In this document: one piece after another, positions 1 to 64,000 of the stretch
Position numbering within the stretch: the first letter of the stretch is position 1
Layout of the letters: every line of letters begins with the position of its first letter
Virus record (IMG/VR): IMGVR_UViG_3300003310_000099
Coordinates: 42,295 to 106,294 of that record
Source of the DNA: a virus
Lineage: Duplodnaviria > Heunggongvirae > Uroviricota > Caudoviricetes
Strand: one strand, 5' to 3'
Length of the DNA stretch: 64,000 nucleotides
Notes under the pieces: generated by a model
Told to the model about the DNA's origin: nothing
The model's database searches: none
Seen by the model: only the letters and a program-made list of their open reading frames with translations
Translations under genes and position numbers: made by a program

Positions 1-170
1 AGCAACAGCCATGCGCCGCCTTTACGGGCACAAACCCCGTAGAACAGGGGCATGATAATACGAAGCATCCTTGAGCGATGACGGCTCAGGGATAAAACCT
101 GAGCCAGATTGGGAAGAACACTATAACCTTGGCTCAGGTTAACACCCTGAGCCAAGGTTTTTTGTTTATA

Positions 171-188
171 CCTTAGCTGTACCGAAGG
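171..188 (+). promoter_or_regulatory. conserved motif copy 1 (CCTTAGCTGTACCGAAGG)
   Basis: One of six same-orientation copies of …[AT]ACCTTAGCTGTACC[GT]A[GA]…. Lies upstream of the tRNA array. Confidence 0.4.
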
Positions 189-329
189 AAATACCGACCG
201 ATTGACGTAACTCCCGTAATGTTCTATGACTTTACGGATCGGTGTCATGAAGTTGGACGCGGGTTCTTTGAAAATTTGGTTGGGGATTCATGCCTGGCAT
301 TAAGTTGTTGAGGATGAATCCCCCTGTAC

Positions 330-400
330 GGACGATTAGTTCAATGGTAGAATGTTAGCATGACACGCTAGAGAAAAAGGTTCGATTCCTTTATCGTCCA
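330..400 (+). tRNA. tRNA, anticodon read as GAC (Val)
   Basis: Cloverleaf by eye: acceptor ggacgat/atcgtcc, T-arm aaggTTCGATTcctt, anticodon loop atGACac. Confidence 0.6.
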
Positions 401-409
401 CTCTCGAAT

Positions 410-484
410 CAGGGATTAGCTCAGCTTGGCTAGAGCGCTTGTTTTGGAAACAAGAGGCCGAAGGTTCAAATCCTTTATCCCTGA
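410..484 (+). tRNA. tRNA-Pro (TGG)
   Basis: Acceptor cagggat/atccctg, D-stem gctc/gagc, anticodon arm cttgt-ttTGGaa-acaag, T-loop TTCAAAT. Confidence 0.65.
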
Positions 485-493
485 CTGTTTATG

Positions 494-566
494 TCTCCAT
501 GATCGTAACTGGATAACGATTCTGGCTCTTAACCAGAACATCTCGGTTCAAATCCGAGTGGGGACA
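494..566 (+). tRNA. tRNA-Lys (CTT)
   Basis: Acceptor gtctcca/tggggac (one G-U), anticodon arm tctgg-ctCTTaa-ccaga, T-arm ctcggTTCAAATccgag. Confidence 0.6.
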
Positions 567-568
567 CT

Positions 569-639
569 GTGAGCGAAGCCAAATGGATAGGCGACTGTTT
601 GTGAAGCAGTTAATAGCGGGTTCGATTCCCGTCGCTCAC
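569..639 (+). tRNA. tRNA-His (GTG), G-1 encoded, C73 discriminator
   Basis: Acceptor tgagcga/tcgctca preceded by G and followed by C. Anticodon arm actgt-ttGTGaa-gcagt. T-arm gcgggTTCGATTcccgt. Confidence 0.65.
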
Positions 640-700
640 CTTGGAAATTTTAAAAAGGAGATTTTGAAATGATTTATAAACGCAGGAGTCATACAAATAT

Positions 701-774
701 GGCTCCGAAACCTTTAGCTGGATGAGGTCCAGTCTTTTAAACTGGAAAAGAGGGTTCGATTCCCTACGGAGCTA
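701..774 (+). tRNA. tRNA, anticodon read as TTT (Lys); copy 1 of a duplicated gene
   Basis: Acceptor ggctccg/cggagct, anticodon arm ccagt-ctTTTaa-actgg, T-loop TTCGATT. Near-identical copy at 3107..3180 with compensatory acceptor-stem changes (t-a to c-g). Confidence 0.6.
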
Positions 775-776
775 CT

Positions 777-1208
777 ATGAAAAAATGTAGTAATTGCAAC
801 AAAGATAAAGCTCTATCGGAATTCAATAAAAAAAGGCAAGGATTACAACCTTGGTGCAGAGAATGCAATAGGTTGCGATCAAGGTTATATTATGCTCAAA
901 ACAAAGACAATCATTTGCAGGTGATTCAATCTCGTAAAGATAAGATTTACAAAGAGCATAATAGAAAAATTAAAGAAATAAAGTCTAATGCCTGTTGTGC
1001 ATTATGCCCAGAATCGGAATCGGTTTGTTTAGACTTCCACCATTTGAGAGATAAGGATGTTCCTATAAGCAGAATAGTGCATCGAGGATATTCTTGGGAA
1101 CGTATATTAATGGAAATGAAAAAATGCGTGGTTTTGTGTTCTAATTGCCATAGAAAAGTTCATGCTGGCATCCTAACTGTGAATGAAGAAATGTTATGGA
1201 CTAATTGA
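777..1208 (+). CDS. HNH homing endonuclease with N-terminal CxxC zinc finger
   Basis: 143 aa. CSNC…CREC N-terminal Zn finger, LDFHHL and CSNCH motifs (HNH). ATG starts 3 nt after the tRNA at 701..774. Paralogous to ORFs at 7165, 12323 and 39213. Confidence 0.8.
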   Translation: MKKCSNCNKDKALSEFNKKRQGLQPWCRECNRLRSRLYYAQNKDNHLQVIQSRKDKIYKEHNRKIKEIKSNACCALCPESESVCLDFHHLRDKDVPISRIVHRGYSWERILMEMKKCVVLCSNCHRKVHAGILTVNEEMLWTN

Positions 1209-1276
1209 GGATTCGTCTAATGGTAGGACGGAAGGCTTTGAACCTTCCTGTGGGCGTTCGAATCGCTCATCCTCAG
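1207..1276 (+). tRNA. tRNA-Gln (TTG)
   Basis: Acceptor tgaggat/atcctca, anticodon arm gaagg-ctTTGaa-ccttc, T-loop TTCGAAT. Confidence 0.65.
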
Positions 1277-1314
1277 CTTGTTTTAAAATTGAGAAAAGAG
1301 TATTATAGAAAAAT

Positions 1315-1389
1315 CGGGCTATGGGCTAATTGGTAAGCCGCCTGCGTCGGAAGCAGGACAACATTTCAGTTCGAATCTGAATAGCCCGA
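1315..1389 (+). tRNA. tRNA, anticodon read as CGG (Pro)
   Basis: Acceptor cgggcta/tagcccg perfect, anticodon arm cctgc-gtCGGaa-gcagg, T-arm ttcagTTCGAATctgaa. Tandem paralog of 1424..1498. Confidence 0.55.
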
Positions 1390-1395
1390 CTGGAT

Positions 1396-1413
1396 ACCTT
1401 AGCTGTACCTAGT
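1396..1413 (+). promoter_or_regulatory. conserved motif copy 2 (ACCTTAGCTGTACCTAGT)
   Basis: Lies between the tRNAs at 1315..1389 and 1424..1498. Confidence 0.4.
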
Positions 1414-1423
1414 AAGTTGTTAT

Positions 1424-1498
1424 CTGGCTGTGGGCTAATTGGTAAGCCTCCTGCGTTGGAAGCAGGACACCATCTCAGTTCGAATCTGAGTAGCCAGA
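1424..1498 (+). tRNA. tRNA, anticodon read as TGG (Pro)
   Basis: Acceptor ctggctg/tagccag, anticodon arm cctgc-gtTGGaa-gcagg, T-arm ctcagTTCGAATctgag. Differs from 1315..1389 mainly at anticodon position 34. Confidence 0.55.
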
Positions 1499-1506
1499 CT
1501 GTAGAT

Positions 1507-1578
1507 GGCTCATTCCGCTAATGGTCAGGCGAGCGGACTTTCAATCCGCCAACAAGGGTTCGATTCCCTTATGAGCTA
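1507..1578 (+). tRNA. tRNA-Glu (TTC)
   Basis: Acceptor ggctcat/atgagct, anticodon arm gcgga-ctTTCaa-tccgc, T-arm agggTTCGATTccct. Confidence 0.6.
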
Positions 1579-1581
1579 CTA

Positions 1582-1654
1582 GTGAGTGTCGTAGTGTATC
1601 GGACAGCACGCCACCGTCCTGGTGGAAGGGCCGTTCAATTCGGTAGCACTCACT
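1582..1654 (+). ncRNA. tRNA-sized structured element (tRNA-like, fold unresolved)
   Basis: Occupies a tRNA slot in the array. Perfect 7-bp terminal pairing gtgagtg/cactcac, T-loop-like GTTCAATTC, but the internal hairpin ccacc-gtcct-ggtgg has only a 5-nt loop. Shares the 13-mer GGACAGCACGCCA with the element at 2325..2392. Confidence 0.3.
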
Positions 1655-1661
1655 GCCTATC

Positions 1662-1730
1662 GGGGGTAGTCTATGGGTAGCCGTTGGCACTTGCAATGCC
1701 GACTATGGGGATCGTAACCCCATACCTCCA
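1662..1730 (+). tRNA. tRNA-Ala (TGC) with non-canonical T-loop ATCGTAA
   Basis: Acceptor gggggta/tacctcc, 7-bp anticodon stem gttggca/tgccgac with loop ctTGCaa, T-arm tgggg-ATCGTAA-cccca. Near-paralog of 35345..35417. Confidence 0.5.
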
Positions 1731-1737
1731 CTGTTAA

Positions 1738-1810
1738 GGGCCGTAATGTTCTCTGGGGAGCGAGGATGCCTTGCAAGCAACCTGGATGAGTTCGATTCTC
1801 ATACGGTCCA
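1738..1810 (+). ncRNA. degenerate tRNA-like element (anticodon loop ctTGCaa)
   Basis: Acceptor gggccgt/acggtcc and T-arm atgagTTCGATTctcat are good, but the D-arm is poor, the variable region is 3 nt and the anticodon stem has a mismatch. Confidence 0.35.
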
Positions 1811-1816
1811 CTGAAA

Positions 1817-1838
1817 GCTTAGCTGTACTGAGTGTAAT
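1817..1838 (+). promoter_or_regulatory. conserved motif copy 3 (AGCTTAGCTGTACTGAGTG)
   Basis: Lies between the tRNA-like element ending 1810 and tRNA-Val at 1841. Confidence 0.35.
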
Positions 1839-1840
1839 AT

Positions 1841-1912
1841 CGGCCATTGTGTGAAATGGTATCACGCTTCTTTTACACGGAAGAGTCGGGGGTTCGATTC
1901 CCTCATGGCCGA
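1841..1912 (+). tRNA. tRNA-Val (TAC)
   Basis: Acceptor cggccat/atggccg perfect, anticodon arm cttct-ttTACac-ggaag, T-arm gggggTTCGATTccctc. Confidence 0.65.
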
Positions 1913-1921
1913 CTGATTGAT

Positions 1922-1994
1922 GGTGTCTGTAGTGTAGTGGTCTGCACGCCTGTTTGTGAAGCAGAAAGTGCGGGTTCGATTCCCGTCAGACACC
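1922..1994 (+). tRNA. tRNA-His (GTG), second copy, G-1/C73
   Basis: G + gtgtctg … cagacac + C, anticodon loop ttGTGaa, T-arm gcgggTTCGATTcccgt. Confidence 0.55.
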
Positions 1995-1999
1995 CTTAT

Positions 2000-2070
2000 G
2001 CCGCATTCAACTTCTAGGAGGTTATCTGGTTTTCACCCAGAGTAGACGGGAGCGTAACCCGTATGCGGTA
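2000..2070 (+). tRNA. tRNA, anticodon read as TTC (Glu), non-canonical T-loop AGCGTAA
   Basis: Acceptor gccgcat/atgcggt, anticodon arm tctgg-ttTTCac-ccaga, T-arm acggg-AGCGTAA-cccgt. Confidence 0.45.
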
Positions 2071-2075
2071 CTGAA

Positions 2076-2148
2076 CGGCCTATGTTGTAGTGGTTCTGCA
2101 AAACTGTCTGATAAGCAGTGAGTCCAGGTTCGATTCCTGGTGGGCCGA
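2076..2148 (+). tRNA. tRNA-Ile (GAT)
   Basis: Acceptor cggccta/tgggccg, anticodon arm actgt-ctGATaa-gcagt, T-arm ccaggTTCGATTcctgg. Confidence 0.65.
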
Positions 2149-2220
2149 CTGTTCTCTACCAATGGTAGATAACCACTAAAGGTTTTCCCGTTGAACCCGC
2201 CTGGCAAATCAACGGTACTT

Positions 2221-2291
2221 GCCGCCATAGTCTAATGGTAGAACGTATCCTTGGTACGGATAAAATCTGAGTTCGATTCTCAGTGGCGGCT
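2221..2291 (+). tRNA. tRNA-Thr (GGT)
   Basis: Acceptor gccgcca/tggcggc perfect, anticodon arm tatcc-ttGGTac-ggata, T-arm ctgagTTCGATTctcag. Confidence 0.7.
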
Positions 2292-2324
2292 CTGGGACTA
2301 ACATTCAAGGAAGGATGTAAAGAG

Positions 2325-2392
2325 CATGTGGCATGGTAAGGGACAGCACGCCATGTCTTACAGAGTTTGCGGCTGGCATGTTCGTCCAATTC
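2325..2392 (+). ncRNA. tRNA-sized structured element (tRNA-like, fold unresolved)
   Basis: Lies directly 5' of tRNA-Gly at 2393. Contains GGACAGCACGCCA (shared with 1582..1654) and a T-loop-like GTTCGTCCAATTCG. No clean cloverleaf found by eye. Confidence 0.25.
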
Positions 2393-2467
2393 GCGGCATA
2401 CGCATTGTGGCTGTTGCGCCTGTCTTCCAAACAGGATTTTAGAGGGGTTCGATTCCCCTATGCCGCA
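2393..2467 (+). tRNA. tRNA-Gly (TCC)
   Basis: Acceptor gcggcat/atgccgc perfect, anticodon arm cctgt-ctTCCaa-acagg, T-arm agggGTTCGATTCccct. Confidence 0.7.
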
Positions 2468-2478
2468 CTGAAATTTAT

Positions 2479-2565
2479 TCCTGGGGAGTGATTATTGGTA
2501 ATCACGCACGGCTGTTAACCGTGTAATACCGCAAGGTTATGCTGGTTCGATTCCAGCCCCAGGAG
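2479..2565 (+). tRNA. type II tRNA (17-nt variable arm) with anticodon read as GTT
   Basis: 87 nt. Acceptor tcctggg/cccagga perfect. Anticodon arm cacgg-ctGTTaa-ccgtg. Variable arm taataccGCAAggttat (GCAA-capped). T-arm gctggTTCGATTccagc. Confidence 0.55.
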
Positions 2566-2570
2566 CTTTA

Positions 2571-2864
2571 TTGGAGTTTATTATGTACGGAACAGTTGTA
2601 TCTTATATTCACCACGATAAACGTGGTGGAGCAATGGTCGAAATCATTACACAAACCGATTTTGCTGCAAATTCACAAGAAGTAAATGACTTTGGCAAGT
2701 GGGTTGCAATGATTGCTTATGGCTTTAATCTACCAAGTTGGGATTATTTTCTTGAAAAAGAAGCCAAGATGAATATATCGAGTGCTGGTAAACTCGGCAA
2801 GTTAATCGAAGAAGTGAAAGAAAATGTTAAGGTTGGTCGTATTACAATCTTGAAGGTAGAGTAA
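2571..2864 (+). CDS. hypothetical protein (97 aa)
   Basis: ORF starts 6 nt after the tRNA array. No recognisable motif. Confidence 0.45.
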   Translation: MEFIMYGTVVSYIHHDKRGGAMVEIITQTDFAANSQEVNDFGKWVAMIAYGFNLPSWDYFLEKEAKMNISSAGKLGKLIEEVKENVKVGRITILKVE

Positions 2865-3073
2865 TGTTTGCAATACAATTAACTAAGAATGTAGGGACCG
2901 AAGTTATCAGTTGGTGGTGCGAAGATGGTTTGCACAAAACTGGTTATGGGGCAGAAAGGTTTCGTAGACTTTATGCCGAAGAAGGGGAAGCTCAAAGACA
3001 CCTTGATTATTGTCGTGATTGGGCTTATCGTCATCATAGAAACACTTTAAAAGTTAGTGTAAAGGAGATTTAA
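2864..3073 (+). CDS. hypothetical protein (69 aa)
   Basis: Overlaps the stop of the upstream ORF by 1 nt (ATGA), consistent with translational coupling. Confidence 0.45.
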   Translation: MFAIQLTKNVGTEVISWWCEDGLHKTGYGAERFRRLYAEEGEAQRHLDYCRDWAYRHHRNTLKVSVKEI

Positions 3074-3106
3074 AATGTTTTATAAACGTAGGGGTCATTC
3101 AAATAT

Positions 3107-3180
3107 GGCCCCGAAACCTTTAGCTGGATGAGGTCCAGTCTTTTAAACTGGAAAAGAGGGTTCGATTCCCTACGGGGCTA
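3107..3180 (+). tRNA. tRNA, anticodon read as TTT (Lys); copy 2
   Basis: Acceptor ggccccg/cggggct, otherwise identical to 701..774. About 25 nt of upstream flank (ttataaacg[c/t]agg[a/g]gtcat) is also conserved. Confidence 0.6.
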
Positions 3181-3273
3181 CTTAATGGAAGCCTTACTTT
3201 TTGAATACGGTACGATTGCTGCATTAGCATTACTACTCGTATTATTGATTTGTAGTTTGTTTAGGAAGTAATT

Positions 3274-3346
3274 GCGGTGGGTCCAGTGCTGGTACTGGAG
3301 CCTGTCTTTGAAGCAGGAAGTCGCTGGTTCGATTCCAGCCGCCGCA
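3274..3346 (+). tRNA. tRNA-Gln (TTG), second copy
   Basis: Acceptor gcggtgg/ccgccgc (one G-U), D-stem ccag/ctgg, anticodon arm cctgt-ctTTGaa-gcagg, T-arm gctggTTCGATTccagc. Confidence 0.6.
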
Positions 3347-3348
3347 GC

Positions 3349-3669
3349 TTAGAAACGTTTCCAACCTGGATGATCCTGTCCCCAAGGAATAACCTTGCCA
3401 GGGTCGCGTTCAGAGGGTACTTGTTGTTGATATTGTTTCCATTTATCGCGGGCACCTGTTTCGCTCATATATTGTTTCAAGGCACGAATTAATGGAATTT
3501 GTAGAGCTTGTCTTAGTTGATCTACTTCAGCCTTAGCCTGTGGGGTCAACATATCATAATAGCTCTTTAATTTAGGAGGTAAATCTCTATAATCAGAGTT
3601 AAATACTCCTTTAATAAATTGACCTACGCCTTCGTCTTTACGGGTGCAGTATTCTTTGAATGTTTCCAT
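3349..3669 (-). CDS. hypothetical protein (106 aa)
   Basis: Minus-strand ORF. The overlapping plus-strand ORFs run through the tRNA and are rejected. Confidence 0.4.
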   Translation of the reverse strand: METFKEYCTRKDEGVGQFIKGVFNSDYRDLPPKLKSYYDMLTPQAKAEVDQLRQALQIPLIRALKQYMSETGARDKWKQYQQQVPSERDPGKVIPWGQDHPGWKRF

Positions 3670-3702
3670 GTTTTATTTAGGCAACTGTGATGGATTTCTA
3701 AA

Positions 3703-3774
3703 GCCGCTCTAACATAGTGGACTATGTGCCTGTGTGAAGAACAGGAAATCTGGGTTCAATTCCCAGGGGCGGCA
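3703..3774 (+). tRNA. tRNA-Phe (GAA)
   Basis: Acceptor gccgctc/gggcggc, D-stem acat/atgt, anticodon arm cctgt-gtGAAga-acagg, T-arm ctgggTTCAATTcccag. Confidence 0.6.
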
Positions 3775-3786
3775 CTATATACATTC

Positions 3787-4164
3787 ATGAGTGCAGCAAG
3801 AAGAAAATTTGCGTTTGGTTATCCTGATGGATATGGTGCGGCATTATATCCACCTGCTTATGATGCAACAGTATCTGCAACAGCTTTTTTGCAGTATCAA
3901 TTTCGTGCAGAGCAACAGGATAAAGCGCCACCAGATACAGCATTAGTAGACAAAAGTGGGGATTTAGCACAAAAAGAATACAAGGCTAAATATCCACCAG
4001 CTGATTTACCGCCCCATTCTGGTCTTTCTTCTTACAAAGGATTTGGCTATAAAGATGGCATAGGTTATATATTTTTCCAATCAGAGCCTACTGGTCCAGG
4101 TGTATACTCTTTTAAAGAGTGGTTGAGAAAAAATAATATAAACCCTGACAAATTTCCGAAATAA
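3787..4164 (+). CDS. hypothetical Tyr/Pro/Gly-rich protein (125 aa)
   Basis: The ORF-track start at 3724 lies inside the tRNA; the internal ATG at 3787 is used. Low-complexity YPPAY/GYG repeats. Confidence 0.45.
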   Translation: MSAARRKFAFGYPDGYGAALYPPAYDATVSATAFLQYQFRAEQQDKAPPDTALVDKSGDLAQKEYKAKYPPADLPPHSGLSSYKGFGYKDGIGYIFFQSEPTGPGVYSFKEWLRKNNINPDKFPK

Positions 4165-4175
4165 GGAGTTAAAAA

Positions 4176-4323
4176 TGAGTTGGGGTTCAAAAATCTTGGC
4201 GGCTGGCATTATACACAAAGTCAGCAAAGATAAGAAACCTGCTGGCGGTTGGATTGAACTAGGTTTCACGGTTTTTTGCATTTTGGCTGTTTTGGCTTTT
4301 GGAATTTGGGCTATCCTCCGATA
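4176..4323 (+). CDS. small hydrophobic membrane peptide (49 aa)
   Basis: MSWGSKILAAGIIHKVSKDKKPAGGWIELGFTVFCILAVLAFGIWAILR: a single predicted TM helix. Below the ORF-track length cut-off. Its stop overlaps a copy of the TTAGCTGTACC motif. Confidence 0.35.
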
Positions 4324-4343
4324 GCTTAGCTGTACCGAGTAGT
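4320..4343 (+). promoter_or_regulatory. conserved motif copy 4 (GATAGCTTAGCTGTACCGAGTAG)
   Basis: Overlaps the stop of small ORF 4176..4323. Confidence 0.4.
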
Positions 4344-4378
4344 CTGTGGGAAAACTTTGAGTTGTTCATAAATACTAC

Positions 4379-5017
4379 ATGATGGATTTCAAGGACTACT
4401 GTATGGCAAACACTGTCAATCTGAGTGATATTTCTTTGTTTGAATCACAGTTTTTATTCAAAGAAATGGCGGTTTTGAACCCAAACGCGATTGCGAAGAC
4501 TCAGAACGCTTTTCAGTTTATTTACGATAATAACATTCGTGGTGTTATCATTGGGGGTATGGCCGTCAGTCATTATACTCAGGACAGAAAGTTGACGCCT
4601 GATGTTGATTTTCTTACAGCGGATATCAATGCTGTGAAAGCAGCATTGCAAAAGAATCAGATGGCTTCGCGGCCTTTGGCTTCGACTGGAGATTTCGGTG
4701 GTCTTTATGTTCCTCAGTTAGATGCCGATTTTTTGGATGCTAATGAAGGTTCAGATGTAGCATTAAACCACTATATCTTGAAGACTGCGAAGACTGCAAC
4801 TATCGGGGGAGTAACTTTCCCGATTATTGATCCAGCAGTTTTGATGATTATGAAGTTCGTCATTGGCAGGGATAAAGATCAGGCTGACGCTTTCAAGTTG
4901 CTGCCAACTTTGAATAAGGCGGAATTAAAAACGCATTTGAAGGCTTTGAAGGGGGTTTTGCCAAAGGGAATGGCTAAAACCATTTGGGATGATGCTCAAT
5001 GGGCTGTTAAAGTTTAA
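4379..5017 (+). CDS. nucleotidyltransferase-fold protein (AbiEii/DUF1814-like GG…D.DF motif)
   Basis: 212 aa. GVIIGGMAVSHYTQDRKLTPDVDFL resembles the Pol-beta-type NTase signature (GG.A…R.T.D.D). Confidence 0.45.
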   Translation: MMDFKDYCMANTVNLSDISLFESQFLFKEMAVLNPNAIAKTQNAFQFIYDNNIRGVIIGGMAVSHYTQDRKLTPDVDFLTADINAVKAALQKNQMASRPLASTGDFGGLYVPQLDADFLDANEGSDVALNHYILKTAKTATIGGVTFPIIDPAVLMIMKFVIGRDKDQADAFKLLPTLNKAELKTHLKALKGVLPKGMAKTIWDDAQWAVKV

Positions 5018-5025
5018 GGGGAATT

Positions 5026-5214
5026 ATGTATAATTTTGAATATTATGAAGATAGAATGCGAGAATGGCGTTGGCGTGTGAAGCACCAAAATGGTAATATC
5101 ATTGCTGTCAGTAGTGAAGGCTACGAAAACAAGCAGGATATGTTGGATGTTCTGGATAACTTGGTCAATTTCATCAAATGCGATAGCGTTCAATGGAACG
5201 AAGTAGTAGCATGA
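5026..5214 (+). CDS. DUF1508/YegP-like small protein
   Basis: 62 aa. WRWRVKHQNGNIIAVSSEGYENKQDMLDVL matches the YegP repeat signature. Confidence 0.5.
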   Translation: MYNFEYYEDRMREWRWRVKHQNGNIIAVSSEGYENKQDMLDVLDNLVNFIKCDSVQWNEVVA

Positions 5215-5423
5215 AGTATTATTGTGACAAATCCAGACATTTGATTTGTTTACCTTATTCAATCGAGAATTTACACTTGATGGCACTTGATTTGAATATA
5301 AAACGGCACTGGTTTCATAAGACACATTATGATATTCCTAAACAGAGGATTGAAGAAATCACCGCTAAGTGTACGGTGATTTCTTCAAAAGAAATAGTTA
5401 GGATGATACGCCAAGGAAGCTAA
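5193..5423 (+). CDS. hypothetical protein (76 aa)
   Basis: ORF. Its last 14 nt overlap the tRNA starting at 5410. Confidence 0.35.
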   Translation: MERSSSMKYYCDKSRHLICLPYSIENLHLMALDLNIKRHWFHKTHYDIPKQRIEEITAKCTVISSKEIVRMIRQGS

Positions 5424-5482
5424 TCTGGTGAAAGCGCAAGTCTGAAGAACTTGATAGGTCGGATCGAAACCGACCCTTGGCA
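5410..5482 (+). tRNA. tRNA-Phe (GAA), second copy, T-loop ATCGAAA
   Basis: Acceptor gccaagg/ccttggc perfect, anticodon arm caagt-ctGAAga-acttg, T-arm gtcgg-ATCGAAA-ccgac. Confidence 0.5.
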
Positions 5483-5573
5483 CTTTCCTGTGGTTTAAAT
5501 ACTGAAATTAGGCGGCTCTAACGAGCGCTGAGAACGCCAACAGTAATTTCATGACTCAGCACACAGGAAATAT

Positions 5574-5645
5574 GGGGGAGTGTAGCGGTTTTCTACACAT
5601 TTGTTTCATAAGCAAGTGGTAACGGTTCAACTCCGTTCTTCCCTA
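5574..5645 (+). tRNA. tRNA with CAT anticodon (Met, fMet or Ile-lysidine type)
   Basis: Acceptor gggggag/cttccct (two G-U), anticodon arm tttgt-ttCATaa-gcaag, T-arm aacggTTCAACTccgtt. D-arm spacing slightly irregular. Confidence 0.5.
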
Positions 5646-5762
5646 CTATGGTGAGCCTTACCCCAACTGAGAGAGAAATTTCTAGGGACGGTCAATCCCG
5701 ATGATGAAATAGTATTTCAACTAGGTGACTCAAGGCTGAGAGGGTGACTCCTCTCAATTTAC

Positions 5763-5834
5763 TCCCCTGTCTTTCAAATGGTAGGAAAACTGGCTGTTAA
5801 CCAGTGAATCTAGGTTCGAGTCCTAGTGGGGGAG
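5763..5834 (+). tRNA. tRNA-Asn (GTT)
   Basis: Acceptor tcccctg/tggggga, D-stem tttc/gaaa, anticodon arm actgg-ctGTTaa-ccagt, T-arm ctaggTTCGAGTcctag. Confidence 0.6.
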
Positions 5835-5836
5835 CT

Positions 5837-6019
5837 ATGAAACCAATATATTCAAAAGCTGGTGATTCAGTATCTTATTTTTATAAGGATGAACGTTGTC
5901 TCGCTGTTCAGGTCGATCCTTATTTGACGATTTACTATTCACTGAAAGACAATGAAATTGTTGGTGTGAAGATCAATGGTGTTGGATGTTTTGAAGAAGA
6001 TGATGCCGCTATGGTATAA
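5837..6019 (+). CDS. hypothetical protein (60 aa)
   Basis: Internal ATG 3 nt after the tRNA is used instead of the track start at 5804. The 3' end overlaps the next tRNA. Confidence 0.35.
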   Translation: MKPIYSKAGDSVSYFYKDERCLAVQVDPYLTIYYSLKDNEIVGVKINGVGCFEEDDAAMV

Positions 6020-6075
6020 TGGTATTACGTCGCTCTTGTAAGGCGAAAATCTGAGTTCGATTCTCAGTGGCGGCT
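6005..6075 (+). tRNA. tRNA-Thr (TGT)
   Basis: Acceptor gccgcta/tggcggc, anticodon arm tcgct-ctTGTaa-ggcga, T-arm ctgagTTCGATTctcag. Confidence 0.6.
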
Positions 6076-6076
6076 C

Positions 6077-6382
6077 TTGGAGGTTTCAATGACTCAGGAA
6101 GAAATTTTAGATCGTATTGTAGAAATTATTGAAACCTATCCTACTCCACTTCCAGAAGAAGTGAAAAAGGAATGGAGTGATTTGAATGATGCGATGCGAG
6201 AACTGCATGAACCGTCTTATGGTATTGGGTTCTGGCATAAAGGTTACGAAATTGAATTATATGGTCACAAAATTTTGTACTGTAAGAAGTCAGTAGAAGA
6301 ATACAAAGATATGCTTAGAATGTTTGGTGGTGAAATGACTATCGAGCAGTATAATGACAAGTGGAGTGGAAAGGCATGTTAA
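6077..6382 (+). CDS. hypothetical protein (101 aa)
   Basis: ATG 2 nt after the tRNA. Acidic N-terminus. Confidence 0.45.
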   Translation: MEVSMTQEEILDRIVEIIETYPTPLPEEVKKEWSDLNDAMRELHEPSYGIGFWHKGYEIELYGHKILYCKKSVEEYKDMLRMFGGEMTIEQYNDKWSGKAC

Positions 6383-6520
6383 ATGAATTTGAGCAGGAGT
6401 TGGTGAAAGAAATCCTTATTGAAGCTCAAATGACGAAAGACACATTTATGCGTTCTTTCGAGCGATTAGAGAAACTGGCCCAACGGTTATTAAAAGAAGT
6501 AGATAAGAAAGAACCGACTA

Positions 6521-6733
6521 ATGATTAACTTTGAAGCCTTTGTGTTGTATTATACTGCTTTTCATGAAGGCGAACTTAATATTAAAGAATTTAAGGAAAT
6601 GTTGCTGGCAGACGTTGGGGAAGAAGGTTTTAAGGAAGCACTCGCTATTTTCAAGCAGAAAAGAGAAGAGAGGCTTGCGGCGGGTGATAAGCGGACGTTA
6701 TATGATGCAACGAAGGTGGAGAAGAAGGATTGA
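6521..6733 (+). CDS. hypothetical protein (70 aa)
   Basis: ORF. Overlapping frame 6531..6803 rejected. Confidence 0.35.
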   Translation: MINFEAFVLYYTAFHEGELNIKEFKEMLLADVGEEGFKEALAIFKQKREERLAAGDKRTLYDATKVEKKD

Positions 6734-6874
6734 ATTGGGCTTGTACGTCAATGGTAAGACTTCGTGCTTTAAGCCGATACATGGAGTCAATAGGCGTAGC
6801 TAACCTATCTTTGTCCATGATGAATGCTAGACATTCTTCAGGCAGGAACTGCACGAAAAGCGGGTTCGATTCCC
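6727..6874 (+). tRNA. tRNA-like gene with ~85-nt insertion in the anticodon region (possible intron-containing tRNA)
   Basis: 5' half gggcttg-ta-gtc-aatggtaa-gac-t-tcgtg-ctttaag…, 3' half …cacga-aaa-gcgggTTCGATTcccgc-ctagccc. Anticodon stem tcgtg/cacga pairs only across the insert. Anticodon would read TTA or TAA depending on register. Confidence 0.35.
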
Positions 6875-6883
6875 GCCTAGCCC

Positions 6884-6956
6884 ACTGGATTATGCCCCTA
6901 TGCTCGTAATTGGTAACGAACGAGTCTCTTAAACTCGGAATCAGGGTTCGACTCCC
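6884..6956 (+). tRNA. tRNA-Lys (CTT), second copy
   Basis: Acceptor gccccta/tgggggc, D-stem tcg/cga, anticodon arm cgagt-ctCTTaa-actcg, T-arm cagggTTCGACTccctg. Confidence 0.6.
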
Positions 6957-7028
6957 TGTGGGGGCACTGTTAGTCACGGAACAGTCGAAAGGCCAGGGCC
7001 GTGCCAGGGTTAAAATCCTGACGAACAC

Positions 7029-7103
7029 ATGTTCGTATTGTGGAGGATTAGATGCTGGCATCTAAACTAGCCTCTGAAGCTAGCTCTCACTGGTTCGATT
7101 CCA
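7029..7103 (+). tRNA. tRNA-Gln (CTG)
   Basis: Acceptor tgtggag/ctccaca perfect, D-stem ttag/ctaa, anticodon arm ctagc-ctCTGaa-gctag, T-arm actggTTCGATTccagt. Confidence 0.65.
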
Positions 7104-7164
7104 GTCTCCACAGCTTATATTGCATAGCTCAAAGTTATATGGTATATTTGAACCTGGAGGTTCT

Positions 7165-7518
7165 ATGCCATATAAAGATGTTGATAAACAAAAAGAGTCA
7201 CAGCAAACTTATTACCAAAAGAATAAGGATTTGTATAAAGCTAGGGATAAAGAAAGAAAAGAAGAAATAAAAACTTGGGTTAGAAATTATCGTATTTCTA
7301 AAGTTTGTGAGGATTGTGGTGAAGACCGATGGCAATGTTTAGATTTCCACCATATAGATTCGAGTAACAAGTTTTTATCTATTAGTATGATGGTGCGAAA
7401 GAAATATTCTGTAGAAAAGATTAAGAATGAAATAATGAAGTGTAAAGTTATTTGTGCTAACTGTCATCGGTGTCATCATAGCGGTAATGTTTGGGAGAGT
7501 GCTAGTCTCGGAGTGTAA
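7165..7518 (+). CDS. HNH homing endonuclease (zinc-finger type)
   Basis: 117 aa from the internal ATG preceded by GGAGG. CEDCGE…LDFHHID…CANCH motifs. Confidence 0.8.
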   Translation: MPYKDVDKQKESQQTYYQKNKDLYKARDKERKEEIKTWVRNYRISKVCEDCGEDRWQCLDFHHIDSSNKFLSISMMVRKKYSVEKIKNEIMKCKVICANCHRCHHSGNVWESASLGV

Positions 7519-7576
7519 TGGCTTCGCACACAACCCTGTCACGGTTGTAGAGCGGGTTCGATTCCCGTCGAGACTG
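7504..7576 (+). tRNA. tRNA-Asp (GTC)
   Basis: Acceptor agtctcg/cgagact perfect, anticodon arm caacc-ctGTCac-ggttg, T-arm gcgggTTCGATTcccgt. Overlaps the last 15 nt of the HNH ORF. Confidence 0.65.
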
Positions 7577-7581
7577 CTTTT

Positions 7582-7654
7582 GGTTCCGTAGTGTAATGGT
7601 GTAGCACGGCACCCTGTCAAGGTGTAAGAGCGAGTTCAATTCTCGTCGGGACCG
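7582..7654 (+). tRNA. tRNA-Asp (GTC), tandem second copy
   Basis: Acceptor ggttccg/cgggacc, anticodon arm gcacc-ctGTCaa-ggtgt, T-arm gcgagTTCAATTctcgt. Confidence 0.6.
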
Positions 7655-7663
7655 CTTAGTTTT

Positions 7664-7735
7664 GGCTCTATGGTGAAATGGATATCATCGGATGCTTCTA
7701 ACATCTGGGTCCAGGTTCGATTCCTGGTGGGGCTG
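7664..7735 (+). tRNA. tRNA-Arg (TCT)
   Basis: Acceptor ggctcta/tggggct (three G-U), anticodon arm ggatg-ctTCTaa-catct, T-arm ccaggTTCGATTcctgg. Confidence 0.55.
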
Positions 7736-7769
7736 CTAACAATACAGATTATTAAGACTATATATCTGT

Positions 7770-8147
7770 ATGCCAATGTATCCTTGCATTTGCACTCCTT
7801 ATGCTCCAGGGACTCCTGTAGATTGCAGTATTCCTGGTGTTGGTGATGCAGGTGGAATATTAGAATTACAATTATTAAATGTCCAAATGGGCATGATGGG
7901 TGTTTACGGAGGTTGCGGCCTTACTTTCTACACTTATTCAATTGCTTATAATGTGACTTTTGGTCCATCAGGGGCTTTTCAAATTCAACAATTTAATAAG
8001 CATTTAGGCGAATGGCAGATGAACATGTTCAGTGGAGTATTGTACCAGACGACTGGTGCATTAAATTCCTATGGTCCTTTTTTACCACTTGACCAGATTC
8101 CAATATTTTGGAATAATGTAGTTCTGCCTCCTACGAATGCGAGGTGA
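7770..8147 (+). CDS. hypothetical protein (125 aa)
   Basis: ORF. Gly-rich. Confidence 0.45.
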   Translation: MPMYPCICTPYAPGTPVDCSIPGVGDAGGILELQLLNVQMGMMGVYGGCGLTFYTYSIAYNVTFGPSGAFQIQQFNKHLGEWQMNMFSGVLYQTTGALNSYGPFLPLDQIPIFWNNVVLPPTNAR

Positions 8148-8150
8148 TTT

Positions 8151-8342
8151 ATGGCAAAAAAGAAGGAAGTAAAGGAAAAATTCAAGTTCGTAAAGATTAG
8201 TGAATTGCATAGTGTTTACGAAGTAGTAGAGATTCCACCTGGCGCAACTCACGTTGAATCAGAGACTGATTACAGTGGCTGTTATTACGAGAGTGATATG
8301 CCAAGTGTGAAGGTCACTTTCTACAGGAAAGAAAAGGTATGA
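8151..8342 (+). CDS. hypothetical protein (63 aa)
   Basis: ORF with AAGGAA-like RBS. Confidence 0.4.
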   Translation: MAKKKEVKEKFKFVKISELHSVYEVVEIPPGATHVESETDYSGCYYESDMPSVKVTFYRKEKV

Positions 8343-8512
8343 AAATTGCTGCTATTGTCGAATTAAACGCTCAAGAACTCAAGTATCTTCTTCACGCTCT
8401 TACTAAACTTGATGCACACTACAATGTAGGGTCCAGGGATTTTAATCGTGAAGAGATGCATGAGAAGCTACAGACGAAGCTTGAAAAAGCAGCTTCGTCT
8501 GGTTTAAAATAG
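8339..8512 (+). CDS. hypothetical protein (58 aa)
   Basis: ATG overlaps the upstream stop. The 3' end contains a 9-bp perfect hairpin gacgaagct…agcttcgtc. Below the track cut-off. Confidence 0.3.
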   Translation: MKIAAIVELNAQELKYLLHALTKLDAHYNVGSRDFNREEMHEKLQTKLEKAASSGLK

Positions 8513-8583
8513 CCCTACTGTTGGTGGGTACAACGGGAAGCCTCCAAAACTTCTGCTTGCGGGTTCGATTCCTGCTAGGGCTG
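8511..8583 (+). tRNA. tRNA-Trp (CCA)
   Basis: Acceptor agcccta/tagggct, D-stem gttg/caac, anticodon arm gaagc-ctCCAaa-acttc (31–39 mismatch), T-arm gcgggTTCGATTcctgc. Confidence 0.55.
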
Positions 8584-8590
8584 CTTTTAT

Positions 8591-8661
8591 AGGTGCGTAG
8601 TGTAATGGTAGCATATCAGTCTCCAAAACTGCTGGTGGGCGTTCGACTCGCTCCGCACCTG
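8591..8661 (+). tRNA. tRNA, anticodon read as CCA (Trp), second copy
   Basis: Acceptor aggtgcg/cgcacct perfect, anticodon loop ctCCAaa with a weak 4-bp stem, T-arm gggcgTTCGACTcgctc. Confidence 0.45.
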
Positions 8662-8670
8662 CTTATTTAT

Positions 8671-8743
8671 TCCTCAATAGCTCAATAGGTAGAGCGCAAA
8701 GCTGTTAACTTTGATGTTCTAGGTTCGAGTCCTAGTTGAGGAG
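8671..8743 (+). tRNA. tRNA-Asn (GTT), second copy
   Basis: Acceptor tcctcaa/ttgagga perfect, anticodon arm caaag-ctGTTaa-ctttg, T-arm ctaggTTCGAGTcctag. Confidence 0.65.
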
Positions 8744-8749
8744 CTTTTT

Positions 8750-8974
8750 ATGCCTGACGACAACATTATTGACATGCGGGATTTTACTCCTGAAGACCAT
8801 GAACGAGTCAAAGAGAACTTGTTGAAAAGTTCTTATCTTTGTCCCAAATGCAAATCTTTACATTTGACAAGTGAGGATGTGGCTGGTAGAGTCTGCTGTT
8901 CATCTCCTGGTAAGTTTTATTGCGAAGGCATCTTATACAAAGTCAAAGATTTGGATGAAATTTATGAAAATTGA
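8750..8974 (+). CDS. hypothetical zinc-ribbon protein (74 aa)
   Basis: CPKC…CC motifs. Confidence 0.4.
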   Translation: MPDDNIIDMRDFTPEDHERVKENLLKSSYLCPKCKSLHLTSEDVAGRVCCSSPGKFYCEGILYKVKDLDEIYEN

Positions 8975-9134
8975 AATAGTTTCTGCGGGTCAAGGCAAAG
9001 GTCATCCAAAAAAAAGATGTTCTTGGTGTGACAAGAAGCTTAAAAAGGATGAAGGTATCGCTACCTGTACTCACACAGAGTACGTCACACTTTGCGAAAA
9101 GTGTTATAGAAAAGCTGGCAATTCAGTTAGGTAA
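8955..9134 (+). CDS. hypothetical Cys-rich protein (~59 aa)
   Basis: Internal ATG of track ORF 8871..9134. CSWC…CEKC motifs. Confidence 0.35.
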   Translation: MKFMKIEIVSAGQGKGHPKKRCSWCDKKLKKDEGIATCTHTEYVTLCEKCYRKAGNSVR

Positions 9135-9336
9135 TTGGCTTTGCACTTCCAGGGAACTCTGGACTTATATTGCCTAAAGGCTGTGGTCGCTTAATCTTAT
9201 ATTGAGCAACTTGGGTGTCTTTAACAGGCATCATACGATTAGGATTGATTGGCACTTGTTTTGGGTTGGGTCCAACAGGTGTGGTCATTTGTTGTGGGCC
9301 AGGGTCTAATCCTTCGAGCCATTGCTTGAAATTCAT
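9127..9336 (-). CDS. hypothetical Pro-rich protein (69 aa)
   Basis: Minus-strand ORF in an otherwise plus-strand region. Low confidence. Confidence 0.3.
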   Translation of the reverse strand: MNFKQWLEGLDPGPQQMTTPVGPNPKQVPINPNRMMPVKDTQVAQYKIKRPQPLGNISPEFPGSAKPIT

Positions 9337-9353
9337 GCATTATATAGGTTTCT

Positions 9354-9596
9354 ATGATTACTATTATTCGTTGTTCTCAATGTAAAAAAGAGCTTTCGAT
9401 TGCTTGTGAAGGGTTTGATGGTAAGTCACTATTCATAAGCCTTGATATTCAAAGGCATTACGACATGTGTAAGGAATGCCACCACATCAAGGATGTAAAA
9501 TATACTCAATGTTTTTGTTCAGTCCAGTGTTTGAAGAATTGGATTGCGAGCGACCTTGACAAATATGTTGAAGATAAAGTAATGTGGGGCCAATAA
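9354..9596 (+). CDS. hypothetical Cys-rich protein (80 aa)
   Basis: CSQCKK…CKECHH zinc-finger-like motifs. Confidence 0.45.
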   Translation: MITIIRCSQCKKELSIACEGFDGKSLFISLDIQRHYDMCKECHHIKDVKYTQCFCSVQCLKNWIASDLDKYVEDKVMWGQ

Positions 9597-9862
9597 TGGA
9601 TGAATTGTACTTTTGTTTACGTTTAACGGAAAATGAGCATTACATTGCTTCATGGGACTTTCAAAAAAAGTGTGAAGAGTTAGGGCTGACTTTCGTTTAT
9701 TACAGGAAGTTGAAGGAAGGTCATGTGCCGCTGTATCGTGAGGTCAAGGTGAAGGGTGATAGGTTGCTAATTAATCAGTTTAAGAAATTCATGAAAGACA
9801 AGTTTTATGATTGGCAGGTTGAGAGGAATCCACACAAGGTTGACAGATTAACGCCACCGTAG
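9584..9862 (+). CDS. hypothetical protein (92 aa)
   Basis: Overlaps the upstream ORF by 13 nt. Confidence 0.45.
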   Translation: MGPIMDELYFCLRLTENEHYIASWDFQKKCEELGLTFVYYRKLKEGHVPLYREVKVKGDRLLINQFKKFMKDKFYDWQVERNPHKVDRLTPP

Positions 9863-9923
9863 TATAATGGTAGTACACAACTCTCGTAAAGTTGGAGTTT
9901 GGGTTCGATTCCCAGCGGTGGCT
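9853..9923 (+). tRNA. tRNA-Thr (CGT)
   Basis: Acceptor gccaccg/cggtggc perfect, anticodon arm caact-ctCGTaa-agttg, T-arm ttgggTTCGATTcccag. Confidence 0.65.
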
Positions 9924-9939
9924 CTCACAGGAGACTTTC

Positions 9940-11223
9940 ATGTTCGACTTCCTTAAGAATAAGACCATTTACCACAATAAGTACAAGACTAATTCAAAAG
10001 CAGTGATTATCTCCTGCTATTTTAATCCTCAGAAGTCACCTTATAGACTCAAGGCATTTAATGTTTGGTATGAGTCTATCAAGCATCTGAATCATCGAAT
10101 TGTTGAATGTGTGATTGGCGAAGCAGAGCCACAGTTGCCAGAGAATGATTATATCCAAAGAATTTATACGCCTAACCTTCTTTGGCATAAAGAATCCTTG
10201 CTAAATAACATCGTTGAAAGCTTACCCGAAGAATACAGGTATGTATTTTGGGTTGATGCGGACGTGCTGTTCACTAATAACAATTGGTTGATTGACAGTG
10301 TGGAAGTATTGCAAACTGCTAACATTGTGCAGCCTTTTGAATATTGCGTCCATATGGAAAAGGATGAATTAACTCCTTCCATTAATGTTGAGGCTCATAA
10401 GGCACAAGTGCAAGACGGAACTTATCTTAAAAACCGTAGGGTTTGGCGAAGTTTCTGTGCCAATTATGGCAAGCTTTCCAAGAAGGATAGTGAAACTTAC
10501 CACCTGCACGGTCATGTTGGGTTTGCTTGGGGTGCAAGGCGTGAAATTTTGGATCGTGTACCTTTGTATGATAAAGCTTTAATTGGTGGTGCGGACCATA
10601 TTATTGCACATGCTGCGGTTGGTGAAGTCAAGCATAAGTGCATTATGAATGCTTTCGCAGACAATATCGAAGAGATTGTCGATTGGTCCAGGGAGTTTTA
10701 CTTGGCGGTGCAAGGTAAAGTGGGTTATGCTCCTGGCGACCTGTACCACATTTGGCATGGTGACATTGACAAGAGAGAGTATTTGAAGCGGATTAAGGAT
10801 TTTACGCCAGAGACGAAAAACATTAACATGAAGGACAAGAATGGTCTTTATGTCACGCATAAGGAAGACCATAAGTATATCAAGAATTACTTCAGGAAGC
10901 GTGAAGTTAGTGAATCTGGAACTTACTATGAGGATGATGGATTCTTGGAGTCGATGGCTCTAGGGTACATGACAGATTCGACTATGATGGGTACATTGCT
11001 TGGCGGAAATCTGCCAGGTGCAATGATTGGTGATATGCTGAATAATGCGGATGAAGTGGATGAAGCACCAGCGGTTACGCCTTACAATGAAGTGCCAGCA
11101 GTGCCGCCTCCACCGCCGATGCCTCCAATACCAGTGCCTATGCCGATTCAAATTCCAGAAACGGTGCAGGAAGCAGAGTTATTGCCGATGCCGCGAGAAG
11201 TAGAACCAGACAACTTCTCATGA
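9940..11223 (+). CDS. putative glycosyltransferase (DxD motif) with Pro-rich C-terminal tail
   Basis: 427 aa from the ATG after AGGAG; the track start lies inside the tRNA. YVFWVDADVLF resembles a GT-A DxD motif. C-terminus PPPPPMPPIPVPMPIQIP. Confidence 0.45.
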   Translation: MFDFLKNKTIYHNKYKTNSKAVIISCYFNPQKSPYRLKAFNVWYESIKHLNHRIVECVIGEAEPQLPENDYIQRIYTPNLLWHKESLLNNIVESLPEEYRYVFWVDADVLFTNNNWLIDSVEVLQTANIVQPFEYCVHMEKDELTPSINVEAHKAQVQDGTYLKNRRVWRSFCANYGKLSKKDSETYHLHGHVGFAWGARREILDRVPLYDKALIGGADHIIAHAAVGEVKHKCIMNAFADNIEEIVDWSREFYLAVQGKVGYAPGDLYHIWHGDIDKREYLKRIKDFTPETKNINMKDKNGLYVTHKEDHKYIKNYFRKREVSESGTYYEDDGFLESMALGYMTDSTMMGTLLGGNLPGAMIGDMLNNADEVDEAPAVTPYNEVPAVPPPPPMPPIPVPMPIQIPETVQEAELLPMPREVEPDNFS

Positions 11224-11247
11224 GATACCTTAGCTGTACCTAGTGGT
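11224..11247 (+). promoter_or_regulatory. conserved motif copy 5 (GATACCTTAGCTGTACCTAGTGG)
   Basis: Immediately after the stop of the glycosyltransferase gene. Followed by hairpin gtgttctgaaacac. Confidence 0.4.
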
Positions 11248-11280
11248 GTGTTCTGAAACACAAAACAAAGGGGGGCTTCA

Positions 11281-11571
11281 ATGCGGTACTCACTGGCTTT
11301 AGTTTGTTTGCTAATTGTTTCGCCTTGCTTTGCTGACAACTTTTTTTCTGTTCTGAAGAAGGACCAGAAAGTTGGGTTGCAAGAAACACCGAATGGCTAT
11401 CACATCAAGGTTTTCAAGAATTTTGGTGAGGACACAGCACCTTACAAGGTGATTGAAATTGGTGATAATTATATTGTGATTGAAGATGCAATCGGCGTGA
11501 ATGAGATTCGGATTCCGATTTACTCTATTAAGTCGATTACAACTGTGAAGTTTCCTCAAAAGGCGAAGTGA
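11281..11571 (+). CDS. secreted protein with N-terminal signal peptide (96 aa)
   Basis: MRYSLALVCLLIVSPCFA hydrophobic N-terminus after an AAGGGGGG RBS. Confidence 0.5.
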   Translation: MRYSLALVCLLIVSPCFADNFFSVLKKDQKVGLQETPNGYHIKVFKNFGEDTAPYKVIEIGDNYIVIEDAIGVNEIRIPIYSIKSITTVKFPQKAK

Positions 11572-11960
11572 TGTGGGACAGCGAAGGAAGGTTAGAGTAT
11601 GGGCCTGGATTGAGGGCTGTAGTTTGGGTTGAGCAAAACATTTCAGATTTATACAGAAAGTTGATTCCTAAGTATTATTACGCTCAACCCCAACTATACC
11701 CAGCACACATCACAGTTGTCAGGTTGAGACTTGAAACTGCTAAAAACATGGAAGTTTGGAACAAATATAATGGAGAGTTGATTCCATTTAGCTATGATAG
11801 TTCAATTCGTTTTGATGGAACTTATTTTTACCTGAATGTCCAGAGCGAGAGAATCGGGGACATTCGTGAAGAGTTAGGATTGCCAAGGTTTCGTTTTGGA
11901 GATTTAGGTGCGGACAAACGGTGTTACCATGTGACAATTGCAAATGTCAAAAATACTTAA
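11568..11960 (+). CDS. 2H phosphoesterase superfamily protein (LigT / Acb1-like fold)
   Basis: 130 aa with two H-Φ-T-Φ motifs (AHITVV, YHVTIA) about 73 residues apart. This is the hallmark of 2'-5' RNA ligase / cyclic phosphodiesterase enzymes. Confidence 0.6.
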   Translation: MMWDSEGRLEYGPGLRAVVWVEQNISDLYRKLIPKYYYAQPQLYPAHITVVRLRLETAKNMEVWNKYNGELIPFSYDSSIRFDGTYFYLNVQSERIGDIREELGLPRFRFGDLGADKRCYHVTIANVKNT

Positions 11961-12126
11961 TTGGGCTTTTTCTTTATTCAAGAAGAAAAGAGAGCTTATA
12001 CATAATGTATATCCTTCATATGAATTGCCCTGTGACTGGTGTTATCGAGTAAGGAGAACAACGATAAACGAAGTGAAGGAACGGATGGTAAGAATTTGTT
12101 CGGAGTGTAAAAATGAGAGACGATAA
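11938..12126 (+). CDS. hypothetical zinc-ribbon protein (62 aa)
   Basis: CDWC…CSEC motifs. Confidence 0.35.
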   Translation: MQMSKILNWAFSLFKKKRELIHNVYPSYELPCDWCYRVRRTTINEVKERMVRICSECKNERR

Positions 12127-12274
12127 AGCGAGTATCGAACAAGCTGATGGCTATTCTGGTGGTAGTTGGCATCGTTTTCTCAAGAAGAGAAAGTTGAGAA
12201 AAGAACGACGCCGTGCTAAAAAGAATCCTGAATGCCAATCAGCTTATCGAAGATATAAAGGTTATGAGTTATAA
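12113..12274 (+). CDS. small basic protein (54 aa)
   Basis: K/R-rich ORF. Below the track cut-off. Low confidence. Confidence 0.25.
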   Translation: MRDDKASIEQADGYSGGSWHRFLKKRKLRKERRRAKKNPECQSAYRRYKGYEL

Positions 12275-12322
12275 ATTCTACGAATTTATGGATTTTTCAT
12301 AGTAGCCCTACTACCATAAGAT

Positions 12323-12808
12323 ATGGTTTTATGTAGCAAGTGCAAAAAAGATAAATCTGCTTCGGAATTTAATTTCAATAGTTCCAAAAATCGGTTGGAA
12401 TATCACTGTAAAGAGTGTCATAGTGAATATTTGAAAGAACATTATAAGAAAAATAAAGATTATTATAAGTCCAAAGCCAGCAAAAGAAATAAGTTGGTTA
12501 AACAAGAAAATAAAGTTAGGATTTTTGAGTATTTGCAAAATCATGCTTGTGTTGATTGTGGAGAAAAAGAGCCTATATTTTTAGATTTTGACCATGTAAG
12601 GGGTAAGAAACGATGTAGTCTTTCTAAGCTTGTTAGGGGAGGCTATGCGTGGGAAATAATTCAACAAGAGATAGACAAGTGCGAAATTCGCTGTGTGAAA
12701 TGCCATAGAGTAAAAACATACAAGCAGTTTGGTTGGTATGGTTGGTGGGAAGATATGGCCCGTGGGTGTGATGGATTAGCACATCACTCTACGAAAGTGA
12801 AAGAATAG
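12323..12808 (+). CDS. HNH homing endonuclease (zinc-finger type)
   Basis: 161 aa. CSKC…CKEC, LDFDHV, CVKCH motifs. Its last ~17 codons are encoded by the tRNA-Arg gene at 12757..12829. Confidence 0.75.
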   Translation: MVLCSKCKKDKSASEFNFNSSKNRLEYHCKECHSEYLKEHYKKNKDYYKSKASKRNKLVKQENKVRIFEYLQNHACVDCGEKEPIFLDFDHVRGKKRCSLSKLVRGGYAWEIIQQEIDKCEIRCVKCHRVKTYKQFGWYGWWEDMARGCDGLAHHSTKVKE

Positions 12809-12829
12809 GTTCAAATCCTATACGGGCTA
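12757..12829 (+). tRNA. tRNA-Arg (ACG)
   Basis: Acceptor ggcccgt/acgggct, anticodon arm tcact-ctACGaa-agtga, T-arm ataggTTCAAATcctat. Overlaps the 3' end of the HNH ORF. Confidence 0.6.
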
Positions 12830-12836
12830 ATATGAA

Positions 12837-12908
12837 GCGCCTATAGCATAATGGCAATGCGCGACGTTGCCAACGTCGAAACTGTGGGTTCGAGTCCCAC
12901 TAGGCGCT
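12837..12908 (+). tRNA. tRNA-Gly (GCC)
   Basis: Acceptor gcgccta/taggcgc perfect, anticodon arm cgacg-ttGCCaa-cgtcg, T-arm gtgggTTCGAGTcccac. Confidence 0.65.
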
Positions 12909-12912
12909 CTTT

Positions 12913-12984
12913 GCGGGTGTAGCATAATGGCGATGCACTTGCTTCCCAAGCAAGATATTGTGGGTTCGAGTCCCATCACCCGCT
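12913..12984 (+). tRNA. tRNA-Gly (CCC)
   Basis: Acceptor gcgggtg/cacccgc perfect, anticodon arm cttgc-ttCCCaa-gcaag, T-arm gtgggTTCGAGTcccat. Confidence 0.65.
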
Positions 12985-13012
12985 TTGTCCTTTTAATATA
13001 GGGAGTATTAAA

Positions 13013-13195
13013 ATGAAGTGTGCAACATGTTGTTCTGTATGTAAGAAGAAGTGTGCCGAGCTTCATGAATGTGATTGTGCAGAATACTCCGATCTTTGCC
13101 CAGAATGTTGGCAGAAAGTTCCAACCCGTCACCGAGAAGAAGTTTGTATAGTGGATTGGTTGGATTACGATAAGGATATGGTTGATTTAAATTAA
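13013..13195 (+). CDS. hypothetical Cys-rich protein (60 aa)
   Basis: 10 Cys in 60 aa (CATCCSVCKKKC…CDC…CPEC). Confidence 0.4.
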   Translation: MKCATCCSVCKKKCAELHECDCAEYSDLCPECWQKVPTRHREEVCIVDWLDYDKDMVDLN

Positions 13196-13200
13196 CCAGT

Positions 13201-13271
13201 GCGGCTATGATGTAGTGGTAGCCTGTCTGCTTGCCATGCAGGACGTGCGGGTTCGATTCCCGCTAGCCGCT
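13201..13271 (+). tRNA. tRNA (anticodon uncertain, possibly GCC)
   Basis: Acceptor gcggcta/tagccgc perfect, T-arm gcgggTTCGATTcccgc. Anticodon arm tctgc-ttGCCat-gcagg; D-arm unclear. Confidence 0.5.
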
Positions 13272-13273
13272 TT

Positions 13274-13480
13274 ATGAGAAAAGAAAGTCAAGAAGAATAT
13301 TTTTCCCGTATGGATGAGGTCTTTTTCCTTCAATATCATTTAGGCATGAGATATGACAAGATTAAGGCAATGTCAGACCATGACCGTAAACTGACTATTG
13401 AATTGTTTTGTAAAGAAAACAATAAAAAAAAGTCTACTTTGCTTTTTCCAAGAAAAGGATTGCCAGATGACCCGTCCTAA
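13274..13480 (+). CDS. hypothetical protein (68 aa)
   Basis: ATG 3 nt after the tRNA. Confidence 0.4.
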   Translation: MRKESQEEYFSRMDEVFFLQYHLGMRYDKIKAMSDHDRKLTIELFCKENNKKKSTLLFPRKGLPDDPS

Positions 13481-13622
13481 ACTCGAAAAGCCTGTTAAGT
13501 GCTTGGGTTGTGGTGGTCAGATGAGGTTAAGGAAAAGACCTAGAGGATACATCCTAGTGTGCAAGAATGCTCCTAAATGTAGGAAGGTTGCAGCTTATGA
13601 AGTATGTGAACCTAATAGTTAA
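13467..13622 (+). CDS. small zinc-ribbon protein (51 aa)
   Basis: CLGCGGQM…CKNAPKC resembles topoisomerase-type zinc ribbons. Internal ATG of track ORF 13398..13622. Confidence 0.35.
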   Translation: MTRPKLEKPVKCLGCGGQMRLRKRPRGYILVCKNAPKCRKVAAYEVCEPNS

Positions 13623-13776
13623 TGTTGGCAGTCTTGACGAAGATGAATGTGAAGCGATTGAAGCTGAAATCAGTGAATTGCTTGAGCGTCATAACATGAA
13701 GCTGCATTCAACTTCATCAACGCCAAAGCAAGGTTACAGAGAAGAGGAATTGCAGTTTTACCCGAACGATATGTAA
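13597..13776 (+). CDS. hypothetical acidic protein (59 aa)
   Basis: Internal ATG of track ORF 13567..13776. Confidence 0.35.
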   Translation: MKYVNLIVNVGSLDEDECEAIEAEISELLERHNMKLHSTSSTPKQGYREEELQFYPNDM

Positions 13777-13777
13777 T

Positions 13778-13850
13778 GGCCCGTTCGACTTCTAGCTGAG
13801 GTCGGTAGCCTCTCAAGCTACATAGATGGGGGCAGAACCCATACGGGTCA
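13778..13850 (+). ncRNA. tRNA-like gene, anticodon loop ctCTCaa, aberrant T-loop GGCAGAA
   Basis: Acceptor ggcccgt/acgggtc, D-stem gact/ggtc, perfect anticodon arm gtagc-ctCTCaa-gctac. The T-arm atggg-GGCAGAA-cccat lacks T54/Ψ55/C56. Confidence 0.35.
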
Positions 13851-13851
13851 C

Positions 13852-14106
13852 TTGGAGATTGATATGGAACTTAAACTTTTCAAGTTGAAGAAGTATATAT
13901 CTCCTGAATGGGGAAATACTTACGACATTGACACTTATTACTACATTTCAAATGATGTAATAAAGGTTCTTGAAGAGATAGATGAGGTCCACGGCTGGGA
14001 GTTGAGTGGTTCTGATGGCAAGTGGACTTACGATCATTACTATGATATGGATCGTGCAGAGTTGAAGGTGGTTTTGGAAGAGGTTAAGTGTAATATTGTG
14101 ATATAA
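13852..14106 (+). CDS. hypothetical protein (84 aa)
   Basis: ATG 2 nt after the tRNA-like gene. Confidence 0.45.
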   Translation: MEIDMELKLFKLKKYISPEWGNTYDIDTYYYISNDVIKVLEEIDEVHGWELSGSDGKWTYDHYYDMDRAELKVVLEEVKCNIVI

Positions 14107-14223
14107 TGAGTAGGGTCGAAATTGGCCGTCTGAGAGCGTTTGCACGACGTACTCCTCGGACCTTTCCATAACTGATCTATATGATTTATTTGGGTGCAAC
14201 TGGATAAATCTCTACTCATTTAT

Positions 14224-14295
14224 GGCCCATTCGTCTAGCGGCTAGGATAACTGGCTTTCAATCAGTTGACAGGAGTTCGATTCTCCTATGGGCTA
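14224..14295 (+). tRNA. tRNA, anticodon read as TTC (Glu), third copy
   Basis: Acceptor ggcccat/atgggct, anticodon arm actgg-ctTTCaa-tcagt, T-arm aggagTTCGATTctcct. Confidence 0.55.
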
Positions 14296-14491
14296 CATTG
14301 AAGAGTGGTTTAAATGTTGGTGTACATGTAAAGCCGTGAATTGGGTATATGCTGGCGATCCTATGGACCAGACTATACCCGATGTTCACGGCTTTATTTG
14401 TTTTAAATGTGGTGCAGAGAATGAATTTGATAATCTGGACCTATTTGAAGACGATGAAAGGTATTTTAAGGAAGGTTTAGAGCATCCATAG
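14288..14491 (+). CDS. hypothetical Cys-rich protein (67 aa; start uncertain)
   Basis: The track start overlaps the tRNA 3' end; the alternative internal Met is at 14363. CWCTCK…CFKCGAE motifs. Confidence 0.35.
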   Translation: MGYIEEWFKCWCTCKAVNWVYAGDPMDQTIPDVHGFICFKCGAENEFDNLDLFEDDERYFKEGLEHP

Positions 14492-14503
14492 CTATATTAG
14501 TGT

Positions 14504-14689
14504 ATGGAAAAAGTAGATTTTGTTATAATAGACACTGACGGAATTCATGAAACTCTGGCATGTCCCAAATGCGGTAATGTCTTCGATATTGACGCTCATA
14601 CTGAGTTAAATCTAATATTTGACAAGACTTATATGGGTCTGCTTGCAAAATGCACAGACTGCGGAGTTCTCCAAAAGGGTGATGAATGA
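14504..14689 (+). CDS. hypothetical zinc-ribbon protein (61 aa)
   Basis: CPKCGN…CTDCG. Confidence 0.4.
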   Translation: MEKVDFVIIDTDGIHETLACPKCGNVFDIDAHTELNLIFDKTYMGLLAKCTDCGVLQKGDE

Positions 14690-14738
14690 TTTATAAAGGT
14701 AAAGTTTGGAAATACCAACTTTTCAAAGAGGTTAGTAT

Positions 14739-14912
14739 ATGAATCAGGACTATATGCGTGGTAAACTCCTAGATTACTATTCCACTTTAAACGTGGAAGG
14801 TAAGATTACGGAGTCAGAAATGGAAGATGAAATGGATAAAGTTTCATTTCATATGACGGAGCAACAGATCGAAAGAAAGTATAAGCAATTGAAAAAGCTT
14901 AAAGCTATATAA
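14739..14912 (+). CDS. hypothetical protein (58 aa)
   Basis: Below the track cut-off. Acidic. Confidence 0.3.
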   Translation: MNQDYMRGKLLDYYSTLNVEGKITESEMEDEMDKVSFHMTEQQIERKYKQLKKLKAI

Positions 14913-14916
14913 TTGC

Positions 14917-15318
14917 ATGATTTCATTTAACGTATGGCTAGAAGCAAAACAAGGCTTATATCAGCAGTTATTGGCACTTAGACCGTTGATAGCTCAAGCT
15001 GCACAGAAAATTTATAATGAATGGGATCAGGAAGATGAATGCGACGTAGGTGGTATTTGTGACGAAATAGCGAATGCCACGTCTGGTATAATTGTAAATC
15101 GCATCAGGAATATAAATGTTACGGATGGCGGGCATGATGGTGACGATCATGCTTGGACGATTGTGTATAATAACTCTGAGTCTTATGGGGTAGACATACC
15201 GCCTCATGTCTATGAAACGGGTGGTGGTTATTGCTGGAAGAAGATACCAGGGGTTATTATACAGCCTAACCACGTCGAAGTTTGGGATTTAGGAATTCAT
15301 CCAAGGGAATTCCAGTAA
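14917..15318 (+). CDS. hypothetical protein (133 aa)
   Basis: ORF. Confidence 0.45.
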   Translation: MISFNVWLEAKQGLYQQLLALRPLIAQAAQKIYNEWDQEDECDVGGICDEIANATSGIIVNRIRNINVTDGGHDGDDHAWTIVYNNSESYGVDIPPHVYETGGGYCWKKIPGVIIQPNHVEVWDLGIHPREFQ

Positions 15319-15323
15319 GACAC

Positions 15324-15351
15324 TTTACAAAACGTAGTTTTGTGTTATACT
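15324..15351 (+). promoter_or_regulatory. sigma70-like promoter P1 (-35 TTTACA, 16-nt spacer, extended -10 TGTGTTATACT)
   Basis: Matches the TGn-TATAAT architecture. The same 14-mer TGTGKTATACTGAG recurs at 19691. The predicted start site coincides with the ATG of the ligase gene, giving a leaderless mRNA. Confidence 0.5.
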
Positions 15352-15357
15352 GAGCGT

Positions 15358-16458
15358 ATGAACAAACTACCTCCACTTTACTCCCGTCGTTCCGATGGGA
15401 AAATTCAAATTTGGGAAAAAGAGATTTCGGGCAATAAGTACCGAACTCACTCTGGCATTAAAGACGGCGAAATCGTCGTTTCTGAATGGACAGAATGTGT
15501 AGCAAAGAACGTCGGCAAGAAAAATCATATCACCGCCGAACAACAAGCGACCATCGAAGCCAAGGCCGATTGGCAAAAGAAGAAGGACAAAGGTTATAAG
15601 GAAGATATCAACGACGTTGATAACTATACTTTTTTTGAGCCTATGCTGGCTAAGGTCTGGCAAGATTACAAAGACGAAGCTGTTTTTCCTGCCTATGTCC
15701 AACCAAAGTTGGACGGAATGCGTCTTATTGCCAACAAAGAAGGTCTATGGACCAGGAATGGAAAGGAATATAAGTCCATTCCTCACATCTACGAAGCATT
15801 AAGACCTTTATTTAAATTTAATCCGAAGTATATCTTCGATGGGGAAGTCTACGCAGACAAATTTGCTAATGACTTCAATAAGATTTGTTCCTTAGCTAAA
15901 AAAACTAAGCCAACAGCGGAAGATATTGCGGAATCGGCAGTCAGTATCGAATACCATATTTATGATTTTCCTTATTGGGAAGATGTTTTTAGTAAGCGAC
16001 ATGCTGAGTTGCTGAAAGTGTCAAAGCATTTCAAGCATGATAAACTAAAATTGGTTGATACGCATGAAGTGAGTTCTCATAAAGAAATTGACGGTCATTA
16101 TGAGAACTTTGTCGAGCTTGGCTATGAAGGCTTGATGGTTCGTATTGACGCTCATTATGAAAATAAGCGAACCAAGTCCCTGTTGAAATACAAGGAATTC
16201 AAGGATGATGAGTATGAGATTTTGGATGTAGTGGAGGGTATTGGCAATAGGAGTGGTGGTGCTGGTGCGCTTGTTTGTAAGAACAAGGATGGCAGCACTT
16301 TTCATTCCAATATCAAGGGCAATCGTGAATTTTGCAAGGCAATGCTTATCAATAAGAACGACTATATTGGCAAAATGGCCACTATTCAGTTCTTTAATTT
16401 GACGGTTGATGGCGTGCCACGTTTCCCCTATTTTTTGAGAGTCCGCGACGATGGATGA
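15358..16458 (+). CDS. ATP-dependent DNA ligase
   Basis: Motif I KLDGMR, motif III FDGEVY, motif IV EGLMVR, motif V LLKYK, followed by an OB-like C-terminus. The ORF-track TTG start at 15340 is replaced by the ATG at 15358. Confidence 0.8.
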   Translation: MNKLPPLYSRRSDGKIQIWEKEISGNKYRTHSGIKDGEIVVSEWTECVAKNVGKKNHITAEQQATIEAKADWQKKKDKGYKEDINDVDNYTFFEPMLAKVWQDYKDEAVFPAYVQPKLDGMRLIANKEGLWTRNGKEYKSIPHIYEALRPLFKFNPKYIFDGEVYADKFANDFNKICSLAKKTKPTAEDIAESAVSIEYHIYDFPYWEDVFSKRHAELLKVSKHFKHDKLKLVDTHEVSSHKEIDGHYENFVELGYEGLMVRIDAHYENKRTKSLLKYKEFKDDEYEILDVVEGIGNRSGGAGALVCKNKDGSTFHSNIKGNREFCKAMLINKNDYIGKMATIQFFNLTVDGVPRFPYFLRVRDDG

Positions 16459-16810
16459 ATTATATAAGTATTTTGAAGATGTTAAGTTTTCAGCCATGCT
16501 TAATGTTTGCAGTGGTTTTAACTGTGTAAAGCATGGGTTGGATATTGATATAAATGTTAATAAACTGATTTGGGAAATGGATGAATGGGAATTTCAGTTA
16601 GAACTCTATGACAGAATCCATGAATTATTGTCTGTTAGTGGTCTTGAAGAGTTTGAACATCCATATGATATGGCAATAACCGCCTATCTTTTTGCATTAA
16701 GTAAGCGTAATATGCCATTGGCGGTACTGTGTTCCAGGTTTGTCAAGGACGTTCCAAGGCTTTTCTGGGCCTATAAAATGGCTAAGGAGTTGAGGGTTCG
16801 GGATGAATGA
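16451..16810 (+). CDS. hypothetical protein (119 aa)
   Basis: ORF overlapping the ligase stop by 8 nt. Confidence 0.45.
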   Translation: MDELYKYFEDVKFSAMLNVCSGFNCVKHGLDIDINVNKLIWEMDEWEFQLELYDRIHELLSVSGLEEFEHPYDMAITAYLFALSKRNMPLAVLCSRFVKDVPRLFWAYKMAKELRVRDE

Positions 16811-17477
16811 TTTACCCCCTTGGCGAAGATGGTTTGAAGTCTTTATTCGTTTCCTTATATTCTATAGCATTTTCAGTTTCTATGCAGAAGTAGATTTCGC
16901 CAAAGAAGATACAAGTAGTGGGTTCTGGCTCTGGAGTGAGCGAGTTGTAGCTATCATATTCACTATTGAATACATTTTAAGATGGAGTTGGTCCCCGCAC
17001 GGCTGGAAATGGCCTTTCACTTTCTATGCTGTCGTAGATTTACTCGCAATTCTACCTTTCTACATAGGATTCTTTGTCCCATCCCACCACTTGGGCGTCA
17101 TACGGTCTTTGCGTGTTCTAAGACTGTTGAAGCTAACTAGGTACAGTTTAGCTTTGGACAGGTTTTTAGACAGTTTCAGAAGAGTTAAGGATGAATTAAC
17201 GATCATCATGGTGTTTTTGATGATTGTAGTCTTTTTAGGGGCTACTCTTCTGTATGAGTTTGAGCATCCTGTTCAGCCTGAAAAAATCTCCTGTTTAGCA
17301 GACGCAACTTGGCTATGTTTCATCACCATAGCGACTATTGGTTATGGTGACATATACCCAATGACTTGGCCTGGAAGGATTATAGTGATGATTGTGTGTG
17401 TATTGGGGCTTGGTATTTTTGGTTCATTCGTCAGTCTTTTAGGCAGTTCCGTAATATGCAGGGATAAGAAACCTTAA
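16803..17477 (+). CDS. voltage-gated potassium channel (6-TM, Kv-like)
   Basis: 224 aa. S4-like VIRSLRVLRLLKLTRYS has Arg/Lys every third residue. The pore has the canonical K+ selectivity filter TIATIGYGD. There are hydrophobic segments before and after. Confidence 0.8.
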   Translation: MNDLPPWRRWFEVFIRFLIFYSIFSFYAEVDFAKEDTSSGFWLWSERVVAIIFTIEYILRWSWSPHGWKWPFTFYAVVDLLAILPFYIGFFVPSHHLGVIRSLRVLRLLKLTRYSLALDRFLDSFRRVKDELTIIMVFLMIVVFLGATLLYEFEHPVQPEKISCLADATWLCFITIATIGYGDIYPMTWPGRIIVMIVCVLGLGIFGSFVSLLGSSVICRDKKP

Positions 17478-18025
17478 ATTCCAATTTTTTTCATTTGTTC
17501 ATTATCCCTATCGTTTGGTTTTAGATAAGCACCCATGAAGTAATCTGCCAGAGGAAACACTACGTTGTAGTTTTTACCTGGGTAGGTGTGGTGCATCCAA
17601 TGATAGCGAGCCAGGAATTTATAGATTGCAGTATTTGAGAACCATGAATATTTTGGTCGGTGCATTTCGCTGTGAACTATATTCCAGATTAAGTGGTGTA
17701 CTATTACTGTGAAGAAGAAAACAATTGCGAAGGTTGAGGATATAAACCAGAGTGGTATGCAGACAATAAATGCTAAGAACGCGCCGAGTTTTACGTCTAG
17801 TTCTATATCTATGTCCCTCCCGTATGGATCGGGTTCATAGTTAAAATCTTCGTAATATTTTCTATGGTGTAGAAAACTGTGCTGCTCATAGGTTTTATTT
17901 AAAAAAGGGATGCAGCGGTATATAAAACTAGGTAGTCTGCGTTTGTGCATGAGCCAACGGTGTACAAAGTATTCTATGAAAGACATGATGACGATGCTTA
18001 AAACTAGACTAGCAAATATTAGCAT
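17474..18025 (-). CDS. fatty-acid hydroxylase / sterol-desaturase family membrane di-iron enzyme
   Basis: 183 aa. Histidine boxes HRWLMH, HHRKY, HSEMH and HWMHH lie in hydrophobic segments. Confidence 0.65.
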   Translation of the reverse strand: MLIFASLVLSIVIMSFIEYFVHRWLMHKRRLPSFIYRCIPFLNKTYEQHSFLHHRKYYEDFNYEPDPYGRDIDIELDVKLGAFLAFIVCIPLWFISSTFAIVFFFTVIVHHLIWNIVHSEMHRPKYSWFSNTAIYKFLARYHWMHHTYPGKNYNVVFPLADYFMGAYLKPNDRDNEQMKKIGI

Positions 18026-18367
18026 GGAGACTCCTTCTCATCCGTATATACGCTTGACAAAGTGAGTTCCTGTGCTATATTATCAATGTGACAGCCAAAA
18101 AAGGAGGAGTTATGCTCTAGGTAGAAAATTGCGATTGTGTATTCCATTTCAACAAGGCGAGTCTTGCCGACCCAAACGTTCCAGCTTGGGTGTTAAAGGC
18201 AAAGGGTGAAACATATTATGTTACCCATGTAACATCGAATGCTCCTTGGTCTACCAAGGAAACGCCTGACAATTCGCATACGAAGGGTAGTTTGAAATTT
18301 AAGCGTGTGAATGTCATTATTCACGAAGATAATTCGGCTGAAATATTTGAAGTTTAGGAGGCATAAA

Positions 18368-19687
18368 ATGCCTAATAAAGTGAAGATTACTGGCGGTCCT
18401 AGTTTTTCTTGGTATGTCGTAACTTTCGTTTTATTCATCTGGGATTTTTACTACGGTCTAGTTTGGTTAATCACCAATCTAGTAACCGTAGTTTCCATTT
18501 ATATTTATCTTCGCTACAAGCATGTCCCAATTATTAAGAGTTTACTTGATACCGACTGGTACAAGTTTACGATGGGGCAGGTAGTTTTCCACAATTTCCC
18601 TTACACAAATGTCGAATACGCCTTTATTAACCGTGGGAAGACTCAGTTCCCAGAAGGTTTCGCTGATGCACTGCGTAAAGAACTTAAAGCTCTGAGTAAG
18701 CTTAAGTTAAGGTACAAAGAAATCCAGTGGCTTGCTGAGAACTGGTGTATGAGTGGGGATTATGTGGAATTTCTGACTGATTTTAGGTTTAATCCTGAAC
18801 AGGTTAAGATTTCGCAGAGCAGTGGCGACCTGGATATTAAGATTAGCGGACCTTGGAAGGAAACAATTCTTTGGGAAGTGCCTTTGATGGCAATTATCAG
18901 TGAATTGTATTTCAAAATGACTGAAAGAACTTGGGATGAAGATGCCTTTGTCAGGAAGACTGAAAATAAAGGTAACAAAATGCAGAATGCTGGAGTTGCT
19001 TGGAGCGATTTCGGCACCCGACGTAGGTTTTCTTTCGCTGTGCAGGATAAACTTAATTCGGTTATGCGGCACTTTCATGAAGGATTCAAAGGCACAAGCA
19101 ATCCTTACTTTGCCATGAAGTATAATTTAACCCCTATTGGCACTTATGCTCATGAAGCTGTGATGGCTATGCAGATGTTTTATGGTGCCAAGGATTCTAA
19201 CCGAAAATGGATGGAGTATTGGTGCAAGGAATACGATGGCTACATGCGAATCGCTCTTACTGATACTCTTACTACCGATGTTTTCTTGAGGGATTTTGAC
19301 TATAAAACAGCAAATGAGTTTGCTGGAGTTCGTCAGGACAGTGGTGATCCGTTTGAATTTGGTGAAAAACTGATTCAGCATTATGAGAAATTGGGCATTG
19401 ACCCAAAAACTAAGAAAATCGTGTTTAGTGATAGTTTGGATGCTGATAAGGCAGTGGCTTTGCACGAAAGATTTTCTGACCGTATTCAGTGTGTGATGGG
19501 TATTGGCACACATTTGACTAACGATTGTGGGCATAAACCACTGAATATGGTTATTAAGCTGACTGCTGTTGAAGGTATGCCAGTAGTGAAGCTGTCGGAC
19601 GACAAAGGCAAGCACACTGGTATTCCTGAAGTAATTGATAAGGTCAAGGAAGAATTGGGTATCAACAATAAGCTTGTCATTGTGTGA
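18368..19687 (+). CDS. pncB: nicotinate phosphoribosyltransferase (PncB-like)
   Basis: LLDTDWYKFTMGQVV and SDFGTRRR motifs are typical of the NAPRTase family. AGGAGG RBS upstream of ATG 18368. An N-terminal ~45-aa hydrophobic extension is present. Confidence 0.75.
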   Translation: MPNKVKITGGPSFSWYVVTFVLFIWDFYYGLVWLITNLVTVVSIYIYLRYKHVPIIKSLLDTDWYKFTMGQVVFHNFPYTNVEYAFINRGKTQFPEGFADALRKELKALSKLKLRYKEIQWLAENWCMSGDYVEFLTDFRFNPEQVKISQSSGDLDIKISGPWKETILWEVPLMAIISELYFKMTERTWDEDAFVRKTENKGNKMQNAGVAWSDFGTRRRFSFAVQDKLNSVMRHFHEGFKGTSNPYFAMKYNLTPIGTYAHEAVMAMQMFYGAKDSNRKWMEYWCKEYDGYMRIALTDTLTTDVFLRDFDYKTANEFAGVRQDSGDPFEFGEKLIQHYEKLGIDPKTKKIVFSDSLDADKAVALHERFSDRIQCVMGIGTHLTNDCGHKPLNMVIKLTAVEGMPVVKLSDDKGKHTGIPEVIDKVKEELGINNKLVIV

Positions 19688-19701
19688 ATTTGTGGTATAC
19701 T
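19674..19701 (+). promoter_or_regulatory. sigma70-like promoter P2 (-35 TTGTCA, 16-nt spacer, extended -10 TGTGGTATACT)
   Basis: The 14-mer TGTGGTATACTGAG is shared with P1. Located 33 nt upstream of the pncA ATG, which has an AGAGAGGTGA RBS. Confidence 0.5.
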
Positions 19702-19733
19702 GAGAGTAGAACAACCTTAAAGAGAGGTGAAAC

Positions 19734-20534
19734 ATGGCGAAGAAGATTCATCTGGTTATCATTGACCCACAGGTAGATTTCTGTGACCCCAAGGGCAACC
19801 TTTATGTCAAGGGTGCTGACAAGGACATGGAACGCTTGGCGGGCATGGTCAAAAAGCTGAAGCGTAAGATTGATGACATTCACATCACACTCGATAGTCA
19901 TCACTTAGTACACGTTGCTCATCCAATCTTTTGGAAGGACTCTGCGGGCAACAATCCTGGTCCATTTACCATCATCAGTGCGGAAGATGTTCGCAAGGGT
20001 AAATGGACCACCACGAAGCCAAGTCTTTACAAGCGAGCCAAGGATTATGTTGAAACCCTTGAGAAGAATGCTCGCTACCCTCTCTGTATCTGGCCACCGC
20101 ACTGTTTGATCGGGTCGGTTGGGCAGACTGTTTATCCCGCTCTTTATGAAGCGGTGATGGAATGGTGTAAGGATTTTGCTGCTGTTGATTTCGTTACTAA
20201 GGGCAGCAACATCCTCACCGAACACTATTCAGCTATTGTGGCTGACGTGCCTGATCCAAATGATCCTGGCACTCAGATTAACGTCAATTTCCTCAATACC
20301 ATCAATGAAGCTGATTTGGTACTTCTTGCTGGTGAAGCACGAAGTCACTGTCTGGCCAATACTGGCCGCGATGCTTGTAACTACTTCAGCGATGATTCGC
20401 TGGTGAAGAAGCTGGTATTGCTCACGGATGCAACGAGTGACGTGACAGGTTTTGAGAGTCTTGGCGAGCAGTTCGTGAAGGATATGGTTGCTCGCGGTAT
20501 GCAGGTGACTACCACTAAGGACTTCTTAGCATAA
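19734..20534 (+). CDS. pncA: nicotinamidase (PncA, isochorismatase family)
   Basis: IIDPQVDFC matches the VDxQNDF signature of nicotinamidases and isochorismatase hydrolases; catalytic Cys candidate in PPHCLIGS. Confidence 0.7.
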   Translation: MAKKIHLVIIDPQVDFCDPKGNLYVKGADKDMERLAGMVKKLKRKIDDIHITLDSHHLVHVAHPIFWKDSAGNNPGPFTIISAEDVRKGKWTTTKPSLYKRAKDYVETLEKNARYPLCIWPPHCLIGSVGQTVYPALYEAVMEWCKDFAAVDFVTKGSNILTEHYSAIVADVPDPNDPGTQINVNFLNTINEADLVLLAGEARSHCLANTGRDACNYFSDDSLVKKLVLLTDATSDVTGFESLGEQFVKDMVARGMQVTTTKDFLA

Positions 20535-20582
20535 TTTTATGGGAGGTACTGGACGTTTATATGGCGTCCAGTACCTCATAAG

Positions 20583-20792
20583 GTGTCCATAATGACAATT
20601 GAAGAAGCCGCTAAATCTTTGTACGATCATTTAACGAGCAATCCTGATGATGCAGGTGTTTTCTGCGTCTATCCATCAAATGATGGCAGACTTCGGGTGG
20701 ACGTAAATTTCATTTATAGAATACCAGAAGTAGAGTTAATTAAGGAATGGGAAGGGTTTTCTGTATTTATTGGACGTAGGAGTTGCTGGTAA
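20583..20792 (+). CDS. hypothetical protein (69 aa)
   Basis: ORF. Confidence 0.4.
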   Translation: MSIMTIEEAAKSLYDHLTSNPDDAGVFCVYPSNDGRLRVDVNFIYRIPEVELIKEWEGFSVFIGRRSCW

Positions 20793-20983
20793 TGACTGCT
20801 GAACAATGGATGAGAGATAATCTGCCTACCAACCAGACTATCAGTCGGGATGCGGTAGAGATTCTGATTAAGTTGGCTTGGAATGAAGCAACTAAATCTG
20901 TGAAGGAACGGATCAAGGGTTCTGGTTGGCAACCGCCCAAAGAAATCATTGGTCCATATGAGATTGATTGTTTAGATTATTAG
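20783..20983 (+). CDS. hypothetical protein (66 aa)
   Basis: ORF overlapping the upstream stop. Confidence 0.4.
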   Translation: MLVMTAEQWMRDNLPTNQTISRDAVEILIKLAWNEATKSVKERIKGSGWQPPKEIIGPYEIDCLDY

Positions 20984-20992
20984 GAGAAAGAC

Positions 20993-21193
20993 ATGCGTTT
21001 CACTGTAAACGAAACTGAAGCAGGGATTGTTGCACCAGCTAAGGACATTTGCAAGGTGCAAGATTGTAAGAATCATCGCTTCGCAAGCAAGCGTCCTTAT
21101 CCTTTCTGCAAGAAGCATTCTGGATTGCGAACTCAGTTGTCGAAGAAGAAGTTCAGGGAATTGGACGGCAATAACGAGTTGGTAGTTCTATGA
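20993..21193 (+). CDS. hypothetical protein (66 aa)
   Basis: ORF. Confidence 0.4.
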   Translation: MRFTVNETEAGIVAPAKDICKVQDCKNHRFASKRPYPFCKKHSGLRTQLSKKKFRELDGNNELVVL

Positions 21194-21495
21194 AAACTCC
21201 AGAAAGTCGCACTAAGACAGAATTCAAGGTTAGAAAGCTTGAATTCTGTATGGGCGACAATGACATTGTTGATATGCAGTGCGGCGGTCCTGCGCGTTTA
21301 TCCTTTTGGGTGTTTTCTTCACTTTCGGAGAAAGCCCTTAAAGGAGTTGCAGAGAATGCCGAAGTACAGAATGCAGTGAGACAACACGGCGGCGATGGTA
21401 GTTTTTATATAACTAATTCTCAATGGGCAGAGAAATTCTGTCAAACTGAAGATGAAGTTAAAGAAAACGTATTACGATTGGTCAAACAATTTTAA
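21190..21495 (+). CDS. hypothetical protein (101 aa)
   Basis: ORF with ATGA overlap. Confidence 0.45.
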   Translation: MKTPESRTKTEFKVRKLEFCMGDNDIVDMQCGGPARLSFWVFSSLSEKALKGVAENAEVQNAVRQHGGDGSFYITNSQWAEKFCQTEDEVKENVLRLVKQF

Positions 21496-21507
21496 AGGAG
21501 AACTAAC

Positions 21508-22251
21508 ATGCCAAAGTTCGATGAAGTGATGGAAAGTCGTAAGGTTCCTGGTACGCATTTCGGCTATACAGGAACCCGTCTCAATGACCTCACTGGTGCA
21601 ACCGAGTATACTCTTTGCACCATCGTCCTTGACGAAAGTGGCTCCACTGACAGTTTCCGCACTGAAATGGAAAAGTGCATTCAGGAAATTGTCAAGGCTT
21701 GTCGTTATAGTCCCCGTGCCGATAATTTGATGCTGCGTTTGGTAGCATTTGGCACGAATTACCGTGAAGTTCATGGCTTTAAGTTGCTTCAGTCCTGTAA
21801 TCCACAGGATTATGACAACTGCTATAAGCCAGGTGGCTCCACAGCGTTGTTTGATGCGGCTTGTGACGCCATTGAAGCTACCAAGGACTATGCAAAGCAG
21901 TTGAGTAATAACGACTACCTTTGCAACGCTTGTGTCTTTGTTCTCACTGATGGCGATGACAATGCAAGCAAGTTCAACGCCAACAATGTCAAGGATTCAC
22001 TGAATAAGTGCGTCACAAGCGAAGCCTTGGAAAGCCTGGTGTCAGTCTTGATTGGTGTGAACGTTAATGTCCAGACCATCGCTGACTACTTGAATAACTT
22101 CCACAAGCAGGCTGGGTTCACTCAGTATGTTGAGTTGAACAACGCAAGCGAGAAGACTTTGGCCAAGCTCGCTGCGTTCGTCAGCAAGAGTATTTCGAGT
22201 CAGTCTCAGGCTTTGGGGTCAGGCTCGAAATCGCAGTCGCTTACGTTCTAG
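21508..22251 (+). CDS. von Willebrand factor type A (vWA) domain protein
   Basis: MIDAS motif IVLDESGSTD, plus GGSTAL and VLTDGDDN motifs. Confidence 0.75.
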   Translation: MPKFDEVMESRKVPGTHFGYTGTRLNDLTGATEYTLCTIVLDESGSTDSFRTEMEKCIQEIVKACRYSPRADNLMLRLVAFGTNYREVHGFKLLQSCNPQDYDNCYKPGGSTALFDAACDAIEATKDYAKQLSNNDYLCNACVFVLTDGDDNASKFNANNVKDSLNKCVTSEALESLVSVLIGVNVNVQTIADYLNNFHKQAGFTQYVELNNASEKTLAKLAAFVSKSISSQSQALGSGSKSQSLTF

Positions 22252-22321
22252 AAACCAATTAATTTCTAGGATAAATTCATAATTTCCTTCCAAAATTAAC
22301 CCATTCTATCTATAATAGATT

Positions 22322-23362
22322 GTGGTTATTTGGAAGGAAATTATGAAAACTGGAGACAAAATAAGTCATTGGGAAATCCTTGAATATATTGGCAAAAATA
22401 AGCACGGATTAAATCTTTGGCGGTGTCGATGTAACTGTAGTGCTGAAAGAGTATTAACTACTTCTTATCTCAATATGCAAAAGGATAGAGGATATCGTTT
22501 TTGCAGAAAATGTCACGGAAAAGAAGAAGATAAAGAATTCATTGCTGAATACATTGGCAAGAAAATTGGCACTTGGACAGTTTTGGCATTGAAAGGCAGA
22601 AACAAATACAGAACCAGAAAGTGGTTGTGCAAATGTGATTGCGGCGTCGAGAAACTGTTTACAACCTGCTATTTGTCTGGCAGATATAAACGAAAAGCTA
22701 CTACTTGCAAATATTGTGAGTTGAAAAATCTGGAATTAGAGAACCGCACGACCGATTATCTACCGCAGCGATTTTGGCAAAAGTTTCTCAATGTCGCAAG
22801 GAAAAGGAACATCGCCGTATTAATTACGAAAGAGCAAGCATTTAATAAGTATAAAACACAAGATGGTCGGTGCAACTTATCAGGGTTGCCTTTATATTTC
22901 ACTAAATTAACAGGCAGGTATTGGAGATACACCAACGCATCTATTGACAGGATCGACTCGACAAAGCCATATACTTTGGATAACATCCAATGGCTTGAGA
23001 AGCGAATCAACATGATGAAGCAGGCGTATTCTCAACACGAATTTGTTGCCTTGTGCAAGTTGGTTGCAAAAACGGACAAAGTTCACTTTAACGAAGTTCA
23101 ATGGGATGGAGAAGACCCACAGTTACTTCGAGATATTGAGAAGCATACAACCCAGGAAAACATGATTTGTTTAAATTGCGGTCAAAACGAAGCGATTTTC
23201 CATCCAAGACTATGTAGCGACTGTTGTGATTTATTACAAGCCATGAACAGGTGTTATAATGAGCAAAAAAGAAAAGAAATTGGTAAAACTGATCCGCAAA
23301 CGGAAAGACCAGATGGAGAATCAGCAATACAAACTAAGAAAAATAAGGATCAAAAAGCATGA
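22322..23362 (+). CDS. HNH_3-like homing-endonuclease-like protein with repeated Zn-finger modules
   Basis: 346 aa. Two CRCNC…CRKCH / CKCDC…CKYC modules. C-terminal NASIDRIDSTKPYTLDNIQWL resembles the HNH_3 (DHID…N) motif, but His is replaced by Arg. Confidence 0.45.
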   Translation: MVIWKEIMKTGDKISHWEILEYIGKNKHGLNLWRCRCNCSAERVLTTSYLNMQKDRGYRFCRKCHGKEEDKEFIAEYIGKKIGTWTVLALKGRNKYRTRKWLCKCDCGVEKLFTTCYLSGRYKRKATTCKYCELKNLELENRTTDYLPQRFWQKFLNVARKRNIAVLITKEQAFNKYKTQDGRCNLSGLPLYFTKLTGRYWRYTNASIDRIDSTKPYTLDNIQWLEKRINMMKQAYSQHEFVALCKLVAKTDKVHFNEVQWDGEDPQLLRDIEKHTTQENMICLNCGQNEAIFHPRLCSDCCDLLQAMNRCYNEQKRKEIGKTDPQTERPDGESAIQTKKNKDQKA

Positions 23363-23601
23363 TTAGTTGTATTTGTGGGCATCCAGTCCATGCTAATATA
23401 GGTGGATGTGGCGTATGTCGTAACTCCGATTGTAAGTGTGAAAAACTAACACCATTCCCAACTACGAAAGAGTGGGGACAACGCACAGTTGGGCAATTTC
23501 TCTGTCCCCGATGCGGTGAAGACAAATTGGAGTTGGTTAACGAAGGCTTGCTGTTTTGTTATAAGTGTGCTTGGCAGAAAAGGTGTGACACACATGCCTA
23601 A
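23359..23601 (+). CDS. hypothetical Cys-rich protein (80 aa)
   Basis: CICGH…CGVCRNSDCKC…CPRCG…CYKC. Confidence 0.4.
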   Translation: MISCICGHPVHANIGGCGVCRNSDCKCEKLTPFPTTKEWGQRTVGQFLCPRCGEDKLELVNEGLLFCYKCAWQKRCDTHA

Positions 23602-23869
23602 ACAATTTGAAAAAGGCAAGCGATACCGTTTTGGGGTAAAAGGCAGCTTGGTATATGAAGCTACTTTTGATGGAAGTGAATTTGAGCCAGAAATGTATCG
23701 TTGGAAGGATGTGGTAATGTATTCTTATCCTTCCACAACACCACCATCAATGGCCACGGAAATTATCCAACAACCATATGTGAGTTGTCGAAAGTCAATG
23801 TGTCCAAGACCACCAGTTACAGATGGATATTGTCAATTACATGAAAGGGAGCTAAAAAATGAATCGTAG
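23594..23869 (+). CDS. hypothetical protein (91 aa)
   Basis: Internal ATG overlapping the upstream stop (ATGCCTAA). Confidence 0.4.
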   Translation: MPKQFEKGKRYRFGVKGSLVYEATFDGSEFEPEMYRWKDVVMYSYPSTTPPSMATEIIQQPYVSCRKSMCPRPPVTDGYCQLHERELKNES

Positions 23870-24287
23870 ATCATGGTTTGTAGCAGCATTAGCATCGGTG
23901 GCTAGTCTATTTGGGTCCAAGGCTCAAGCTGTGCCTATTACCAGTCATGGTAATGAGGAAATTGGTTATTGGTTGGAGAAATGGCACGAAGATGTTTGTG
24001 ACGGTGAACGTGTTATTAGGGGACTAGCATATATTTACCTAGAGCATTATGTTCCATATTGCAAAAGGGTAGATGGAGTTCATAACGAATTTGTTTCTTG
24101 CCCTAGTCATATTGAATACGGAAAGGTGTATGGTAAAATGGTTTTTACTATAAAGTATAAATCAGACGGTTCAATTAGTTCGACAGAATTTAATAAAACC
24201 AGTGAAAGTCTGATTGTTCCAACCAATGTACACGTTTTCCGTGACAGCTTGATTGCCAATCTACATCAGAGAAAGGTCTTCAAATGA
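23859..24287 (+). CDS. secreted protein with twin-arginine (Tat-like) signal peptide
   Basis: MNRRSWFVAALASVASLFGSKAQA. Paralog of the next gene. Confidence 0.5.
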   Translation: MNRRSWFVAALASVASLFGSKAQAVPITSHGNEEIGYWLEKWHEDVCDGERVIRGLAYIYLEHYVPYCKRVDGVHNEFVSCPSHIEYGKVYGKMVFTIKYKSDGSISSTEFNKTSESLIVPTNVHVFRDSLIANLHQRKVFK

Positions 24288-24706
24288 ATCGTAGATCATG
24301 GTTTAGCGCGGCACTAGCATCGGTGATGGGGTTGTTTGGTTTAAAGCCACTTTTTTGTGCTGAGATAGATGAAAAGTCTCAGCGTATTCTTCAGGTGCAT
24401 GGCCCATTGATACAAACGCCAACTATAAAGCAAATTGTTGAGTCCATTGATTACACTCCACTATGCGATTATATTGCATGGGATATATGCAAGGGTATAA
24501 AGAGCGATAGTATCCCAAATATATCAAGCTATCTTCAAACGTTGGTATCTGAGTTTAGGAAAAATCACACACAAGAAGAGTGTAATCAATACTTGTGGGA
24601 ATATCATCATTTCCTAAGAGGTGATTGGCCGACGCCAATACCACCTGAATTGGCCCCGCACGCTGTTTTGAAGAAATTCCAGAGTGGTATAACTAATGAA
24701 ATTTGA
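24284..24706 (+). CDS. secreted protein with twin-arginine (Tat-like) signal peptide, paralog
   Basis: MNRRSWFSAALASVMGLFGLKP. Confidence 0.5.
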   Translation: MNRRSWFSAALASVMGLFGLKPLFCAEIDEKSQRILQVHGPLIQTPTIKQIVESIDYTPLCDYIAWDICKGIKSDSIPNISSYLQTLVSEFRKNHTQEECNQYLWEYHHFLRGDWPTPIPPELAPHAVLKKFQSGITNEI

Positions 24707-24732
24707 AGACCTGACAGTAGAGAGATTCAGGA

Positions 24733-25176
24733 GTGTGTCGTATATACATTATGATATTCTCCCAATGGTTAGAAGCTAGCAAGAACATTAATGGCTTTGT
24801 GACAAACATTGAAGAAGATACAGTTAATAACCAGAACTTCCGAAAGGTTTTGTATACTTCCAAATACAGTCAATTAGTGCTTATGTCACTAAAGCCGAAA
24901 GAAGAAATTGGTATGGAAACTCATGGAGTTGACCAATTTTTTCGCATAGAAGAAGGTAATGGGGAAGTAATCCTGAATGGGGAGAAGCACCCAATCAAAA
25001 GTGGCAGTGCGATGGTTATTCCTGCTGGCACCAAACATAATGTAATCAATACGTCAAAAACCGAAGCTTTGAAGATTTATACAATTTATTCGCCACCGCA
25101 CCATAAAGATGGCGTCTTGGTCAAAACTAAATCTGCACAGAGGCCAGAAGAATATGACGGAAAAACAAGTTTCTAA
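24733..25176 (+). CDS. cupin-domain protein
   Basis: HGVDQFFRIEEGNGEVILNGEKHPIKSGSAMVIPAGTKHNVIN matches the cupin_2 two-His motif pattern. The start may be 24751. Confidence 0.55.
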   Translation: MCRIYIMIFSQWLEASKNINGFVTNIEEDTVNNQNFRKVLYTSKYSQLVLMSLKPKEEIGMETHGVDQFFRIEEGNGEVILNGEKHPIKSGSAMVIPAGTKHNVINTSKTEALKIYTIYSPPHHKDGVLVKTKSAQRPEEYDGKTSF

Positions 25177-25450
25177 AATTAATGTCGCAGAGACAATGCG
25201 TAATTCTCTCAAAAAACTCAGGGCTGGTCTTGATGATATCAAATTCCCCGAAATCAGACCAGAATGTGAGGAAGAATGGGATGAGAATTACGCAGTTGTG
25301 CAAAACGTTTATTACGATTACCCCGAATCCGATTACTTTGACCACGACCGATTCCGCCAAGACTATGAAAACATAGTTAAAGCAATTTTCCCTGATTGCA
25401 AGGTGAAGTTTTATTGGCAGTCTCAAGAAATTGAGGTTTCAAAATGGTAG
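25154..25450 (+). CDS. hypothetical acidic protein (98 aa)
   Basis: Internal ATG of track ORF 25109..25450. Confidence 0.4.
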   Translation: MTEKQVSKINVAETMRNSLKKLRAGLDDIKFPEIRPECEEEWDENYAVVQNVYYDYPESDYFDHDRFRQDYENIVKAIFPDCKVKFYWQSQEIEVSKW

Positions 25451-25836
25451 CCAAATTAAGTGAATCCGATATCACAGCGGCGATTGATGCGCACAAACTT
25501 TATGCTGCCGCATCTCAAAAAATCACTGACCGAATGAATTATATTGTTCGTCGTTGTATTGAAATTGCTGGTGGAAAACTAAGCTGGTGGGATTGGCAAT
25601 GCGATGGTGAGTATGAGGACAGAACCAGCGGCGATTTCATGGAGTCTTATGATAAAGACCAGCTTACCATTCGTGCTGAGTGGGATATCAAACGAGAGAT
25701 AATCTTCATTGATAAAAACGGCTCAGAATGGGGATTAGAAGATAGCTTCCCCACTCGTTGGCTCTACGAAGATTTTGAGGAAGAATTTACCAATGGCTTG
25801 GAAGCCTATAAGGAAAAAGAAACAGCGGGCCGCTAA
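25444..25836 (+). CDS. hypothetical protein (130 aa)
   Basis: ORF. Confidence 0.45.
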   Translation: MVAKLSESDITAAIDAHKLYAAASQKITDRMNYIVRRCIEIAGGKLSWWDWQCDGEYEDRTSGDFMESYDKDQLTIRAEWDIKREIIFIDKNGSEWGLEDSFPTRWLYEDFEEEFTNGLEAYKEKETAGR

Positions 25837-25941
25837 TGCTAAAGAAGCTAAGAAAAAGAATGAAGAGAAAAAGAAAGCATTGATTGCCGCAGCAGCATCT
25901 AAATTGACCAAAGAAGAGAAAAAACTTCTGGGAATAAAGTA

Positions 25942-26772
25942 ATGTGTGCAGATATTTTCTATACAATTGGGGCAACTCATCAAGTCTGCCAGGATTTTGC
26001 CCTGACTGATGGCAAATCCTATGTGATCGTTTCTGATGGTTGTTCATCTGCAAAAGACTCTGATTGGGGTTCAAGACTCCTTGCTAAAGCGTTAGAAGAG
26101 TCTTTCAGGGAGAAATCCAGACTGAAATTGGATGAGATTCCTGTGTCGTTAATTAACAATGCTGTTAAACTTGCAGAGTGCTATACTGCTTTGTTAAAGA
26201 TCGACAAGGACTGTCTGGCAGCTACTTTAATGGCAGCTTACAAGACAGATAAAGGCATTCATGCTTTCATTAGTGGGGATGGCAGTATTGTAGCTAAATT
26301 TGGCGATAGCCTGCAAATTATTGACCATAGCTATGATAGTGGCGCACCATACTATCTTTATTACACCCTGGATGACGGCTTAAAGTATGGCTATAGCCAA
26401 GCTTTTGGCAATGGTGAACTTCACATTGAAAAGAGCATTGTTGAAGTGAATCGTGGTCGTAGAACTATAAGGGAAACACTTTCTGGTCCTAGTATGGTTA
26501 GAACGACTTCTCATTATTTCTTTCCCAAAGAAGAATTTACTTGTGTTGGTATAATCACTGATGGCTTGAAGTCATTCGTCAAACAGGTGAAAAAACACAC
26601 TAGTATTACAAACGAATCAGTGCCTTTTGAGAGTTTTGTTGGCGATTTGTTCAGTTTTAAGACGCATGAAGGTCAGTACGTTCATCGTCGTTGTCAGCGT
26701 GCTTTCAGGGAATTTCACAATCAAGGCATCAAGCATAATGACGATTTTGCTATGGGAGTGATAGGACATTGA
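25942..26772 (+). CDS. PP2C-like (PPM family) protein phosphatase candidate
   Basis: 276 aa. VSDGCSSAKDSDWGS, ISGDGSIVA and C-terminal NDDFAMGVIG resemble the PPM motifs DGxGG, GDSR and DN-t-vvv. Assigned by motif only. Confidence 0.45.
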   Translation: MCADIFYTIGATHQVCQDFALTDGKSYVIVSDGCSSAKDSDWGSRLLAKALEESFREKSRLKLDEIPVSLINNAVKLAECYTALLKIDKDCLAATLMAAYKTDKGIHAFISGDGSIVAKFGDSLQIIDHSYDSGAPYYLYYTLDDGLKYGYSQAFGNGELHIEKSIVEVNRGRRTIRETLSGPSMVRTTSHYFFPKEEFTCVGIITDGLKSFVKQVKKHTSITNESVPFESFVGDLFSFKTHEGQYVHRRCQRAFREFHNQGIKHNDDFAMGVIGH

Positions 26773-26951
26773 AAGAAATAAATGAATTAAAAAACCGCCC
26801 TATGGATATTGTCGCCCTCGAACAACTAAGGGCGATGCATGATTATTATCTTAGCAAGATGGTTGATTATGCCACAATTGACTATATTGGAGAAAAGGAT
26901 ATCCGTCAACTTAGAGAAATCTATGCCAAGAAGGAAGCAGCAAAGCCATGA
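26769..26951 (+). CDS. hypothetical protein (60 aa)
   Basis: Sits between the phosphatase-like and kinase-like genes, overlapping both by 4 nt. Confidence 0.4.
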   Translation: MKEINELKNRPMDIVALEQLRAMHDYYLSKMVDYATIDYIGEKDIRQLREIYAKKEAAKP

Positions 26952-28624
26952 AAGTCTTTATCAAGGGTAAAAACAAGCCGATTGAATTAAATAATGCAGA
27001 CTTTCTTGCTGCTGGTGGTGAAGGCAAGATTTATGTTAAAGGCGACACCGTATATAAAATATGCGAATCTGGCAAAATGATTCCTGAAGGGAAATTTGCT
27101 GAACTTTCCGTCTTGTCTGACCCTCATATCATCAAACCCGAACAAATCCTCGTAGATGCCAAGAACCAAAATGTTGGCTATACGATGAAATTCATTCAGG
27201 ACAGTTACACGCTTTGCCAAATCTTCACCAAAGCATTTCGTCTAAGAAACAATATTAAGCACGATACCGTGATTGATCTTGTTCGACAAATGCAGAGAAC
27301 AATTCAGCATATCCATAATCACAATATTCTCCTTGTGGATGGCAACGAGTTTAACTTCCTTTTGGATAACAAGTTCAAGGAAGTGTATTTCATTGACGTG
27401 AACAGCTATCAGACTCCACACTATCCTGCTATGGCTATTATGGATAGCATCAGGGATAGACACGCTCACAATAAATTCAGTAAACTTACAGACTGGTTCT
27501 CGTTCGCTATTGTTTCATTTCAGATGTTTATCGGCATTCACCCTTATAAGGGCAAGCATCCGAAACATACTGATATCGACAGCAGAATGCTCCATAATGT
27601 CTCGGTATTTGACAAGGATGTAGGTTTCCCTGTGGCGGCTTGTCAGCCTTTCACAGTGATACCAGACGCTTATTTGCAGTGGTATAAAGCGGTTTTGGAC
27701 AGAGGTGAGCGTATTCCGCCACCTAATGATTTGATTGCTACGGTCCATGTTATTGTGCCAGTGGTCAAGCTTGTTGGGGGTAAAAGCTTGTCTATCGACA
27801 AATTACGCGAGTTTACTTCCAACATTATGGGATATTATCACTCGTCTGGCACGGAAGTTTTTGTGACCGACAAGAAAATCTATGTCAATAAGGACGAATT
27901 TGACAACAACGGCAACAAGACCGTGATTGGTTTCACCAGAACCAATATGCCTATTGCTGCTTGGCTTGATGGCGGTTATGTCAAATTGCATGATATTACC
28001 AAGAACAAGTTGATTAATTTCTCTTGCTCTGGTAGTAAGATCATGGACATTGAAGGTCGTATTTATGTCCAAAACGGCATGAACATTATTGAAATTGTGT
28101 TCACCGAAATTAAGGACAAGATTATTGCCTCACCACATATTGTGGCTAATGTCCTTGAGCAAGCGACACGGTTCTATGATGGTGTAGTGATTCAGAACCT
28201 GTTTGATGCTTATTATGCATCTATTTTCCCAATGACCAAGAATTGTCAGCAGATTGCTTTAAGGGAACTGGATGGTCTGCGGGTTATTGATGCGAAGTAT
28301 GAAGGTAAGATTTTGATGGTAGTGGCTGTTGATAAGAAGGGCCACTATAACCGCTTTACCTTTGCTTTCAAAGATGACTGGAAGTATGATATTGCTAAAA
28401 AGGAAAATATCACTTATACTGGTTTGAACTTCACCGTATTGGATAATGGCGTTTGTATCCATATTGATGAAGATGAGAATATTGAAATTTTCAACAAACT
28501 GAGCAATGCCAAGGTTGTTACGGATGATGCGATCAATAATGATATGTTGCTATATCATAAAGGTGCAGCGGTTCTGTTTACCAAGGACAACGCCATTTAC
28601 TCTGTTGCAATGAGAAAACCATGA
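26948..28624 (+). CDS. protein-kinase-like protein with large C-terminal domain
   Basis: 558 aa. Gly-rich loop AAGGEGKIYV, Lys in VYKI, catalytic-loop-like HNHNILLVDGNEFNFLLD, DFG-like FIDVNSY. Confidence 0.5.
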   Translation: MKVFIKGKNKPIELNNADFLAAGGEGKIYVKGDTVYKICESGKMIPEGKFAELSVLSDPHIIKPEQILVDAKNQNVGYTMKFIQDSYTLCQIFTKAFRLRNNIKHDTVIDLVRQMQRTIQHIHNHNILLVDGNEFNFLLDNKFKEVYFIDVNSYQTPHYPAMAIMDSIRDRHAHNKFSKLTDWFSFAIVSFQMFIGIHPYKGKHPKHTDIDSRMLHNVSVFDKDVGFPVAACQPFTVIPDAYLQWYKAVLDRGERIPPPNDLIATVHVIVPVVKLVGGKSLSIDKLREFTSNIMGYYHSSGTEVFVTDKKIYVNKDEFDNNGNKTVIGFTRTNMPIAAWLDGGYVKLHDITKNKLINFSCSGSKIMDIEGRIYVQNGMNIIEIVFTEIKDKIIASPHIVANVLEQATRFYDGVVIQNLFDAYYASIFPMTKNCQQIALRELDGLRVIDAKYEGKILMVVAVDKKGHYNRFTFAFKDDWKYDIAKKENITYTGLNFTVLDNGVCIHIDEDENIEIFNKLSNAKVVTDDAINNDMLLYHKGAAVLFTKDNAIYSVAMRKP

Positions 28625-29067
28625 GAATTTTATTAGTTATATTAGCATTAGCTTGTATTAGTGCTGACAAGAAGAAAGAACCGCGTGTTATCGACATTTA
28701 CATATATGAAACACGTCAATTAAACAATACAACCACCTTTTACTCATGGATAAGTGATACAGATGGCGGTGATTGTGAAGTAGAAGGCACTTGCCCAGAG
28801 ATTGAGATTGGCTGGCTCCAATGTGGAGCGATGTATATTGAAAATAAGGGTGGTGCCAAGGGGAAGGGTATTTCTGGGCAATCAATGGTTTTGGTTACTA
28901 TTGCAGAACCTGATGACAATTGGGTTGATGGTGGCAGTGGTAAGTCAGTCAAAATATGGTTTGGCAAGCTTGACAATGGGAATTGGGATGGTAAGATTTA
29001 TATAGAGGTTCCTCACAAGTCAACATATAAAGTTCGCAGAACTGTGAATATTAGGAGAGAGCCATGA
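28621..29067 (+). CDS. lipoprotein (signal peptide plus lipobox LALAC)
   Basis: MRILLVILALACISADKK. Confidence 0.55.
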   Translation: MRILLVILALACISADKKKEPRVIDIYIYETRQLNNTTTFYSWISDTDGGDCEVEGTCPEIEIGWLQCGAMYIENKGGAKGKGISGQSMVLVTIAEPDDNWVDGGSGKSVKIWFGKLDNGNWDGKIYIEVPHKSTYKVRRTVNIRREP

Positions 29068-29735
29068 GTGATGAAACTGAAGAGTTGAAGGCACAAGAAG
29101 AGGCTAAGTGGGATTTAATCCAAGCCTTGGAATTAGAGTCTGTAAAAGACCGTATTCTCAAGAAGAAAGGTTTTTGGTGGAAATTAACCAAGAACAATCT
29201 GGATAGTGTTGAGTTGGAATATAGACAATTCCTGTATTTAGCTGCGGTCAATCCTACCGAAATAGTTGTGCCTTGGTCAGAAGCATTGGATGAATTCTGG
29301 CATAATCATATCTTGGATACAGCCAAGTATGAAAAGGACTGTATGGCCATCTTTGGTAAGATGTTCCACCATAATCCTCACTTGCCAGTTGGAAGCAAAG
29401 AACAGGTTGAGGGTTATAACAATACTAAGAAGATGTATAAGGAATCTTTTGGGGGCCGTTCTTCCTCATCTGAGGTTCCTGGTTGTAGCTCTATGTTTAT
29501 TGCTGTGTTCTGTGGAAGCGATCCAGTAGTTCATGAGTCTAATAATCATGAATCTAATGGCCACGAATCTAGTCATAGTCACTCATCTGATTGTAGCCAT
29601 TCAAGTCACTCTGATAGCGGCGGTCACTCATCTTCTGACAGTGGTGGGCATTCAGACGGTGGTAGCAGTAGTGCAGCAAGTTGCGGGGGTGGGTCTTGCG
29701 GGGGTGGAGGAGGTTGCGGTGGGGGTGGCGATTAA
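29064..29735 (+). CDS. protein with WHNHILDT-containing domain and His/Ser/Gly/Cys-rich low-complexity C-terminal tail
   Basis: 223 aa. The C-terminal 70 aa is HESNNHESNGHESSHSHSSDCSHSSHSDSGGHSSSDSGGHSDGGSSSAASCGGGSCGGGGGCGGGGD. Confidence 0.5.
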   Translation: MSDETEELKAQEEAKWDLIQALELESVKDRILKKKGFWWKLTKNNLDSVELEYRQFLYLAAVNPTEIVVPWSEALDEFWHNHILDTAKYEKDCMAIFGKMFHHNPHLPVGSKEQVEGYNNTKKMYKESFGGRSSSSEVPGCSSMFIAVFCGSDPVVHESNNHESNGHESSHSHSSDCSHSSHSDSGGHSSSDSGGHSDGGSSSAASCGGGSCGGGGGCGGGGD

Positions 29736-29762
29736 TTTTATTAAATTTTACTATATAAGTAT

Positions 29763-30023
29763 ATGACAAAGGAAGAATGCAAGAAGTTGTTGGTTGATAA
29801 AATTGGTGCTGTTGGTGGCGCACGGGCTGATGAATTGGTAGCTTGGCATGGTTTTTACCAAACTCCAGGTTTCTCTGAAATTTTTCATCCTGACTTCTTG
29901 CAGCAAATGATTACAGAAGGTATGATTATTGAAGTGAAGTATACTCTTCCAGGTGACAAAAATTTTAGTTTTTTACTTCCCAAAGGAACTAAAGTTATTA
30001 TAATAGGGCATCATGAAAATTGA
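29763..30023 (+). CDS. hypothetical protein (86 aa)
   Basis: ORF. Confidence 0.45.
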   Translation: MTKEECKKLLVDKIGAVGGARADELVAWHGFYQTPGFSEIFHPDFLQQMITEGMIIEVKYTLPGDKNFSFLLPKGTKVIIIGHHEN

Positions 30024-30043
30024 ACCTTAACATGGGTTCAAAA

Positions 30044-30118
30044 CGGGGATTAGCTCAGCTTGATTAGAGCGCTGGTTTTGGGAACCAGAGGCCGTGAGTT
30101 TAAATCTCACATCCCCGA
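30044..30118 (+). tRNA. tRNA-Pro (TGG), paralog of 410..484
   Basis: Acceptor cggggat/atccccg, anticodon arm ctggt-ttTGGga-accag, T-arm gtgagTTTAAATctcac. Confidence 0.6.
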
Positions 30119-30172
30119 CTTGATTTTAACCAAATCATATGGATAATTTCCTTAATAGTCATAAATAGTTGT

Positions 30173-30628
30173 ATGAATATATTAACTAATTATTTCTATA
30201 AGGGTACATTTGCTCAGGACTTAACGTCCACTGCTGTAACAGTCAATGCTGTTAATTACTGGACCCTGGTAGCGGAAGTTGCAATTTTTTATGGTCAATA
30301 TCAAGGGGCAGATCAGCCTTTGGCTATACAGCCAATCAACATGCCCCCTATAACCAATGTTGAATTTACAGCAGATTTCTACAGAGTGGGTGGTTCCAAG
30401 TATGCACCAGCAAGATTAATTAATGTAGTGCCGATTTATGAAGTTGATAATATGAGGAATTGTTTGGGCACTAAGTTTACATTTGTGAGTCCAATCGTAG
30501 CCCCAGATGACTGTGTTTATGACTATCAATTAGTCTGGTCTACTAGTGGGATTGAAATGTCCTATGGTCCTAACCTTATTAATATTGCCGCACAGAGCGG
30601 TACAACAAACCCAGAATCGCTTTGCTAA
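30173..30628 (+). CDS. hypothetical protein (151 aa)
   Basis: ORF. Its C-terminal 18 codons are duplicated downstream at 30672..30780. Confidence 0.45.
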   Translation: MNILTNYFYKGTFAQDLTSTAVTVNAVNYWTLVAEVAIFYGQYQGADQPLAIQPINMPPITNVEFTADFYRVGGSKYAPARLINVVPIYEVDNMRNCLGTKFTFVSPIVAPDDCVYDYQLVWSTSGIEMSYGPNLINIAAQSGTTNPESLC

Positions 30629-30671
30629 AGAGAGGCAAGCTCGATTAATTTTAAGATTGCGATCATCCTTA

Positions 30672-30780
30672 TTGTCTTGTGTGGTCTACTAGCAATATTG
30701 AAATGCCGTATGGTGCCAATCTAATTGTGATAGATGGACAAAGCAATTACAGTGACTCCTGGTGGCCTTGTGACTAAATA
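30672..30780 (+). pseudogene. start-less duplicated fragment of the 3' end of gene 30173..30628
   Basis: LVWSTSNIEMPYGANLIVIDGQ… versus LVWSTSGIEMSYGPNLINIAAQ… with about 75% nucleotide identity over ~55 nt. There is an in-frame stop upstream and no ATG. Confidence 0.4.
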
Positions 30781-30793
30781 GAGGACATAGGAC

Positions 30794-31156
30794 ATGCGAA
30801 TCTCTGGTACGCCTTTCAGTGATACTGACCCTATAGGGGATGCAAGAAAGAAAATCGGCCCAGAACTTTTTGAATTTTTGTCCAGAGTCGGTGCTATAAC
30901 TAGAGCCGACCTGGACAAAAATCATTCTATCGACATACTTTTCGCCAATACGGTTGAAGAACTTGGTGAATATGCTGCTGCCAGAACCGTAGAGAAAGGT
31001 GTCAAGAAGAAGAAGCTCAAGGAAAATTCTACGGTTGAAGCGGTAGACCTAATCATTTGTTCATTATCTCTTTTCTTCGCCAATGGTGGCACAATGCAAG
31101 ATTTGTGCAAGATTGGCCAAGAAAAGTTGAATAAGTGGGAAGAGAGAGTAAAATGA
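30794..31156 (+). CDS. possible MazG-like all-alpha NTP pyrophosphohydrolase (120 aa)
   Basis: NTVEELGEYAAA … EAVDLIICSLSLF resembles the MazG EExGE…D pattern. Weak. Confidence 0.35.
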   Translation: MRISGTPFSDTDPIGDARKKIGPELFEFLSRVGAITRADLDKNHSIDILFANTVEELGEYAAARTVEKGVKKKKLKENSTVEAVDLIICSLSLFFANGGTMQDLCKIGQEKLNKWEERVK

Positions 31157-31323
31157 CACCGTTGGACAAGCTCAAACAATGGGCCAAGACGCTCAATTTT
31201 GATCCAGATTGGCAAACAAAAGTCGATGCACAAACATCAATTGAAGATTTAGAAAATATGGTTTGCCATCTTACTGCTGAAATCGGTTATCTAAATCTAC
31301 AATACCTTTCACAGTTGATGTAA
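31135..31323 (+). CDS. hypothetical protein (62 aa)
   Basis: ORF. Confidence 0.35.
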   Translation: MGRESKMTPLDKLKQWAKTLNFDPDWQTKVDAQTSIEDLENMVCHLTAEIGYLNLQYLSQLM

Positions 31324-31324
31324 T

Positions 31325-31576
31325 ATGAGTTGGAATTATAGAGTGATGAAGCATGTTGACAAAAACCCGCTTCATCATAAAAATACAGAAATACCAGAAA
31401 CAGAAACTTGGTATGCAATTCATGAAGTCTATTACCATGAAAACAAGGTTGGTTATACAACTAACCCCATTCCTTTAAGTGCCGATACTATCGAAGACCT
31501 GGAATCTGTTTACAGGATGATTGGCGAAGCTTTCAAAAAACCAATTTTAGATTACAAGGAGAACGACAATGGGTGA
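31325..31576 (+). CDS. hypothetical protein (83 aa)
   Basis: ORF. Confidence 0.4.
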   Translation: MSWNYRVMKHVDKNPLHHKNTEIPETETWYAIHEVYYHENKVGYTTNPIPLSADTIEDLESVYRMIGEAFKKPILDYKENDNG

Positions 31577-32453
31577 GAACACTTTGAAGGCGGGCTGTTT
31601 TACAATAGTTGGGGCAGGTATTCTTTCTGTGTTGGCGTTCGGTTTTTGGTTTTTGAACAGTAGTAATCCAGACACACCAGCAGGTTATGTTGGGTATCAG
31701 ACCCAAGGCGCGATGTTTGGGCAAGGTTCTTTCTATGGAACTCAGAAAGGTCCAGCATCCCCAGGCCGTACCTGGATGCTTAAGAGTTTCCCTGTAAGTA
31801 TTACCCCTTATACTTATGGTGAAGATTTTTCTGGTGAAAGTGAAGTCCTTTCTAAGGACAATTTGAAAATCAATTACAGAGTCCATTTAGTCTGGCGTAT
31901 CAAGGAAGATGCTGTAAAGGATGCAGTTGAAAAGTATTCCACCATTGACACAACTGGCAAGGCACAAGACCCAGAAAAAGTTGTCAAGGATATTTACAAC
32001 AACTATCTCAAAGAGCCATTCAGGACTTTTAGCCGTGACGAAGTGCAGAAGTTAGAATGGCAGAGGATCAAAGAACAGCAGGTTGTTATTGGCAACAACA
32101 TTAAGAACAATATGCTTGCTCTGACAAAGGACGCACCTTTTGAAATTATTAGCGTGAATGTAGGCAATATTCAATATCCCAAGGTTGTATCCGATGCAGT
32201 TGCTGATAATCTCGCCACTACTCAGCATTTGGAGAAGGAGAGAAAGGATGCGGAGCGTCGTATTGTGCAGGCTGAGGCTATCGCAAAAGCTATGGATATC
32301 ATCAATCAGAAGTTAACTCCTAATTACCTACAGCATGAGGCTATTGAGGCACAGAAGGCTATGGTTAATAGTCAAAATCACACTGTAATCTACATTCCTG
32401 TGGGCAATATGGGTGTCCCACTTGTTGGAACCTTGGATATGAGTAAAAAATGA
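31569..32453 (+). CDS. SPFH/band-7 (prohibitin/HflK-like) membrane protein
   Basis: 294 aa. N-terminal TM helix, then an SPFH-like region and an Ala/Glu/Lys-rich coiled coil (RIVQAEAIAKAMDIINQKL…AIEAQKAMV). Confidence 0.6.
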   Translation: MGENTLKAGCFTIVGAGILSVLAFGFWFLNSSNPDTPAGYVGYQTQGAMFGQGSFYGTQKGPASPGRTWMLKSFPVSITPYTYGEDFSGESEVLSKDNLKINYRVHLVWRIKEDAVKDAVEKYSTIDTTGKAQDPEKVVKDIYNNYLKEPFRTFSRDEVQKLEWQRIKEQQVVIGNNIKNNMLALTKDAPFEIISVNVGNIQYPKVVSDAVADNLATTQHLEKERKDAERRIVQAEAIAKAMDIINQKLTPNYLQHEAIEAQKAMVNSQNHTVIYIPVGNMGVPLVGTLDMSKK

Positions 32454-32576
32454 ATGAAGAAGTAGAAGCTTTGAAGAAAGAGAATGCACAGTTAAAGGTT
32501 GTAATCAAAGAGTTGAGAAATCAACTCGAAGCCTACAAATATCAATCCAAACGGAATTATTACTTGGAGCAAGACC

Positions 32577-32903
32577 ATGTGTCCTATCCAGACGAAGACA
32601 GAGGTAGAGAATAAGAGGGATACACAATATAATGGAATTTATGTTAGATTCCATTATATAGAAGGTAATGGCGGCTTTATTAAGATCAGAAAGAAAACCA
32701 GAAAGGCAGAAATTTGTCCAATCTGCCTCAAGGCATTAGAAGAATCTGACAATCTTTATCTGGTCATGAGCAACCAAGCTGGTATTCCTAATCGGGTCTT
32801 GCACGAAGACTGTGTGACTTCTCCACAGGAAACGATCAACAAACTTGCTGATTTGTATAAAGAAGCAAAAATTATGCACAAGCAATTTTGGCATTGGTTC
32901 TAA
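32577..32903 (+). CDS. hypothetical protein (108 aa)
   Basis: ORF. CPICLKAL motif. Confidence 0.4.
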   Translation: MCPIQTKTEVENKRDTQYNGIYVRFHYIEGNGGFIKIRKKTRKAEICPICLKALEESDNLYLVMSNQAGIPNRVLHEDCVTSPQETINKLADLYKEAKIMHKQFWHWF

Positions 32904-32910
32904 ATAATGT

Positions 32911-33453
32911 ATGGCAGAAACTAGAAAAGCTCATGACCGTAGGGTAAGAGAAAATTGGTTTGAGAAGTATGCCCCTCCTTATAAATCAGGGATTGATTTA
33001 GGATGTGGGCATGACCCATTAAATCAAACATTCCGAAGATTTGACTGTGCTTTTGGTGATGGTGATGCTCAATTAATGCATGGAACGATGGATAATCAGT
33101 TCCATACGGTGTACGCCAGTCACCTTTTGGAGCATGTGGTAAATCCTATTGAAGCAGTTTTTAACTGGTTCAGGATTTGCAGGAGTCCAGGGCATGTAAT
33201 CATTTGTGTGCCTCATAGAGATTTATATGAGAAGAAGAAAACCCTTCCAAGCAGGTGGAATGGCGACCACAAAACATTCTGGTTGCCAGAGAATGGGGAA
33301 GGGCCAGTAACGATGGGCTTGAGGAATGTGATCTTGCAAGCAGTGCCCAATGCTGATATAGTTTCTTTGAGAGTGTTAGATGAAGGTTGGGTCCAAAATG
33401 GGGATGGTCATTCTGGTGGAGAATATAGCATAGAAGCTATTATTAGAAAATGA
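32911..33453 (+). CDS. class I SAM-dependent methyltransferase
   Basis: Motif I GIDLGCGHD. Size typical of the Methyltransf_11/23 family. Confidence 0.65.
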   Translation: MAETRKAHDRRVRENWFEKYAPPYKSGIDLGCGHDPLNQTFRRFDCAFGDGDAQLMHGTMDNQFHTVYASHLLEHVVNPIEAVFNWFRICRSPGHVIICVPHRDLYEKKKTLPSRWNGDHKTFWLPENGEGPVTMGLRNVILQAVPNADIVSLRVLDEGWVQNGDGHSGGEYSIEAIIRK

Positions 33454-33839
33454 AACATTTAATATTGGTTTTGGCTTTGTTTACTGTAGGTTGCGGAGAT
33501 GTTAGAATTCCGCATAGACAAATTATAATACAAGGAAGGGATACAGTTCAGATCGCTCCAGCCCCTGAAGTTTCCGTTGAAATAGAAACTTTGAAGACTG
33601 AGTACAAGGAAGTGTGGCAGTTGATTAAAGAGACTGATGAAGAATGGGTTCAAGTTCGTAAAAAGATGGATGAAGTTGCAGTAAAGATGGTGATGGCAAA
33701 AACCGCTGAAGAATCTTTTGATTATGCTAAAGAACATGCGGAACTCAGTCGGCGTGAAAAGATTCTTTGGAAACAATGGGGTGATGCCCTCGAAAAGAGA
33801 CGCAAGATAATTGAAAGAATAGAGCGATTGGTTAAATAA
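33450..33839 (+). CDS. secreted/lipoprotein-like coiled-coil protein (129 aa)
   Basis: MKHLILVLALFTVGCGD N-terminus. Confidence 0.45.
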   Translation: MKHLILVLALFTVGCGDVRIPHRQIIIQGRDTVQIAPAPEVSVEIETLKTEYKEVWQLIKETDEEWVQVRKKMDEVAVKMVMAKTAEESFDYAKEHAELSRREKILWKQWGDALEKRRKIIERIERLVK

Positions 33840-33911
33840 GGCTCGCTAGTGTAATGGACAGCGCACAACGCTTCGAACGTTGAGGTAGGGGTTCAATTCC
33901 TCTGCGGGCTA
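33840..33911 (+). tRNA. tRNA-Arg (TCG)
   Basis: Acceptor ggctcgc/gcgggct, anticodon arm caacg-ctTCGaa-cgttg, T-arm aggggTTCAATTcctct. Confidence 0.55.
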
Positions 33912-33913
33912 CT

Positions 33914-34147
33914 ATGACGTTAGTGCTTAGTTATGAGATTGATTTTCAAGATTCGGCTGGTAACTTACTAAATGCCGATGCGGATGTTAATTTCCCAAAT
34001 ATACTAGAAGGGCCACAATTCCCAGAAAACGCTTGTGATGAAACCGCCAGAAGGTACTTAATTAGTAAAATTTTGGCTGAAGGTGGTCGAGTTATCAAGT
34101 TGAGTAAGGCTGGGCATAAGTGGAAAGAATATGAAGAAGGTGATTAA
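33914..34147 (+). CDS. hypothetical protein (77 aa)
   Basis: ATG 3 nt after the tRNA. Confidence 0.4.
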   Translation: MTLVLSYEIDFQDSAGNLLNADADVNFPNILEGPQFPENACDETARRYLISKILAEGGRVIKLSKAGHKWKEYEEGD

Positions 34148-34363
34148 ATGGAACAAGGTACTATTTTAGCGGTTCATTTTAAATCTGATGAATATTTGCA
34201 GTTTATAAATTTCTGTTTTTCTAATGTATTAATATCAGGGGCACAGGTCAAGGTTATTAATGCGATTCCTGTAGAAACAGTTGTATTTATAACATTAGCA
34301 GCACCAGGCATTGATAGGATTGACCGAGCGGTTGTAAAATTTCACGGGCACATAGTCCTATGA
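34148..34363 (+). CDS. hypothetical protein (71 aa)
   Basis: ORF. Confidence 0.4.
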   Translation: MEQGTILAVHFKSDEYLQFINFCFSNVLISGAQVKVINAIPVETVVFITLAAPGIDRIDRAVVKFHGHIVL

Positions 34364-34707
34364 ACATCCCTTATACAATTAAAAGCGGACCAACTACTGG
34401 TGAAACTGAATGGCATTACATCCATGACTTCTTTAATGGATTTGGATACTGCAAAAATGAACAACATGTTTGGCTAAATGACTTGCATTTTCTTGGGCTA
34501 ACAAGTGTTAGGGCTGAGGAATTAGATGATATTTATTTAAAACTTCAGCCTTTTATTGAAGAAAGATTGGGAAAAATACAAAAATGGCATGAGGAGCATC
34601 CTTTTAAGATTCCGACTACTTTCAGGGTGCCAAATATCAAAAAACAATATCCACAGTTACTTGCGGAGGATTTGTGTAAGGATAGTTTGAAACATGATCT
34701 TGACTGA
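34360..34707 (+). CDS. hypothetical protein (115 aa)
   Basis: ORF. Confidence 0.45.
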   Translation: MNIPYTIKSGPTTGETEWHYIHDFFNGFGYCKNEQHVWLNDLHFLGLTSVRAEELDDIYLKLQPFIEERLGKIQKWHEEHPFKIPTTFRVPNIKKQYPQLLAEDLCKDSLKHDLD

Positions 34708-35326
34708 GAAGTTTGTTTGGTTTCACATTGGCAAGACAGCAGGGAAAGCAACCATAAGACTTTTTAAATATGTGCTGGATGAAATAGGAGAAAGTTATGA
34801 GCAGCTTAAGTTTCATCATATATTAACATCAGATGATCCGAGGGTTGAAAATAAATTACTTGTAAGTAATATAAGACGTTTGCCAGAATGGTACTTAAGT
34901 TATGCCCACCATAGAAGAATCATTGACAACGTTCCAGTTCCTCCAGCCGATTGTTTTGTAGAAGGAGACTACACTAATTGGTTTTATGGTGGTAGTGGGC
35001 ACGACATGACGGGAAATGATATACATGTTCCTTTTCGTATTTTGGCTGATTCATACTTGAAACACATGCGTTTATTGGGCGAGCATTTTCATTGGATTAG
35101 AGCAGAGTATTATCCAGAAGATGCTTTAAAGTTTCTGAAGAAACTTTATCCAATTGGTGAGGCTCTTAAAAAAAGGGTTTACGATAATTTTGTGGTAAAA
35201 GAAGAACATGAATATGCCCACAATGTACGAGATTTTTTCACCAATGAACAAATAAATATGATGTATATCAATAATCCTTCATGGGCGGAATTGGAACGAC
35301 AGTATTACGGAGATTATTTCGCCTAG
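34694..35326 (+). CDS. hypothetical protein (210 aa)
   Basis: ORF. Confidence 0.45.
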   Translation: MILTEKFVWFHIGKTAGKATIRLFKYVLDEIGESYEQLKFHHILTSDDPRVENKLLVSNIRRLPEWYLSYAHHRRIIDNVPVPPADCFVEGDYTNWFYGGSGHDMTGNDIHVPFRILADSYLKHMRLLGEHFHWIRAEYYPEDALKFLKKLYPIGEALKKRVYDNFVVKEEHEYAHNVRDFFTNEQINMMYINNPSWAELERQYYGDYFA

Positions 35327-35344
35327 TTTACTCTAATATCATCT

Positions 35345-35417
35345 GGGGGTCTAGCTCATTTGGGAGAGCGTCTGGTTTGCAACCAGAAGGTGAGGGGATC
35401 GTAACCCCTGACCTCCA
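35345..35417 (+). tRNA. tRNA-Ala (TGC) with non-canonical T-loop ATCGTAA
   Basis: Acceptor gggggtc/gacctcc, D-stem gctc/gagc, anticodon arm tctgg-ttTGCaa-ccaga, T-arm agggg-ATCGTAA-cccct. Confidence 0.55.
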
Positions 35418-35419
35418 CT

Positions 35420-36007
35420 ATGGAAAAATTAAATAGAAGAGAATTACTTAGTGCTGCAATTCCTGCTGCACTAGGAGCTACAGCAGTAGCAACCGTCTCA
35501 GAATTACCTGCGGCAATTATAGGAACACAAGCTGTTCCCCCTATTAATATGGGTCTTGGCGAACTTGGAAGTGCTAAGAACACTTTTGTTCGAGAATTTA
35601 GATTCTTGTTTTGGTTCGACCATATGGGTTCAGAATTTAATCATTCTATAAATTTCGATAGAGTGAAGAAAGAGATTAAGTTCAAGAACTACGAAATATA
35701 CAGGGATGGCAAGGTCTTGCTTCAGGATTGGCTTGATGCTATGGTAAATGGTGCTTTCCGAAGTGAAACAATGACTTTGGCAACGTATGATGGTTGTGGT
35801 GTAGAACTGTATCGTAAGAGATTTACAGGTTTAAAAGTCAAGGGCTGTGTTAGCACTTTTAATTGTGCTTCATCTGAATGTTCTATGCCAGAAATATGTT
35901 TGTCTTATGAAACTTATGAGGACGTTCCTGTTGGAAGTGAAAAACACCCGACACAGGTAAAGCCAATCCAGGTAGACCATTTGAACGGTAGGACTTGGAG
36001 AGATTAA
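35420..36007 (+). CDS. secreted protein with twin-arginine (Tat) signal peptide
   Basis: MEKLNRRELLSAAIPAALGATAVA. ATG 3 nt after the tRNA. Confidence 0.5.
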   Translation: MEKLNRRELLSAAIPAALGATAVATVSELPAAIIGTQAVPPINMGLGELGSAKNTFVREFRFLFWFDHMGSEFNHSINFDRVKKEIKFKNYEIYRDGKVLLQDWLDAMVNGAFRSETMTLATYDGCGVELYRKRFTGLKVKGCVSTFNCASSECSMPEICLSYETYEDVPVGSEKHPTQVKPIQVDHLNGRTWRD

Positions 36008-36146
36008 TGGACCTTGAAGAACAACTTGCCGAAAGTTTCAAAGCCTTACATGATTTCATAGAACACAGCATGTGGGTGTATGATAATTTAGGTGGCAGGC
36101 TGATTGTCGAAGAAATGAAACAAATCAACCCAAAGTTTGATAGTGG

Positions 36147-36219
36147 GCGCGATTAACTCAGCGGCTAGAGTGCTTGCTTTACACGCAAGAAGTCGGGGGT
36201 TCGAATCCCTCATCGCGTA
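36147..36219 (+). tRNA. tRNA-Val (TAC), second copy
   Basis: Acceptor gcgcgat/atcgcgt, D-stem gctc/gagt, anticodon arm cttgc-ttTACac-gcaag, T-arm gggggTTCGAATccctc. Confidence 0.6.
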
Positions 36220-36221
36220 TT

Positions 36222-36410
36222 ATGCTAGACGATAAATTAGATCGGTTTGACTCAATAGCATTGTTCTGCTGCACGAATGATTTCTATAAGAGATTGCCTG
36301 TTGGTCAAGCTGTAGAGAAGTTGCCTGAAGCCACAAAGGAATTCCTTAGAACGCTGAAGTCCGATGACTTCAAGAATCTAAGGTTTGATTATGTGAAAGG
36401 ATTGCTGTAA
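36222..36410 (+). CDS. hypothetical protein (62 aa)
   Basis: Internal ATG 3 nt after the tRNA; the track start lies inside the tRNA. Confidence 0.4.
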   Translation: MLDDKLDRFDSIALFCCTNDFYKRLPVGQAVEKLPEATKEFLRTLKSDDFKNLRFDYVKGLL

Positions 36411-36868
36411 TGCCAATGGTTTTATTGTGCATTTTGACCACTCTTCTAGGTCTTGCTGGAATAATTTGGCTTATTTTTTGCATTATTGATCGTAATAAAG
36501 ACCAGTTGCCTTTGCCATCTATGATGATAATTGTGGCATTGGGCGGTCTTATATGGGTGCTTATTAGTGCTACCATGCCGCTTGAAATTGCCCGTGAAGA
36601 AATCTACAATCCTGTTGTTGCCAATTATGAAAACGGTACAAGAATCCAGACAATCCGTGTTCACTCAGAAATCATCAATATTAACAACATTTTTGGCGGC
36701 TATCTCGCAGAAGATAAAGCTGTTAAAAAGGTTTACTACCGAGAGTGGTATGCAGGTCTGTGGTATCAGATCGAAACTAAGTATTTTATAGTAGATAAGA
36801 AAAAAGAGGATGTGGGTAAGGAAAGTCCTAAACAACCTAAACTTGAAGGTCAGTCTTCTTCACCGTAA
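36410..36868 (+). CDS. membrane protein (2 TM helices)
   Basis: 152 aa with two N-terminal hydrophobic helices. Confidence 0.45.
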   Translation: MPMVLLCILTTLLGLAGIIWLIFCIIDRNKDQLPLPSMMIIVALGGLIWVLISATMPLEIAREEIYNPVVANYENGTRIQTIRVHSEIININNIFGGYLAEDKAVKKVYYREWYAGLWYQIETKYFIVDKKKEDVGKESPKQPKLEGQSSSP

Positions 36869-37031
36869 GTGTATACTTTTGGGTGAAAATGCTGTTCATT
36901 ATGAAAAGCACATCAACTAAATCATAATCAACATTGACAATAGTGCCGTACATACCGAAAAACCTTAGATCATTACCAATGTATTTGACTCTTTTACCTA
37001 TTTTATAACGGTCTAACCAAAAGTTTTTCAT

Positions 37032-38000
37032 ATGTTTTTCAATCCACTGCTACCAATTGAAGAAGCTTGTACCCTTCCATCTATTTATTACACCAAGCCT
37101 CTTGATGAGTCCAAGATTTTTAACAGGTCTTGGCAATTTGTTGGACACACCTATGCTTTACAGAATATAGGTGATAGCTTCACTTCACAGATAGCCAATG
37201 AACCACTCTTAATTGTCAAGAACGAGAATGGCATTGAAGCCTTGTCAAATGTGTGCAGACACCGTGGCACCATACTATCCGATGGTGGTAGTTGTAAAAA
37301 ATTAGTATGTCCTTACCACGGCTGGACCTACTCACTGACAGGTGAATTGTTGGGCTGCACTGAATTTGAAGGCGTCAATATCAATAAACACAATAATGGC
37401 TTGCCTAAGTTTGAAGTTCTAGTGCGGGAGCCGTTTATATTCGTCAATATAAATAACAGATATGGAACGTCATTCGATTTGCCAGAGTTGGATTATTGGT
37501 TCCATAGTACCAAGACCTACGACATAAAATGCAACTGGAAGGTATATGTTGATAACTATTTAGATGGTGGTTATCATATAAAGTACGCTCATAAGTCTCT
37601 TGCCAAGGCTGTTAATGATGCTGAGTACAAGACTTCCATTAATGATATGATTGTCACTCAAACCGCACCGTTAGATGGTAGTGATTTAAGAAAAGGCACT
37701 GCTCAATATATTTGGGTGTTTCCTAACTTCATGGTCAATATCTCCGATGAAGCAATGGACACCAATTTGGTCATACCTGTCGATAAGGATAATTGCAAAG
37801 TCGTATTTGATTTCTACTTTAAATGTGCAGGGAACATAGCTCAAAGCTTAGAGCTTTCAGAGAAGATTCAGCAGGAAGATATTGAAATATGTGAGAGGGC
37901 ACAACAGGGAATGAAGAGTAATTTTTATGAATCTGGGAGATTCGCAAAAAGAGAAATTGGTGTTTATCACTTCCACAAACTTATAAACTTATATTTATAA
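37032..38000 (+). CDS. Rieske [2Fe-2S] non-heme iron oxygenase, alpha-subunit-like
   Basis: Rieske motif CRHRG…(17 aa)…CPYHGW, followed by a catalytic-domain-sized C-terminus (322 aa). Confidence 0.7.
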   Translation: MFFNPLLPIEEACTLPSIYYTKPLDESKIFNRSWQFVGHTYALQNIGDSFTSQIANEPLLIVKNENGIEALSNVCRHRGTILSDGGSCKKLVCPYHGWTYSLTGELLGCTEFEGVNINKHNNGLPKFEVLVREPFIFVNINNRYGTSFDLPELDYWFHSTKTYDIKCNWKVYVDNYLDGGYHIKYAHKSLAKAVNDAEYKTSINDMIVTQTAPLDGSDLRKGTAQYIWVFPNFMVNISDEAMDTNLVIPVDKDNCKVVFDFYFKCAGNIAQSLELSEKIQQEDIEICERAQQGMKSNFYESGRFAKREIGVYHFHKLINLYL

Positions 38001-38380
38001 TGGTATACTACTTATTTTTTCTACATTGGGTCGGTGATTTCGTATTTCAACATCGCTGGATGGCTAATAATAAGAGCCATAATCGGTGGGCGTTGATGCT
38101 ACACTGTTTTGTGTATTCTGCCACTTTAGGTGGTGGCTTATACTGGTTGCGGCCTGAATATGTTACTTTGCCAGAGTTTGGTTTGTTTATATTCTTTAAC
38201 CTTTGCGCTCATTACTTGACAGATTCGATTACAAGCAAAATTACGTCTTATTTGTATAGTAAACAGCAATTTTATTTGTTCTTTGTTGTGATTGGCCTCG
38301 ATCAATTAATACATATTTCAACTCTATTATTGAGTTGTCAGTTTATAATTGAAAGGGCGGGTCACAAATGGCTAATATAA
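38000..38380 (+). CDS. hypothetical membrane protein (126 aa)
   Basis: Four hydrophobic segments. HWVGDFVFQHRW motif. Confidence 0.45.
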   Translation: MVYYLFFLHWVGDFVFQHRWMANNKSHNRWALMLHCFVYSATLGGGLYWLRPEYVTLPEFGLFIFFNLCAHYLTDSITSKITSYLYSKQQFYLFFVVIGLDQLIHISTLLLSCQFIIERAGHKWLI

Positions 38381-38799
38381 AGAAGTATAAGAGGCTAAGG
38401 AAAGTGGGCTATACCATACTTGGTCTTTATAAGATGGGTAAGTTGGATGGTATGACCCCAGACGAAATAGTAGCGATGTTAGACAAGGTATTGACGGATT
38501 ACGGCCATGATAGAATAGTTAAGTTTATGCGGAGAATGGAGTTTGGTGAAGAAGATTGCATGATCTGCCAGAAGATTTTTGTAGATAAGCCAGGAGAATG
38601 GTGTAGTCAAAATTGTCCAGAGTGCCAGAAGAACATTAATGAAATGTGGGAAAAGATTCATGATGAGTTGGGGGATGAGGAATTAAATTCAGAAGAAATG
38701 GGGAGTATGTTTGCTCTGGTTACACTTGGGGCAATTGCGAAATCGGTGGAGCGAGATAGCTTAGCTGTACCGAGTGAAATAAAGCCTCCTGTTGCATAA
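38368..38799 (+). CDS. hypothetical protein (143 aa)
   Basis: CMICQK…CPECQK zinc-ribbon motifs. The 3' end contains a copy of the TTAGCTGTACC motif. Confidence 0.45.
   Translation: MANIKKYKRLRKVGYTILGLYKMGKLDGMTPDEIVAMLDKVLTDYGHDRIVKFMRRMEFGEEDCMICQKIFVDKPGEWCSQNCPECQKNINEMWEKIHDELGDEELNSEEMGSMFALVTLGAIAKSVERDSLAVPSEIKPPVA
38754..38780 (+). promoter_or_regulatory. conserved motif copy 6 (GAGATAGCTTAGCTGTACCGAGTG)
   Basis: Within the last 15 codons of ORF 38368..38799. Confidence 0.4.
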
Positions 38800-38806
38800 A
38801 TAATTC

Positions 38807-39121
38807 ATGAACTTCCATGAATTCGTTAGAAACAAAGATGTTGAGTTTTGCGAAGAACGCAAAAAAGGTGCTGCCAAGATAGCTAGAGAAGCGACCGCAA
38901 AAGGTGGATATGCTCGCTTGACAGGATGGCATTTTAGTGCTAAATTACCAGAGTACACTCAATGCACAAATGACATTGGTAACAAGAACAAGGATTACTA
39001 CAAACAAAAGATGATTAGTTTCCTGAAAGCGGCAATGTCTTCGACTAATCAGAAACATTTTCAGGAATTAATGGGGAAGGCAGAAGTTTGGGGCGAAGTG
39101 TATTTTGAGTTGAAGCACTAA
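38807..39121 (+). CDS. hypothetical protein (104 aa)
   Basis: ORF. Confidence 0.45.
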   Translation: MNFHEFVRNKDVEFCEERKKGAAKIAREATAKGGYARLTGWHFSAKLPEYTQCTNDIGNKNKDYYKQKMISFLKAAMSSTNQKHFQELMGKAEVWGEVYFELKH

Positions 39122-39123
39122 TT

Positions 39124-39207
39124 GTCTGCGTGGTCGAGTGGTTGATGGCATCAGACTGCAAATCTGACGGGCGCAAGCCCCGCGTAGGTTCGAATCCTAC
39201 CGCAGAC
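39124..39207 (+). tRNA. type II tRNA (16-nt variable arm) with anticodon read as GCA
   Basis: 84 nt. Acceptor gtctgcg/cgcagac perfect. D-stem gtc/ggc. Perfect anticodon arm tcaga-ctGCAaa-tctga. Variable arm cgggcGCAAgccccgc. T-arm gtaggTTCGAATcctac. Confidence 0.55.
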
Positions 39208-39212
39208 TTTAT

Positions 39213-39629
39213 ATGGAAAAGAAGTGTCCCAAATGTGGAGAGGTTAAAGATCAGTCACAATTTAGGACAAGTGTAAGCAGAAAGAGTGGGTTGCAGTCTT
39301 ATTGCATAATTTGTGACAAAGAAAAACAGAGACTTCATTATTTGCAAAACAAGGAACGGTATATTAAGAAGTCTCACGAAACTGCAAGAAGGAAAGCCAA
39401 TTGGTGGAAACAGTATAAGAAAACTTTAAAATGCAATAGGTGCCCAGAAAGCCATCCTGCATGTTTGCAATTTCATCATGTTGATCCTTCTAAAAAAGAG
39501 GTTGCTATATCAAAAGTGGTTAGATTTTGGAGTATTAAACGTATTATGCAAGAATTAGAAAAATGCGAAGTCATATGCTCTAATTGCCATTTTAAGGAAC
39601 ATTGGATAGATATACCTGACGACTCTTGA
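39213..39629 (+). CDS. HNH homing endonuclease (zinc-finger type)
   Basis: 138 aa. CPKCGE…CIICD, LQFHHVD and CSNCH motifs. Starts 6 nt after the type II tRNA. Confidence 0.8.
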   Translation: MEKKCPKCGEVKDQSQFRTSVSRKSGLQSYCIICDKEKQRLHYLQNKERYIKKSHETARRKANWWKQYKKTLKCNRCPESHPACLQFHHVDPSKKEVAISKVVRFWSIKRIMQELEKCEVICSNCHFKEHWIDIPDDS

Positions 39630-39638
39630 GGAATAGCT

Positions 39639-39818
39639 ATGAAAGAATACTATTTAGTGCCAGTAGAAATGATTAAGTCGCTTAATGAATTGAAAAAAAG
39701 CATGTCGTACATGCGAAGTCATAACACTGGCTCTGGTGAGCATAGGGGAGATGTGGCTGCTAGAATTGAATTATATGAAAAAATTAAGCAATGTAAAAAG
39801 ATTGAGTTAGAGGATTGA
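39639..39818 (+). CDS. hypothetical protein (59 aa)
   Basis: Below the track cut-off. Confidence 0.3.
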   Translation: MKEYYLVPVEMIKSLNELKKSMSYMRSHNTGSGEHRGDVAARIELYEKIKQCKKIELED

Positions 39819-39822
39819 AAAT

Positions 39823-40023
39823 ATGATTCCAGGTGAAGCTCAAGCAGCGATGCGGGGCCGTGATGCACATGATGCGTTTTTGAAACGCCACCACCGCGTT
39901 GAATTCTTTAATAGCATAAAAGAAGTAAGTGTAGATACCCTAAAAGGATACATCGCAAGAATCCAAGAAGAAATTGATTTACGAGAAAAGCAGGAAATAG
40001 AACGTCATAATTACAATATATAG
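39823..40023 (+). CDS. hypothetical protein (66 aa)
   Basis: ORF. Confidence 0.4.
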   Translation: MIPGEAQAAMRGRDAHDAFLKRHHRVEFFNSIKEVSVDTLKGYIARIQEEIDLREKQEIERHNYNI

Positions 40024-40033
40024 GGTTTGAAAT

Positions 40034-40201
40034 ATGAAGGTGTTTATATTAGATAATCACGATGCCAGGTGGGTGCTATACGGTAATGATGTATTGCAGT
40101 CGCTCGGATATGAGTTAGAGAATATGGAACCTGGCGACGATATCAGTATTGAATGTAAGGAAATGACGGAAGCAGAAGTAGAAGCAATACCAGAAATGTA
40201 A
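40034..40201 (+). CDS. hypothetical acidic protein (55 aa)
   Basis: Below the track cut-off. Confidence 0.3.
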   Translation: MKVFILDNHDARWVLYGNDVLQSLGYELENMEPGDDISIECKEMTEAEVEAIPEM

Positions 40202-40204
40202 GAA

Positions 40205-40284
40205 TGGTCCCGTAGTCTAATGGAGAGGCAACAGTTTCCTAAACTGTGGCGCAAGCCAATGCAGGTTCGAATCCTGTCGGGACT
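40205..40284 (+). tRNA. type II-like tRNA (13-nt GCAA-capped variable arm) with anticodon read as CCT
   Basis: Acceptor ggtcccg/cgggact, D-stem gtc/ggc, perfect anticodon arm acagt-ttCCTaa-actgt, variable arm ggcGCAAgccaat, T-arm gcaggTTCGAATcctgt. Confidence 0.5.
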
Positions 40285-40287
40285 ACT

Positions 40288-40362
40288 TGGGGTAACAATG
40301 GGCGGTAAGATCATAAACCGAATAGGATTGATTTTATTGAGGGTTCGATTCCCTCTTACTCC
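40288..40362 (+). ncRNA. degenerate tRNA-like element (no foldable anticodon arm)
   Basis: Acceptor ggggtaa/ttactcc and T-arm gagggTTCGATTccctc are intact, with D-stem atg/cat. The 24-nt central region has no 5-bp stem with a U33-containing 7-nt loop. Confidence 0.3.
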
Positions 40363-40365
40363 ATT

Positions 40366-40551
40366 ATGAAACTTGAAAACGTTATAAGTTCCTATGTTGC
40401 AGCAGACCTTATAGCAAAGGTTTATGATGCGCCAAAGGACGCTGTTACTTTTGATAAGATGATTGTTGTTTTTAGCAGTCCTGCTTGCAAAAATATCAAA
40501 ATGGTCACTCTTTACGACACAAGAACTCAAAAAGTGACTGGCTCCTATTAA
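40366..40551 (+). CDS. hypothetical protein (61 aa)
   Basis: ATG 4 nt after the tRNA-like element. Confidence 0.35.
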   Translation: MKLENVISSYVAADLIAKVYDAPKDAVTFDKMIVVFSSPACKNIKMVTLYDTRTQKVTGSY

Positions 40552-40817
40552 TGAAAATACTATCAGTAGAACACGATCCCAAGCATTTGCTTTTGGTCGA
40601 TGGCAAATGGGTAATCAATGGTGCCTACGATCTTATTCATCATAAAGATGGTTCATTTGGCAATCATGTCAATGATATTAAGGCTTATTTTGTGATGGAT
40701 GCTTTGCCGACATGGTTAAGGGGAAATTGGGATTATAATACGGTACTGGACAAGGCTGAGAAATACATTGAGTCGCACAAAAGCCAATTTACTCACTTGA
40801 GGTTTGAAATGTTATGA
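40551..40817 (+). CDS. hypothetical protein (~88 aa)
   Basis: Internal ATG of track ORF 40485..40817, overlapping the upstream stop (TAATG). Confidence 0.4.
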   Translation: MKILSVEHDPKHLLLVDGKWVINGAYDLIHHKDGSFGNHVNDIKAYFVMDALPTWLRGNWDYNTVLDKAEKYIESHKSQFTHLRFEML

Positions 40818-41023
40818 CTAAGCAAGAAATGGAATTGTCGCAAGCTTTTACTGATTTAGAATTTAAAATGAGAGAATTGAGAACGGCGTGGACTATTAGT
40901 AAGACTTTGGGACCACAAAAACATGCTTATTGGGATTCTTGGTTGGAACCAGCAGAGAAAAGTCTGGCAAATTTCAAGGCAAAGTTCTATAATATCATGC
41001 TAGAGATTGAAGAACCTGAATAA
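40814..41023 (+). CDS. hypothetical protein (69 aa)
   Basis: ORF with ATGA overlap. Confidence 0.4.
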   Translation: MTKQEMELSQAFTDLEFKMRELRTAWTISKTLGPQKHAYWDSWLEPAEKSLANFKAKFYNIMLEIEEPE

Positions 41024-41111
41024 ATAGTGTATTGATGAAGCATGGCCTACCCAGGCTCACAGGGGAACGCTGCTCTGCGGGATAAGCAGATATAAAACAC
41101 CCGCAACGAAT

Positions 41112-41183
41112 GGCCCTATGGCGTAATGGACAGCGCGACAATCTTCTAAATTGTAGGTCCAGGTTCGATTCCTGGTAGGGCTA
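41112..41183 (+). tRNA. tRNA-Arg (TCT), second copy
   Basis: Acceptor ggcccta/tagggct, D-stem gcg/cgc, anticodon arm acaat-ctTCTaa-attgt, T-arm ccaggTTCGATTcctgg. Confidence 0.6.
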
Positions 41184-41631
41184 CTTCTAACAAGTTATGG
41201 TCAAATTCCCAATGACAATTAGGACATAATGCTAAAAGGTTGCTGGGGTGGTTTATGACACTAACCATAGTTTCTAGTGCAAAAGAACTAATACTCTTAA
41301 TGTGAGCGACTTCAAAATGTTTACAATAGCCACAGTTTTGACAATTTTTAATACCTAATTTTTTCATCACCGCCCTGGCTCTTGTGCGTACTAAAGCAAA
41401 TGCAGAAGATTTATGATGTTTAATATAAATGACTTCACCTAATGTTTTATCAGTGCGTTGAACTTTACAGTTTTTGCAGTATCTTCTATTTGTAGAAATC
41501 ATGCATCGACAACTTTTGCATGTACCCTCTAATTTACGTCTAGGGAATTTTCTATTGTTGAAGGATACCGAACAGTTCATTGAACAAAATTTAGGATTTT
41601 TGGTTTCTTTTTGGCAATTTGTACAAATCAT
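41146..41631 (-). CDS. HNH endonuclease (minus strand)
   Basis: 161 aa. CTNCQK…CSMNC zinc finger, VAHIKSIS…LCPNCHWEFDHN (HNH). Its last 12 codons are antisense to the tRNA-Arg 3' half. Confidence 0.7.
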   Translation of the reverse strand: MICTNCQKETKNPKFCSMNCSVSFNNRKFPRRKLEGTCKSCRCMISTNRRYCKNCKVQRTDKTLGEVIYIKHHKSSAFALVRTRARAVMKKLGIKNCQNCGYCKHFEVAHIKSISSFALETMVSVINHPSNLLALCPNCHWEFDHNLLEVALPGIEPGPTI

Positions 41632-41720
41632 TTTTCACTCCTTGGTGAATAATTGTAGCAAATTGCCAATTGTTTTGCTAGTATATATCATATGTCCCTG
41701 TAGCTCAGTGGAATAGAGCA

Positions 41721-42239
41721 ATGGATGAATCCCTGCCAGGGATACTGATGATTTCTCCAATTCAATCATTTCTTGCACATTGGTTCGGTTGCAGTGTTCT
41801 ATTAGCTGCAATTCTTGGGCTATGGTTTGGCGACGAACAATTTACTTGGTCCAGAACAACTCATAATTTAGTCTTTGTCAGCTTGCTTTTAGTTGGCTTT
41901 ACTGTTGCGACTTTGTTGAATTTCAAACGTATAAAGGAGCAAATCATGGGCGTAGACTTCTTCCCTTGTGATTCTTGTAGTGAATCAATCTGCGACTGTG
42001 GTGATTATGTTCAATGTAATGATGGGTGTTATCGTAGATGGTGTGATTTGAAGTGTGCCAAAAAAGATGGTTTTCGGTACGAGGATGAAGACCATGAAGA
42101 AAAATCTTGTTCATTTTGCAGAAATGAAGCAGCGGAAGATTCTGACCTTTTCAACTTCTTACTGAAGAAGTATAATCTCAAGAGAGATACAGTTCTCAGT
42201 GAGTATTTAGAAAAACAGAAAGAGGCTGAAAATGGATAG
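41721..42239 (+). CDS. membrane protein with Cys-rich cytoplasmic domain (172 aa)
   Basis: Two TM segments, then CDSCSESICDCGDYVQCNDGCYRRWCDLKC. The start codon sits inside a tRNA 5'-half remnant. Confidence 0.45.
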   Translation: MDESLPGILMISPIQSFLAHWFGCSVLLAAILGLWFGDEQFTWSRTTHNLVFVSLLLVGFTVATLLNFKRIKEQIMGVDFFPCDSCSESICDCGDYVQCNDGCYRRWCDLKCAKKDGFRYEDEDHEEKSCSFCRNEAAEDSDLFNFLLKKYNLKRDTVLSEYLEKQKEAENG

Positions 42240-42438
42240 TCCACTGTACATTAAACTTTGTGACAAGCCATTTCACCACAATATTGATGTAAATGATCGT
42301 GGCAGTGTTATTCTTGACATTGCCGAAGACGGGGATATAATAGGTGTTGAAATCTTGAATCGTGGTTATAAAATAACCACTGATGATGGTCTGTCACTTA
42401 TAAGTGACTATTATGGTGGGAACAATGAACAAGATTGA
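42232..42438 (+). CDS. hypothetical protein (68 aa)
   Basis: ORF. Confidence 0.4.
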   Translation: MDSPLYIKLCDKPFHHNIDVNDRGSVILDIAEDGDIIGVEILNRGYKITTDDGLSLISDYYGGNNEQD

Positions 42439-42592
42439 AGTTGAATTAACGGAAGCATTGATTAAAATTGAGCATGATGCGGCGAAGATTGCTGCTTATC
42501 ATGGCAGTGGCGGTCTTGTCCAAGCGTTAACCAAAGATTTGGCTGATTTTAAAGTCATATTATTTAAGTTGTTAGCAGAGGAGAATGAATAA
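42404..42592 (+). CDS. hypothetical protein (62 aa)
   Basis: ORF. Confidence 0.35.
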   Translation: MTIMVGTMNKIEVELTEALIKIEHDAAKIAAYHGSGGLVQALTKDLADFKVILFKLLAEENE

Positions 42593-42890
42593 AATGTGGC
42601 CAGGTTTTCCAGCACCAACAGCACCGCCTGCACAAACACCAAAACCTAAAACGATAGGCACACCTATCTATCCTCCTAGTGGGCAGATGCCGCCTATAAT
42701 ACATGTTACGCCGATTAATATACCTCCAACTATAACAATCACTAGTGATCCAGCACCACAGAGTATGAAGTCTATATTTCATGAGTTTGCTGGTATTAAA
42801 GAACCTGACAGATGTACTTGTGATATCATGAAATTAATGGCGGTTGGTTGTAAGTGTGGTCAATTTCAAAGAGAGCAGAGCAAGAAATGA
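42585..42890 (+). CDS. Pro-rich protein (101 aa)
   Basis: PAPTAPPAQTPKPKTIGTPIYPPSGQMPPIIHVTPINIPPTITI. Confidence 0.4.
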   Translation: MNKMWPGFPAPTAPPAQTPKPKTIGTPIYPPSGQMPPIIHVTPINIPPTITITSDPAPQSMKSIFHEFAGIKEPDRCTCDIMKLMAVGCKCGQFQREQSKK

Positions 42891-43156
42891 AAGTCACACC
42901 TGAAATTCTTTTAAGCATGGGGTTTTATGAAACTCTCGATGGTGCAGGTGGCATAGTTTACTCTTTAAGATTACACCATGCTTTATTTACTGTTGAGAAA
43001 TTTCACGATTATTGGAAATTTTGCAATCACAGTAATGGGCACTGGCACTCTATTACTGATGTAGAAGAAATGATCCCGTTTGCTTTCCATGACGGTTATG
43101 ATGCTGGCGTATATGACACGAAGAGGCAAATGCGGGAATTTCTAGGCTGCAAATAA
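42854..43156 (+). CDS. hypothetical protein (100 aa)
   Basis: ORF. Confidence 0.4.
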   Translation: MWSISKRAEQEMKVTPEILLSMGFYETLDGAGGIVYSLRLHHALFTVEKFHDYWKFCNHSNGHWHSITDVEEMIPFAFHDGYDAGVYDTKRQMREFLGCK

Positions 43157-43161
43157 TCCAC

Positions 43162-43189
43162 TTTACAAAGTCGGAATTTGTGGTATATA
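43162..43189 (+). promoter_or_regulatory. sigma70-like promoter P3 (-35 TTTACA, 16-nt spacer, extended -10 TGTGGTATATA)
   Basis: CTTTACAAA…TTTGTGGTATATA has the same architecture as P1 (CTTTACAAA…TTTGTGTTATACT). The predicted start site is ~3 nt before the 5' end of the type II tRNA at 43199. Confidence 0.5.
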
Positions 43190-43198
43190 TAAAGTAGA

Positions 43199-43286
43199 CG
43201 GAGCGAGCTTCGGTAAGCACGCGAGTCTTATAAACTCGTAGCCTCTGATTAAGGCGCGGTTTAGGGTTCGACCCCCTACGCTCCGA
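43199..43286 (+). tRNA. type II tRNA (21-nt variable arm) with anticodon read as TAT
   Basis: 88 nt. Acceptor cggagcg/cgctccg perfect. Perfect anticodon arm cgagt-ctTATaa-actcg. Long variable region tagcctctgattaaggcgcgg. T-arm tagggTTCGACCcccta. Confidence 0.5.
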
Positions 43287-43289
43287 TTC

Positions 43290-43502
43290 ATGAAGAACTT
43301 TTGGTTGGATATTATAGATCGGGCTTTAAGATGCTTAGGATATATGCCCGATACAATTAGTAGCTTAATGCCCGATGAAAAGGAAGCTATTATAATTGAA
43401 GAATATCTCTTTATTTTAAGAGAAGATGACGAAGATTGTAGCCCGCTTTCTTTGGAAGAAATGGCGGAATACATAGTCGATTATAAAAGGGGCGCAGTTT
43501 AG
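43290..43502 (+). CDS. hypothetical acidic protein (70 aa)
   Basis: ATG 4 nt after the tRNA. Confidence 0.4.
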   Translation: MKNFWLDIIDRALRCLGYMPDTISSLMPDEKEAIIIEEYLFILREDDEDCSPLSLEEMAEYIVDYKRGAV

Positions 43503-43970
43503 ATGGAAGGTCTTACGAAGGAAGAACAGGCCACCAATTTTGACACCTGTTTACACATTCAGAACGTTCAGCACTATATGCATATCCTTATCAAAGATAT
43601 GCTGGATCGTATCGAAGAACACGATCAAAGCAAATTAAGGCATCCTGAAGTCGAAGCATTTACAGAACACACTCCTAAGTTAGCTGGTCTAACCTATGGC
43701 AGTCCTGAATTCGAGGCTTGTAAAAAGGCTATGGGACCAGCTTTAGCTCACCATTATGCTAATAATAGACACCATCCAGAGCATTTCAAAAATGGCATCA
43801 TAGACATGAATTTGGTTGATTTAATTGAAATGTTTTGTGACTGGAAAGCAAGTTCAACCAGACACAATGATGGCAATATTCGCAAGAGCATTGAAATCAA
43901 CGGCAACCGATTTAATCTGTCGCCGCAATTGATTAAGATTTTTGAGAATACAGCAGAACTTTTTGATTAA
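43503..43970 (+). CDS. hypothetical His-rich protein (155 aa)
   Basis: HHYANNRHHPEHF motif. Confidence 0.45.
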   Translation: MEGLTKEEQATNFDTCLHIQNVQHYMHILIKDMLDRIEEHDQSKLRHPEVEAFTEHTPKLAGLTYGSPEFEACKKAMGPALAHHYANNRHHPEHFKNGIIDMNLVDLIEMFCDWKASSTRHNDGNIRKSIEINGNRFNLSPQLIKIFENTAELFD

Positions 43971-43984
43971 ACCCTAAATAGAGT

Positions 43985-44425
43985 ATGAGTTTCAAACAAT
44001 ATCTCTTATTCCATGAAATGTCTTATGCTTTACTACCAAGGAAAGTAAGTGTTAGTGGAATGGATATGCCGTGTCCTGGTAAGATTGCTGTTGATTCCAT
44101 AGATATGCGTTTTGAGGATTATGAGGAAGGCAGGCGATTTTTACCTGATAAGCCATTTTGGGCTATTTTGCCTGGGTCTGACACATATTTAGTTTACCAC
44201 GGCAATAAAGCACCATTTGGTTCATCAAAAACAGATTTGATGAATGCTATGACAGCCGCTCCATATATTGAAGAGTATGAAGCCGCTCCTAGAGATTGGT
44301 GGAAATGGGCAGAAGGTTCTTCTGGCAATGATCGACTAAAACTAGCGTACAAGCTACGCGATGGGGAGAAAGCGAGTCAAGACGGCTGTGAACATGAACC
44401 AGCTATAACACAATATGCATACTAA
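43985..44425 (+). CDS. hypothetical protein (146 aa)
   Basis: ORF. Confidence 0.45.
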   Translation: MSFKQYLLFHEMSYALLPRKVSVSGMDMPCPGKIAVDSIDMRFEDYEEGRRFLPDKPFWAILPGSDTYLVYHGNKAPFGSSKTDLMNAMTAAPYIEEYEAAPRDWWKWAEGSSGNDRLKLAYKLRDGEKASQDGCEHEPAITQYAY

Positions 44426-44633
44426 ATGGTGTCTTGTTAATCACAATGGCAATCGAGGATTTGGTGGCGATATCGCTACCTTTGCGTCATTTCTAGGTAG
44501 AGTTTACCCCTTGAAAGTGGGTCTGTGGCGTTGGGAAATCCGTGAATTGCCCAGCAGAAAGCTAATCTTCATCGGTTCAGCCAAAACGAGAGAGTTAGCT
44601 AAAACAATTGTAGAAACCAAGGTGAAATCATGA
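44415..44633 (+). CDS. hypothetical protein (72 aa)
   Basis: ORF. Confidence 0.4.
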   Translation: MHTKWCLVNHNGNRGFGGDIATFASFLGRVYPLKVGLWRWEIRELPSRKLIFIGSAKTRELAKTIVETKVKS

Positions 44634-44959
44634 TGAATCGCAGAAATCTGTTTGGCGTTCTGTTTGGCGGCATTGCATCAGCTTTAGGTTTGGGTTGCGG
44701 CCCAAGAACTCCTGATAAACGCAGAGTAGAAGAGTCGGTTACAGAAGAAACAGTCCGTAGAATTCAAGCTGCAAATCATTTAAGAGATGCCAAGTTAATG
44801 TCAGACCATGACATACTGACCAAGTGGCTGAAGTATTCAGATGAAGAAGCAACCGAGATGCTTGCTAAACTCAAAATTCAGAAGTTGGAAGAACTCAAGT
44901 TACAGATTCTCGCACAGAATCCATGTGGTTTGATGGTTAAACTCCCTGGTGAAGCATAA
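44630..44959 (+). CDS. protein with Tat-like N-terminus (MMNRRNLFGVLFGGIASALGLGCG), 109 aa
   Basis: RR-x-LF motif followed by a hydrophobic stretch ending in LGC, which may be a lipobox. Confidence 0.45.
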   Translation: MMNRRNLFGVLFGGIASALGLGCGPRTPDKRRVEESVTEETVRRIQAANHLRDAKLMSDHDILTKWLKYSDEEATEMLAKLKIQKLEELKLQILAQNPCGLMVKLPGEA

Positions 44960-45372
44960 TGCTAAGCAGAGTAGCTTGGAAATCGTATAAAAAGGATGGA
45001 GGCATAGGACGTGCCTCCATCAATCATTATACGGCTGACAATAAGAAGACTTTGTGCAATAAGGATATTCCTGGCACAAGTGAAGTGCATTGTTATGATG
45101 CATTCGGCCCGACTGATTGCGAGCGTTGTCTTAACAGAAAGTCTTTGGCAGAAGATGCAATGAAGAAGGCATCTGAAAAGCCTGCTCATTTTAAGCAAGT
45201 TGTTGAAGAGTGTGGTGGTAACTATGAATTCAAGGATGGTGTTCATAGTGCATGGTGGGACGCATACGGCGACAAAAAGAACCTGTATATTGCCTACGGG
45301 CGTCTTACGTCAATGATTAGTGTTGGCGATAGTCTTAGCTTAACTGAAAATTGGTTGTATTTCAAACAATGA
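44959..45372 (+). CDS. hypothetical protein (137 aa)
   Basis: ORF. Confidence 0.45.
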   Translation: MLSRVAWKSYKKDGGIGRASINHYTADNKKTLCNKDIPGTSEVHCYDAFGPTDCERCLNRKSLAEDAMKKASEKPAHFKQVVEECGGNYEFKDGVHSAWWDAYGDKKNLYIAYGRLTSMISVGDSLSLTENWLYFKQ

Positions 45373-45722
45373 GAATTATGAAAACCAAAGTAAAATTAAT
45401 TCGACTCAGGCAGGAAACAACGGAGGTCGAGGTTGAAGTTCCTGACATTCTCTCTATTGAGGGGGATAATGACCAAGAACTTTATTATAATTTGTCCAAA
45501 GCTATTCTTGAACGCGCAAGGGCAAATGCCAAGGATTGGAAGTCGGGCGATTGTTCGGAAGCTTCTTTTAACAACCAGTACATTGACGAATTGGACGTTA
45601 ATGAGAACATCTGTATTTGTGGACATACTTATCATAGGCATTTCGATTCATATGAAAATATGCGGCCCGTTGGCTGCAAATATTGCGGTTGTGATTGTTT
45701 TGTAGGAAAATCCGATGAATGA
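45351..45722 (+). CDS. hypothetical zinc-finger protein (123 aa)
   Basis: CICGHTYHRH…CKYCGCDC. Confidence 0.45.
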   Translation: MVVFQTMRIMKTKVKLIRLRQETTEVEVEVPDILSIEGDNDQELYYNLSKAILERARANAKDWKSGDCSEASFNNQYIDELDVNENICICGHTYHRHFDSYENMRPVGCKYCGCDCFVGKSDE

Positions 45723-45891
45723 GTATGATAGGCGGCAAGTCTGGATGGAACGTTTGAGTAAAGAATTCAGGGATTATGAGAATCACCACGATTCTCATAG
45801 ATTTCTTTCTTCCATTGCACAGATGTTGACTTTGAGGGACAAAAGAGTGTATGATTTGACAGAAGCAATTAAGGACATGTTGGATAAATAA
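45718..45891 (+). CDS. hypothetical protein (57 aa)
   Basis: Below the track cut-off. Confidence 0.3.
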   Translation, partial: NEYDRRQVWMERLSKEFRDYENHHDSHRFLSSIAQMLTLRDKRVYDLTEAIKDMLDK

Positions 45892-45894
45892 ATC

Positions 45895-46101
45895 ATGCGT
45901 GACCCACAAAGAATTCCAGAAATCATGCCTTTACTCCAAAGTGTCTGGGCGGAAGCACCCGATTTAAGATTAGGACAATTACTCTGTGCATTGTGTTATT
46001 TAGCATCAAGCACAACTGACGTGTTTAACATGGAAGAGGATCAACTGTTACTTGGAATTCAAAGATTTCATGAAGCTCGCCTCAATCGACCCACAGAATA
46101 G
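45895..46101 (+). CDS. hypothetical protein (68 aa)
   Basis: ORF. Confidence 0.4.
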   Translation: MRDPQRIPEIMPLLQSVWAEAPDLRLGQLLCALCYLASSTTDVFNMEEDQLLLGIQRFHEARLNRPTE

Positions 46102-46110
46102 GAATTCGAT

Positions 46111-46470
46111 ATGTCAGAAGACCCGCGATATGTAGTCAGCTTACAGACCGTGGATGATAGGTCTTGTTATAAAGACTTTTTCGAAACTAATAAGCTTGAA
46201 GAGGCAAAAAAAGAAGCTGACGAAACTGCCGAGAGAAGCCAAAGATCAACACTTGTGTTTGACAGGAAATTTGGTACGATATACAAGAAGGAAATCGTCA
46301 GACCAAATGATACAGTTGTCAAACCTGTTGCAAAGCCACAACCTACCAGAGTTGTTAAGAAATCACCTGTAGAAGAACCGCTAGAGACTCCTCCTGCAAA
46401 GAAAAGGGGTCGGCCCAAAAAGGAAGTTAAGGCTAAAAAGCAACAAACTCCTAATGAAGATTACTTCTAA
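46111..46470 (+). CDS. protein with AT-hook-like basic C-terminus (119 aa)
   Basis: PAKKRGRPKKEVKAKKQQ contains a GRP AT-hook core. Confidence 0.45.
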   Translation: MSEDPRYVVSLQTVDDRSCYKDFFETNKLEEAKKEADETAERSQRSTLVFDRKFGTIYKKEIVRPNDTVVKPVAKPQPTRVVKKSPVEEPLETPPAKKRGRPKKEVKAKKQQTPNEDYF

Positions 46471-47078
46471 TGCTTCAAGCCGAAAAAGACATGTTGAAGA
46501 GTATAGTCGAGAAAATTGTTTCACCAAGCACAGAGACTATACCAGATGAAGAAAAGGACATGTTGAAGAGTATTTTGGTTAAAATATTATCACCAAAAGA
46601 TGAAGATGACATGCCTGTATTACGGGACGCAATACAAGGTGCTAGAAATAAAGGCAGTCTTATGTCAATTGACCAAGCCCTGAAAGAAAGATTAGAAAGT
46701 CTTCCTGCGAAAAAATGGAAGTCGCATGAGCATTTTAAGATCATTTGTGAGTTTTTGTTGTCACCATTGTTGCCTGAATTAATCGAAGCCAACAATGTCA
46801 TGCACCGTGTTCATGTTTCAAAGACAGAAGGTCGTATTCTATCTGTATCTCTCCAATATGAAAAACCTAAGAAATCAGGGATGCTTTATCGTCTATTCAG
46901 GTACATTAAGCCTTGGGCAACTGGCTTAAGCATCAAGAATGATGATTATCGCATGTTTGTATGCGAATATTACAAATATAGTTATTTTGCATTGGCAGAA
47001 CAACTAAAAAATCTTTATTATGAAAAACTTCATGGTGCGTTCCATGTTGGTTTTGCTCTAGTTGATAAAACTAAGTAA
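46470..47078 (+). CDS. hypothetical protein with tandem KDMLKSI repeat (202 aa)
   Basis: EKDMLKSIVEKIVSP and EKDMLKSILVKILSP direct repeats near the N-terminus. Confidence 0.45.
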   Translation: MLQAEKDMLKSIVEKIVSPSTETIPDEEKDMLKSILVKILSPKDEDDMPVLRDAIQGARNKGSLMSIDQALKERLESLPAKKWKSHEHFKIICEFLLSPLLPELIEANNVMHRVHVSKTEGRILSVSLQYEKPKKSGMLYRLFRYIKPWATGLSIKNDDYRMFVCEYYKYSYFALAEQLKNLYYEKLHGAFHVGFALVDKTK

Positions 47079-47088
47079 GGAGAGACTT

Positions 47089-47481
47089 ATGACGCAGGAA
47101 GAAATTTTCTCAAAAGTGAAAACTGTTATTGTTGAATCTTTGGGTGTGGATGAGGATGAAGTCACTTTAGATTCCAAGCTTGCTGCTGATCTAGGTGCAG
47201 AATCCATCGACTTCTTGGACATTACATTCAGGCTGGAAAGACAGTTTGGATTCCGAATCCCTCATAATGAACTCTTCCCAACAGATATTTTCAAGGATGT
47301 TGATGATTGTGTAAAGGATGGCAAAGTCACACCTAAAGGCATCGACCTGTTGAAAAGCAAGATTCCTTTTGCCAACTTTACTGAATGGGAATCTAATCCA
47401 CAGTATAACACTGTCACAGACGCTTTCACTGTAAGCACTTTGGTTAAGTATATTGGTCTTCAGCAAACTGTCATTAGTTAA
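47089..47481 (+). CDS. acyl-carrier-protein-like protein with C-terminal extension
   Basis: LAADLGAESIDFLDITFRLERQFG matches the ACP phosphopantetheine-attachment motif (DLGxDSLD…); Ser in GAES. 130 aa, so longer than a canonical ACP. Confidence 0.5.
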   Translation: MTQEEIFSKVKTVIVESLGVDEDEVTLDSKLAADLGAESIDFLDITFRLERQFGFRIPHNELFPTDIFKDVDDCVKDGKVTPKGIDLLKSKIPFANFTEWESNPQYNTVTDAFTVSTLVKYIGLQQTVIS

Positions 47482-47607
47482 GGAGAACTTTATGTACTAC
47501 TTATTTACGGAATGTCCTGATGGGGATTGGGAACTGATTGCTGAATCTCGTAGCTTGCAATATATTTCTAAATTGGAAGCTAAATTGGAAAGTCAAGGTA
47601 TTATAAC

Positions 47608-48384
47608 ATGTATGACGGGTTGGTAAACCAAATACATTGCTGTGATTACCTTGAACTACTGAACCAGATTAATGATAACTCTGTAGATGTTATCATTAGT
47701 GATCCTCCTTTTGGTATTAATTATCAAAATAATTATACCAAAAGCCAGCATCAAGTCTTAAAAGGCGATGAGGCTAAGTTCTCTTATTTAGAATTCGGTA
47801 GGGAAGCTTACCGAATTCTAAAAGAGAATACTGCCATATTTGTCTTTACTGGTTGGAGCGAGTACCCAGAACACTACAAACAGTTAGAATCTTGTGGTTT
47901 CTCTATGAAGGAGCCACTGATCTGTCAGAAAAGGGCTTCTGGCAAGACTGATTTGTATGGGTCTTTTCAAACCAATTCTGACTGGATTATATTTGCCCAT
48001 AAAGGCAGATTCAAATTCAAGAAAACCAATCTAATTAAAAATAAAAAAGCTGGTGTTGTGCCGAATAAGGGTAGACAACCAGTGCCAGAGTACAAGACTA
48101 GGTTTCCAAGTTGTTGGTTTGGTGAAGAATATCCCTGGTCGAGTGAAAATTCTGCTTATCAGAAAGCGAACAATATTTACCATCCAACGATAAAAGGCTT
48201 GGAATTTTGCAAGTGGTTAATTCTATTATCTACAGAGCCTGGCGATCTGGTGGTAGACCCATTTGTGGGATCGGGCACTACTGCGGTGGCTGCTTCTATA
48301 TTGTCAAGGGACTTTTTGGCAAGTGAGATAAATACTGATTTTTTTGAAATAGCAAAAAAAAGACTTGGTTCCTTGACATTGTGA
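47608..48384 (+). CDS. DNA methyltransferase (N6-adenine or N4-cytosine, beta class)
   Basis: Motif IV IISDPPFG precedes motif I DPFVGSGTT. No adjacent restriction endonuclease recognised, so probably an orphan methyltransferase. Confidence 0.8.
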   Translation: MYDGLVNQIHCCDYLELLNQINDNSVDVIISDPPFGINYQNNYTKSQHQVLKGDEAKFSYLEFGREAYRILKENTAIFVFTGWSEYPEHYKQLESCGFSMKEPLICQKRASGKTDLYGSFQTNSDWIIFAHKGRFKFKKTNLIKNKKAGVVPNKGRQPVPEYKTRFPSCWFGEEYPWSSENSAYQKANNIYHPTIKGLEFCKWLILLSTEPGDLVVDPFVGSGTTAVAASILSRDFLASEINTDFFEIAKKRLGSLTL

Positions 48385-48400
48385 AAATTCGTAGTATATT
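48373..48400 (+). promoter_or_regulatory. sigma70-like promoter P4 (-35 TTGACA, 16-nt spacer, -10 TATATT)
   Basis: Consensus -35 hexamer. Upstream of small ORF 48416..48592. Confidence 0.45.
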
Positions 48401-48415
48401 TACTTAGGTGCTTTA

Positions 48416-48592
48416 TGAAAATGGAAACTTGCATTGAGGTTGCGGCGAGAGTTTGGTGCGATAAGGCATTTCAGCATGTTGTGATGGACCCTGATGCAGC
48501 CATGAAAATTGCAAATATTTTGTATTTTGTGGCGAACGCGGACGAATCGAGACGTGTCAATGCATTATTGGAAAATACAACTGACGCATAGT
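48416..48592 (+). CDS. hypothetical protein (58 aa)
   Basis: Below the track cut-off. Follows P4. Confidence 0.35.
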
Positions 48593-48757
48593 GAAGTGTA
48601 TTGGTCTTCAAGCATATGCTATAGTCTTTCTTCGGTGCCCAAAGAAGCAGTTCTTGACGGGCATATGCTCAACGCATTTCTTCCTACTGTCCTGAGTGTT
48701 GAGAAGATTACAAAAGAGCAATACAACGAATTCATGTGGGACTGATATATAGTTTGC

Positions 48758-48829
48758 GCCACTTTGGCAGAGCGGTGATGCACTGGTTTTGTAAACCAGA
48801 CTAGCTGGGTTCAACTCCCAGAGGTGGCT
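48758..48829 (+). tRNA. tRNA-Thr (TGT), second copy
   Basis: Acceptor gccactt/aggtggc, D-stem gca/tgc, anticodon arm ctggt-ttTGTaa-accag, T-arm ctgggTTCAACTcccag. Confidence 0.6.
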
Positions 48830-48831
48830 CT

Positions 48832-49059
48832 ATGGATTTTAAGAATAGGAAATACCACAAATTGAAAATTGTAGCCAACGAACCAAAGGATATTTGGTTG
48901 AGTGATGGTGAGGGATTCTTGGTCCAAAAGGAAGATGAAGTGATGGACACTAGCCTCATCCCTGGCAATTACTTTGTGGAATTCGGTCTTGGTAACAAGC
49001 GATATCCCATCAAATTGGATGGAGATTTGGAATTTAAACAATCTGATTTTGGGGAATAA
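48832..49059 (+). CDS. hypothetical protein (75 aa)
   Basis: ATG 3 nt after the tRNA. Confidence 0.4.
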   Translation: MDFKNRKYHKLKIVANEPKDIWLSDGEGFLVQKEDEVMDTSLIPGNYFVEFGLGNKRYPIKLDGDLEFKQSDFGE

Positions 49060-49287
49060 ATGGAGATTGACGCAACAGAAGTAATTGATTATGATTCTTG
49101 GCGAGAAGGTTTATGTGGTGCTTCGGAGCTAGTGGGGCGTGCATTAGTGGTCATGAGTCAGTCTATCGTTGAACCAAACAATGTTCAAGGGGAATTGGCC
49201 CTTGCGTTTTTGAAAAAAGCGGTACAAGAGTTAGAAGAAACTGTGAACACGAACATGAGCAAGCAAGGAGTTGCAACGACCGATTAA
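49060..49287 (+). CDS. hypothetical protein (75 aa)
   Basis: ORF. Confidence 0.4.
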   Translation: MEIDATEVIDYDSWREGLCGASELVGRALVVMSQSIVEPNNVQGELALAFLKKAVQELEETVNTNMSKQGVATTD

Positions 49288-49315
49288 TTGCCTAAGTCGC
49301 AAAGGAGCGATTACC

Positions 49316-49714
49316 ATGTCTGAGATGCTTTTGGATGAGCAAAAAACCATTCCTGTTACCGAGAATTTGAAGACCGCCATTCTTACACTTCTTGAGAATG
49401 GTGGGCAGTTGAACATGGATGCCGATCTAGCGTGCTATTCCACACATGATGGCTACTACTTCGTGGAATATTTTTTCAATGAGGATACAGTCAAATCATT
49501 GAATCTTACTGCACACGAAAAGAAACTTCTGGAAGAGGAAGAAGAGTTGATCGAAATCTTCGACAGCCCAAGTGAAGCTGTTGATTTCTACCTCAGATTG
49601 ACGAATGGCCGAATGATTCCTCTCCCAGACCATTGCCGTAACAGGAATGGCAAGAAAACAATCAAGGAAAGAATTCAGGAAGTAGAAGTATTGGAGAAGG
49701 ATAATTACTTCTAA
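49316..49714 (+). CDS. hypothetical acidic protein (133 aa)
   Basis: Internal ATG of track ORF 49271..49714. Confidence 0.45.
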   Translation: MSEMLLDEQKTIPVTENLKTAILTLLENGGQLNMDADLACYSTHDGYYFVEYFFNEDTVKSLNLTAHEKKLLEEEEELIEIFDSPSEAVDFYLRLTNGRMIPLPDHCRNRNGKKTIKERIQEVEVLEKDNYF

Positions 49715-49754
49715 GTTACTAAATAAATACAGCAGGTAAATCCTGCTGTATTTT

Positions 49755-49826
49755 GCGGCTGTAACTCAATGGTAGAGTCCGAGTTTTCCAAACTCGTTGT
49801 TGTGGGTTCAAGTCCCATCAGCCGCT
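49755..49826 (+). tRNA. tRNA-Gly (TCC), second copy
   Basis: Acceptor gcggctg/cagccgc perfect, anticodon arm cgagt-ttTCCaa-actcg, T-arm gtgggTTCAAGTcccat. Confidence 0.65.
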
Positions 49827-49829
49827 CTT

Positions 49830-50078
49830 ATGAGAAATCACTGGACCGATAAGATAGCAATCAAAAAATATTTAGAGTTACTAACGAAAGAGATATCAAG
49901 TCTTTGCGGTGCAGACCCTGTTCTAGTCAGGGCAACCCTTGAAAAAGAGGTTGCCGTCAATCCATTTACCCCTGAAGAAATAGATCAGTTTATGAAGCTC
50001 AGTGATGACGAAATCATCGCTGAAGCTAGACGAATACATGCGTTTTTAACGACTGATTCGAGTTGCGGACTATGGTAG
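49830..50078 (+). CDS. hypothetical protein (82 aa)
   Basis: Internal ATG 4 nt after the tRNA. Confidence 0.4.
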   Translation: MRNHWTDKIAIKKYLELLTKEISSLCGADPVLVRATLEKEVAVNPFTPEEIDQFMKLSDDEIIAEARRIHAFLTTDSSCGLW

Positions 50079-50089
50079 GAGTATTAAAA

Positions 50090-50262
50090 TGCCAAAAGGT
50101 AAGCAGCTTTTTCAACTAGTCATTGTTGGATTAAGTTTTATTGCTCTTGTGAGCAGCGCAATAGTAGCATGTGTTCTACATGATAAAGACATATTTATTG
50201 GCACTGCTTTTGGTATAGCCGCAGTTGGTTTTTGGTCTTGGATAGGCGATGTTTGGAGTTAA
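50090..50262 (+). CDS. small membrane protein (57 aa, 2 TM)
   Basis: MPKGKQLFQLVIVGLSFIALVSSAIVACV…GIAAVGFWSWIG. Below the track cut-off. Confidence 0.35.
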
Positions 50263-50759
50263 GCTACTTTACGTTTTCTGTATCTAAGTTTCATCATTGC
50301 AAATCTTGCCCAGAGTCTTTTGGCTGGTCGTAGGAAGTAGTGGCCGACAAAACCACCTATCTTCTTCATGCCCAGCCTTTTTCTTATTACATTCTCCAAA
50401 TTAGTCAATTGACACTCAACTCTTGTGGTTGAGAAGAACCATATAAATGTCATGGAAGGCAATGCAAGATACCAAGGTGCATAAATTGGTAGCAGAAAGA
50501 ATGAGAATAATACGCCGATAACCAACAAGATATGAAACACAACAAGAACATAAAAGCAAATCCAAAGCCATAAAGGTGCAGGCGGTAGCGGCTTATCAAC
50601 AACTGCTCTTAAACCAGAAAGGAACTTTTTAGTAATTTCGTTTTCACTATTTTTACCAATTTCCTCATCGAGTTTAATAAGCAGTTCTTTAAGTTTGTCT
50701 TCTGGTAGAAATGTTTGGGTAATTGTTACGATACGGAGAGAGTCATCGTTTACAGCCAT
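50259..50759 (-). CDS. membrane protein (166 aa from internal Met)
   Basis: Minus strand, with three hydrophobic helices. The track start at 50879 would overlap the divergent map gene, so MAVNDDS at 50759 is preferred. Confidence 0.4.
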   Translation of the reverse strand: MAVNDDSLRIVTITQTFLPEDKLKELLIKLDEEIGKNSENEITKKFLSGLRAVVDKPLPPAPLWLWICFYVLVVFHILLVIGVLFSFFLLPIYAPWYLALPSMTFIWFFSTTRVECQLTNLENVIRKRLGMKKIGGFVGHYFLRPAKRLWARFAMMKLRYRKRKVA

Positions 50760-50865
50760 TTGGTTCTCCTTTGAACTATATAGTAATATCACCTTGTTGT
50801 TTTTGGCAACAGGAAATTGAAAAAATCCACTTGTGCAAATTTTCAATAAATGCGACAATTCAGGC

Positions 50866-51642
50866 ATGGACAAAATCATTATAAAAAACCAGAAACAAAT
50901 AGTTGGTATTGATAAAAGTTGTCGGTTAGCCGCAGCTGTGCTTCAACATGTCAAAGGGTTTGTGGTTCCTGGCGTCACCACCGAAGAACTTGATAAAATA
51001 GTAGATGACTATATCAGGTCTAAAGGGGCTACGCCAGCAACTTATAATTATAGAGGTTTTCATCATGGACAACCCAACTATCCAAAAAGTTCGTGCATTT
51101 CAGTAAATGAGGAAGTATGCCATAGCGTACCAGATAGTAGAATTCTTAAAAATGGTGATATCGTCAGTATAGATGTGACCACTATATTGAATGGTTATTA
51201 TGGTGATACCTGTATTACATTTCCAGTAGGTGAAATATCTGAAGATGCCAAGCATTTACTTAAAGTGACTGAAAAATGTTTAGATATAGGAATTAGACAA
51301 GTTGCTCCAGGTCGTAGAACTGGTTTAATTGGCCATGCGATTCATCAATATGCAATTTTGCAAGGCTGTACGGTTGTAGAGCAGTTTTGCGGGCATGGTG
51401 TTGGGTTGGAATTCCATGAAGCGCCCCAGATTCTTCATGTTGCAAAGAAGGAAGATGGGGTTATAATGGTGCCAGGGATGGTGTTTACTGTAGAACCCAT
51501 GATAAATCTAGGTGGCCCAGACGTAATTATGGATGACGTAGATCAATGGACTGTCAGAACAACAGATGGAAGCTTGTCAGCGCAATTTGAGCATACAATT
51601 TTAGTCACCGATTCTGGTTTTGAAATTTTGACCTTACCATGA
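50866..51642 (+). CDS. map: methionine aminopeptidase, type I
   Basis: 258 aa. Metal-ligand context D(IVSID), GHGVG, FTVEPM and EHTILVTD is typical of MetAP1 / the M24 family. Confidence 0.8.
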   Translation: MDKIIIKNQKQIVGIDKSCRLAAAVLQHVKGFVVPGVTTEELDKIVDDYIRSKGATPATYNYRGFHHGQPNYPKSSCISVNEEVCHSVPDSRILKNGDIVSIDVTTILNGYYGDTCITFPVGEISEDAKHLLKVTEKCLDIGIRQVAPGRRTGLIGHAIHQYAILQGCTVVEQFCGHGVGLEFHEAPQILHVAKKEDGVIMVPGMVFTVEPMINLGGPDVIMDDVDQWTVRTTDGSLSAQFEHTILVTDSGFEILTLP

Positions 51643-51881
51643 TCTATTGCATACTAATAGCTAACTGTTTAGCAATGACATTGGGTTTTTATCTGGCATA
51701 TGACCAACAGTTCACCACAGGGATCGTTTGCTTTTTAATCTCATTTATCGGGTTCAGACAGCTTTGTATAGAACTAGATAAGCCCAAGAAAAAACGTAAA
51801 AAGAAACCCAAAATGGTAAGACCAAAACAGAAAATGTCTATAGAATCACAAATTAGACTCGATAAGTTCTCCATGAATTGA
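51639..51881 (+). CDS. small membrane protein with basic tail (80 aa)
   Basis: TM-rich N-terminus, then KPKKKRKKKPKMVRPKQK. Confidence 0.4.
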   Translation: MIYCILIANCLAMTLGFYLAYDQQFTTGIVCFLISFIGFRQLCIELDKPKKKRKKKPKMVRPKQKMSIESQIRLDKFSMN

Positions 51882-51888
51882 GGATGAT

Positions 51889-52641
51889 ATGCTAGAAATT
51901 ATTGGTTTAATTTTGATCGTCCTGGTCAGTGTACATTTAGTCGTCTCTGCAAGGAGAGGTGGCAAAACTGTCTTTATGGGTAAGTCTGAAAGCATAGACT
52001 TCAATAAAGATATTACAACAATGGTTCCATTGCCGTTGGCTGCTGCCACTTGTAGTCATCATTGGGATATTATTGATGATAAAATGCTCGATATGCCTCA
52101 TGAAAAAAAACATGTACTAGTATTACAATGTCGCACTTGCGGCTCATTAGACAAGACAGTGGCGGTGACAAGTGCGGCTCCCAAACCTTTGCCGCCTCCT
52201 CCACCGCCACCATGCAACCACAATTGGATTGCTAACACTGATAGCACTCTTGACGTAGCCCATGAGAAGAAAATCGTTGTAATCTTGACATGTCAAAATT
52301 GTGGTGCTATAGATAAGACAGTAGAAACAACTAGTAAGCCTCCTGCTGTGCCACAACCGCCATTGCCGAAGAGTGAATGTCGGCACAAGTGGGAAGCCGA
52401 GAAGAGGGTGGTGTTGGATTCTGCTTACGAGCAAATGCTTGAGAGTATTAAGGTCAAAACAAACAATTACGGTAGCTCCAAGAAGGTCGATCCTAACAAG
52501 GAATTGGACCTGGACCTAAATAATGCTCCAACTTGGATGTTTAAAAAAACGTATGTTTGTGTTAGGGTATGTACGGTCTGTGGTGAACTAGACAAGACCA
52601 TCGCTTCAAATTTTGAAGAAGGAGAGGAACCAGATGAATGA
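51889..52641 (+). CDS. membrane-anchored protein with four degenerate Cys/His repeats separated by poly-Pro linkers
   Basis: N-terminal TM helix. Repeats of the form C-x-H-x-W…HEKK-[IV]-V…C-x-x-CG-x-[IL]-DKT-[IV]. Linkers PKPLPPPPPPP and PPAVPQPPLP. Confidence 0.45.
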   Translation: MLEIIGLILIVLVSVHLVVSARRGGKTVFMGKSESIDFNKDITTMVPLPLAAATCSHHWDIIDDKMLDMPHEKKHVLVLQCRTCGSLDKTVAVTSAAPKPLPPPPPPPCNHNWIANTDSTLDVAHEKKIVVILTCQNCGAIDKTVETTSKPPAVPQPPLPKSECRHKWEAEKRVVLDSAYEQMLESIKVKTNNYGSSKKVDPNKELDLDLNNAPTWMFKKTYVCVRVCTVCGELDKTIASNFEEGEEPDE

Positions 52642-52816
52642 GTTTACTTGGCCTTGGGAATGGGATTGGAATTGGTGGCTTGTTGGCATTTTTGCCGTAG
52701 GCTTGTTTGTTCTTGGCTTACTCCTATATCTTATCAGTTTCCCTGGTATTAGTGCTGTGGTAATTGGTGGTGTCCTTGGAGGCTTTGCCTCTGCATATGA
52801 TTGGTTTGAACGATAA
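52613..52816 (+). CDS. small membrane protein (67 aa)
   Basis: Trp-rich N-terminus (WPWEWDWNWW), then two TM helices. Confidence 0.4.
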   Translation: MKKERNQMNEFTWPWEWDWNWWLVGIFAVGLFVLGLLLYLISFPGISAVVIGGVLGGFASAYDWFER

Positions 52817-52828
52817 ATAGGTGTTTAA

Positions 52829-53257
52829 ATGAATTTTCATAAATTTTTAGATTTAGTAAAAAATAGTCCATCTATGGATATGCATATTATGCTTCCTGAT
52901 GGGACTTTTGTTCCTTCTCATTTCCATGTAACAGAAGTTGGAAAAGTAAATAAAAAGTTCATAGATTGTGGCGGTACACACAGAGAAGTTAATTCCTGTG
53001 TCCTACAAGTATGGGTTGCGCACGATGTTGACCATCGTTTAAAATCAGATAAATTAGCAAAAATACTAAACCTAGCTCAGCCAGTGTTAGGTGCAGAAGA
53101 TTTGCCTTTAGAAATTGAATATGGTGGTGAGTATGTATCGCAATATCCTGTTGGAAGTGTTGAAATAACCCCTAAAGGACTATTACTTTTACTTGGCTCA
53201 AAACACACAGAATGCCTTGCACCTGACAAGTGTGGGGTTAGCGGTTGCTGTAATTAG
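52829..53257 (+). CDS. hypothetical protein (142 aa)
   Basis: ORF. Confidence 0.45.
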   Translation: MNFHKFLDLVKNSPSMDMHIMLPDGTFVPSHFHVTEVGKVNKKFIDCGGTHREVNSCVLQVWVAHDVDHRLKSDKLAKILNLAQPVLGAEDLPLEIEYGGEYVSQYPVGSVEITPKGLLLLLGSKHTECLAPDKCGVSGCCN

Positions 53258-53266
53258 GAGTTTGTA

Positions 53267-53623
53267 ATGCAAGATTTTAGCAGAAATATGGGCGACCATA
53301 TTCTTTTTACTCTGTTACAACTATCAGACGATAAGAACAACAGAGATGGTCTGTCAACCGAAATGTCTGGCCATGTAAAAGAAGATATAGAAGCTTTCGC
53401 TGCCAAACCTTATTCAGATCAGGAATTGTACGATTTTCTTGATAAAATCTCACAAATTCCTGTAACGAAGTTTAAGGATGGCGACCGACAATTCTGCATT
53501 GGCCACATAAGCAGTTTTATGCAGGCTGTGTGTTCTGTAAAACAATTTTACATAAGGCCAGAAGCTGGTGAAAAGAAACCTCTCGACAGAGAGGCTTGTA
53601 GAAAGAGTTTGGAGAAATCATGA
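53267..53623 (+). CDS. hypothetical protein (118 aa)
   Basis: ORF. Confidence 0.45.
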   Translation: MQDFSRNMGDHILFTLLQLSDDKNNRDGLSTEMSGHVKEDIEAFAAKPYSDQELYDFLDKISQIPVTKFKDGDRQFCIGHISSFMQAVCSVKQFYIRPEAGEKKPLDREACRKSLEKS

Positions 53624-54054
53624 ACACTACAATGATCCTTGGATTTAATAAAGAAAACAGATTCCTGTCTAATTTCTACCCAGCTACGGTTGAGCTAGAT
53701 GGCCTGGAATACAGTTCGACCGAACATGCTTACCAAGCAGCAAAAACCATTGATCCTGCTGAAAGACGTAGGATTCGAGAGTCCCAGAAGCCTGGTGATG
53801 CCAAAAAGCTTGGCAAACAGGTCAAAATTCGCACGGATTGGGAACAAGTAAAATTCCAGGTTATGGAAGACTTAGTAAGGCAAAAATTTACTAAACACAA
53901 AGAGTTAAAGGAAAAACTCTTAGAAACAGGTGACAAATACTTAGAAGAGACAAACACCTGGGGTGATGTAATTTGGGGAGTATGTAAAGGAAAAGGTGAA
54001 AACCATCTTGGCAAAATCTTAATGAAGGTAAGAGACGAGCTTAAAACTCCCTGA
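53620..54054 (+). CDS. NADAR (YbiA-like) domain protein
   Basis: FLSNFYP…EYSSTEHAYQAAK…PGDAKKLGKQVKIRTDWEQVKFQVMEDLVRQKF…GENHLGKILMKVR matches the NADAR / YbiA signature along its full length. Confidence 0.8.
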   Translation: MNTTMILGFNKENRFLSNFYPATVELDGLEYSSTEHAYQAAKTIDPAERRRIRESQKPGDAKKLGKQVKIRTDWEQVKFQVMEDLVRQKFTKHKELKEKLLETGDKYLEETNTWGDVIWGVCKGKGENHLGKILMKVRDELKTP

Positions 54055-54373
54055 GATACCTTCTCTTGAGTTCTTCATAATTCTTTTTAGACCTATAAGT
54101 TTGTCTTAATAGGCTTAGAACTATAGTTGTGAAGAAATTATATGCCACGCCTTTGGTTCTGTCATATCTTGGCAGTTTCTCCCAGCATATCATGACACCT
54201 TCTTGAATGGCGTCATCATTGTCAATAATTTTGGTATTGAAATATTTAACAACATGTTCAGCGAGCCAATAAAATGCCTCGCTGAGCTTTTCTTTATCTA
54301 TTTTACCATCCAGGTAATCGCAAACTGCTTTTTCAAATTTGGCATCTGTCATTCTTAACCAATAATTTTTCAT
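54041..54373 (-). CDS. sigma-factor-like protein (ECF region-2-like)
   Basis: DDAIQEGVMICWEKLPRYDRTKGVAYNFFTTIVLSLLRQTYRSKK parallels ECF sigma region 2 (D…QETF…W..L..F…F..WL..IA.N…D..RR). Only 110 aa. Confidence 0.4.
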   Translation of the reverse strand: MKNYWLRMTDAKFEKAVCDYLDGKIDKEKLSEAFYWLAEHVVKYFNTKIIDNDDAIQEGVMICWEKLPRYDRTKGVAYNFFTTIVLSLLRQTYRSKKNYEELKRRYLREF

Positions 54374-54376
54374 AAC

Positions 54377-54595
54377 TTAAGAGAGTTTGACTATATCTTT
54401 AATTACCTTTTCTAGCAATTTTCCTCTCTTTTCTTCTGATACATTATGAATTAGACCATTGAGTTTAATGACCCACTGTTCTAATTGATTAACAATTAAG
54501 GCGTAATCTTGACTGACATTTAATTCTACATTGCTGTTTGTGAGAGCGGCTACCTCTTCATCTTTGTTCTGCGTGAGCCATTCGTTAAATTTCAT
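54377..54595 (-). CDS. hypothetical protein (72 aa)
   Basis: Minus-strand ORF adjacent to the sigma-like gene. Confidence 0.4.
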   Translation of the reverse strand: MKFNEWLTQNKDEEVAALTNSNVELNVSQDYALIVNQLEQWVIKLNGLIHNVSEEKRGKLLEKVIKDIVKLS

Positions 54596-54743
54596 ATTTT
54601 ATATATTAAGCTTATATATTTTAAATGAAGAATTTTTGGCTCGACCGCAGAAAAGAACGACAAAGTAAAAGAAATAGAAACATTAATCTTGCTGATTTCA
54701 ACAAAAAACTTCTTGCAAAGATGATCCAAGCCAGGAAGAAACC

Positions 54744-55178
54744 TTAAGCGAACACAAGTGCAGCAGAAACAACGTTGAAATAAAGTGGATGTTTTAACCC
54801 CATAGCAATATCCTCATTCTCATTTGCAGTTTCACGAACGTCTATTTCATGATACATAATTTCCAAGAATATTTTTTTCTTCCAGAGTGGTTCCCTGGTC
54901 CACTGTACCAGTTTTTGCAACATGCCATTAATATGGTCCTTATTCTTGGCGATTGCCGAGCCTTTTGCTTCAAGATTTAGTTGTGTGCCTTGAGTAGCTT
55001 TTTCTTCGTTGATAAGCTCAAATTTGATTTCATTGATGCCAAATCCATTAACTCTTGGTGTTTGACTCAAAGTTTCGTTAATAACAATCTGTATTTCCCT
55101 CATTGCTTCTCGGCCATCTGGGGAAATACCCTCTGTTAATATCTCATTTCTTTTATCGACATAATGCTGGAAGTCCAT
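54744..55178 (-). CDS. hypothetical protein (144 aa)
   Basis: Minus-strand ORF, divergent from purC. Confidence 0.4.
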   Translation of the reverse strand: MDFQHYVDKRNEILTEGISPDGREAMREIQIVINETLSQTPRVNGFGINEIKFELINEEKATQGTQLNLEAKGSAIAKNKDHINGMLQKLVQWTREPLWKKKIFLEIMYHEIDVRETANENEDIAMGLKHPLYFNVVSAALVFA

Positions 55179-55222
55179 ATTGAATATATACTATTGACTC
55201 GCCTCATTTTTTTTGATACTAT

Positions 55223-56119
55223 TTGATTATGAATGGTATTTACAAAACAGAAATTCCGAATTACACCTCCAAGAGAGGCAAAGTGCGAGACACTTATTCT
55301 CTTGGTGACACCATGTTAATCATCATAACCACTGACAGAATCAGTGCTTTTGACCATGTATTCCCTGAAACCACTATCCCTGATAAGGGGAAAGTTCTTC
55401 AGGGAATTTCTTGTTATTGGGCTGAGGCTTTAGACCTTAACTACCATTTAATTAGTACAGATTTAAACCGCCTCCCAGAAGATTTTAGAAAACCAGAATT
55501 TGAAGGCCGAGCAATGTTGGTGGAGAAGGCTGAAGTAATTCCTTTTGAGTGTGTTGTGAGGGGATTTTTGGCTGGGTCCGCTTGGAAAGAATACCAACAA
55601 ACAGGCTCAGTCTGTGGTATAGCTTTGCCAAAAGGCTTGAAAGAGAACCAACAGCTTATTAAGCCTATATTTACTCCAGCAACAAAGGCAGACAATGGAC
55701 ATGACCAAAATGTGACTTTTGATTATATGTCCAGTAAAATCGGACTTGATCTAGCTGCCGAATTAGAAGCCATGAGCTTGGAGATTTATACGGATGCAGC
55801 ACAGGTAGCTTGGCAAAACGGCATTATAATAGCTGATACTAAGTTTGAATTCGGTGTCATGGCTCATGCAAGCAATACTTTAATGCTCATAGATGAGGTT
55901 TTAACACCTGATAGTTCACGTTTCTGGCCATTAGAAGACTATAAATTAAACGCCCCTATTAATTCATTTGATAAGCAATTTGTAAGGGATTGGGTTGAAC
56001 AATCTGGTTGGGATAAGAATAGTGAGCCACCTCCACTGCCAGAAGAGGTAGTGACTAAAACTAGGGATAAATACTTAGAGGCTTATGAGAAGATTACAGG
56101 GGTGAGTTTATGCAAGTAA
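55223..56119 (+). CDS. purC: phosphoribosylaminoimidazole-succinocarboxamide synthase (SAICAR synthetase, PurC)
   Basis: GKVRDTYS…LIIITTDRISAFD…IADTKFEFG motifs are typical of the PurC family. 298 aa. Confidence 0.8.
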   Translation: MIMNGIYKTEIPNYTSKRGKVRDTYSLGDTMLIIITTDRISAFDHVFPETTIPDKGKVLQGISCYWAEALDLNYHLISTDLNRLPEDFRKPEFEGRAMLVEKAEVIPFECVVRGFLAGSAWKEYQQTGSVCGIALPKGLKENQQLIKPIFTPATKADNGHDQNVTFDYMSSKIGLDLAAELEAMSLEIYTDAAQVAWQNGIIIADTKFEFGVMAHASNTLMLIDEVLTPDSSRFWPLEDYKLNAPINSFDKQFVRDWVEQSGWDKNSEPPPLPEEVVTKTRDKYLEAYEKITGVSLCK

Positions 56120-56352
56120 TAAAACCAGTCCAAACAACTGCAATTGTAGATGTTATTTGCGACATTTGTGATAAGAGTTGTTGTGGTGTGGGTGGTTATG
56201 AATATGTGGCCATAGAACATATGTGGGGTTACTATTCTAATAAGGATGGCACGAAGACTGAGTGTGATATTTGTGAAAGTTGTTTTGCCAAGGTGCAAGA
56301 TTTTATTGTTAATACTTTAAAGGGGAAGGTGAGAGAAATCTCATTTGATTAA
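56110..56352 (+). CDS. hypothetical zinc-finger protein (80 aa)
   Basis: CDICDKSCC…CDICESC. Confidence 0.4.
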   Translation: MQVIKPVQTTAIVDVICDICDKSCCGVGGYEYVAIEHMWGYYSNKDGTKTECDICESCFAKVQDFIVNTLKGKVREISFD

Positions 56353-56354
56353 TT

Positions 56355-56627
56355 ATGTTTATTTGTACATTTTGTAGAAAATCAGTTCCAGCAGGCACAC
56401 ACTGTAAAAAAGTAGTTACAAAGACAGTGATGTTCCAACATCCACATCGTCCAAGGGTACACAAGAGATGGGGTGTGGATAAGCAAGGAAAACCAAGGAT
56501 TGAGTGGATTGATGATAAAGGTGGTGTAGGTCCACAAATCGTGCAGGAAGTCGCTGCATGTCCAGAGTGTGGTGCAGAACAAGAAAGGAAGAAAGCGGCA
56601 GCACAACAAAATTTGAGGTTAATATGA
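56355..56627 (+). CDS. hypothetical zinc-ribbon protein (90 aa)
   Basis: CTFCRK…CPECG. Confidence 0.4.
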   Translation: MFICTFCRKSVPAGTHCKKVVTKTVMFQHPHRPRVHKRWGVDKQGKPRIEWIDDKGGVGPQIVQEVAACPECGAEQERKKAAAQQNLRLI

Positions 56628-57349
56628 AAGGTGTAATACTTTGTGGCGGGTCAGGAACCCGTCTTAAACCGCTCACTAACATTATAAATAAGCATTTATT
56701 GCCAGTTTATAATCAGCCAATGATTTATTACCCTATTCGTACATTAGTGAATAGTGGTATAAGAGACATAATGTTGGTTTGTGGAGGAAACAATGCAGGT
56801 GATTTTCTAAGAGTTGTAGGCAATGGCCAAGAATTCGGGCTTAAACATGTAGCTTACACCTACCAAAAAGAAGCTGGGGGCATTGCCCAAGCTCTATCCT
56901 TGGCAGAAGATTGGGTTAATAATGAACCTGTATGCGTAATTCTTGGTGATAATATCATTCACCAACCTATTTCTAATTACGTCGATATGTTTACAAATAA
57001 CCCAGATTATGCAAGGATTTTCTTAACTGAAGTAGATCACCCAGAATGGTATGGAGTTGTTAGTCTTAATGACAAAGGTGATGTAGTCAAGATTACTGAA
57101 AAACCAAAGTCTCCAAAGTCAAACTTGATTGCGGTCGGGTTATACATGTACGAAGAAACAGTATGGAAATACATCAAGTCTCTTACTGTTTCAGCTAGAA
57201 AGGAACTAGAAGTAACTGATTTAAACAATGTTTACTTAAAGAATCGCAAGTTGAAGGCTCACAAACTTGATGGTTTCTGGGGTGATGCTGGGGAAAGTAT
57301 TGATACTTACCTTAATACTTGCATTAAGGTAAGAGAAATATTTAAATAA
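56624..57349 (+). CDS. sugar-phosphate nucleotidyltransferase (RmlA / glucose-1-phosphate thymidylyltransferase-like)
   Basis: GVILCGGSGTRLKPLT signature (GxGTRLxPLT). The internal ATG at 56624 is preferred over the track start. Confidence 0.7.
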   Translation: MKGVILCGGSGTRLKPLTNIINKHLLPVYNQPMIYYPIRTLVNSGIRDIMLVCGGNNAGDFLRVVGNGQEFGLKHVAYTYQKEAGGIAQALSLAEDWVNNEPVCVILGDNIIHQPISNYVDMFTNNPDYARIFLTEVDHPEWYGVVSLNDKGDVVKITEKPKSPKSNLIAVGLYMYEETVWKYIKSLTVSARKELEVTDLNNVYLKNRKLKAHKLDGFWGDAGESIDTYLNTCIKVREIFK

Positions 57350-57363
57350 GTTTAAATATAGGT

Positions 57364-57591
57364 GTGGATATATTAGACGAGAAGATAGTTCACCAGAACG
57401 GCCCTTACAAAAGGGTCAAACGTTGGATTAGAGGAATATATCCAGAATTAGGCATAATACACAAAGGACTCACAGGCTGGGAAACAGTTGTTGAGAAAGA
57501 TGTGATTGTGCCTAATCACACTTTTATTGTGGTGGAGAGTAAGTGTAACTCGCAGGAGGCGATTGCCAACCATGAAGATACCACCCAATGA
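57364..57591 (+). CDS. hypothetical protein (75 aa)
   Basis: Last plus-strand ORF before the strand switch. Confidence 0.4.
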   Translation: MDILDEKIVHQNGPYKRVKRWIRGIYPELGIIHKGLTGWETVVEKDVIVPNHTFIVVESKCNSQEAIANHEDTTQ

Positions 57592-57861
57592 TATTGCCTT
57601 CGTTGCTAAAAACTGTAAGAGGCGTCACTATTACGCCTCTTTCTTGAGCCTCTTGAATAGCAGCAGCGCAAGTTTTCCAGTTCTCTTCTAAGTCGAATCT
57701 TGGGTCGAATTTTAAGGTCACTTCGGGAACCAATGTCATAATGGTTAGTCTCCAAATACAGCCATAATTAACAAACACACAATTACAACGACACCTAATA
57801 CCATAGCTATTTGAACTTCTTTGTCCAAAGCATGGAATGCATTTATAAGTTCAGTCATGTA

Positions 57862-58230
57862 CTAATAGAGTTTCAAATCTCCAGTTATTTCGTTAATTTT
57901 AGACTCTTCATGAGGCCCAATTGCCAACGCAGTCCTAGTAGGCACCCCATCAAATTCAGTCTTGCCAGCATCCGTAACCATATGCACAGTAAGACCTTTC
58001 AACTTAGCCCTATTGAAAACATCCAGTAGTTCCTCTTCGCTATTAACTTGTAGGGTTATTTTAGTGAAGGAACCATCGAGCCATTCTCGTTGTTCATTGG
58101 TTAAGTGTTTCTTGCTGCGCATAGCTTCGCTCATCCAAATCATGGCAGCGTGGGCACCTTGGGCAATTTCCTTGCCTCTGCGCATTTTCAGATCACGGCG
58201 TATCACTATTACTTGTTTGACTTCCTGCAT
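57862..58230 (-). CDS. peptidyl-tRNA hydrolase, PTH2 family
   Basis: VIVIRRDLKMRRGKEIAQGAHAA…GLTVHMVTDAGKTEF…LAIGP…GDLKLY is colinear with archaeal/eukaryotic Pth2 (…RTDLKMGKGKIAAQCSHAA…DAGRT…LGIGP…GHLKLY). Confidence 0.8.
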   Translation of the reverse strand: MQEVKQVIVIRRDLKMRRGKEIAQGAHAAMIWMSEAMRSKKHLTNEQREWLDGSFTKITLQVNSEEELLDVFNRAKLKGLTVHMVTDAGKTEFDGVPTRTALAIGPHEESKINEITGDLKLY

Positions 58231-58606
58231 CGTTCACCCTTTTTGCAAGACTTTCGATATGGGCATTCAGCCTTTTATCTAGTTCGTTCTTAGCTTTTTC
58301 TAGTTCTAAAGCTTGCTTTCTAACCACTTCTAAACCTTCTTGCTGCCACTCATTGACACGTTTCTGTGCTTTTAATAGCAATAATGAAGGCAGGGCTTCA
58401 ACCTTTTCACTATCAACGCTTATCCAACTGACAGCAGCACCATGATGTGAACCACCATCACTACGGACTGATTCAACATGGAAAGCCCAATTATCTTTTT
58501 GTTTTTTGAAGACAATACGATAAGTGGTTTCTGGGAAAATACCTTCCAAGAAACTGATAATTTCAGCGCATTGTTCTTGCCAATTCATGAAGGTATCCTT
58601 TACCAA
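58193..58606 (-). CDS. hypothetical coiled-coil protein (137 aa)
   Basis: Minus-strand ORF. Confidence 0.4.
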   Translation of the reverse strand: MVKDTFMNWQEQCAEIISFLEGIFPETTYRIVFKKQKDNWAFHVESVRSDGGSHHGAAVSWISVDSEKVEALPSLLLLKAQKRVNEWQQEGLEVVRKQALELEKAKNELDKRLNAHIESLAKRVNDAGSQTSNSDTP

Positions 58607-58938
58607 TCGTCCCCAATTTCTTCAGAAAAATCACAGCCGCCAAGCTGAGTCCATTTGCATTTCAATGTAAGACTTGTACCCATATTCCAGTTTCTTTGCT
58701 CAAGAACCAAACGCCCACTACCACATTTAGGGCATTTATCATAGTTTGGAGCTTCGTTATATTTAGCCATTCGTGCATATTCGGTTGGAGTAGGGATGAA
58801 CATCCAACAGCGATGCCCTTCTGCTTCACGTTTTGCAGTTTCACACTGCTCAGCAAGCATCTTGGCAAATTCTTTTTGTGTTTCAGTGTCTGCTTCTTCA
58901 AGCAGAATTGCCTTCAACTTATTAGGATCATCACTCAT
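58600..58938 (-). CDS. hypothetical zinc-ribbon protein (112 aa)
   Basis: CPKCGSG…CKW. Confidence 0.4.
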   Translation of the reverse strand: MSDDPNKLKAILLEEADTETQKEFAKMLAEQCETAKREAEGHRCWMFIPTPTEYARMAKYNEAPNYDKCPKCGSGRLVLEQRNWNMGTSLTLKCKWTQLGGCDFSEEIGDDW

Positions 58939-59143
58939 GGTTGTCTCCGTATTCTTCCGTTACCAGTTGTTTGAGTTCCATGATGGCGGGCGGGCCATAC
59001 TTCATAAACAATAGATTTGCAAAATCAATCACTACATTGGGATGACAGTCATGCACTATCATTGAAGCAACTATCTTTTTCTGACAGGGAATATCCAGAG
59101 TATGTTCATCTTCCCATGTTAGTAGTAAATCACTTGCATTCAT
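58931..59143 (-). CDS. hypothetical protein (70 aa)
   Basis: Minus-strand ORF. Confidence 0.35.
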   Translation of the reverse strand: MNASDLLLTWEDEHTLDIPCQKKIVASMIVHDCHPNVVIDFANLLFMKYGPPAIMELKQLVTEEYGDNHE

Positions 59144-59616
59144 TATTTTTTCCTGACTGCTTTAGCCCATTTCGGTAGTTTACTTAAAACTAGGTCTTGT
59201 ACTTCCTTGAACTCATTGGGGATTGCCCAAAGTTTATATAAATGCTGAAAACAGACATAGATTCCTATTCTAAATAACCTCAATTCTTCTTCCAAGAGCA
59301 TGTCTTTTTCATCCCATAGTTTATATTTGTCTGATAAACTATGGGATATGGCAACATACTCTTTTACTCGCTTATGATGCAAAGGTGTCATGGGCCAGGG
59401 CTTACGGACAGTTTTCCATCTAATTACCAGACAATTCTTGTAGTTCTGTGGGCGTGTGTAAATAAAATCATATTTAATAATGAACTGATGCTGAGCTTCA
59501 GAAAGTTCGCGTCGATTTTTAATCATATACTCAACGCGACTGTTCATTCTCTTGCATCCTTTCGGCAGTCTCCCCAAGCAAGCTTGTCCATTCAATATAT
59601 ACGCCAAGTTCTTCAC
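59143..59616 (-). CDS. hypothetical protein (157 aa)
   Basis: Minus-strand ORF. Confidence 0.4.
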   Translation of the reverse strand: MKNLAYILNGQACLGRLPKGCKRMNSRVEYMIKNRRELSEAQHQFIIKYDFIYTRPQNYKNCLVIRWKTVRKPWPMTPLHHKRVKEYVAISHSLSDKYKLWDEKDMLLEEELRLFRIGIYVCFQHLYKLWAIPNEFKEVQDLVLSKLPKWAKAVRKK

Positions 59617-59848
59617 TCATCCTTCCCAAATCTTCCTCTTCAAGGAAAGCAAAATCCCCAAAAGATGATTTGTCGCTAATCCATGCATTCTTGACGCCAA
59701 TAGCCTTGAGGATTTTATCAACATAAGGCTTTAATTCAGGTTTATTGACCGTTTTCTGCGGTGTTAACCTGATTTTTTTACCTTTTATTGACTTTTCCTT
59801 GGACAGCATTTCAATGATATCGTCAGGGGTAATCGGTTCGTCTTTCAT
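59531..59848 (-). CDS. hypothetical protein (105 aa)
   Basis: Minus-strand ORF overlapping its neighbour. Confidence 0.35.
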   Translation of the reverse strand: MKDEPITPDDIIEMLSKEKSIKGKKIRLTPQKTVNKPELKPYVDKILKAIGVKNAWISDKSSFGDFAFLEEEDLGRMSEELGVYIEWTSLLGETAERMQENEQSR

Positions 59849-59849
59849 G

Positions 59850-60143
59850 TTAATAATCTAGATAATTCCCTTTTTCTGTCTCGTAAAACTTACCATCAAG
59901 GAGCTTGATCTTTAAGTCATGGTGGGTGATTTTATAATCTTTGAATATTGTCCCACCTTTTTCGTCCCGCTTATGCTTGCCATTTTCATCGTATTCATAG
60001 ATGCGGAATGCAACGATGGTGTCTTTACACTCTACAATTTCATTGCCGTGCTTGTTCTTTTTGCCCGTATGAACGGCTGTAGAAAAATCTGGATAGATTA
60101 GGAGGAACCCTTCTTGCCCCGTTGCGTCTTTGCCTTCTGGCAT
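59850..60143 (-). CDS. hypothetical protein (97 aa)
   Basis: Minus-strand ORF. Confidence 0.4.
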   Translation of the reverse strand: MPEGKDATGQEGFLLIYPDFSTAVHTGKKNKHGNEIVECKDTIVAFRIYEYDENGKHKRDEKGGTIFKDYKITHHDLKIKLLDGKFYETEKGNYLDY

Positions 60144-60289
60144 TTTTCACCTTTGATTACTTCTTTTGTGTAATCTTCAATCATTTCAGTCACTTCAACA
60201 ATAAACTCTTCGGCAGATTCTGGATCGTAGTCTTCATAACCATTGAAGGTCCAGGCAATTTGTTCGGCTAATTCTCTAGGGGTTTTCAC
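60098..60289 (-). CDS. hypothetical acidic protein (63 aa)
   Basis: Minus-strand ORF. Confidence 0.35.
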   Translation of the reverse strand: MKTPRELAEQIAWTFNGYEDYDPESAEEFIVEVTEMIEDYTKEVIKGEKCQKAKTQRGKKGSS

Positions 60290-60292
60290 GGA

Positions 60293-60481
60293 TTATTTTC
60301 CTTGCTCCCTTTTCAGTTTATCAAAATCCCACTTCAAATTATTATGGTCTGCTTCCAACCAATTAAGTCGTTTTTCTAAGGCATCCACCCTACTACAACC
60401 AGCCAATACGAGTGACCCAAGCAAAAATAAAACCACAATTAAACCACAACCATCGTCGTTACGCATTTTAGTACCCTTCAT
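60293..60481 (-). CDS. small lipoprotein (62 aa)
   Basis: LLGSLVLAGCSRVD has a lipobox (LAGC). Confidence 0.4.
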   Translation of the reverse strand: MKGTKMRNDDGCGLIVVLFLLGSLVLAGCSRVDALEKRLNWLEADHNNLKWDFDKLKREQGK

Positions 60482-60959
60482 CTACAAGGTCTTCTCGTAG
60501 ACCAGTCAAAACTTCACCGAGCCAATTAGTGCCACGCCATTTATCCCTATCCCGTGCATCAGGGTCATCTTCACTCAAACCAATGCCCCAAATACAATCG
60601 TATGGACTAGCTTCTACCAGAGTCGTTCCTCTGGTAGCTATCAACTTATCCAACAACTCAGGATTTTGAGTGAACTTGGCATAGTTTCCTTCGTAAACAT
60701 ATTCTCTAGCCACATTATTCCATCGTTCTGCATCAAAGCCTTTAACCCTTCTCCCTAGTTTCTTTTGTTCCCTTGGGTGGTCAGCTTCCATGATACGGTC
60801 AAGCGTATCATCATCTTTAAACAGTTTGGCTTTCATAGCCATCATGTATTGTTCAGCACAATTGTAAGTTATGCCATCAATTTCAAATTCGCATTCTTCC
60901 CATTGGGAGAAAGGTCCATCCCAAAAGAAAGTGAATCTCTCAGCCTGCTCGCTCTCCAT
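60468..60959 (-). CDS. NADAR (YbiA-like) domain protein, second paralog
   Basis: FFWDGPFSQW…AEQYMMAMKA…HPREQKKLGRRVKGFDAERWNNV…KFTQNPELLDKLIATRGTTLVEASPYDCIWGIGLSEDDP…GTNWLGEVLTGLRE. Confidence 0.75.
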   Translation of the reverse strand: MESEQAERFTFFWDGPFSQWEECEFEIDGITYNCAEQYMMAMKAKLFKDDDTLDRIMEADHPREQKKLGRRVKGFDAERWNNVAREYVYEGNYAKFTQNPELLDKLIATRGTTLVEASPYDCIWGIGLSEDDPDARDRDKWRGTNWLGEVLTGLREDLVDEGY

Positions 60960-61341
60960 AACCTTCTCTCATATGATAATTAGGGTCATAATTAGGAATG
61001 CCACACGCTTCCGCTCTTAATCTATGCCATTCTGGTGAATTGACTGGATGTGTCAACCACTCGCCAATAGGCTCTTTGTGAAGCCAAATCTCATTGGGTG
61101 TATCAGGGCAATGTGAATCCAACACAGTTAATTGTAAACCAAAGTTTTCAGCTATAATCCTGACTTCATCAATATACCAAGTCTGCTCTTTGGTTGGACG
61201 TAGCATACAAGCTTTGCATACGCCTAGATACACTTTTTCAGCTTGACCAGCAGCAAAACCATAACAGAAGTATTTATAATGCTCTAAAGAGCCATTATAA
61301 CGTTCTCTTAATGGCTGTGTAACTTTAGCTAGAACTTTCAT
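60940..61341 (-). CDS. hypothetical protein (133 aa)
   Basis: Minus-strand ORF. Confidence 0.4.
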   Translation of the reverse strand: MKVLAKVTQPLRERYNGSLEHYKYFCYGFAAGQAEKVYLGVCKACMLRPTKEQTWYIDEVRIIAENFGLQLTVLDSHCPDTPNEIWLHKEPIGEWLTHPVNSPEWHRLRAEACGIPNYDPNYHMREGYGERAG

Positions 61342-61708
61342 CTAAATTTACCTCACCAATTCCCTTGTTCCTGGGAATGTTAATTGCAATTGCAGTGTTT
61401 TCGTTATAATCGGGGTGTATGTCGTTAATCAAGTACCGCTTATTGCTACCCATTTCCATCAATAAAGCGTGCCAGAATAAACCATGCGACCTTAATTGAT
61501 TTTCAGTTGCTTCTCTGGTGCTATTAGGTCGGCCAGTGGTTAAAACGATCTTATAACCGCCTTTATCCCACTCGTTGAACTTTTCAACAACACCTGGCAA
61601 TAATTCAATGCCAGGTGCTATTAGTTTTGTACAATTGCCTTTTTCAGCAACTTTAAATATACACCCGTCTATATCACAGAATATTACCGACTGCTTTGTA
61701 TTTTTCAT
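61325..61708 (-). CDS. HAD-superfamily phosphatase-like protein
   Basis: N-terminal DxD motif VIFCDIDGCIF, later KIVLTTGRP, consistent with HAD motifs I and II. 127 aa. Confidence 0.5.
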   Translation of the reverse strand: MKNTKQSVIFCDIDGCIFKVAEKGNCTKLIAPGIELLPGVVEKFNEWDKGGYKIVLTTGRPNSTREATENQLRSHGLFWHALLMEMGSNKRYLINDIHPDYNENTAIAINIPRNKGIGEVNLDESSS

Positions 61709-61727
61709 TATATATTCCTTATTAAAT

Positions 61728-61820
61728 GGGCTGTGAGGGATTCGAACCCCCGACCAAGGGATTAATCGTGGGTGATAGCCCCGTTGAGTCCCCTGCTCTA
61801 ACCACTGAGCTAACAGCCCT
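61728..61820 (-). tRNA. tRNA gene (minus strand) with ~20-nt insertion in the anticodon loop; anticodon read as CAA (Leu) if the first loop nucleotides are used
   Basis: Reverse complement gggctgt-ta-gctc-agtggtta-gagc-a-gggga-CTCAAcggggctatcacccacgattaa-tccct-tggtc-gggggTTCGAATccctc-acagccc. All arms are canonical except a 27-nt anticodon loop. Confidence 0.45.
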
Positions 61821-61825
61821 GCCTT

Positions 61826-62476
61826 TTACTTCTTTTCAAGTGGCAGACTTGTCACTTTAATGGTGAATTGATACTTATTGATTGTCAAAGCTCGATCATT
61901 TCTCTCATGTAAATTATTTGCAGCATTGAGCAACTGCATTGTGCCAACCTCATATTCGTAAAGAGGATGAAACTTACTAATAATCTGCTCAAGTATTTGG
62001 TTCATATCTTCCTGATACAATGTTCTAACTGTCAAAGTATAGAATATGCAGATGCTGGGTGCAGTAAAGTTGAAATCACCACGATAGATGTTAATAAGCG
62101 GAAGCCTTAATATATCAGGAATTTCAACTTTTACAGTTCTGTCCCGTAAAGCTTCCATTATAGGATCATTTTTCAACTTCTCAAACTGTGGATTACTCGT
62201 ATGCCCAATATGGGGTGCAGTAATAAAGTCGGTAGTAATAAAGTCTGCCTTCTCATCTGTTGCCCAAATAACAGGAACAGTGTGTGCTTCACCACATTCA
62301 TCAATCACAACCGTATCTTTAAAGGCATTCATAGTGTGTTCGTCACACTGACGAAGCCAACGGCACCATTTCTTAACATCAAATTTGGATTTTTCCTTGG
62401 CTGGCAAACTTTGACCTAAGCCAAACATGCCAAGGAAAGAAGCCAATGCCTGCATGAAAAATCGTCTATCCATCAT
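61826..62476 (-). CDS. secreted protein with twin-arginine (Tat-like) signal peptide
   Basis: MMDRRFFMQALASFLGMFGLGQSLPA. 216 aa. Confidence 0.5.
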   Translation of the reverse strand: MMDRRFFMQALASFLGMFGLGQSLPAKEKSKFDVKKWCRWLRQCDEHTMNAFKDTVVIDECGEAHTVPVIWATDEKADFITTDFITAPHIGHTSNPQFEKLKNDPIMEALRDRTVKVEIPDILRLPLINIYRGDFNFTAPSICIFYTLTVRTLYQEDMNQILEQIISKFHPLYEYEVGTMQLLNAANNLHERNDRALTINKYQFTIKVTSLPLEKK

Positions 62477-62859
62477 AAAGCGTCCTTATCCGAATAGATG
62501 CCTGTACCATCACAGACAACACATTTCCTATCTATCCCCCAAAACTTATCTTCTCTGTAGTCGCTATCAGCTTTACAACGAGGACAAACATCCCCATTTT
62601 CATATTTGGGGTCAATTCTTTTTATATCAGTATTCCAGCCTTGCCGAGTCAAAGGATATCTGGACTCAATACCACATGCTTCGCGTGTTTCTGCTTTCCA
62701 CCAGAAAAAAGAGCCACAGAACCCACACATAAACTCAACTCTACTCAAATCATCCAGGTTCCTCATCAAAGTCGTTATCTTATTAGACTTCGTGTTGCCC
62801 ATCCTGCATACAGGACAGGAAGAAGGTTGCATTACTCTGCCCAAGTTTAATCCCACCAC
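62473..62859 (-). CDS. hypothetical Cys-rich protein (128 aa)
   Basis: CPVC…CGFCG…CPRC…CVVCDG. Confidence 0.4.
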   Translation of the reverse strand: MVGLNLGRVMQPSSCPVCRMGNTKSNKITTLMRNLDDLSRVEFMCGFCGSFFWWKAETREACGIESRYPLTRQGWNTDIKRIDPKYENGDVCPRCKADSDYREDKFWGIDRKCVVCDGTGIYSDKDAL

Positions 62860-63365
62860 ATTCTGACAACGGTTTTGCCGTTAATTATGTTAGAACTGAA
62901 TTCGTTGGGCCTACACCCATTCACATACTCGGTAAATTGCAACATTTCAGTAAATGAAGTTTCTGGCAATACGAACACAATGGTTTCGTCATTATTACAC
63001 CAGGAACTAAAATCCCTATCTGAGCGGTGAACATCAACATATTTGATGTTCAGTCCTTCAAACATTTCATTAATATATTTGTGGTCAGGGTTACAATTGA
63101 CATTCTCTTGAATCTTCAATTCCGAGTCTACAAGAGTGTATTCAACCATATCCTTACCCATCAGTATGTCTCTAACTTTCAAAAGACCATCATTGCCCAG
63201 GTTATCATTGATGACTTCTTCTATTTCAGAAATCATTTCTTGATAGTCTTGGACAATGCTGATTAATTCTTCATTGGTTAATTCTGTCAGTTGCTTTTGC
63301 ATCTTTTGCTTTCTTCCAAAATTCCGACCGTTGCCAACCCTCACGCCACCCAGCATTCCAAGCAA
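62847..63365 (-). CDS. hypothetical protein (172 aa)
   Basis: Minus-strand ORF. Confidence 0.4.
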   Translation of the reverse strand: MLGMLGGVRVGNGRNFGRKQKMQKQLTELTNEELISIVQDYQEMISEIEEVINDNLGNDGLLKVRDILMGKDMVEYTLVDSELKIQENVNCNPDHKYINEMFEGLNIKYVDVHRSDRDFSSWCNNDETIVFVLPETSFTEMLQFTEYVNGCRPNEFSSNIINGKTVVRMWWD

Positions 63366-63461
63366 TATTCAACATCGTCAATATTTCTGCTGGATACTGA
63401 TTGTAGTGAGGCTGTCTTTCCAGCCATTGTGCAAAGCAACTGCACGGTTCTTGCTTGTCCA

Positions 63462-63848
63462 TTAAGCAGCCTTCTTATATTCCTTGAAGATTTCATACAG
63501 ACTTCTGTTGTCGTTCTGCATTTCAATTTCATGAGGCTGGACTGCACCATGCTTGATAGCATACGACTTGAACTGTTCCTCATTATTGAGGATCATCAAA
63601 TATCGCATAATGAGGCTATCCGTTGGAGGGAAGCCACCTTGCAACACTACACAGTATCTATCAACCATGATACCACGGTTATAGACCTTTGTAAAGTCAT
63701 GACCAGGGAATATCTGATAGATCAAACCACTCTTGGCTATAACAGATATAAAGCCCTTTTTAAGGAAGGATTTATAACGATCATCGCCCAATACTCTATG
63801 CAAGGTTTCCCTTGCACGAATCTCACGCAAATCCTTGGTGAAGCCCAA
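63462..63848 (-). CDS. hypothetical protein (128 aa)
   Basis: Minus-strand ORF. Confidence 0.4.
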   Translation of the reverse strand: MGFTKDLREIRARETLHRVLGDDRYKSFLKKGFISVIAKSGLIYQIFPGHDFTKVYNRGIMVDRYCVVLQGGFPPTDSLIMRYLMILNNEEQFKSYAIKHGAVQPHEIEMQNDNRSLYEIFKEYKKAA

Positions 63849-64000
63849 AGGCTTGGCATGAGTGTAGATTGGTGGGGCAATTCTTTGACGCAGCAGTTCC
63901 TTGATACGTTGTTCAAGGGTCTTGGCTGGTGTGGCAAAATAGCCAGGAACGCTGGTATTATAATAGATACCAATTGTTGGGATTGTAGCTGTTGCTGCGC

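What the first reader, a model, noticed from the sequence alone, without database searches (positions are those of the whole stretch)
11224..11247. A ~20-nt motif GATAcCTTAGCTGTACCgAGT occurs six times, all on the + strand
Copies are at 171, 1396, 1817, 4320, 11224 and 38754. The core TTAGCTGTAC is invariant. Copies sit between tRNAs, at or across stop codons, and once after the glycosyltransferase gene followed by a hairpin. The motif is not palindromic, so it is more likely a promoter for a phage-specified sigma factor or RNA polymerase, or an RNA processing site, than a protein-binding palindrome. A sigma-like ORF is at 54041..54373.
Basis: seen in the sequence. Interest (0 to 1): 0.55.

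Follow-up and report, generated by a model that had tools for sequence, protein, structure and literature searches.

The report
Phage-specific promoter motif of a megaphage
The repeated 21-base motif is most likely a promoter used only by a group of uncultured ~600-kb phages, which gives a first view of how these very large phages organise their own transcription.

Summary
Six copies of GATAsCTTAGCTGTACCkAGT lie on the + strand, where about 0 are expected by chance, and there are no intermediate matches.

The window comes from a 596-kb uncultured phage contig. Related metagenomic phages carry the same motif, or lineage variants of it, 30-45 times per 12-21 kb. The variants are TTAGTTGTACC-AAT, GGC-TTAGTTGTACC-ATC and AATTGCAATTGTACC. 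Copies are almost always on the gene strand, lie between genes, and sit in front of most small genes, often just after a terminator hairpin.

- **Orthologous sites:** two sites in a syntenic ~590-kb phage keep the motif in that lineage's own variant. The motif stays with the downstream gene or tRNA, not the upstream one.
- **Copy 1:** it is a clean 13-base presence/absence difference within DNA that is 91% identical.
- **Inferred start site:** start codons without a ribosome-binding site pile up exactly 20 nt after the core start. tRNA 5' ends fall at +22 to +25. Positions 19/20 are T/purine. Together these place the transcription start at +20.
- **Not a host promoter:** a canonical TTGACA-N16/17-TATAGT/TATATT promoter is conserved nearby, so the motif is a separate promoter class.

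The best reading is a phage-specific promoter read by a multisubunit RNA polymerase under a phage-encoded specificity factor or phage polymerase. The reader protein was not identified. No transcript data were used.

The parts
167..187 (+). Motif copy 1 (TATACCTTAGCTGTACCGAAG), with the transcription start inferred at 193. It sits 8 nt after a terminator's T run, at the head of the tRNA array.
   Evidence: One search shows a precise 13-nt presence/absence (TATACCTTAGCTG) against the type-B phage in DNA that is 91% identical.
125..165 (+). Intrinsic terminator: a 14-bp stem (AACCTTGGCTCAGG...CCTGAGCCAAGGTT) followed by TTTTTT, immediately upstream of copy 1.
   Evidence: L054 9349-9383 corresponds to window 125-159; the sequence is shown.
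188..329 (+). Conserved, hairpin-rich non-coding stretch between copy 1 and tRNA-Val. It would be the 5' part of the transcript from copy 1.
   Evidence: about 91% identity to the type-B phage; one search finds no Rfam family here.
1393..1413 (+). Motif copy 2, with the start inferred at 1419, 5 nt before tRNA-Pro(tgg) at 1424-1499.
   Evidence: One search shows the orthologous site in the type-B phage carrying the lineage variant; the distance to the downstream tRNA is kept (25 vs 22 nt) while the distance to the upstream tRNA is not (2 vs 100 nt).
1813..1833 (+). Motif copy 3, with the start inferred at 1839, 2 nt before tRNA-Val(tac) at 1841-1913.
4320..4340 (+). Motif copy 4, with the start inferred at 4346, upstream of ORF 4379-5017. 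Its TAG is the stop codon of ORF 4175-4324.
   Evidence: Searches show that homology with L046 (86.7%) runs through the gene and the motif and ends at the motif's 5' edge.
11224..11244 (+). Motif copy 5 (the flagged one), with the start inferred at 11250, upstream of ORF 11281-11571.
   Evidence: Searches show the type-B phage lacks the 443-aa ORF but keeps its own variant motif and a homologous leader in front of the ortholog of ORF 11281-11571.
38755..38775 (+). Motif copy 6, with the start inferred at 38781, upstream of ORF 38807-39121. It overlaps the last 15 codons of ORF 38368-38799.
54041..54373 (-). 110-aa ORF with a sigma-70 region 2 domain only. It is a candidate specificity factor, but a link to the motif is not shown.
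   Evidence: Pfam Sigma70_r2, E 6.3e-6, 26.3 bits against a cut-off of 24; weak PHROG hits to sigma and late sigma factors; homologues found only in close relatives.

Best explanation
The motif is a phage-specific promoter. It belongs to a family whose core is (C)TTAG[C/T]TGTACC, or more broadly YTGTACC, used by a clade of uncultured ~590-620-kb phages.

A conserved block of about 20 bp, with no -35 box, sits at about -25 to -6. It is followed by about 5 poorly conserved bases, a pyrimidine at -1 and a purine start 20 nt after the first T of TTAGCTGTAC. In the window this predicts starts at 193, 1419, 1839, 4346, 11250 and 38781.

This layout (conserved block, short spacer, then a Y-R start) is that of a multisubunit RNA polymerase, not a T7-type enzyme. 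The most likely reader is host core polymerase carrying a phage-encoded sigma-like factor. A phage multisubunit polymerase is the alternative.

In the window the motif adds a phage-controlled start to the head and interior of the tRNA array and to three protein genes. In relatives it drives nearly every small gene of dense ORFan regions. Some of those transcripts appear to be leaderless mRNAs that begin at the AUG.

Shown here: the motif's non-random occurrence, its strand and position relative to genes, its lineage-specific variants, its conservation at orthologous sites, and the spacing statistics. Inferred: that it acts on DNA as a promoter, the exact start site, and the kind of polymerase.
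For: **Enrichment and separation from background**
- Six copies against 0.09 expected, with a bimodal score distribution.

**Same motif in relatives**
- 14 metagenome contigs carry the motif, up to 33 copies on one strand in 12.4 kb (L042).
- The consensus is WWAsC-TTAGCTGTAC-C-D-A-G-T.
- Distance to start codons with a ribosome-binding site clusters at 43-51 nt.

**Lineage variants**
- Type B: 42 copies in 21 kb (L058, 590-kb contig).
- Type C: 44 copies in 21 kb (L060, 586-kb contig).
- Type D: 36 copies in 21 kb (L183, 623-kb contig).
- Strand bias is 59:2 for type B, 43:0 for type C, and 51:0 for the hexamer TGTACC in L183 (type D).

**Independent gene calls**
- In L058, 0 of 42 copies lie inside a JGI-called gene, and 35 of 53 + strand genes have a copy within 90 nt upstream.

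**Orthology in the syntenic type-B phage**
- Window sites 11230 and 1399 have counterparts carrying the B variant.
- The position is kept relative to the downstream unit only.

**Gain and loss**
- Copies are gained or lost as precise small indels just after terminators.
- An indel boundary falls at the motif edge in L046.

**Start-site inference**
- ATG codons of long ORFs lacking a ribosome-binding site peak at exactly +20: 6 of 76 type-A sites, 10 of 61 type-B sites, and 7 JGI-called starts in L058.
- Five tRNAs begin at +22 to +25.
- Position 19 is T in 86% of type-A sites, and position 20 is a purine in 89-91% of type-A and type-B sites (69% in type C).
- All six window copies have T19 and R20.

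**Not the host housekeeping promoter**
- A canonical TTGACA-N16/17-TATAGT/TATATT promoter is conserved between the two phages 32 nt downstream of the type-B copy.

**Similar geometry in known systems**
- AR9 and phiKZ virion-polymerase promoters are a conserved block, 6 N, then a purine start (PMC5312081).
- The phiEco32 sigma promoter is TAATGTATA (PMC4331800).
Against: - No transcript 5' ends were examined, so every functional statement is inference from sequence.
- The reader protein was not identified. No RNA polymerase gene was seen in about 82 kb of the source contig or in about 150 kb of relatives.
- The only sigma-like ORF in the window has no detectable homologue in the type B-D loci or in IMG/VR.
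- A nuclease that recognises the same sequence in RNA and cuts 10 nt downstream would give the same spacing statistics.
- Only 6 copies occur in 82 kb of the source genome, so most genes in the window must use other signals.
- In type C the purine preference at +20 is weaker (69%), and the ATG peak is at +19 with only two cases.
Confidence: 0.78

Rival explanations
1. The motif is an RNA processing signal. It is transcribed as part of long polycistronic RNAs, and a sequence-specific endonuclease, phage or host, cuts about 10 nt downstream of it. This releases tRNAs and mRNAs with defined 5' ends, including AUG-initial ones.
For: - The motif shares the strand of the genes.
- Spacing to start codons (+20) and tRNA 5' ends (+22 to +25) is fixed.
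- Hairpins often lie just upstream and could protect the 3' end of the upstream fragment.
- Copies 2 and 3 lie inside a tRNA array that must be processed anyway.
Against: - Many copies follow strong intrinsic terminators with T runs, which would leave little read-through RNA to process (window copy 1, L107 2646, many type-D copies).
- A few reversed copies exist where no sense transcript is expected.
- Protein nucleases recognising about 20 nt of unstructured RNA are not known, on my own knowledge.
- The T(-1)/purine(+1) pair is the usual initiation preference of multisubunit polymerases.
- tRNA maturation needs no such signal.
Confidence: 0.09
2. The motif is a promoter for a single-subunit T7-like phage RNA polymerase. 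The conserved block would be -17 to -1 and initiation would be at the invariant A 12 nt after the core start.
For: - The block is contiguous, about 20 bp, very highly conserved, and lacks -35/-10 structure.
- It has an AT-rich 5' edge.
- Variants are lineage-specific, as with T7, T3 and SP6.
- A12 is invariant in type A.
Against: - Positions 12-14 differ between lineages (AGT, ATT, TCA), so there is no shared initiating sequence.
- A poorly conserved gap separates the block from the point where genes and tRNAs begin.
- The sharp ATG peak at +20 without a ribosome-binding site has no explanation if RNAs start at +12.
- No PF00940-type polymerase appeared among the Pfam hits returned for the ORFs that were scanned in the fetched loci or in the JGI pre-computed hits. 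Only part of each genome was visible, and the batch scans list at most 25 families.
- A 5'-UTR hairpin that would need a start at or before +13 was not supported: 67% of cells paired against 64% in shuffles.
Confidence: 0.08
3. The motif is mainly a recombination or cassette-shuffling site, as proposed for PeSL elements of T4-like phages or for integron attC sites, or an operator for a DNA-binding regulator. On this reading it is not itself a promoter.
For: - Indel boundaries coincide with motif edges.
- The motif precedes each small ORFan in hyperplastic-looking regions, often with a stem-loop upstream, as PeSLs do (PMC4122927).
Against: - PeSLs are themselves promoters plus terminators, so shuffling is a by-product of the repeated sequence.
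- The strict spacing to start codons and tRNA 5' ends, and the Y-R signature at +19/+20, are not expected for a pure recombination site.
- The motif is not palindromic and there are no paired inverted copies.
- No integrase-like gene was seen next to the arrays.
- If the motif were only an operator, the dense small-gene arrays would be left with no candidate promoter: only one conserved sigma70-type site was found (at the head of the tRNA array), and those arrays were not scanned for others.
Confidence: 0.04

Closest known systems
PeSL cassettes (promoter-early stem-loop) of T4-like phages RB49/phi1, T4/PST and KVP40/nt-1 (PMC2839356, PMC4122927)
   Same: - Both are short composite units of a stem-loop terminator followed by a promoter, repeated in front of many small ORFan genes in plastic regions of large T4-related myophages.
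- Both differ slightly between phage lineages.
- Both coincide with indel boundaries between close relatives.
- The window phage carries T4-type markers: gp15-like and 30.3-like hits, and a DNA ligase nearest to Cr30 and phiM12. An Rnl1-type RNA ligase lies next to the motif in relatives.
   Different: - The PeSL promoter part is a sigma70 -35/N17/-10 promoter, or a MotA box plus -10. This motif has neither.
- A true sigma70-type promoter coexists with the motif here.
- In the window only 1 of 6 copies has the upstream stem-loop.
Promoters of phage-encoded sigma factors: phiEco32 gp36 (TAATGTATA), T4 gp55 (TATAAATA), SPO1 gp28
   Same: - Each is a single conserved element near -10, without a -35 box, read by host core polymerase carrying a phage sigma.
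- The TGTA centre resembles the phiEco32 element.
- The block occupies the place of the T4 late box relative to the inferred start. The T4 and SPO1 details are from my own knowledge.
- A sigma region-2-only ORF is present in the window.
   Different: - The conserved block is twice as long, about 20 bp against 8-9 bp.
- The sigma-like ORF has not been linked to the motif and was not found in the other motif-bearing lineages.
- The genes served are tRNAs and small ORFans, which looks early or middle and not late.
Virion-RNA-polymerase early promoters of phiKZ-like jumbo phages (AR9: AAATATATATTAT-N6-G+1; PMC5312081)
   Same: - Both have a long, nearly invariant block, then 5-6 unconserved bases, then a purine start.
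- Both occur in tens of copies.
- Both were found first by over-representation between genes.
   Different: - Those motifs are AT-rich and belong to phages with split beta/beta' polymerase genes.
- No such genes were seen here, and the sequence is unrelated.
T7/T3/SP6-type single-subunit polymerase promoters
   Same: Both are a contiguous block of about 20 bp with promoter variants specific to each lineage.
   Different: - In T7-type promoters conservation runs through +1 into the transcript, on my own knowledge.
- Here a gap separates the block from the inferred start.
- No such polymerase gene was seen.

Membership tests
Sigma70-type promoter (including the promoter part of PeSLs) | A -35 hexamer like TTGACA, a 16-18 nt spacer, and a -10 hexamer like TATAAT with A at position 2 and T at position 6. 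| tested here: not met
   Consensus over 76-82 type-A, 61 type-B and 43 type-C sites shows no conserved bases upstream of -6 relative to the core, and no TAnnnT at the right spacing. A genuine TTGACA-N16/17-TATAGT/TATATT site is conserved separately.
PeSL cassette | A stem-loop terminator directly upstream of the promoter element. | tested here: inconclusive
   Present at window copy 1, at 22 of 83 type-A sites as a hairpin with a TCGCCC loop 19-25 nt upstream, and at many type-D sites as a hairpin plus T run. Absent at 5 of 6 window copies.
PeSL cassette | Repeated before small ORFan genes in plastic regions and associated with indels between close relatives. | tested here: met
   L042, L058, L060 and L183 carry 33-44 copies per 12-21 kb before genes of 40-150 aa. 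Indel boundaries fall at motif edges.
Phage-sigma-dependent promoter | A single conserved element around -10 with a start 5-8 nt downstream and no -35 box. | tested here: inconclusive
   The geometry fits if the start is at +20: TA of GTACC at about -13/-12, then a 5-7 nt spacer, then Y-R. The start site is inferred, not mapped.
Phage-sigma-dependent promoter | A phage-encoded sigma factor that reads it. | not testable with these tools
   A sigma region-2 ORF exists at 54041-54373 on the minus strand, but its homologues are limited to 5 close relatives and none was found in IMG/VR. Binding cannot be tested in silico.
T7-like single-subunit polymerase promoter | Conservation that is continuous from about -17 through +1 to +3, with a fixed initiating purine. 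| tested here: not met
   Positions 12-14 differ between lineages, positions 15-18 are poorly conserved, and functional units begin at +20 or later.
T7-like single-subunit polymerase promoter | A single-subunit polymerase gene (Pfam PF00940) in the genome. | not testable with these tools
   Only about 82 kb of the 596-kb contig and parts of the relatives could be read. No RNA polymerase family appeared in the returned Pfam hits for those parts, noting that the batch scans list at most 25 families.
phiKZ/AR9 virion-polymerase early promoter | An extended conserved block, then 6 N, then a purine start. | tested here: inconclusive
   Block, then 5 N, then R20 is observed, compared with AR9. The sequence is not AT-rich, no beta/beta'-like genes were seen, and the start is inferred only.

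The most novel reading that the evidence does not exclude
The motif family marks a previously undescribed, self-contained transcription system of ~600-kb T4-related megaphages.

- A dedicated specificity factor or polymerase of unknown family reads a 20-bp promoter.
- Its specificity has switched between sister lineages: C/T at core position 4, and a wholly different 5' half in type D.
- It launches tRNA arrays and dozens of single-gene units, a sizeable fraction as leaderless mRNAs.

If so, the lineage variants would be a natural set of mutually orthogonal promoter/reader pairs.
Probability: 0.3. Interest if true: 0.8.

Novelty: new variant of a known kind. Interest (0 to 1): 0.6.

Why it matters
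Phages of about 600 kb are known only from metagenomes, and nothing is known about how they time their gene expression.

A sharply defined promoter family with lineage-specific variants offers several things:
- It partitions these genomes into transcription units without culturing.
- It marks which genes, including the tRNA arrays and the ORFan regions, are under phage-specific control.
- It predicts leaderless mRNAs.

It also extends the terminator-promoter cassette idea, known from T4-like phages with sigma70 promoters, to a non-sigma70 promoter class.

The practical interest is a set of short, strong, probably orthogonal promoters.

Tried and rejected
- **LR756511.1 (595-kb GenBank phage):** it gave the best ligase hit at 70% aa identity. 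Only the ligase and two weak hits are shared over 41 kb, and it has no motif. I did not download the rest.
- **GenBank/INPHARED phages:** no record carries the type A, B or C motif in multiple copies.
- **IMG/VR, type A:** only single chance hits.
- **GTDB genomes:** 4 single chance hits.
- **Literature:** a search for the core string returned only primers and similar.
- **5'-UTR hairpin:** one starting at +13 would have placed the start upstream of that. RNAalifold found no consensus structure. A hand-specified helix was 67% paired against 64% in shuffles, and sliding it by -1 gave a similar covariation score, so the result is inconclusive and I dropped it.
- **An earlier idea of mine:** that GAG at +11 to +13 serves as the ribosome-binding site of the +20 class. 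Type-B +20 genes lack it, so I dropped it.
- **Sigma-like ORF as the conserved reader:** only 5 homologues, all close relatives whose syntenic contigs hold no motif copies, and none in IMG/VR. This is unresolved, not refuted.
- **Sigma-like 354-aa protein next to the type-E arrays:** no homologue in the A-D lineages.
- **T4 late box TATAAATA:** not enriched in the window, 2 and 3 copies on the two strands.
- **Minus-strand near-match at 17135:** it lies inside a gene and is not conserved in type B, so I treat it as chance.
- **Exact-protein look-ups:** two found nothing, probably because the called start codons differ.

Full report

Yes. TTAGCTGTAC occurs six times in 64 kb, always on the + strand, where 0.09 are expected. 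The 21-mer matches with 3 or fewer mismatches at 167, 1393, 1813, 4320, 11224 and 38755, where 0 are expected. A weight matrix separates these six (31-37 bits) from everything else on that strand (7 bits or less). Sequence beyond the block is unrelated between copies. After tRNA-derived words, it is the most repeated word in the window.

Two labels need correction. The 'glycosyltransferase' label is unsupported. The sigma-like ORF is on the minus strand.

**2. What is the window?**

It holds 49 tRNA genes by ARAGORN and 43 by Rfam. It also carries ligase, NAPRTase, SAICAR synthase, a kinase/phosphatase pair, PTH2, EF-Ts-like and T4-type markers.

An exact-protein look-up places it on JGI contig Ga0071082_100015, 596,394 bp, starting near position 265,308. 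The 9.2 kb to the left and 8.5 kb to the right hold no further copies. It is therefore a megaphage, and the motif is sparse in this part of it.

**3. The motif elsewhere**

A scan of JGI metagenome contigs with a strict pattern found 14 contigs, several with many copies. Counting the core alone, L042 has 33 copies on one strand in 12.4 kb, L048 has 14, and L045 and L038 have 6 each.

Over 78 distinct sites the consensus is W W A(97%) S C(100%) TTAGCTGTAC C(96%) D A(100%) G(94%) T(88%), followed by weaker a k T G T. Core variants are rare.

Nearly every small ORF in L042 has its own copy, and the distance from core start to an ATG with a ribosome-binding site is 43-51 nt. A hairpin with a TCGCCC loop lies 19-25 nt upstream at 22 of 83 sites, and others follow intrinsic terminators with T runs.

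**4. Lineage variants**

A 364-aa T4 Rnl1-type RNA ligase begins exactly 20 nt after a core in L042. Its homologues lie on contigs of 586-693 kb. Around them:

| Locus | Contig size | Motif | Copies |
|---|---|---|---|
| L058 | 590 kb | wTAsC TTAGTTGTAC CAATTAGG | 42 |
| L060 | 586 kb | GGC TTAGTTGTAC CATCAA | 44 |
| L183 | 623 kb | TAATTG CAATTGTACC A | 36 |
| L184 | 693 kb | aACTGACACCGGCAT (unrelated, same position before genes) | 15 GACACCGG sites, about 12 with the full motif |

IMG/VR holds 390 kb of the type-B genome. Its fetched pieces (71 kb) carry 59 copies on + and 2 on -. With JGI's own gene calls, none of the 42 copies in L058 lies inside a gene, and 35 of 53 + strand genes have a copy within 90 nt upstream.

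Uniformity within a genome together with difference between genomes is what a cis site read by a co-evolving trans factor looks like.

**5. Orthologous sites**

The type-B phage is syntenic with the window phage. The SIMPL, GP88 and ThiF flank genes, the tRNA array, the ligase and others share 58-85% aa identity.

- **The flagged copy (11230).** Type B lacks the 443-aa ORF. It still has TATAGC TTAGTTGTAC CAATGG, followed by a homologous leader, in front of the ortholog of ORF 11281-11571. The copy therefore belongs to the downstream gene, not to the gene whose stop codon it abuts.
- **Copy 1399.** Both phages have the motif before tRNA-Pro(tgg). The distance to that tRNA is 25 and 22 nt, while the distance from the upstream tRNA is 2 and 100 nt.
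- **Copy 4326.** In L046, 86.7% homology runs through the gene and the motif and stops at the motif's 5' edge. Upstream of that point the two phages differ by about 540 bp.
- **Copy 173.** Within DNA that is 91% identical, it is a precise 13-nt presence/absence (TATACCTTAGCTG) plus one substitution, 8 nt after a terminator's T run.
- **Type B's own head-of-array copy.** Type B has a copy in a 42-nt indel right after the terminator of the preceding gene. It lies 32 nt upstream of a canonical TTGACA-N16/17-(TG)TATAGT/TATATT promoter that both phages share.

Two conclusions follow. The host's housekeeping promoter is of the ordinary kind, so the motif is a different class. And each lineage has kept a motif-type start at the head of the tRNA array, although at different places.

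**6. Where does transcription start?**

Three independent spacings point to +20, counting the first T of the core as 0.

- **Start codons.** ATG codons that open ORFs of 40 or more codons, mostly without a ribosome-binding site, pile up at exactly +20. There are 6 such cases in type A and none at +10 to +19. There are 10 in type B, and 7 of JGI's called starts in L058. The RNA ligase is among them in both lineages.
- **tRNA 5' ends.** When a tRNA follows directly, it begins at +22 to +25: window 1424 and 1841, L107 4150, L058 2333 and L060 8141.
- **Base preference.** Position 19 is T in 86% of type-A sites and T or C in 84% of type-B sites. Position 20 is a purine in 89% and 91%.

All six window copies have T19 and R20. 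This gives predicted starts at 193, 1419, 1839, 4346, 11250 and 38781.

The +20 class would then be leaderless mRNAs. The conserved block lies at about -25 to -6, followed by a short unconserved spacer. That is the layout of multisubunit-polymerase promoters, as with the AR9/phiKZ virion-polymerase motif followed by N6 and G or the single-element phage-sigma promoters such as phiEco32's TAATGTATA. It is not the layout of T7-type promoters.

An alternative start near +12 would need a 5' hairpin beginning at +13. That hairpin was not supported.

**7. Who reads it?**

This is unresolved. No RNA polymerase family appeared in the Pfam hits returned for the readable parts of these genomes. These were direct scans, batch scans that list at most 25 families, and JGI pre-computed hits, and they covered mainly the larger ORFs.

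The window encodes a 110-aa protein consisting only of sigma region 2 (54041-54373, minus strand). Its homologues are few and close. Their syntenic contigs carry no motif copies. It was not found in IMG/VR, including 390 kb of the type-B genome. It remains a candidate with no positive link.

**8. Rivals**

- **An RNA-cleavage signal** would mimic the spacing data. It fits poorly with copies placed right after strong terminators, with the reversed copies, and with the Y-R signature.
- **A pure recombination site or operator** does not explain the spacing. Shuffling at the repeats is likely a side effect, as proposed for PeSLs.

**9. Comparison and novelty**

The architecture (stem-loop, promoter, small gene, repeated, with indel boundaries at the repeats) is that of PeSL cassettes of T4-like phages. 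The promoter element, however, fails the sigma70 test.

The motif and its variants are absent from GenBank phages. Type A and its variants were not found in multiple copies in IMG/VR apart from the one type-B genome. They are absent from GTDB genomes and from the searchable literature.

I file it as a new variant of a known kind: phage-specific promoters in terminator-promoter cassettes. It is not a new category.

**10. Verdict**

Confidence that it is a promoter is about 0.78. The class of polymerase and the +20 start are reasoned from sequence statistics, and the specificity factor is unknown.

Noticed in passing
L054 8935-8962 (about window -290 to -263, just outside the window): A canonical sigma70-type promoter, TTGACA-N16-(TG)cTATAGT, lies after a terminator and before tRNA-Met at the true head of the tRNA array. 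It is conserved in the type-B phage as TTGACA-N17-TATATT. It shows that host-type promoters are also used.
   Followed up: partly
window 188-329: A non-coding stretch of about 140 nt between motif copy 1 and tRNA-Val holds two long hairpins (CCGAT..CCGTAA..TTACGG..ATCGG and GGGGATTCAT..ATGAATCCCC). It is about 91% identical in the type-B phage and has no Rfam match. It may be an unknown small RNA.
   Followed up: partly
window 777-1208, 7120-7518, 12323-12808, 39213-39629: Several paralogous HNH/endonuclease VII-like ORFs are scattered through the tRNA regions, with further copies in the type-B phage (L107). They resemble homing endonucleases of T4 tRNA regions.
   Followed up: partly
window 6737-6884: Rfam reports a 148-nt tRNA match (43 bits) that ARAGORN did not list. 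It may be a tRNA with an intron or insertion.
   Followed up: no
L042, L048, L044 and L039 (for example L042 reverse-complement coordinates 2330-2350): In the GC-rich type-A relatives, a hairpin with variable arms and a conserved TTCGCCC loop sits 19-25 nt upstream of the core at 22 of 83 sites, without a T run. It may be a terminator or processing hairpin specific to the same system.
   Followed up: partly
L042 + strand 943; L037 - strand 319; L045 - strand 1456: One reversed motif copy with about 40 nt of conserved upstream flank is kept in three related contigs. It points into a terminator and the 3' end of the neighbouring gene, so it may be an antisense promoter.
   Followed up: no
L184 (ENA contig of 693 kb), 15 GACACCGG sites, for example 1254, 3952, 11103: A more distant megaphage has an unrelated repeated motif, aACTGACACCGGCAT, 35-45 nt upstream of start codons. 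A 354-aa sigma-region-2-like gene lies nearby at 2885-3949. This suggests that lineage-private promoters are general in these phages.
   Followed up: partly
window 54377-54595 and 54041-54373 (minus strand): A 72-aa ORF and the 110-aa sigma-like ORF are in the same frame, separated only by TAA-GTT. Together they span 185 codons, close to the size of T4 gp55 as I recall it. The pair is kept in the same order in the related contigs L181 and L182.
   Followed up: partly
L055 near 11220 (window about 1996): A near-identical contig from another sample carries a 78-nt insertion right after tRNA-His. This is probably an extra tRNA and shows ongoing tRNA gain or loss in the array.
   Followed up: no
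window 25942-28624: Adjacent PP2C-type phosphatase and protein-kinase-domain genes are an unusual signalling pair for a phage.
   Followed up: no

What the first reader, a model, noticed from the sequence alone, without database searches (positions are those of the whole stretch)
16803..17477. Phage-encoded voltage-gated K+ channel (6-TM with S4 and TIGYGD filter)
The 224-aa ORF has an S4-like helix VIRSLRVLRLLKLTRY with Arg or Lys at every third position. After an S5-like helix comes the canonical K+ selectivity filter TIATIGYGD, then an S6-like helix. Known viral K+ channels, the chlorovirus Kcv proteins, are minimal 2-TM pores without voltage sensors. A full Kv-type channel in a phage could manipulate host membrane potential during infection or lysis timing.
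Basis: partly seen in the sequence, partly recalled or inferred. Interest (0 to 1): 0.75.

Follow-up and report, generated by a model that had tools for sequence, protein, structure and literature searches.

The report
Kv-type potassium channel in huge phage
A ~596-kb bacteriophage genome carries an intact, conserved 224-residue potassium channel with a complete voltage sensor, a kind of gene that recurs in phage sequence databases but has never been tested, so how phages might control their host's membrane voltage is still open.

Summary
ORF 16803..17477 (+) encodes a 224-aa protein with the S4 helix VIRSLRVLRLLKLTRY (R101, R104, R107, K110, R113) and the filter TIATIGYGD (175-183). It matches Pfam Ion_trans over S1-S6 (E 5.7e-26). 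Its AlphaFold model (pLDDT 92) superposes full-length on Kv2.1, Kv4.2, Kv1.2 and Shaker (TM 0.76-0.83). The S2 Phe/Glu and S3 Asp that pair with S4 charges are conserved.

The window is a huge phage. It has 49 tRNAs and small same-strand ORFs. It is syntenic with a 390-kb IMG/VR contig and shares proteins with curated 462-595-kb phage genomes.

The gene is under strong purifying selection, matches the genome's composition, and forms an overlapping gene string with DNA ligase. It is accessory: three related huge phages lack it.

The novelty claim is overstated. PHROG 7872, at least 91 IMG/VR contigs, Halorubrum virus Humcor1 and several Lactobacillus phages already carry 6-TM Ion_trans genes. 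None has been characterised, and the viral K+ channel and jumbo-phage papers I checked do not discuss them.

The most likely function is a tetrameric voltage-gated K+ channel in the infected cell's membrane. Gating polarity and physiological role are inferred, not shown.

Verdict: new member of a known kind, moderate interest.

The parts
16803..17477 (+). Gene for a 224-aa 6-TM Kv-type K+ channel subunit. It has no N-terminal T1 domain, and its C-terminus ends 7 residues after the hydrophobic part of S6.
   Evidence: ORF. Pfam Ion_trans 5.7e-26 and Ion_trans_2 5.7e-14. PHROG 7872 at 6.8e-32. AF2 pLDDT 92.2. Foldseek PDB top 50 are all Kv, TM 0.66-0.83.
16792..16796 (+). Shine-Dalgarno-like GAGGG 6 nt upstream of the ATG. 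It lies inside the 3' end of ORF119.
   Evidence: Read directly from the sequence. SD-like motifs occur upstream of 39% of window ORFs against a 13% background.
16818..16901 (+). S1 helix (aa 6-33)
   Evidence: AF2 secondary structure; hydropathy peak at 10-28.
16923..16991 (+). S2 helix (aa 41-63). It carries E46, F53, E56 and R60, i.e. the outer acidic residue and the F-x-x-E charge-transfer-centre motif.
   Evidence: E56 is invariant, and E46, F53 and R60 are at least 90% conserved in 85 homologs. These residues align to FTMEY of Kv2.1.
17022..17075 (+). S3 helix (aa 74-91) with D79, the inner acidic partner of the S4 charges.
   Evidence: D79 is invariant in 85 homologs and in 80/80 cellular and 42/42 clade members.
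17082..17141 (+). S4 voltage-sensor helix (aa 94-113). R101, R104, R107, K110 and R113 are each 3 residues apart. The two outermost positions, normally Arg, are H95 and G98.
   Evidence: It aligns to the Kv2.1 S4 FRIMRILRILKLARHS, and Kv2.1 also has a non-basic residue (Gln) opposite G98.
17148..17183 (+). Helical S4-S5 linker (aa 116-127). Its length fits a domain-swapped Kv1-4/KvAP-type assembly.
   Evidence: AF2 helix 116-127. The best structural matches are Kv1, Kv2, Kv3, Kv4 and Shaker channels. That these are domain-swapped is from my own knowledge, and the swap here is an inference.
17187..17264 (+). S5 helix (aa 129-154)
17295..17351 (+). Pore helix (aa 165-176) and selectivity filter T175-I-A-T178-I-G180-Y-G-D183.
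   Evidence: G180, Y181, G182 and D183 are invariant and T178 is nearly invariant in 85 homologs. The variant A-T-I-G-Y-G-D replaces the usual T-T-V-G-Y-G-D.
17367..17468 (+). S6 inner helix (aa 189-222) with the conserved hinge glycine G202. It has no PxP motif.
   Evidence: AF2. G202 is invariant in A1 and aligns to the conserved S6 Gly of Kv2.1.
16451..16810 (+). ORF119, a lineage-specific soluble protein. Its stop overlaps the channel start by 8 nt, and it lies upstream of the channel in all related genomes.
   Evidence: It has only 7 homologs, all in this phage lineage, and no Pfam, NCBIfam or PADLOC match. Any role is unknown.
15340..16458 (+). ATP-dependent DNA ligase, first gene of the overlapping ligase-ORF119-channel string (8-nt overlap with ORF119).
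   Evidence: Pfam DNA_ligase_A_M 3.4e-17 and DNA_ligase_OB_2. It is 86% identical in L012 and 70% in LR756511.1.

Best explanation
The ORF encodes a functional subunit of a minimal Kv-type potassium channel. Four copies assemble around a K+-selective pore (S5, pore helix, T-I-G-Y-G-D filter, S6). Each copy has its own S1-S4 voltage sensor, joined to the pore by a helical S4-S5 linker, as in KvAP and Kv1-4. The gene belongs to a ~596-kb tailed phage. It is probably co-transcribed with DNA ligase and a small lineage-specific ORF, and the protein is inserted into the host cytoplasmic membrane after infection, with both termini in the cytoplasm. Movement of the S4 charges R101, R104, R107, K110 and R113 past the F53/E56/D79 charge-transfer centre opens the S6 gate, and K+ flows down its electrochemical gradient. 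My preferred physiological reading is that the channel opens on depolarisation and pulls the membrane potential back toward the K+ equilibrium potential. That would buffer the host's membrane potential and K+ content during the long infection cycle of a huge phage, for example against leak-induced depolarisation or premature lysis triggers.

Shown here: the gene, its domain content, fold, conserved functional residues, phage context, purifying selection and accessory distribution.

Inferred: tetramer, domain swap, K+ selectivity, voltage gating, timing of expression, gating polarity and physiological role.
For: Family and fold:
- Pfam Ion_trans 5.7e-26 over residues 9-213 and Ion_trans_2 5.7e-14.
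- phmmer against PDB gives Kv2.1 3.7e-23, Kv4.2 1e-19, MlotiK1 3e-13 and KvAP 7e-12.
- The AF2 model has pLDDT 92.2 and pTM 0.73 with the full S1-S6 helix pattern.
- All Foldseek PDB top-50 hits are Kv channels, TM 0.66-0.83 over about 210-260 columns.

Functional residues:
- E56, D79, R101 and G180-Y-G-D183 are invariant, and E46, F53, R60, R104, R107, K110, R113 and T178 are at least 90% conserved in 85 homologs.
- Loop charges follow the positive-inside rule, 11 K+R inside against 2 outside.

Selection and residence:
- Against the L012 copy, dN is 0.105 while synonymous sites are saturated (pS 0.81).
- Channel identity (84%) is close to ligase identity (86%), while the neighbouring ORF119 is 46%.
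- GC and GC3 equal the genome's.

Phage context:
- 49 tRNAs.
- 135 ORFs, mean 134 aa, 76% on one strand.
- PHROG hits include four HNH endonucleases, PNK, MazG and Lar.
- Synteny with a 390-kb IMG/VR contig.
- Homologs in curated 462-595-kb phage genomes.

Operon: the ligase/ORF119 and ORF119/channel boundaries each overlap by 8 nt, and the order is conserved in L012, L172 and L002.
Against: - No functional measurement exists for this or any phage 6-TM channel in the literature I could search.
- Gating polarity is undetermined. The best curated prokaryotic model is a hyperpolarisation-activated archaeal Kv, but at 52.6 bits against a cutoff of 300.
- The subclade departs from the consensus at residues that could alter function. 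The two outermost S4 arginines are replaced (H95, G98). The filter is A-T-I-G-Y-G-D, not T-T-V-G-Y-G-D. The second pore-helix Trp is Leu.
- Three related huge phages lack the gene, so it is dispensable for the lineage.
- Promoter and terminator scans are at chance level, so co-transcription rests only on the overlaps.
- The window holds no capsid or terminase gene, so phage identity rests on context and relatives.
Confidence: 0.8

Rival explanations
1. Same protein, opposite polarity or role. It is a hyperpolarisation-activated or constitutively open K+ uptake channel. It uses the very negative bacterial membrane potential to keep cytoplasmic K+ high for phage translation and turgor, acting as an auxiliary 'metabolic' gene and not as a voltage buffer.
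For: The best NCBIfam match is the hyperpolarisation-activated archaeal Kv model. The gene sits among auxiliary genes (NAPRTase, fatty-acid hydroxylase, tRNA arrays) in a genome with many tRNA genes. From my own knowledge, K+ channels can serve K+ uptake in bacteria, for example HpKchA of Helicobacter pylori.
Against: The NCBIfam score is far below the cutoff (52.6 against 300). The strongest sequence and fold matches are depolarisation-activated Kv1-4 and KvAP. Polarity cannot be read from the sequence either way.
Confidence: 0.25
2. A deliberate depolariser or K+ efflux device, analogous in role to chlorovirus Kcv. Opening dissipates membrane potential or turgor to block superinfection, shut down host transport, or time lysis.
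For: Greiner et al. 2018 (PMC6163359) note that T4 and T5 raise host K+ conductance at infection, and they speculate about a similar role for vibriophage channels. In the temperate phages JNU_P5 and Dulem virus 33 the ion-transporter gene lies next to the CI/Cro module, a typical place for exclusion genes.
Against: Tailed phages have no internal membrane to deliver a channel at entry, so the Kcv mechanism cannot apply directly (own knowledge). A K+-selective channel drives the potential toward E_K, which in most media is strongly negative, so it is a poor depolariser. The gene is linked to a replication gene, not to a lysis cassette.
Confidence: 0.12
3. The channel gene is cellular DNA, either a mis-assembly or mis-binning, or the window is a cellular or eukaryotic giant-virus genome and not a phage.
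For: The window has no capsid, portal or terminase gene. The closest homologs include cellular copies (P0033, P0041 and P0028 contexts). Some 'phage' database records are bacterial, for example 'Acinetobacter phage MD-2021a' with acnB.
Against: The same ligase-ORF119-channel arrangement is found on four independent assemblies (596 kb, 8 kb, 390 kb IMG/VR and 8.9 kb). GC and GC3 are identical to the surrounding genome. The flanks hold 49 tRNAs, four HNH endonucleases and short ORFs with no known family. Other window proteins are 68-82% identical to a curated 595-kb phage genome. SD-like motifs and overlapping genes indicate prokaryotic translation.
Confidence: 0.03
4. A decaying or neutral passenger gene with no role in infection.
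For: It is absent from three related huge phages and lies in a variable region where neighbours such as the fatty-acid hydroxylase and NAPRTase are gained and lost.
Against: The reading frame is intact in seven subclade members at 63-95% identity, with all key residues kept. dN is 0.105 with saturated dS. It is conserved as well as the DNA ligase.
Confidence: 0.04

Closest known systems
Prokaryotic voltage-gated K+ channels KvAP (Aeropyrum pernix) and KvLm (Listeria monocytogenes)
   Same: Single 6-TM subunit of about 220-290 aa with no T1 domain. S4 carries Arg/Lys every third residue. The filter is of the TxGYGD type, and S6 has a glycine hinge and no PxP motif. KvAP matches at E 7e-12 over residues 50-207.
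   Different: Encoded by a phage. It has five S4 charges, with His and Gly at the two outermost positions. The filter is A-T-I-G-Y-G-D. There is essentially no cytoplasmic C-terminal tail. Sequence identity to any cellular homolog is at most about 38-44%.
Eukaryotic Kv1-Kv4 / Shaker channels (transmembrane core)
   Same: These are the best sequence and structure matches: Kv2.1 E 3.7e-23 and TM 0.76-0.80, Kv4.2 TM 0.83. They share the F-x-x-E motif in S2, the Asp in S3 and a helical S4-S5 linker. Kv2.1 also has a non-basic residue (Gln) opposite G98, with Arg or Lys at all five inner positions.
   Different: No T1 tetramerisation domain, no PxP gate motif and no long termini. Identity is 21-27%.
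Chlorovirus Kcv and other viral or phage 2-TM K+ channels (Greiner et al. 2018, PMC6163359)
   Same: Virus-encoded, with a K+ channel signature filter and a minimal size for their class.
   Different: Kcv-type proteins are pore-only (2 TM, 79-156 aa). The structural overlap with BFVD viral channels covers only the pore, about 100 columns or fewer and TM at most 0.40. The window protein adds a complete S1-S4 voltage sensor. Kcv is delivered by a virion membrane (own knowledge), which a tailed phage lacks.
PHROG 7872 and annotated 6-TM 'ion transport proteins' of Halorubrum virus Humcor1, Lactobacillus phages PLE2 and JNU_P5, and Dulem virus 33
   Same: Phage or archaeal-virus genes with Pfam Ion_trans, the TTVGYGD filter, and in Humcor1 and Dulem virus 33 an arginine-rich S4 with 7 spaced charges (JNU_P5 shows only a 3-charge run). 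All are uncharacterised.
   Different: Only 25-33% identical to the window protein. They sit in small (35-58 kb), mostly temperate genomes, in two cases next to the CI/Cro module. The window gene is in a ~596-kb phage next to a DNA ligase.
Channels on other huge-phage-like contigs (L007 539 kb, L008 128 kb, L011 193 kb, L054 340 kb IMG/VR, P0032 on TARA contigs)
   Same: 45-50% identical 6-TM channels embedded in neighbourhoods rich in ORFs with no known family, alongside RNA ligase, SmpB, PARP, PRPP synthase, CsrA and homing endonucleases.
   Different: No shared synteny with the window apart from the channel. Most keep 7 S4 charges and a 30-100-aa C-terminal tail. They form separate well-supported subclades interleaved with cellular sequences.

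Membership tests
Pfam Ion_trans (PF00520) / voltage-gated-like 6-TM cation channel superfamily | Profile match above the gathering score covering S1-S6 | tested here: met
   91.6 bits against a cutoff of 25, residues 9-213 on profile positions 2-229 of 241.
Pfam Ion_trans (PF00520) / voltage-gated-like 6-TM cation channel superfamily | Six TM helices plus a re-entrant pore helix, with both termini cytoplasmic | tested here: met
   AF2 helices, hydropathy and positive-inside tally of 11 against 2.
K+-selective channels | Signature filter T-x-G-Y/F-G(-D) after a pore helix | tested here: met
   T178-I-G-Y-G-D183. G, Y, G and D are invariant among 85 homologs. The variant has Ala at 177 where 74/80 cellular homologs have Thr.
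K+-selective channels | Measured K+ over Na+ selectivity | not testable with these tools
   This needs electrophysiology or flux assays.
Voltage-gated K+ channels (Kv, KvAP-like) | S4 with at least 4 basic residues at three-residue spacing | tested here: met
   R101, R104, R107, K110 and R113. They align residue-for-residue with the Kv2.1 S4.
Voltage-gated K+ channels (Kv, KvAP-like) | Charge-transfer centre: aromatic and acidic residues in S2 (F-x-x-E) and an acidic residue in S3 | tested here: met
   F53, E56 and D79 are conserved in 79-80 of 80 cellular homologs (F 79, E 80, D 80) and in 39-42 of 42 clade members (F 39, E 42, D 42).
Voltage-gated K+ channels (Kv, KvAP-like) | Full-length structural similarity to solved Kv channels, including a helical S4-S5 linker | tested here: met
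   TM 0.76-0.83 to Kv2.1, Kv4.2, Kv1.2 and Shaker. Linker helix at 116-127.
Voltage-gated K+ channels (Kv, KvAP-like) | Voltage-dependent opening, and its polarity | not testable with these tools
   The curated equivalog models do not reach their cutoffs: MVP-type 52.6 against 300, Kch 32 against 425.
Phage-encoded gene (huge phage) | Located in a phage genome, not in cellular DNA | tested here: met
   49 tRNAs. Phage-like gene architecture. PHROG hits. Synteny with a 390-kb IMG/VR contig. 68-82% identical proteins in the curated 595-kb phage LR756511.1 and homologs in two other 462-485-kb phages. No capsid or terminase gene lies inside the window itself.
Kcv-type viral miniature K+ channels | Pore-only 2-TM architecture of about 80-160 aa | tested here: not met
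   The protein has 6 TM segments and 224 aa. BFVD matches cover only the pore.
Known anti-phage defence systems (PADLOC) | Match to a defence-system protein model | tested here: not met
   No PADLOC hit for the channel or for ORF119.

The most novel reading that the evidence does not exclude
Huge phages, in several independent lineages, have captured complete voltage-sensor K+ channels to take electrical control of the infected cell. In the window's subclade the sensor has been remodelled. The invariant H96-L97-G98 replaces the outermost arginine (the Shaker R1 position), the filter and pore helix are altered, and the cytoplasmic tail is deleted. At the very negative bacterial resting potential this remodelled sensor could behave differently from cellular Kv channels. 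It might activate at shifted voltages, or it might conduct a gating-pore ('omega') cation or proton leak through the sensor itself, as small-residue R1 mutants of Shaker do (own knowledge). The protein would then be a phage-tuned, voltage-dependent regulator of proton-motive force and not a plain K+ channel.
Probability: 0.1. Interest if true: 0.75.

Novelty: new member of a known kind. Interest (0 to 1): 0.5.

Why it matters
All characterised viral K+ channels are pore-only proteins. The 2025 Kcv review I checked (PMC12332018) does not mention phages at all, and two jumbo-phage surveys (PMC7824862, PMC13282480) and the huge-phage paper (PMC7162821) do not mention K+ channels. This gene, its relatives on other huge-phage contigs and the IMG/VR set show that complete voltage-sensor channels are a recurrent, selected but unstudied part of phage gene repertoires.

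If functional, it is a concrete handle on an open question: whether and how phages actively set host membrane potential and K+ content during infection. That bears on lysis timing, superinfection, and abortive-infection systems that act through the membrane.

It is also one of the smallest natural Kv-type subunits, at 224 aa with no cytoplasmic domains. That could make it useful for structural work and channel engineering, as Kcv has been.

Tried and rejected
- **Megablast against phages.** A search of 15 kb around the gene against INPHARED phages found nothing. Relatives appear only at the protein level.
- **Single-protein IMG/VR scan.** It found nothing. The profile scan was needed.
- **A single huge-phage Kv lineage.** My working idea was that all huge-phage copies form one phage-specific clade. 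A first bootstrap looked supportive, with at most 1 of 80 GTDB sequences inside. I rejected it after context look-ups showed that clade members P0033 and P0041 are cellular, and a focused tree showed at least four separate supported phage subclades with unresolved deep nodes.
- **R1->Gly as a phage-specific change.** I rejected this because the cellular P0041 group and the Gemmata homolog also lack Arg at that position. It is enriched in this clade but not phage-specific.
- **ORF119 as a channel partner.** I found no support. It has only 7 homologs, all in the same lineage, none next to the channels of other phages, and no family match.
- **Promoter and terminator scan.** Counts are at the shuffle expectation and are uninformative.
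- **'Acinetobacter phage MD-2021a'.** This top tblastn hit was discarded as a phage example because the contig carries acnB, ydhP and rfbA and looks bacterial.
- **Link to the published 596-kb genome.** I could not confirm that the contig is the 596-kb genome of Paez-Espino et al. 2016, because the paper is not held. The link rests on length and JGI origin only.
- **Source environment.** I did not determine the environment of the source samples.
Full report
**1. The observation**

The ORF is exactly as described. It runs 16803..17477 on the + strand, with an ATG start, 224 codons and a TAA stop. A Shine-Dalgarno-like GAGGG sits 6 nt upstream of the start.

The string VIRSLRVLRLLKLTRY is residues 99-114, with R101, R104, R107, K110 and R113 at every third position. 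TIATIGYGD is residues 175-183.

Kyte-Doolittle analysis finds five strongly hydrophobic segments (S1 10-28, S2 41-59, S3 74-92, S5 132-150, S6 193-211) and the pore helix. S4 has low hydropathy, as expected for an amphipathic voltage sensor. Loop charges obey the positive-inside rule for an N-in/C-in topology: 11 K+R on the inside against 2 on the outside.

**2. What the protein is**

- Pfam Ion_trans matches at E 5.7e-26 (91.6 bits, cutoff 25) over residues 9-213, that is, profile positions 2-229 of 241. Ion_trans_2 matches the pore at 5.7e-14.
- Against PDB sequences the best hits are Kv2.1 (3.7e-23), Kv4.2, Kv3.1, Kv4.3, Kv1.2/2.1 chimeras, Kv1.3, MlotiK1 (3e-13), KCNQ2 and KvAP (7e-12).
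- An AlphaFold2 model built on 85 homologs has mean pLDDT 92.2 and pTM 0.73. Its helices are S1 6-33, S2 41-63, S3 74-91, S4 94-113, S4-S5 linker 116-127, S5 129-154, pore helix 165-176 and S6 189-222.
- All top-50 Foldseek matches in the PDB are Kv channels, with TM-scores of 0.66-0.83 normalised to the query over about 210-260 columns.
- The viral structure library BFVD returns only pore-only channels aligned over about 100 columns or fewer.

The residues that define a working sensor and pore are present and conserved. E56, D79, R101, G180, Y181, G182 and D183 are invariant. E46, F53, R60, R104, R107, K110, R113, T178 and G202 are at least 90% conserved across 85 homologs.

In the alignment to Kv2.1, F53-x-x-E56 lines up with the S2 FTMEY motif and D79 with the S3 Asp. 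The five S4 charges line up with the Kv2.1 S4, which also has a non-basic residue (Gln) opposite G98.

The helical 12-residue S4-S5 linker and the Kv1-4 best matches argue for a domain-swapped tetramer. That is an inference. There is no T1 domain, no PxP motif, and only 7 residues after the hydrophobic part of S6, so this is a bare transmembrane core like KvAP.

**3. Is it in a phage?**

The window is 40% GC. It holds about 135 ORFs with a mean length of 134 aa, 76% of them on one strand. SD-like motifs lie upstream of 39% of starts, against a 13% background. It carries 49 tRNA genes.

PHROG matches include five HNH or endonuclease VII proteins, DNA methyltransferase, polynucleotide kinase, MazG, Lar-like anti-restriction, a weak tail-sheath-stabiliser hit, and several strong hits to phage families of unknown function.

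The identical protein lies on a 596,394-bp JGI contig (a second copy is listed at 596,617 bp) and on an 8-kb contig from another sample.

A 390-kb IMG/VR contig (L012) is syntenic with the window: ligase 86%, ORF119 46%, channel 84%, and many flanking genes at 60-83%.

Other window proteins are 68-82% identical to the 595-kb 'uncultured phage' genome LR756511.1. They also have syntenic homologs in the 485-kb LR745208.1 and the 462-kb LR756500.1.

Al-Shayeb et al. 2020 mention a previously reported circular 596-kb phage genome from Paez-Espino et al. 2016. The contig may be that genome, but I could not verify it.

No capsid or terminase gene lies within the 64-kb window. Phage identity therefore rests on architecture and relatives, and that evidence is strong.

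**4. Status of the gene in the phage**

- Ligase (15340-16458), ORF119 (16451-16810) and the channel (16803-17477) overlap by 8 nt at each boundary. They keep this order in four assemblies.
- Between the window and L012 copies, dN is 0.105 while synonymous sites are saturated (pS 0.81).
- GC and GC3 of the gene (40.6% and 41.8%) equal those of the genome.
- The gene is accessory. The 47 INPHARED records with a channel hit include no 'uncultured phage' record, and the LR756511.1 ligase locus has other neighbours.
- Next to the channel, the fatty-acid hydroxylase is present in the window and L002 but absent from L012 and L172. NAPRTase is reduced to a remnant in L012.

**5. Relatives**

Of 2,350 database homologs, six are 63-95% identical and form the window's subclade. 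About 30 are 40-53% identical. Named bacterial 'ion transporters' start at about 39% or below.

In a scan of 185,579 species genomes the best cellular matches were 34-38% (Gemmata, Planctomycetota, Flavobacteriaceae).

Several of the 42-50% relatives lie on huge-phage-like contigs:
- 539 kb, with rows of tiny ORFs that have no known family.
- 128 kb, with tRNA-ligase CPD, NYN, ParB, PRPP synthase and CsrA.
- 193 kb, with RNA ligase, kinase and HNH.
- 137-kb TARA contigs with SmpB, PARP and LAGLIDADG.
- A 340-kb IMG/VR contig.

Others are in plainly cellular neighbourhoods (P0033, P0041, P0028).

A focused NJ tree with 200 bootstraps shows the window subclade at 99-100% support. At least three other supported groups (91-100%) contain phage copies, and a fifth, at 94%, joins a huge-phage-like contig (L009) with the cellular P0033. 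Cellular sequences are interleaved, and the deep nodes are unresolved at 13-42%. The simplest reading is repeated exchange between large phages and bacteria, not one ancient phage lineage.

IMG/VR as a whole holds at least 91 contigs with relatives. Most have TTVGYGD and 6-7 spaced S4 charges, and many are 15-60 kb contigs from isolate genomes, likely prophages.

**6. Peculiarities of the window's subclade**

- At the position equivalent to Shaker R1 (window G98), 79 of 80 cellular homologs have Arg or Lys. In the 42-sequence clade around the window, 15 lack a basic residue there (11 Gly) and one more has Lys where the others have Arg.
- H96-L97-G98 is invariant in the seven subclade members.
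- The inner charges and the acidic and aromatic partners are untouched.
- The subclade also has A/S-T-I-G-Y-G-D where relatives have T-T-V-G-Y-G-D.
- In most members it has W-L where relatives have W-W in the pore helix.
- It has no C-terminal tail, whereas relatives have 30-100 residues.

The loss of R1 is not phage-specific, because the cellular P0041 group and the Gemmata homolog share it. Its meaning is unknown.

**7. How it most likely works**

Shown: an intact, selected, Kv-fold gene with all sensor and filter hallmarks, in a huge phage.

Inferred from the well-established Kv mechanism: four subunits form a K+-selective pore, S4 movement gates S6, and the protein sits in the host inner membrane after infection.

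My preferred role is depolarisation-activated buffering of membrane potential and K+ during a long infection cycle. This role is speculative, at roughly one in three. Gating polarity is not determinable from the sequence, since NCBIfam gives only sub-threshold hits, the best being a hyperpolarisation-activated archaeal Kv. A K+-uptake role and a Kcv-like depolarising or exclusion role remain open. The channel does not match any PADLOC defence model.

**8. Comparison with what is known**

Greiner et al. 2018 catalogued phage K+ channels. Nearly all were 2-TM proteins, plus a 259-aa 'ion transporter' in Lactobacillus phage PLE that is identical to a host protein. The paper never uses the word 'voltage'.

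The 2025 review of viral K+ channels does not mention phages. Two broad jumbo-phage surveys and the huge-phage paper do not mention K+ channels.

Databases, in contrast, already hold such genes: PHROG 7872 ('unknown function'), Halorubrum virus Humcor1 ('pfam00520, six predicted TM'), and Lactobacillus phage JNU_P5 and Dulem virus 33, where the gene is next to the CI/Cro module.

The finding is therefore a new member of a known kind. It is noteworthy for its host genome (a ~596-kb phage), its minimal size and its remodelled sensor. It is not a new kind of system.

**9. Verdict**

The novelty is overstated, though the family has not been studied experimentally. Interest is 0.5.

Noticed in passing
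window 330..14296 (38 genes) and scattered to 61819: ARAGORN finds 49 tRNA genes in 64 kb. They include multiple isoacceptors and duplicates (for example 3 Pro-TGG, 3 Asn-GTT, 2 Trp-CCA) and are interspersed with four small HNH endonuclease genes. Complete huge phage genomes were reported to encode up to 67 tRNAs (PMC7162821), so the whole 596-kb genome may approach that number.
   Followed up: partly
window 17474..18025 (-): A membrane-bound fatty-acid hydroxylase superfamily protein (Pfam FA_hydroxylase 1.8e-09, His-box motifs) is convergent with the channel. Their stop codons overlap in the palindrome TTAA. It is present in the window and L002 but absent from the syntenic relatives L012 and L172. 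A lipid-modifying enzyme next to a membrane channel may not be a coincidence.
   Followed up: partly
window 18311..19687 (+): A full nicotinate phosphoribosyltransferase (NAPRTase 2.8e-60) is encoded here. It is reduced to a 90-aa remnant in L012. NAD+ salvage genes are a reported jumbo-phage trait (title of PMC11662467).
   Followed up: no
window 25942..26772 and 26948..28624 (+): A PP2C-type phosphatase lies next to a 558-aa protein with a weak, sub-threshold protein-kinase domain match (Pkinase 1.3e-05, 25.2 bits against a cutoff of 31.7). This is a possible Ser/Thr signalling pair. The kinase-like protein is conserved in the 462-595-kb phages LR745208.1, LR756500.1 and LR756511.1.
   Followed up: partly
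window, upstream of many ORF starts (e.g. 7770, 14917, 22322, 29763, 38000, 54744): TATATAA- or ATAAATA-like A/T motifs lie within about 15 nt of many start codons that lack an SD-like sequence. They could be a phage-specific promoter or a short-leader signal.
   Followed up: no
L005 2314..3717 (Lactobacillus phage JNU_P5) and L006 2570..3597 (Dulem virus 33): In two temperate phages the 6-TM ion-transporter gene lies immediately downstream of, and on the same strand as, a CI/XRE-type repressor and opposite Cro. This suggests expression from the prophage, as a lysogenic-conversion or exclusion gene.
   Followed up: no
L003 (CAKLQH020000004.1) and the records of hits H38, H39, H61, H62, H65 and H66: The INPHARED records named 'Acinetobacter phage MD-2021a' carry acnB, ydhP, rfbA, rmlD and map. 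They look like bacterial chromosome contigs mislabelled as phage.
   Followed up: partly
L178 243..2397 and L177 5121..8876: In two cellular loci the Kv-type channel is adjacent to an MbnB/TglH/ChrH-family (DUF692-like) gene and an SCO6045_C-domain gene. In L178 the three genes overlap on one strand as an apparent operon. This may be a conserved channel-enzyme association in uncultivated bacteria.
   Followed up: no
L179 7153..8783: A cellular contig carries two tandem Ion_trans K+ channel genes (251 and 260 aa), hinting at heteromeric prokaryotic Kv channels.
   Followed up: no
window 56558..57349 (+) and 50833..51642 (+): The phage encodes a glucose-1-phosphate thymidylyltransferase-like protein (41% identity to RfbA/RmlA homologs, PHROG 3980 at 7e-52) and a type I methionine aminopeptidase-like protein (about 46-48% identity to bacterial Map).
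   Followed up: partly
L176 7010..8599 (LR756511.1) and L173 5599..7164: PARP/WGR-like proteins occur in huge-phage relatives, next to the ligase in LR756511.1 and two genes upstream of the channel, with a LAGLIDADG endonuclease gene between them, on the TARA contig.
   Followed up: no
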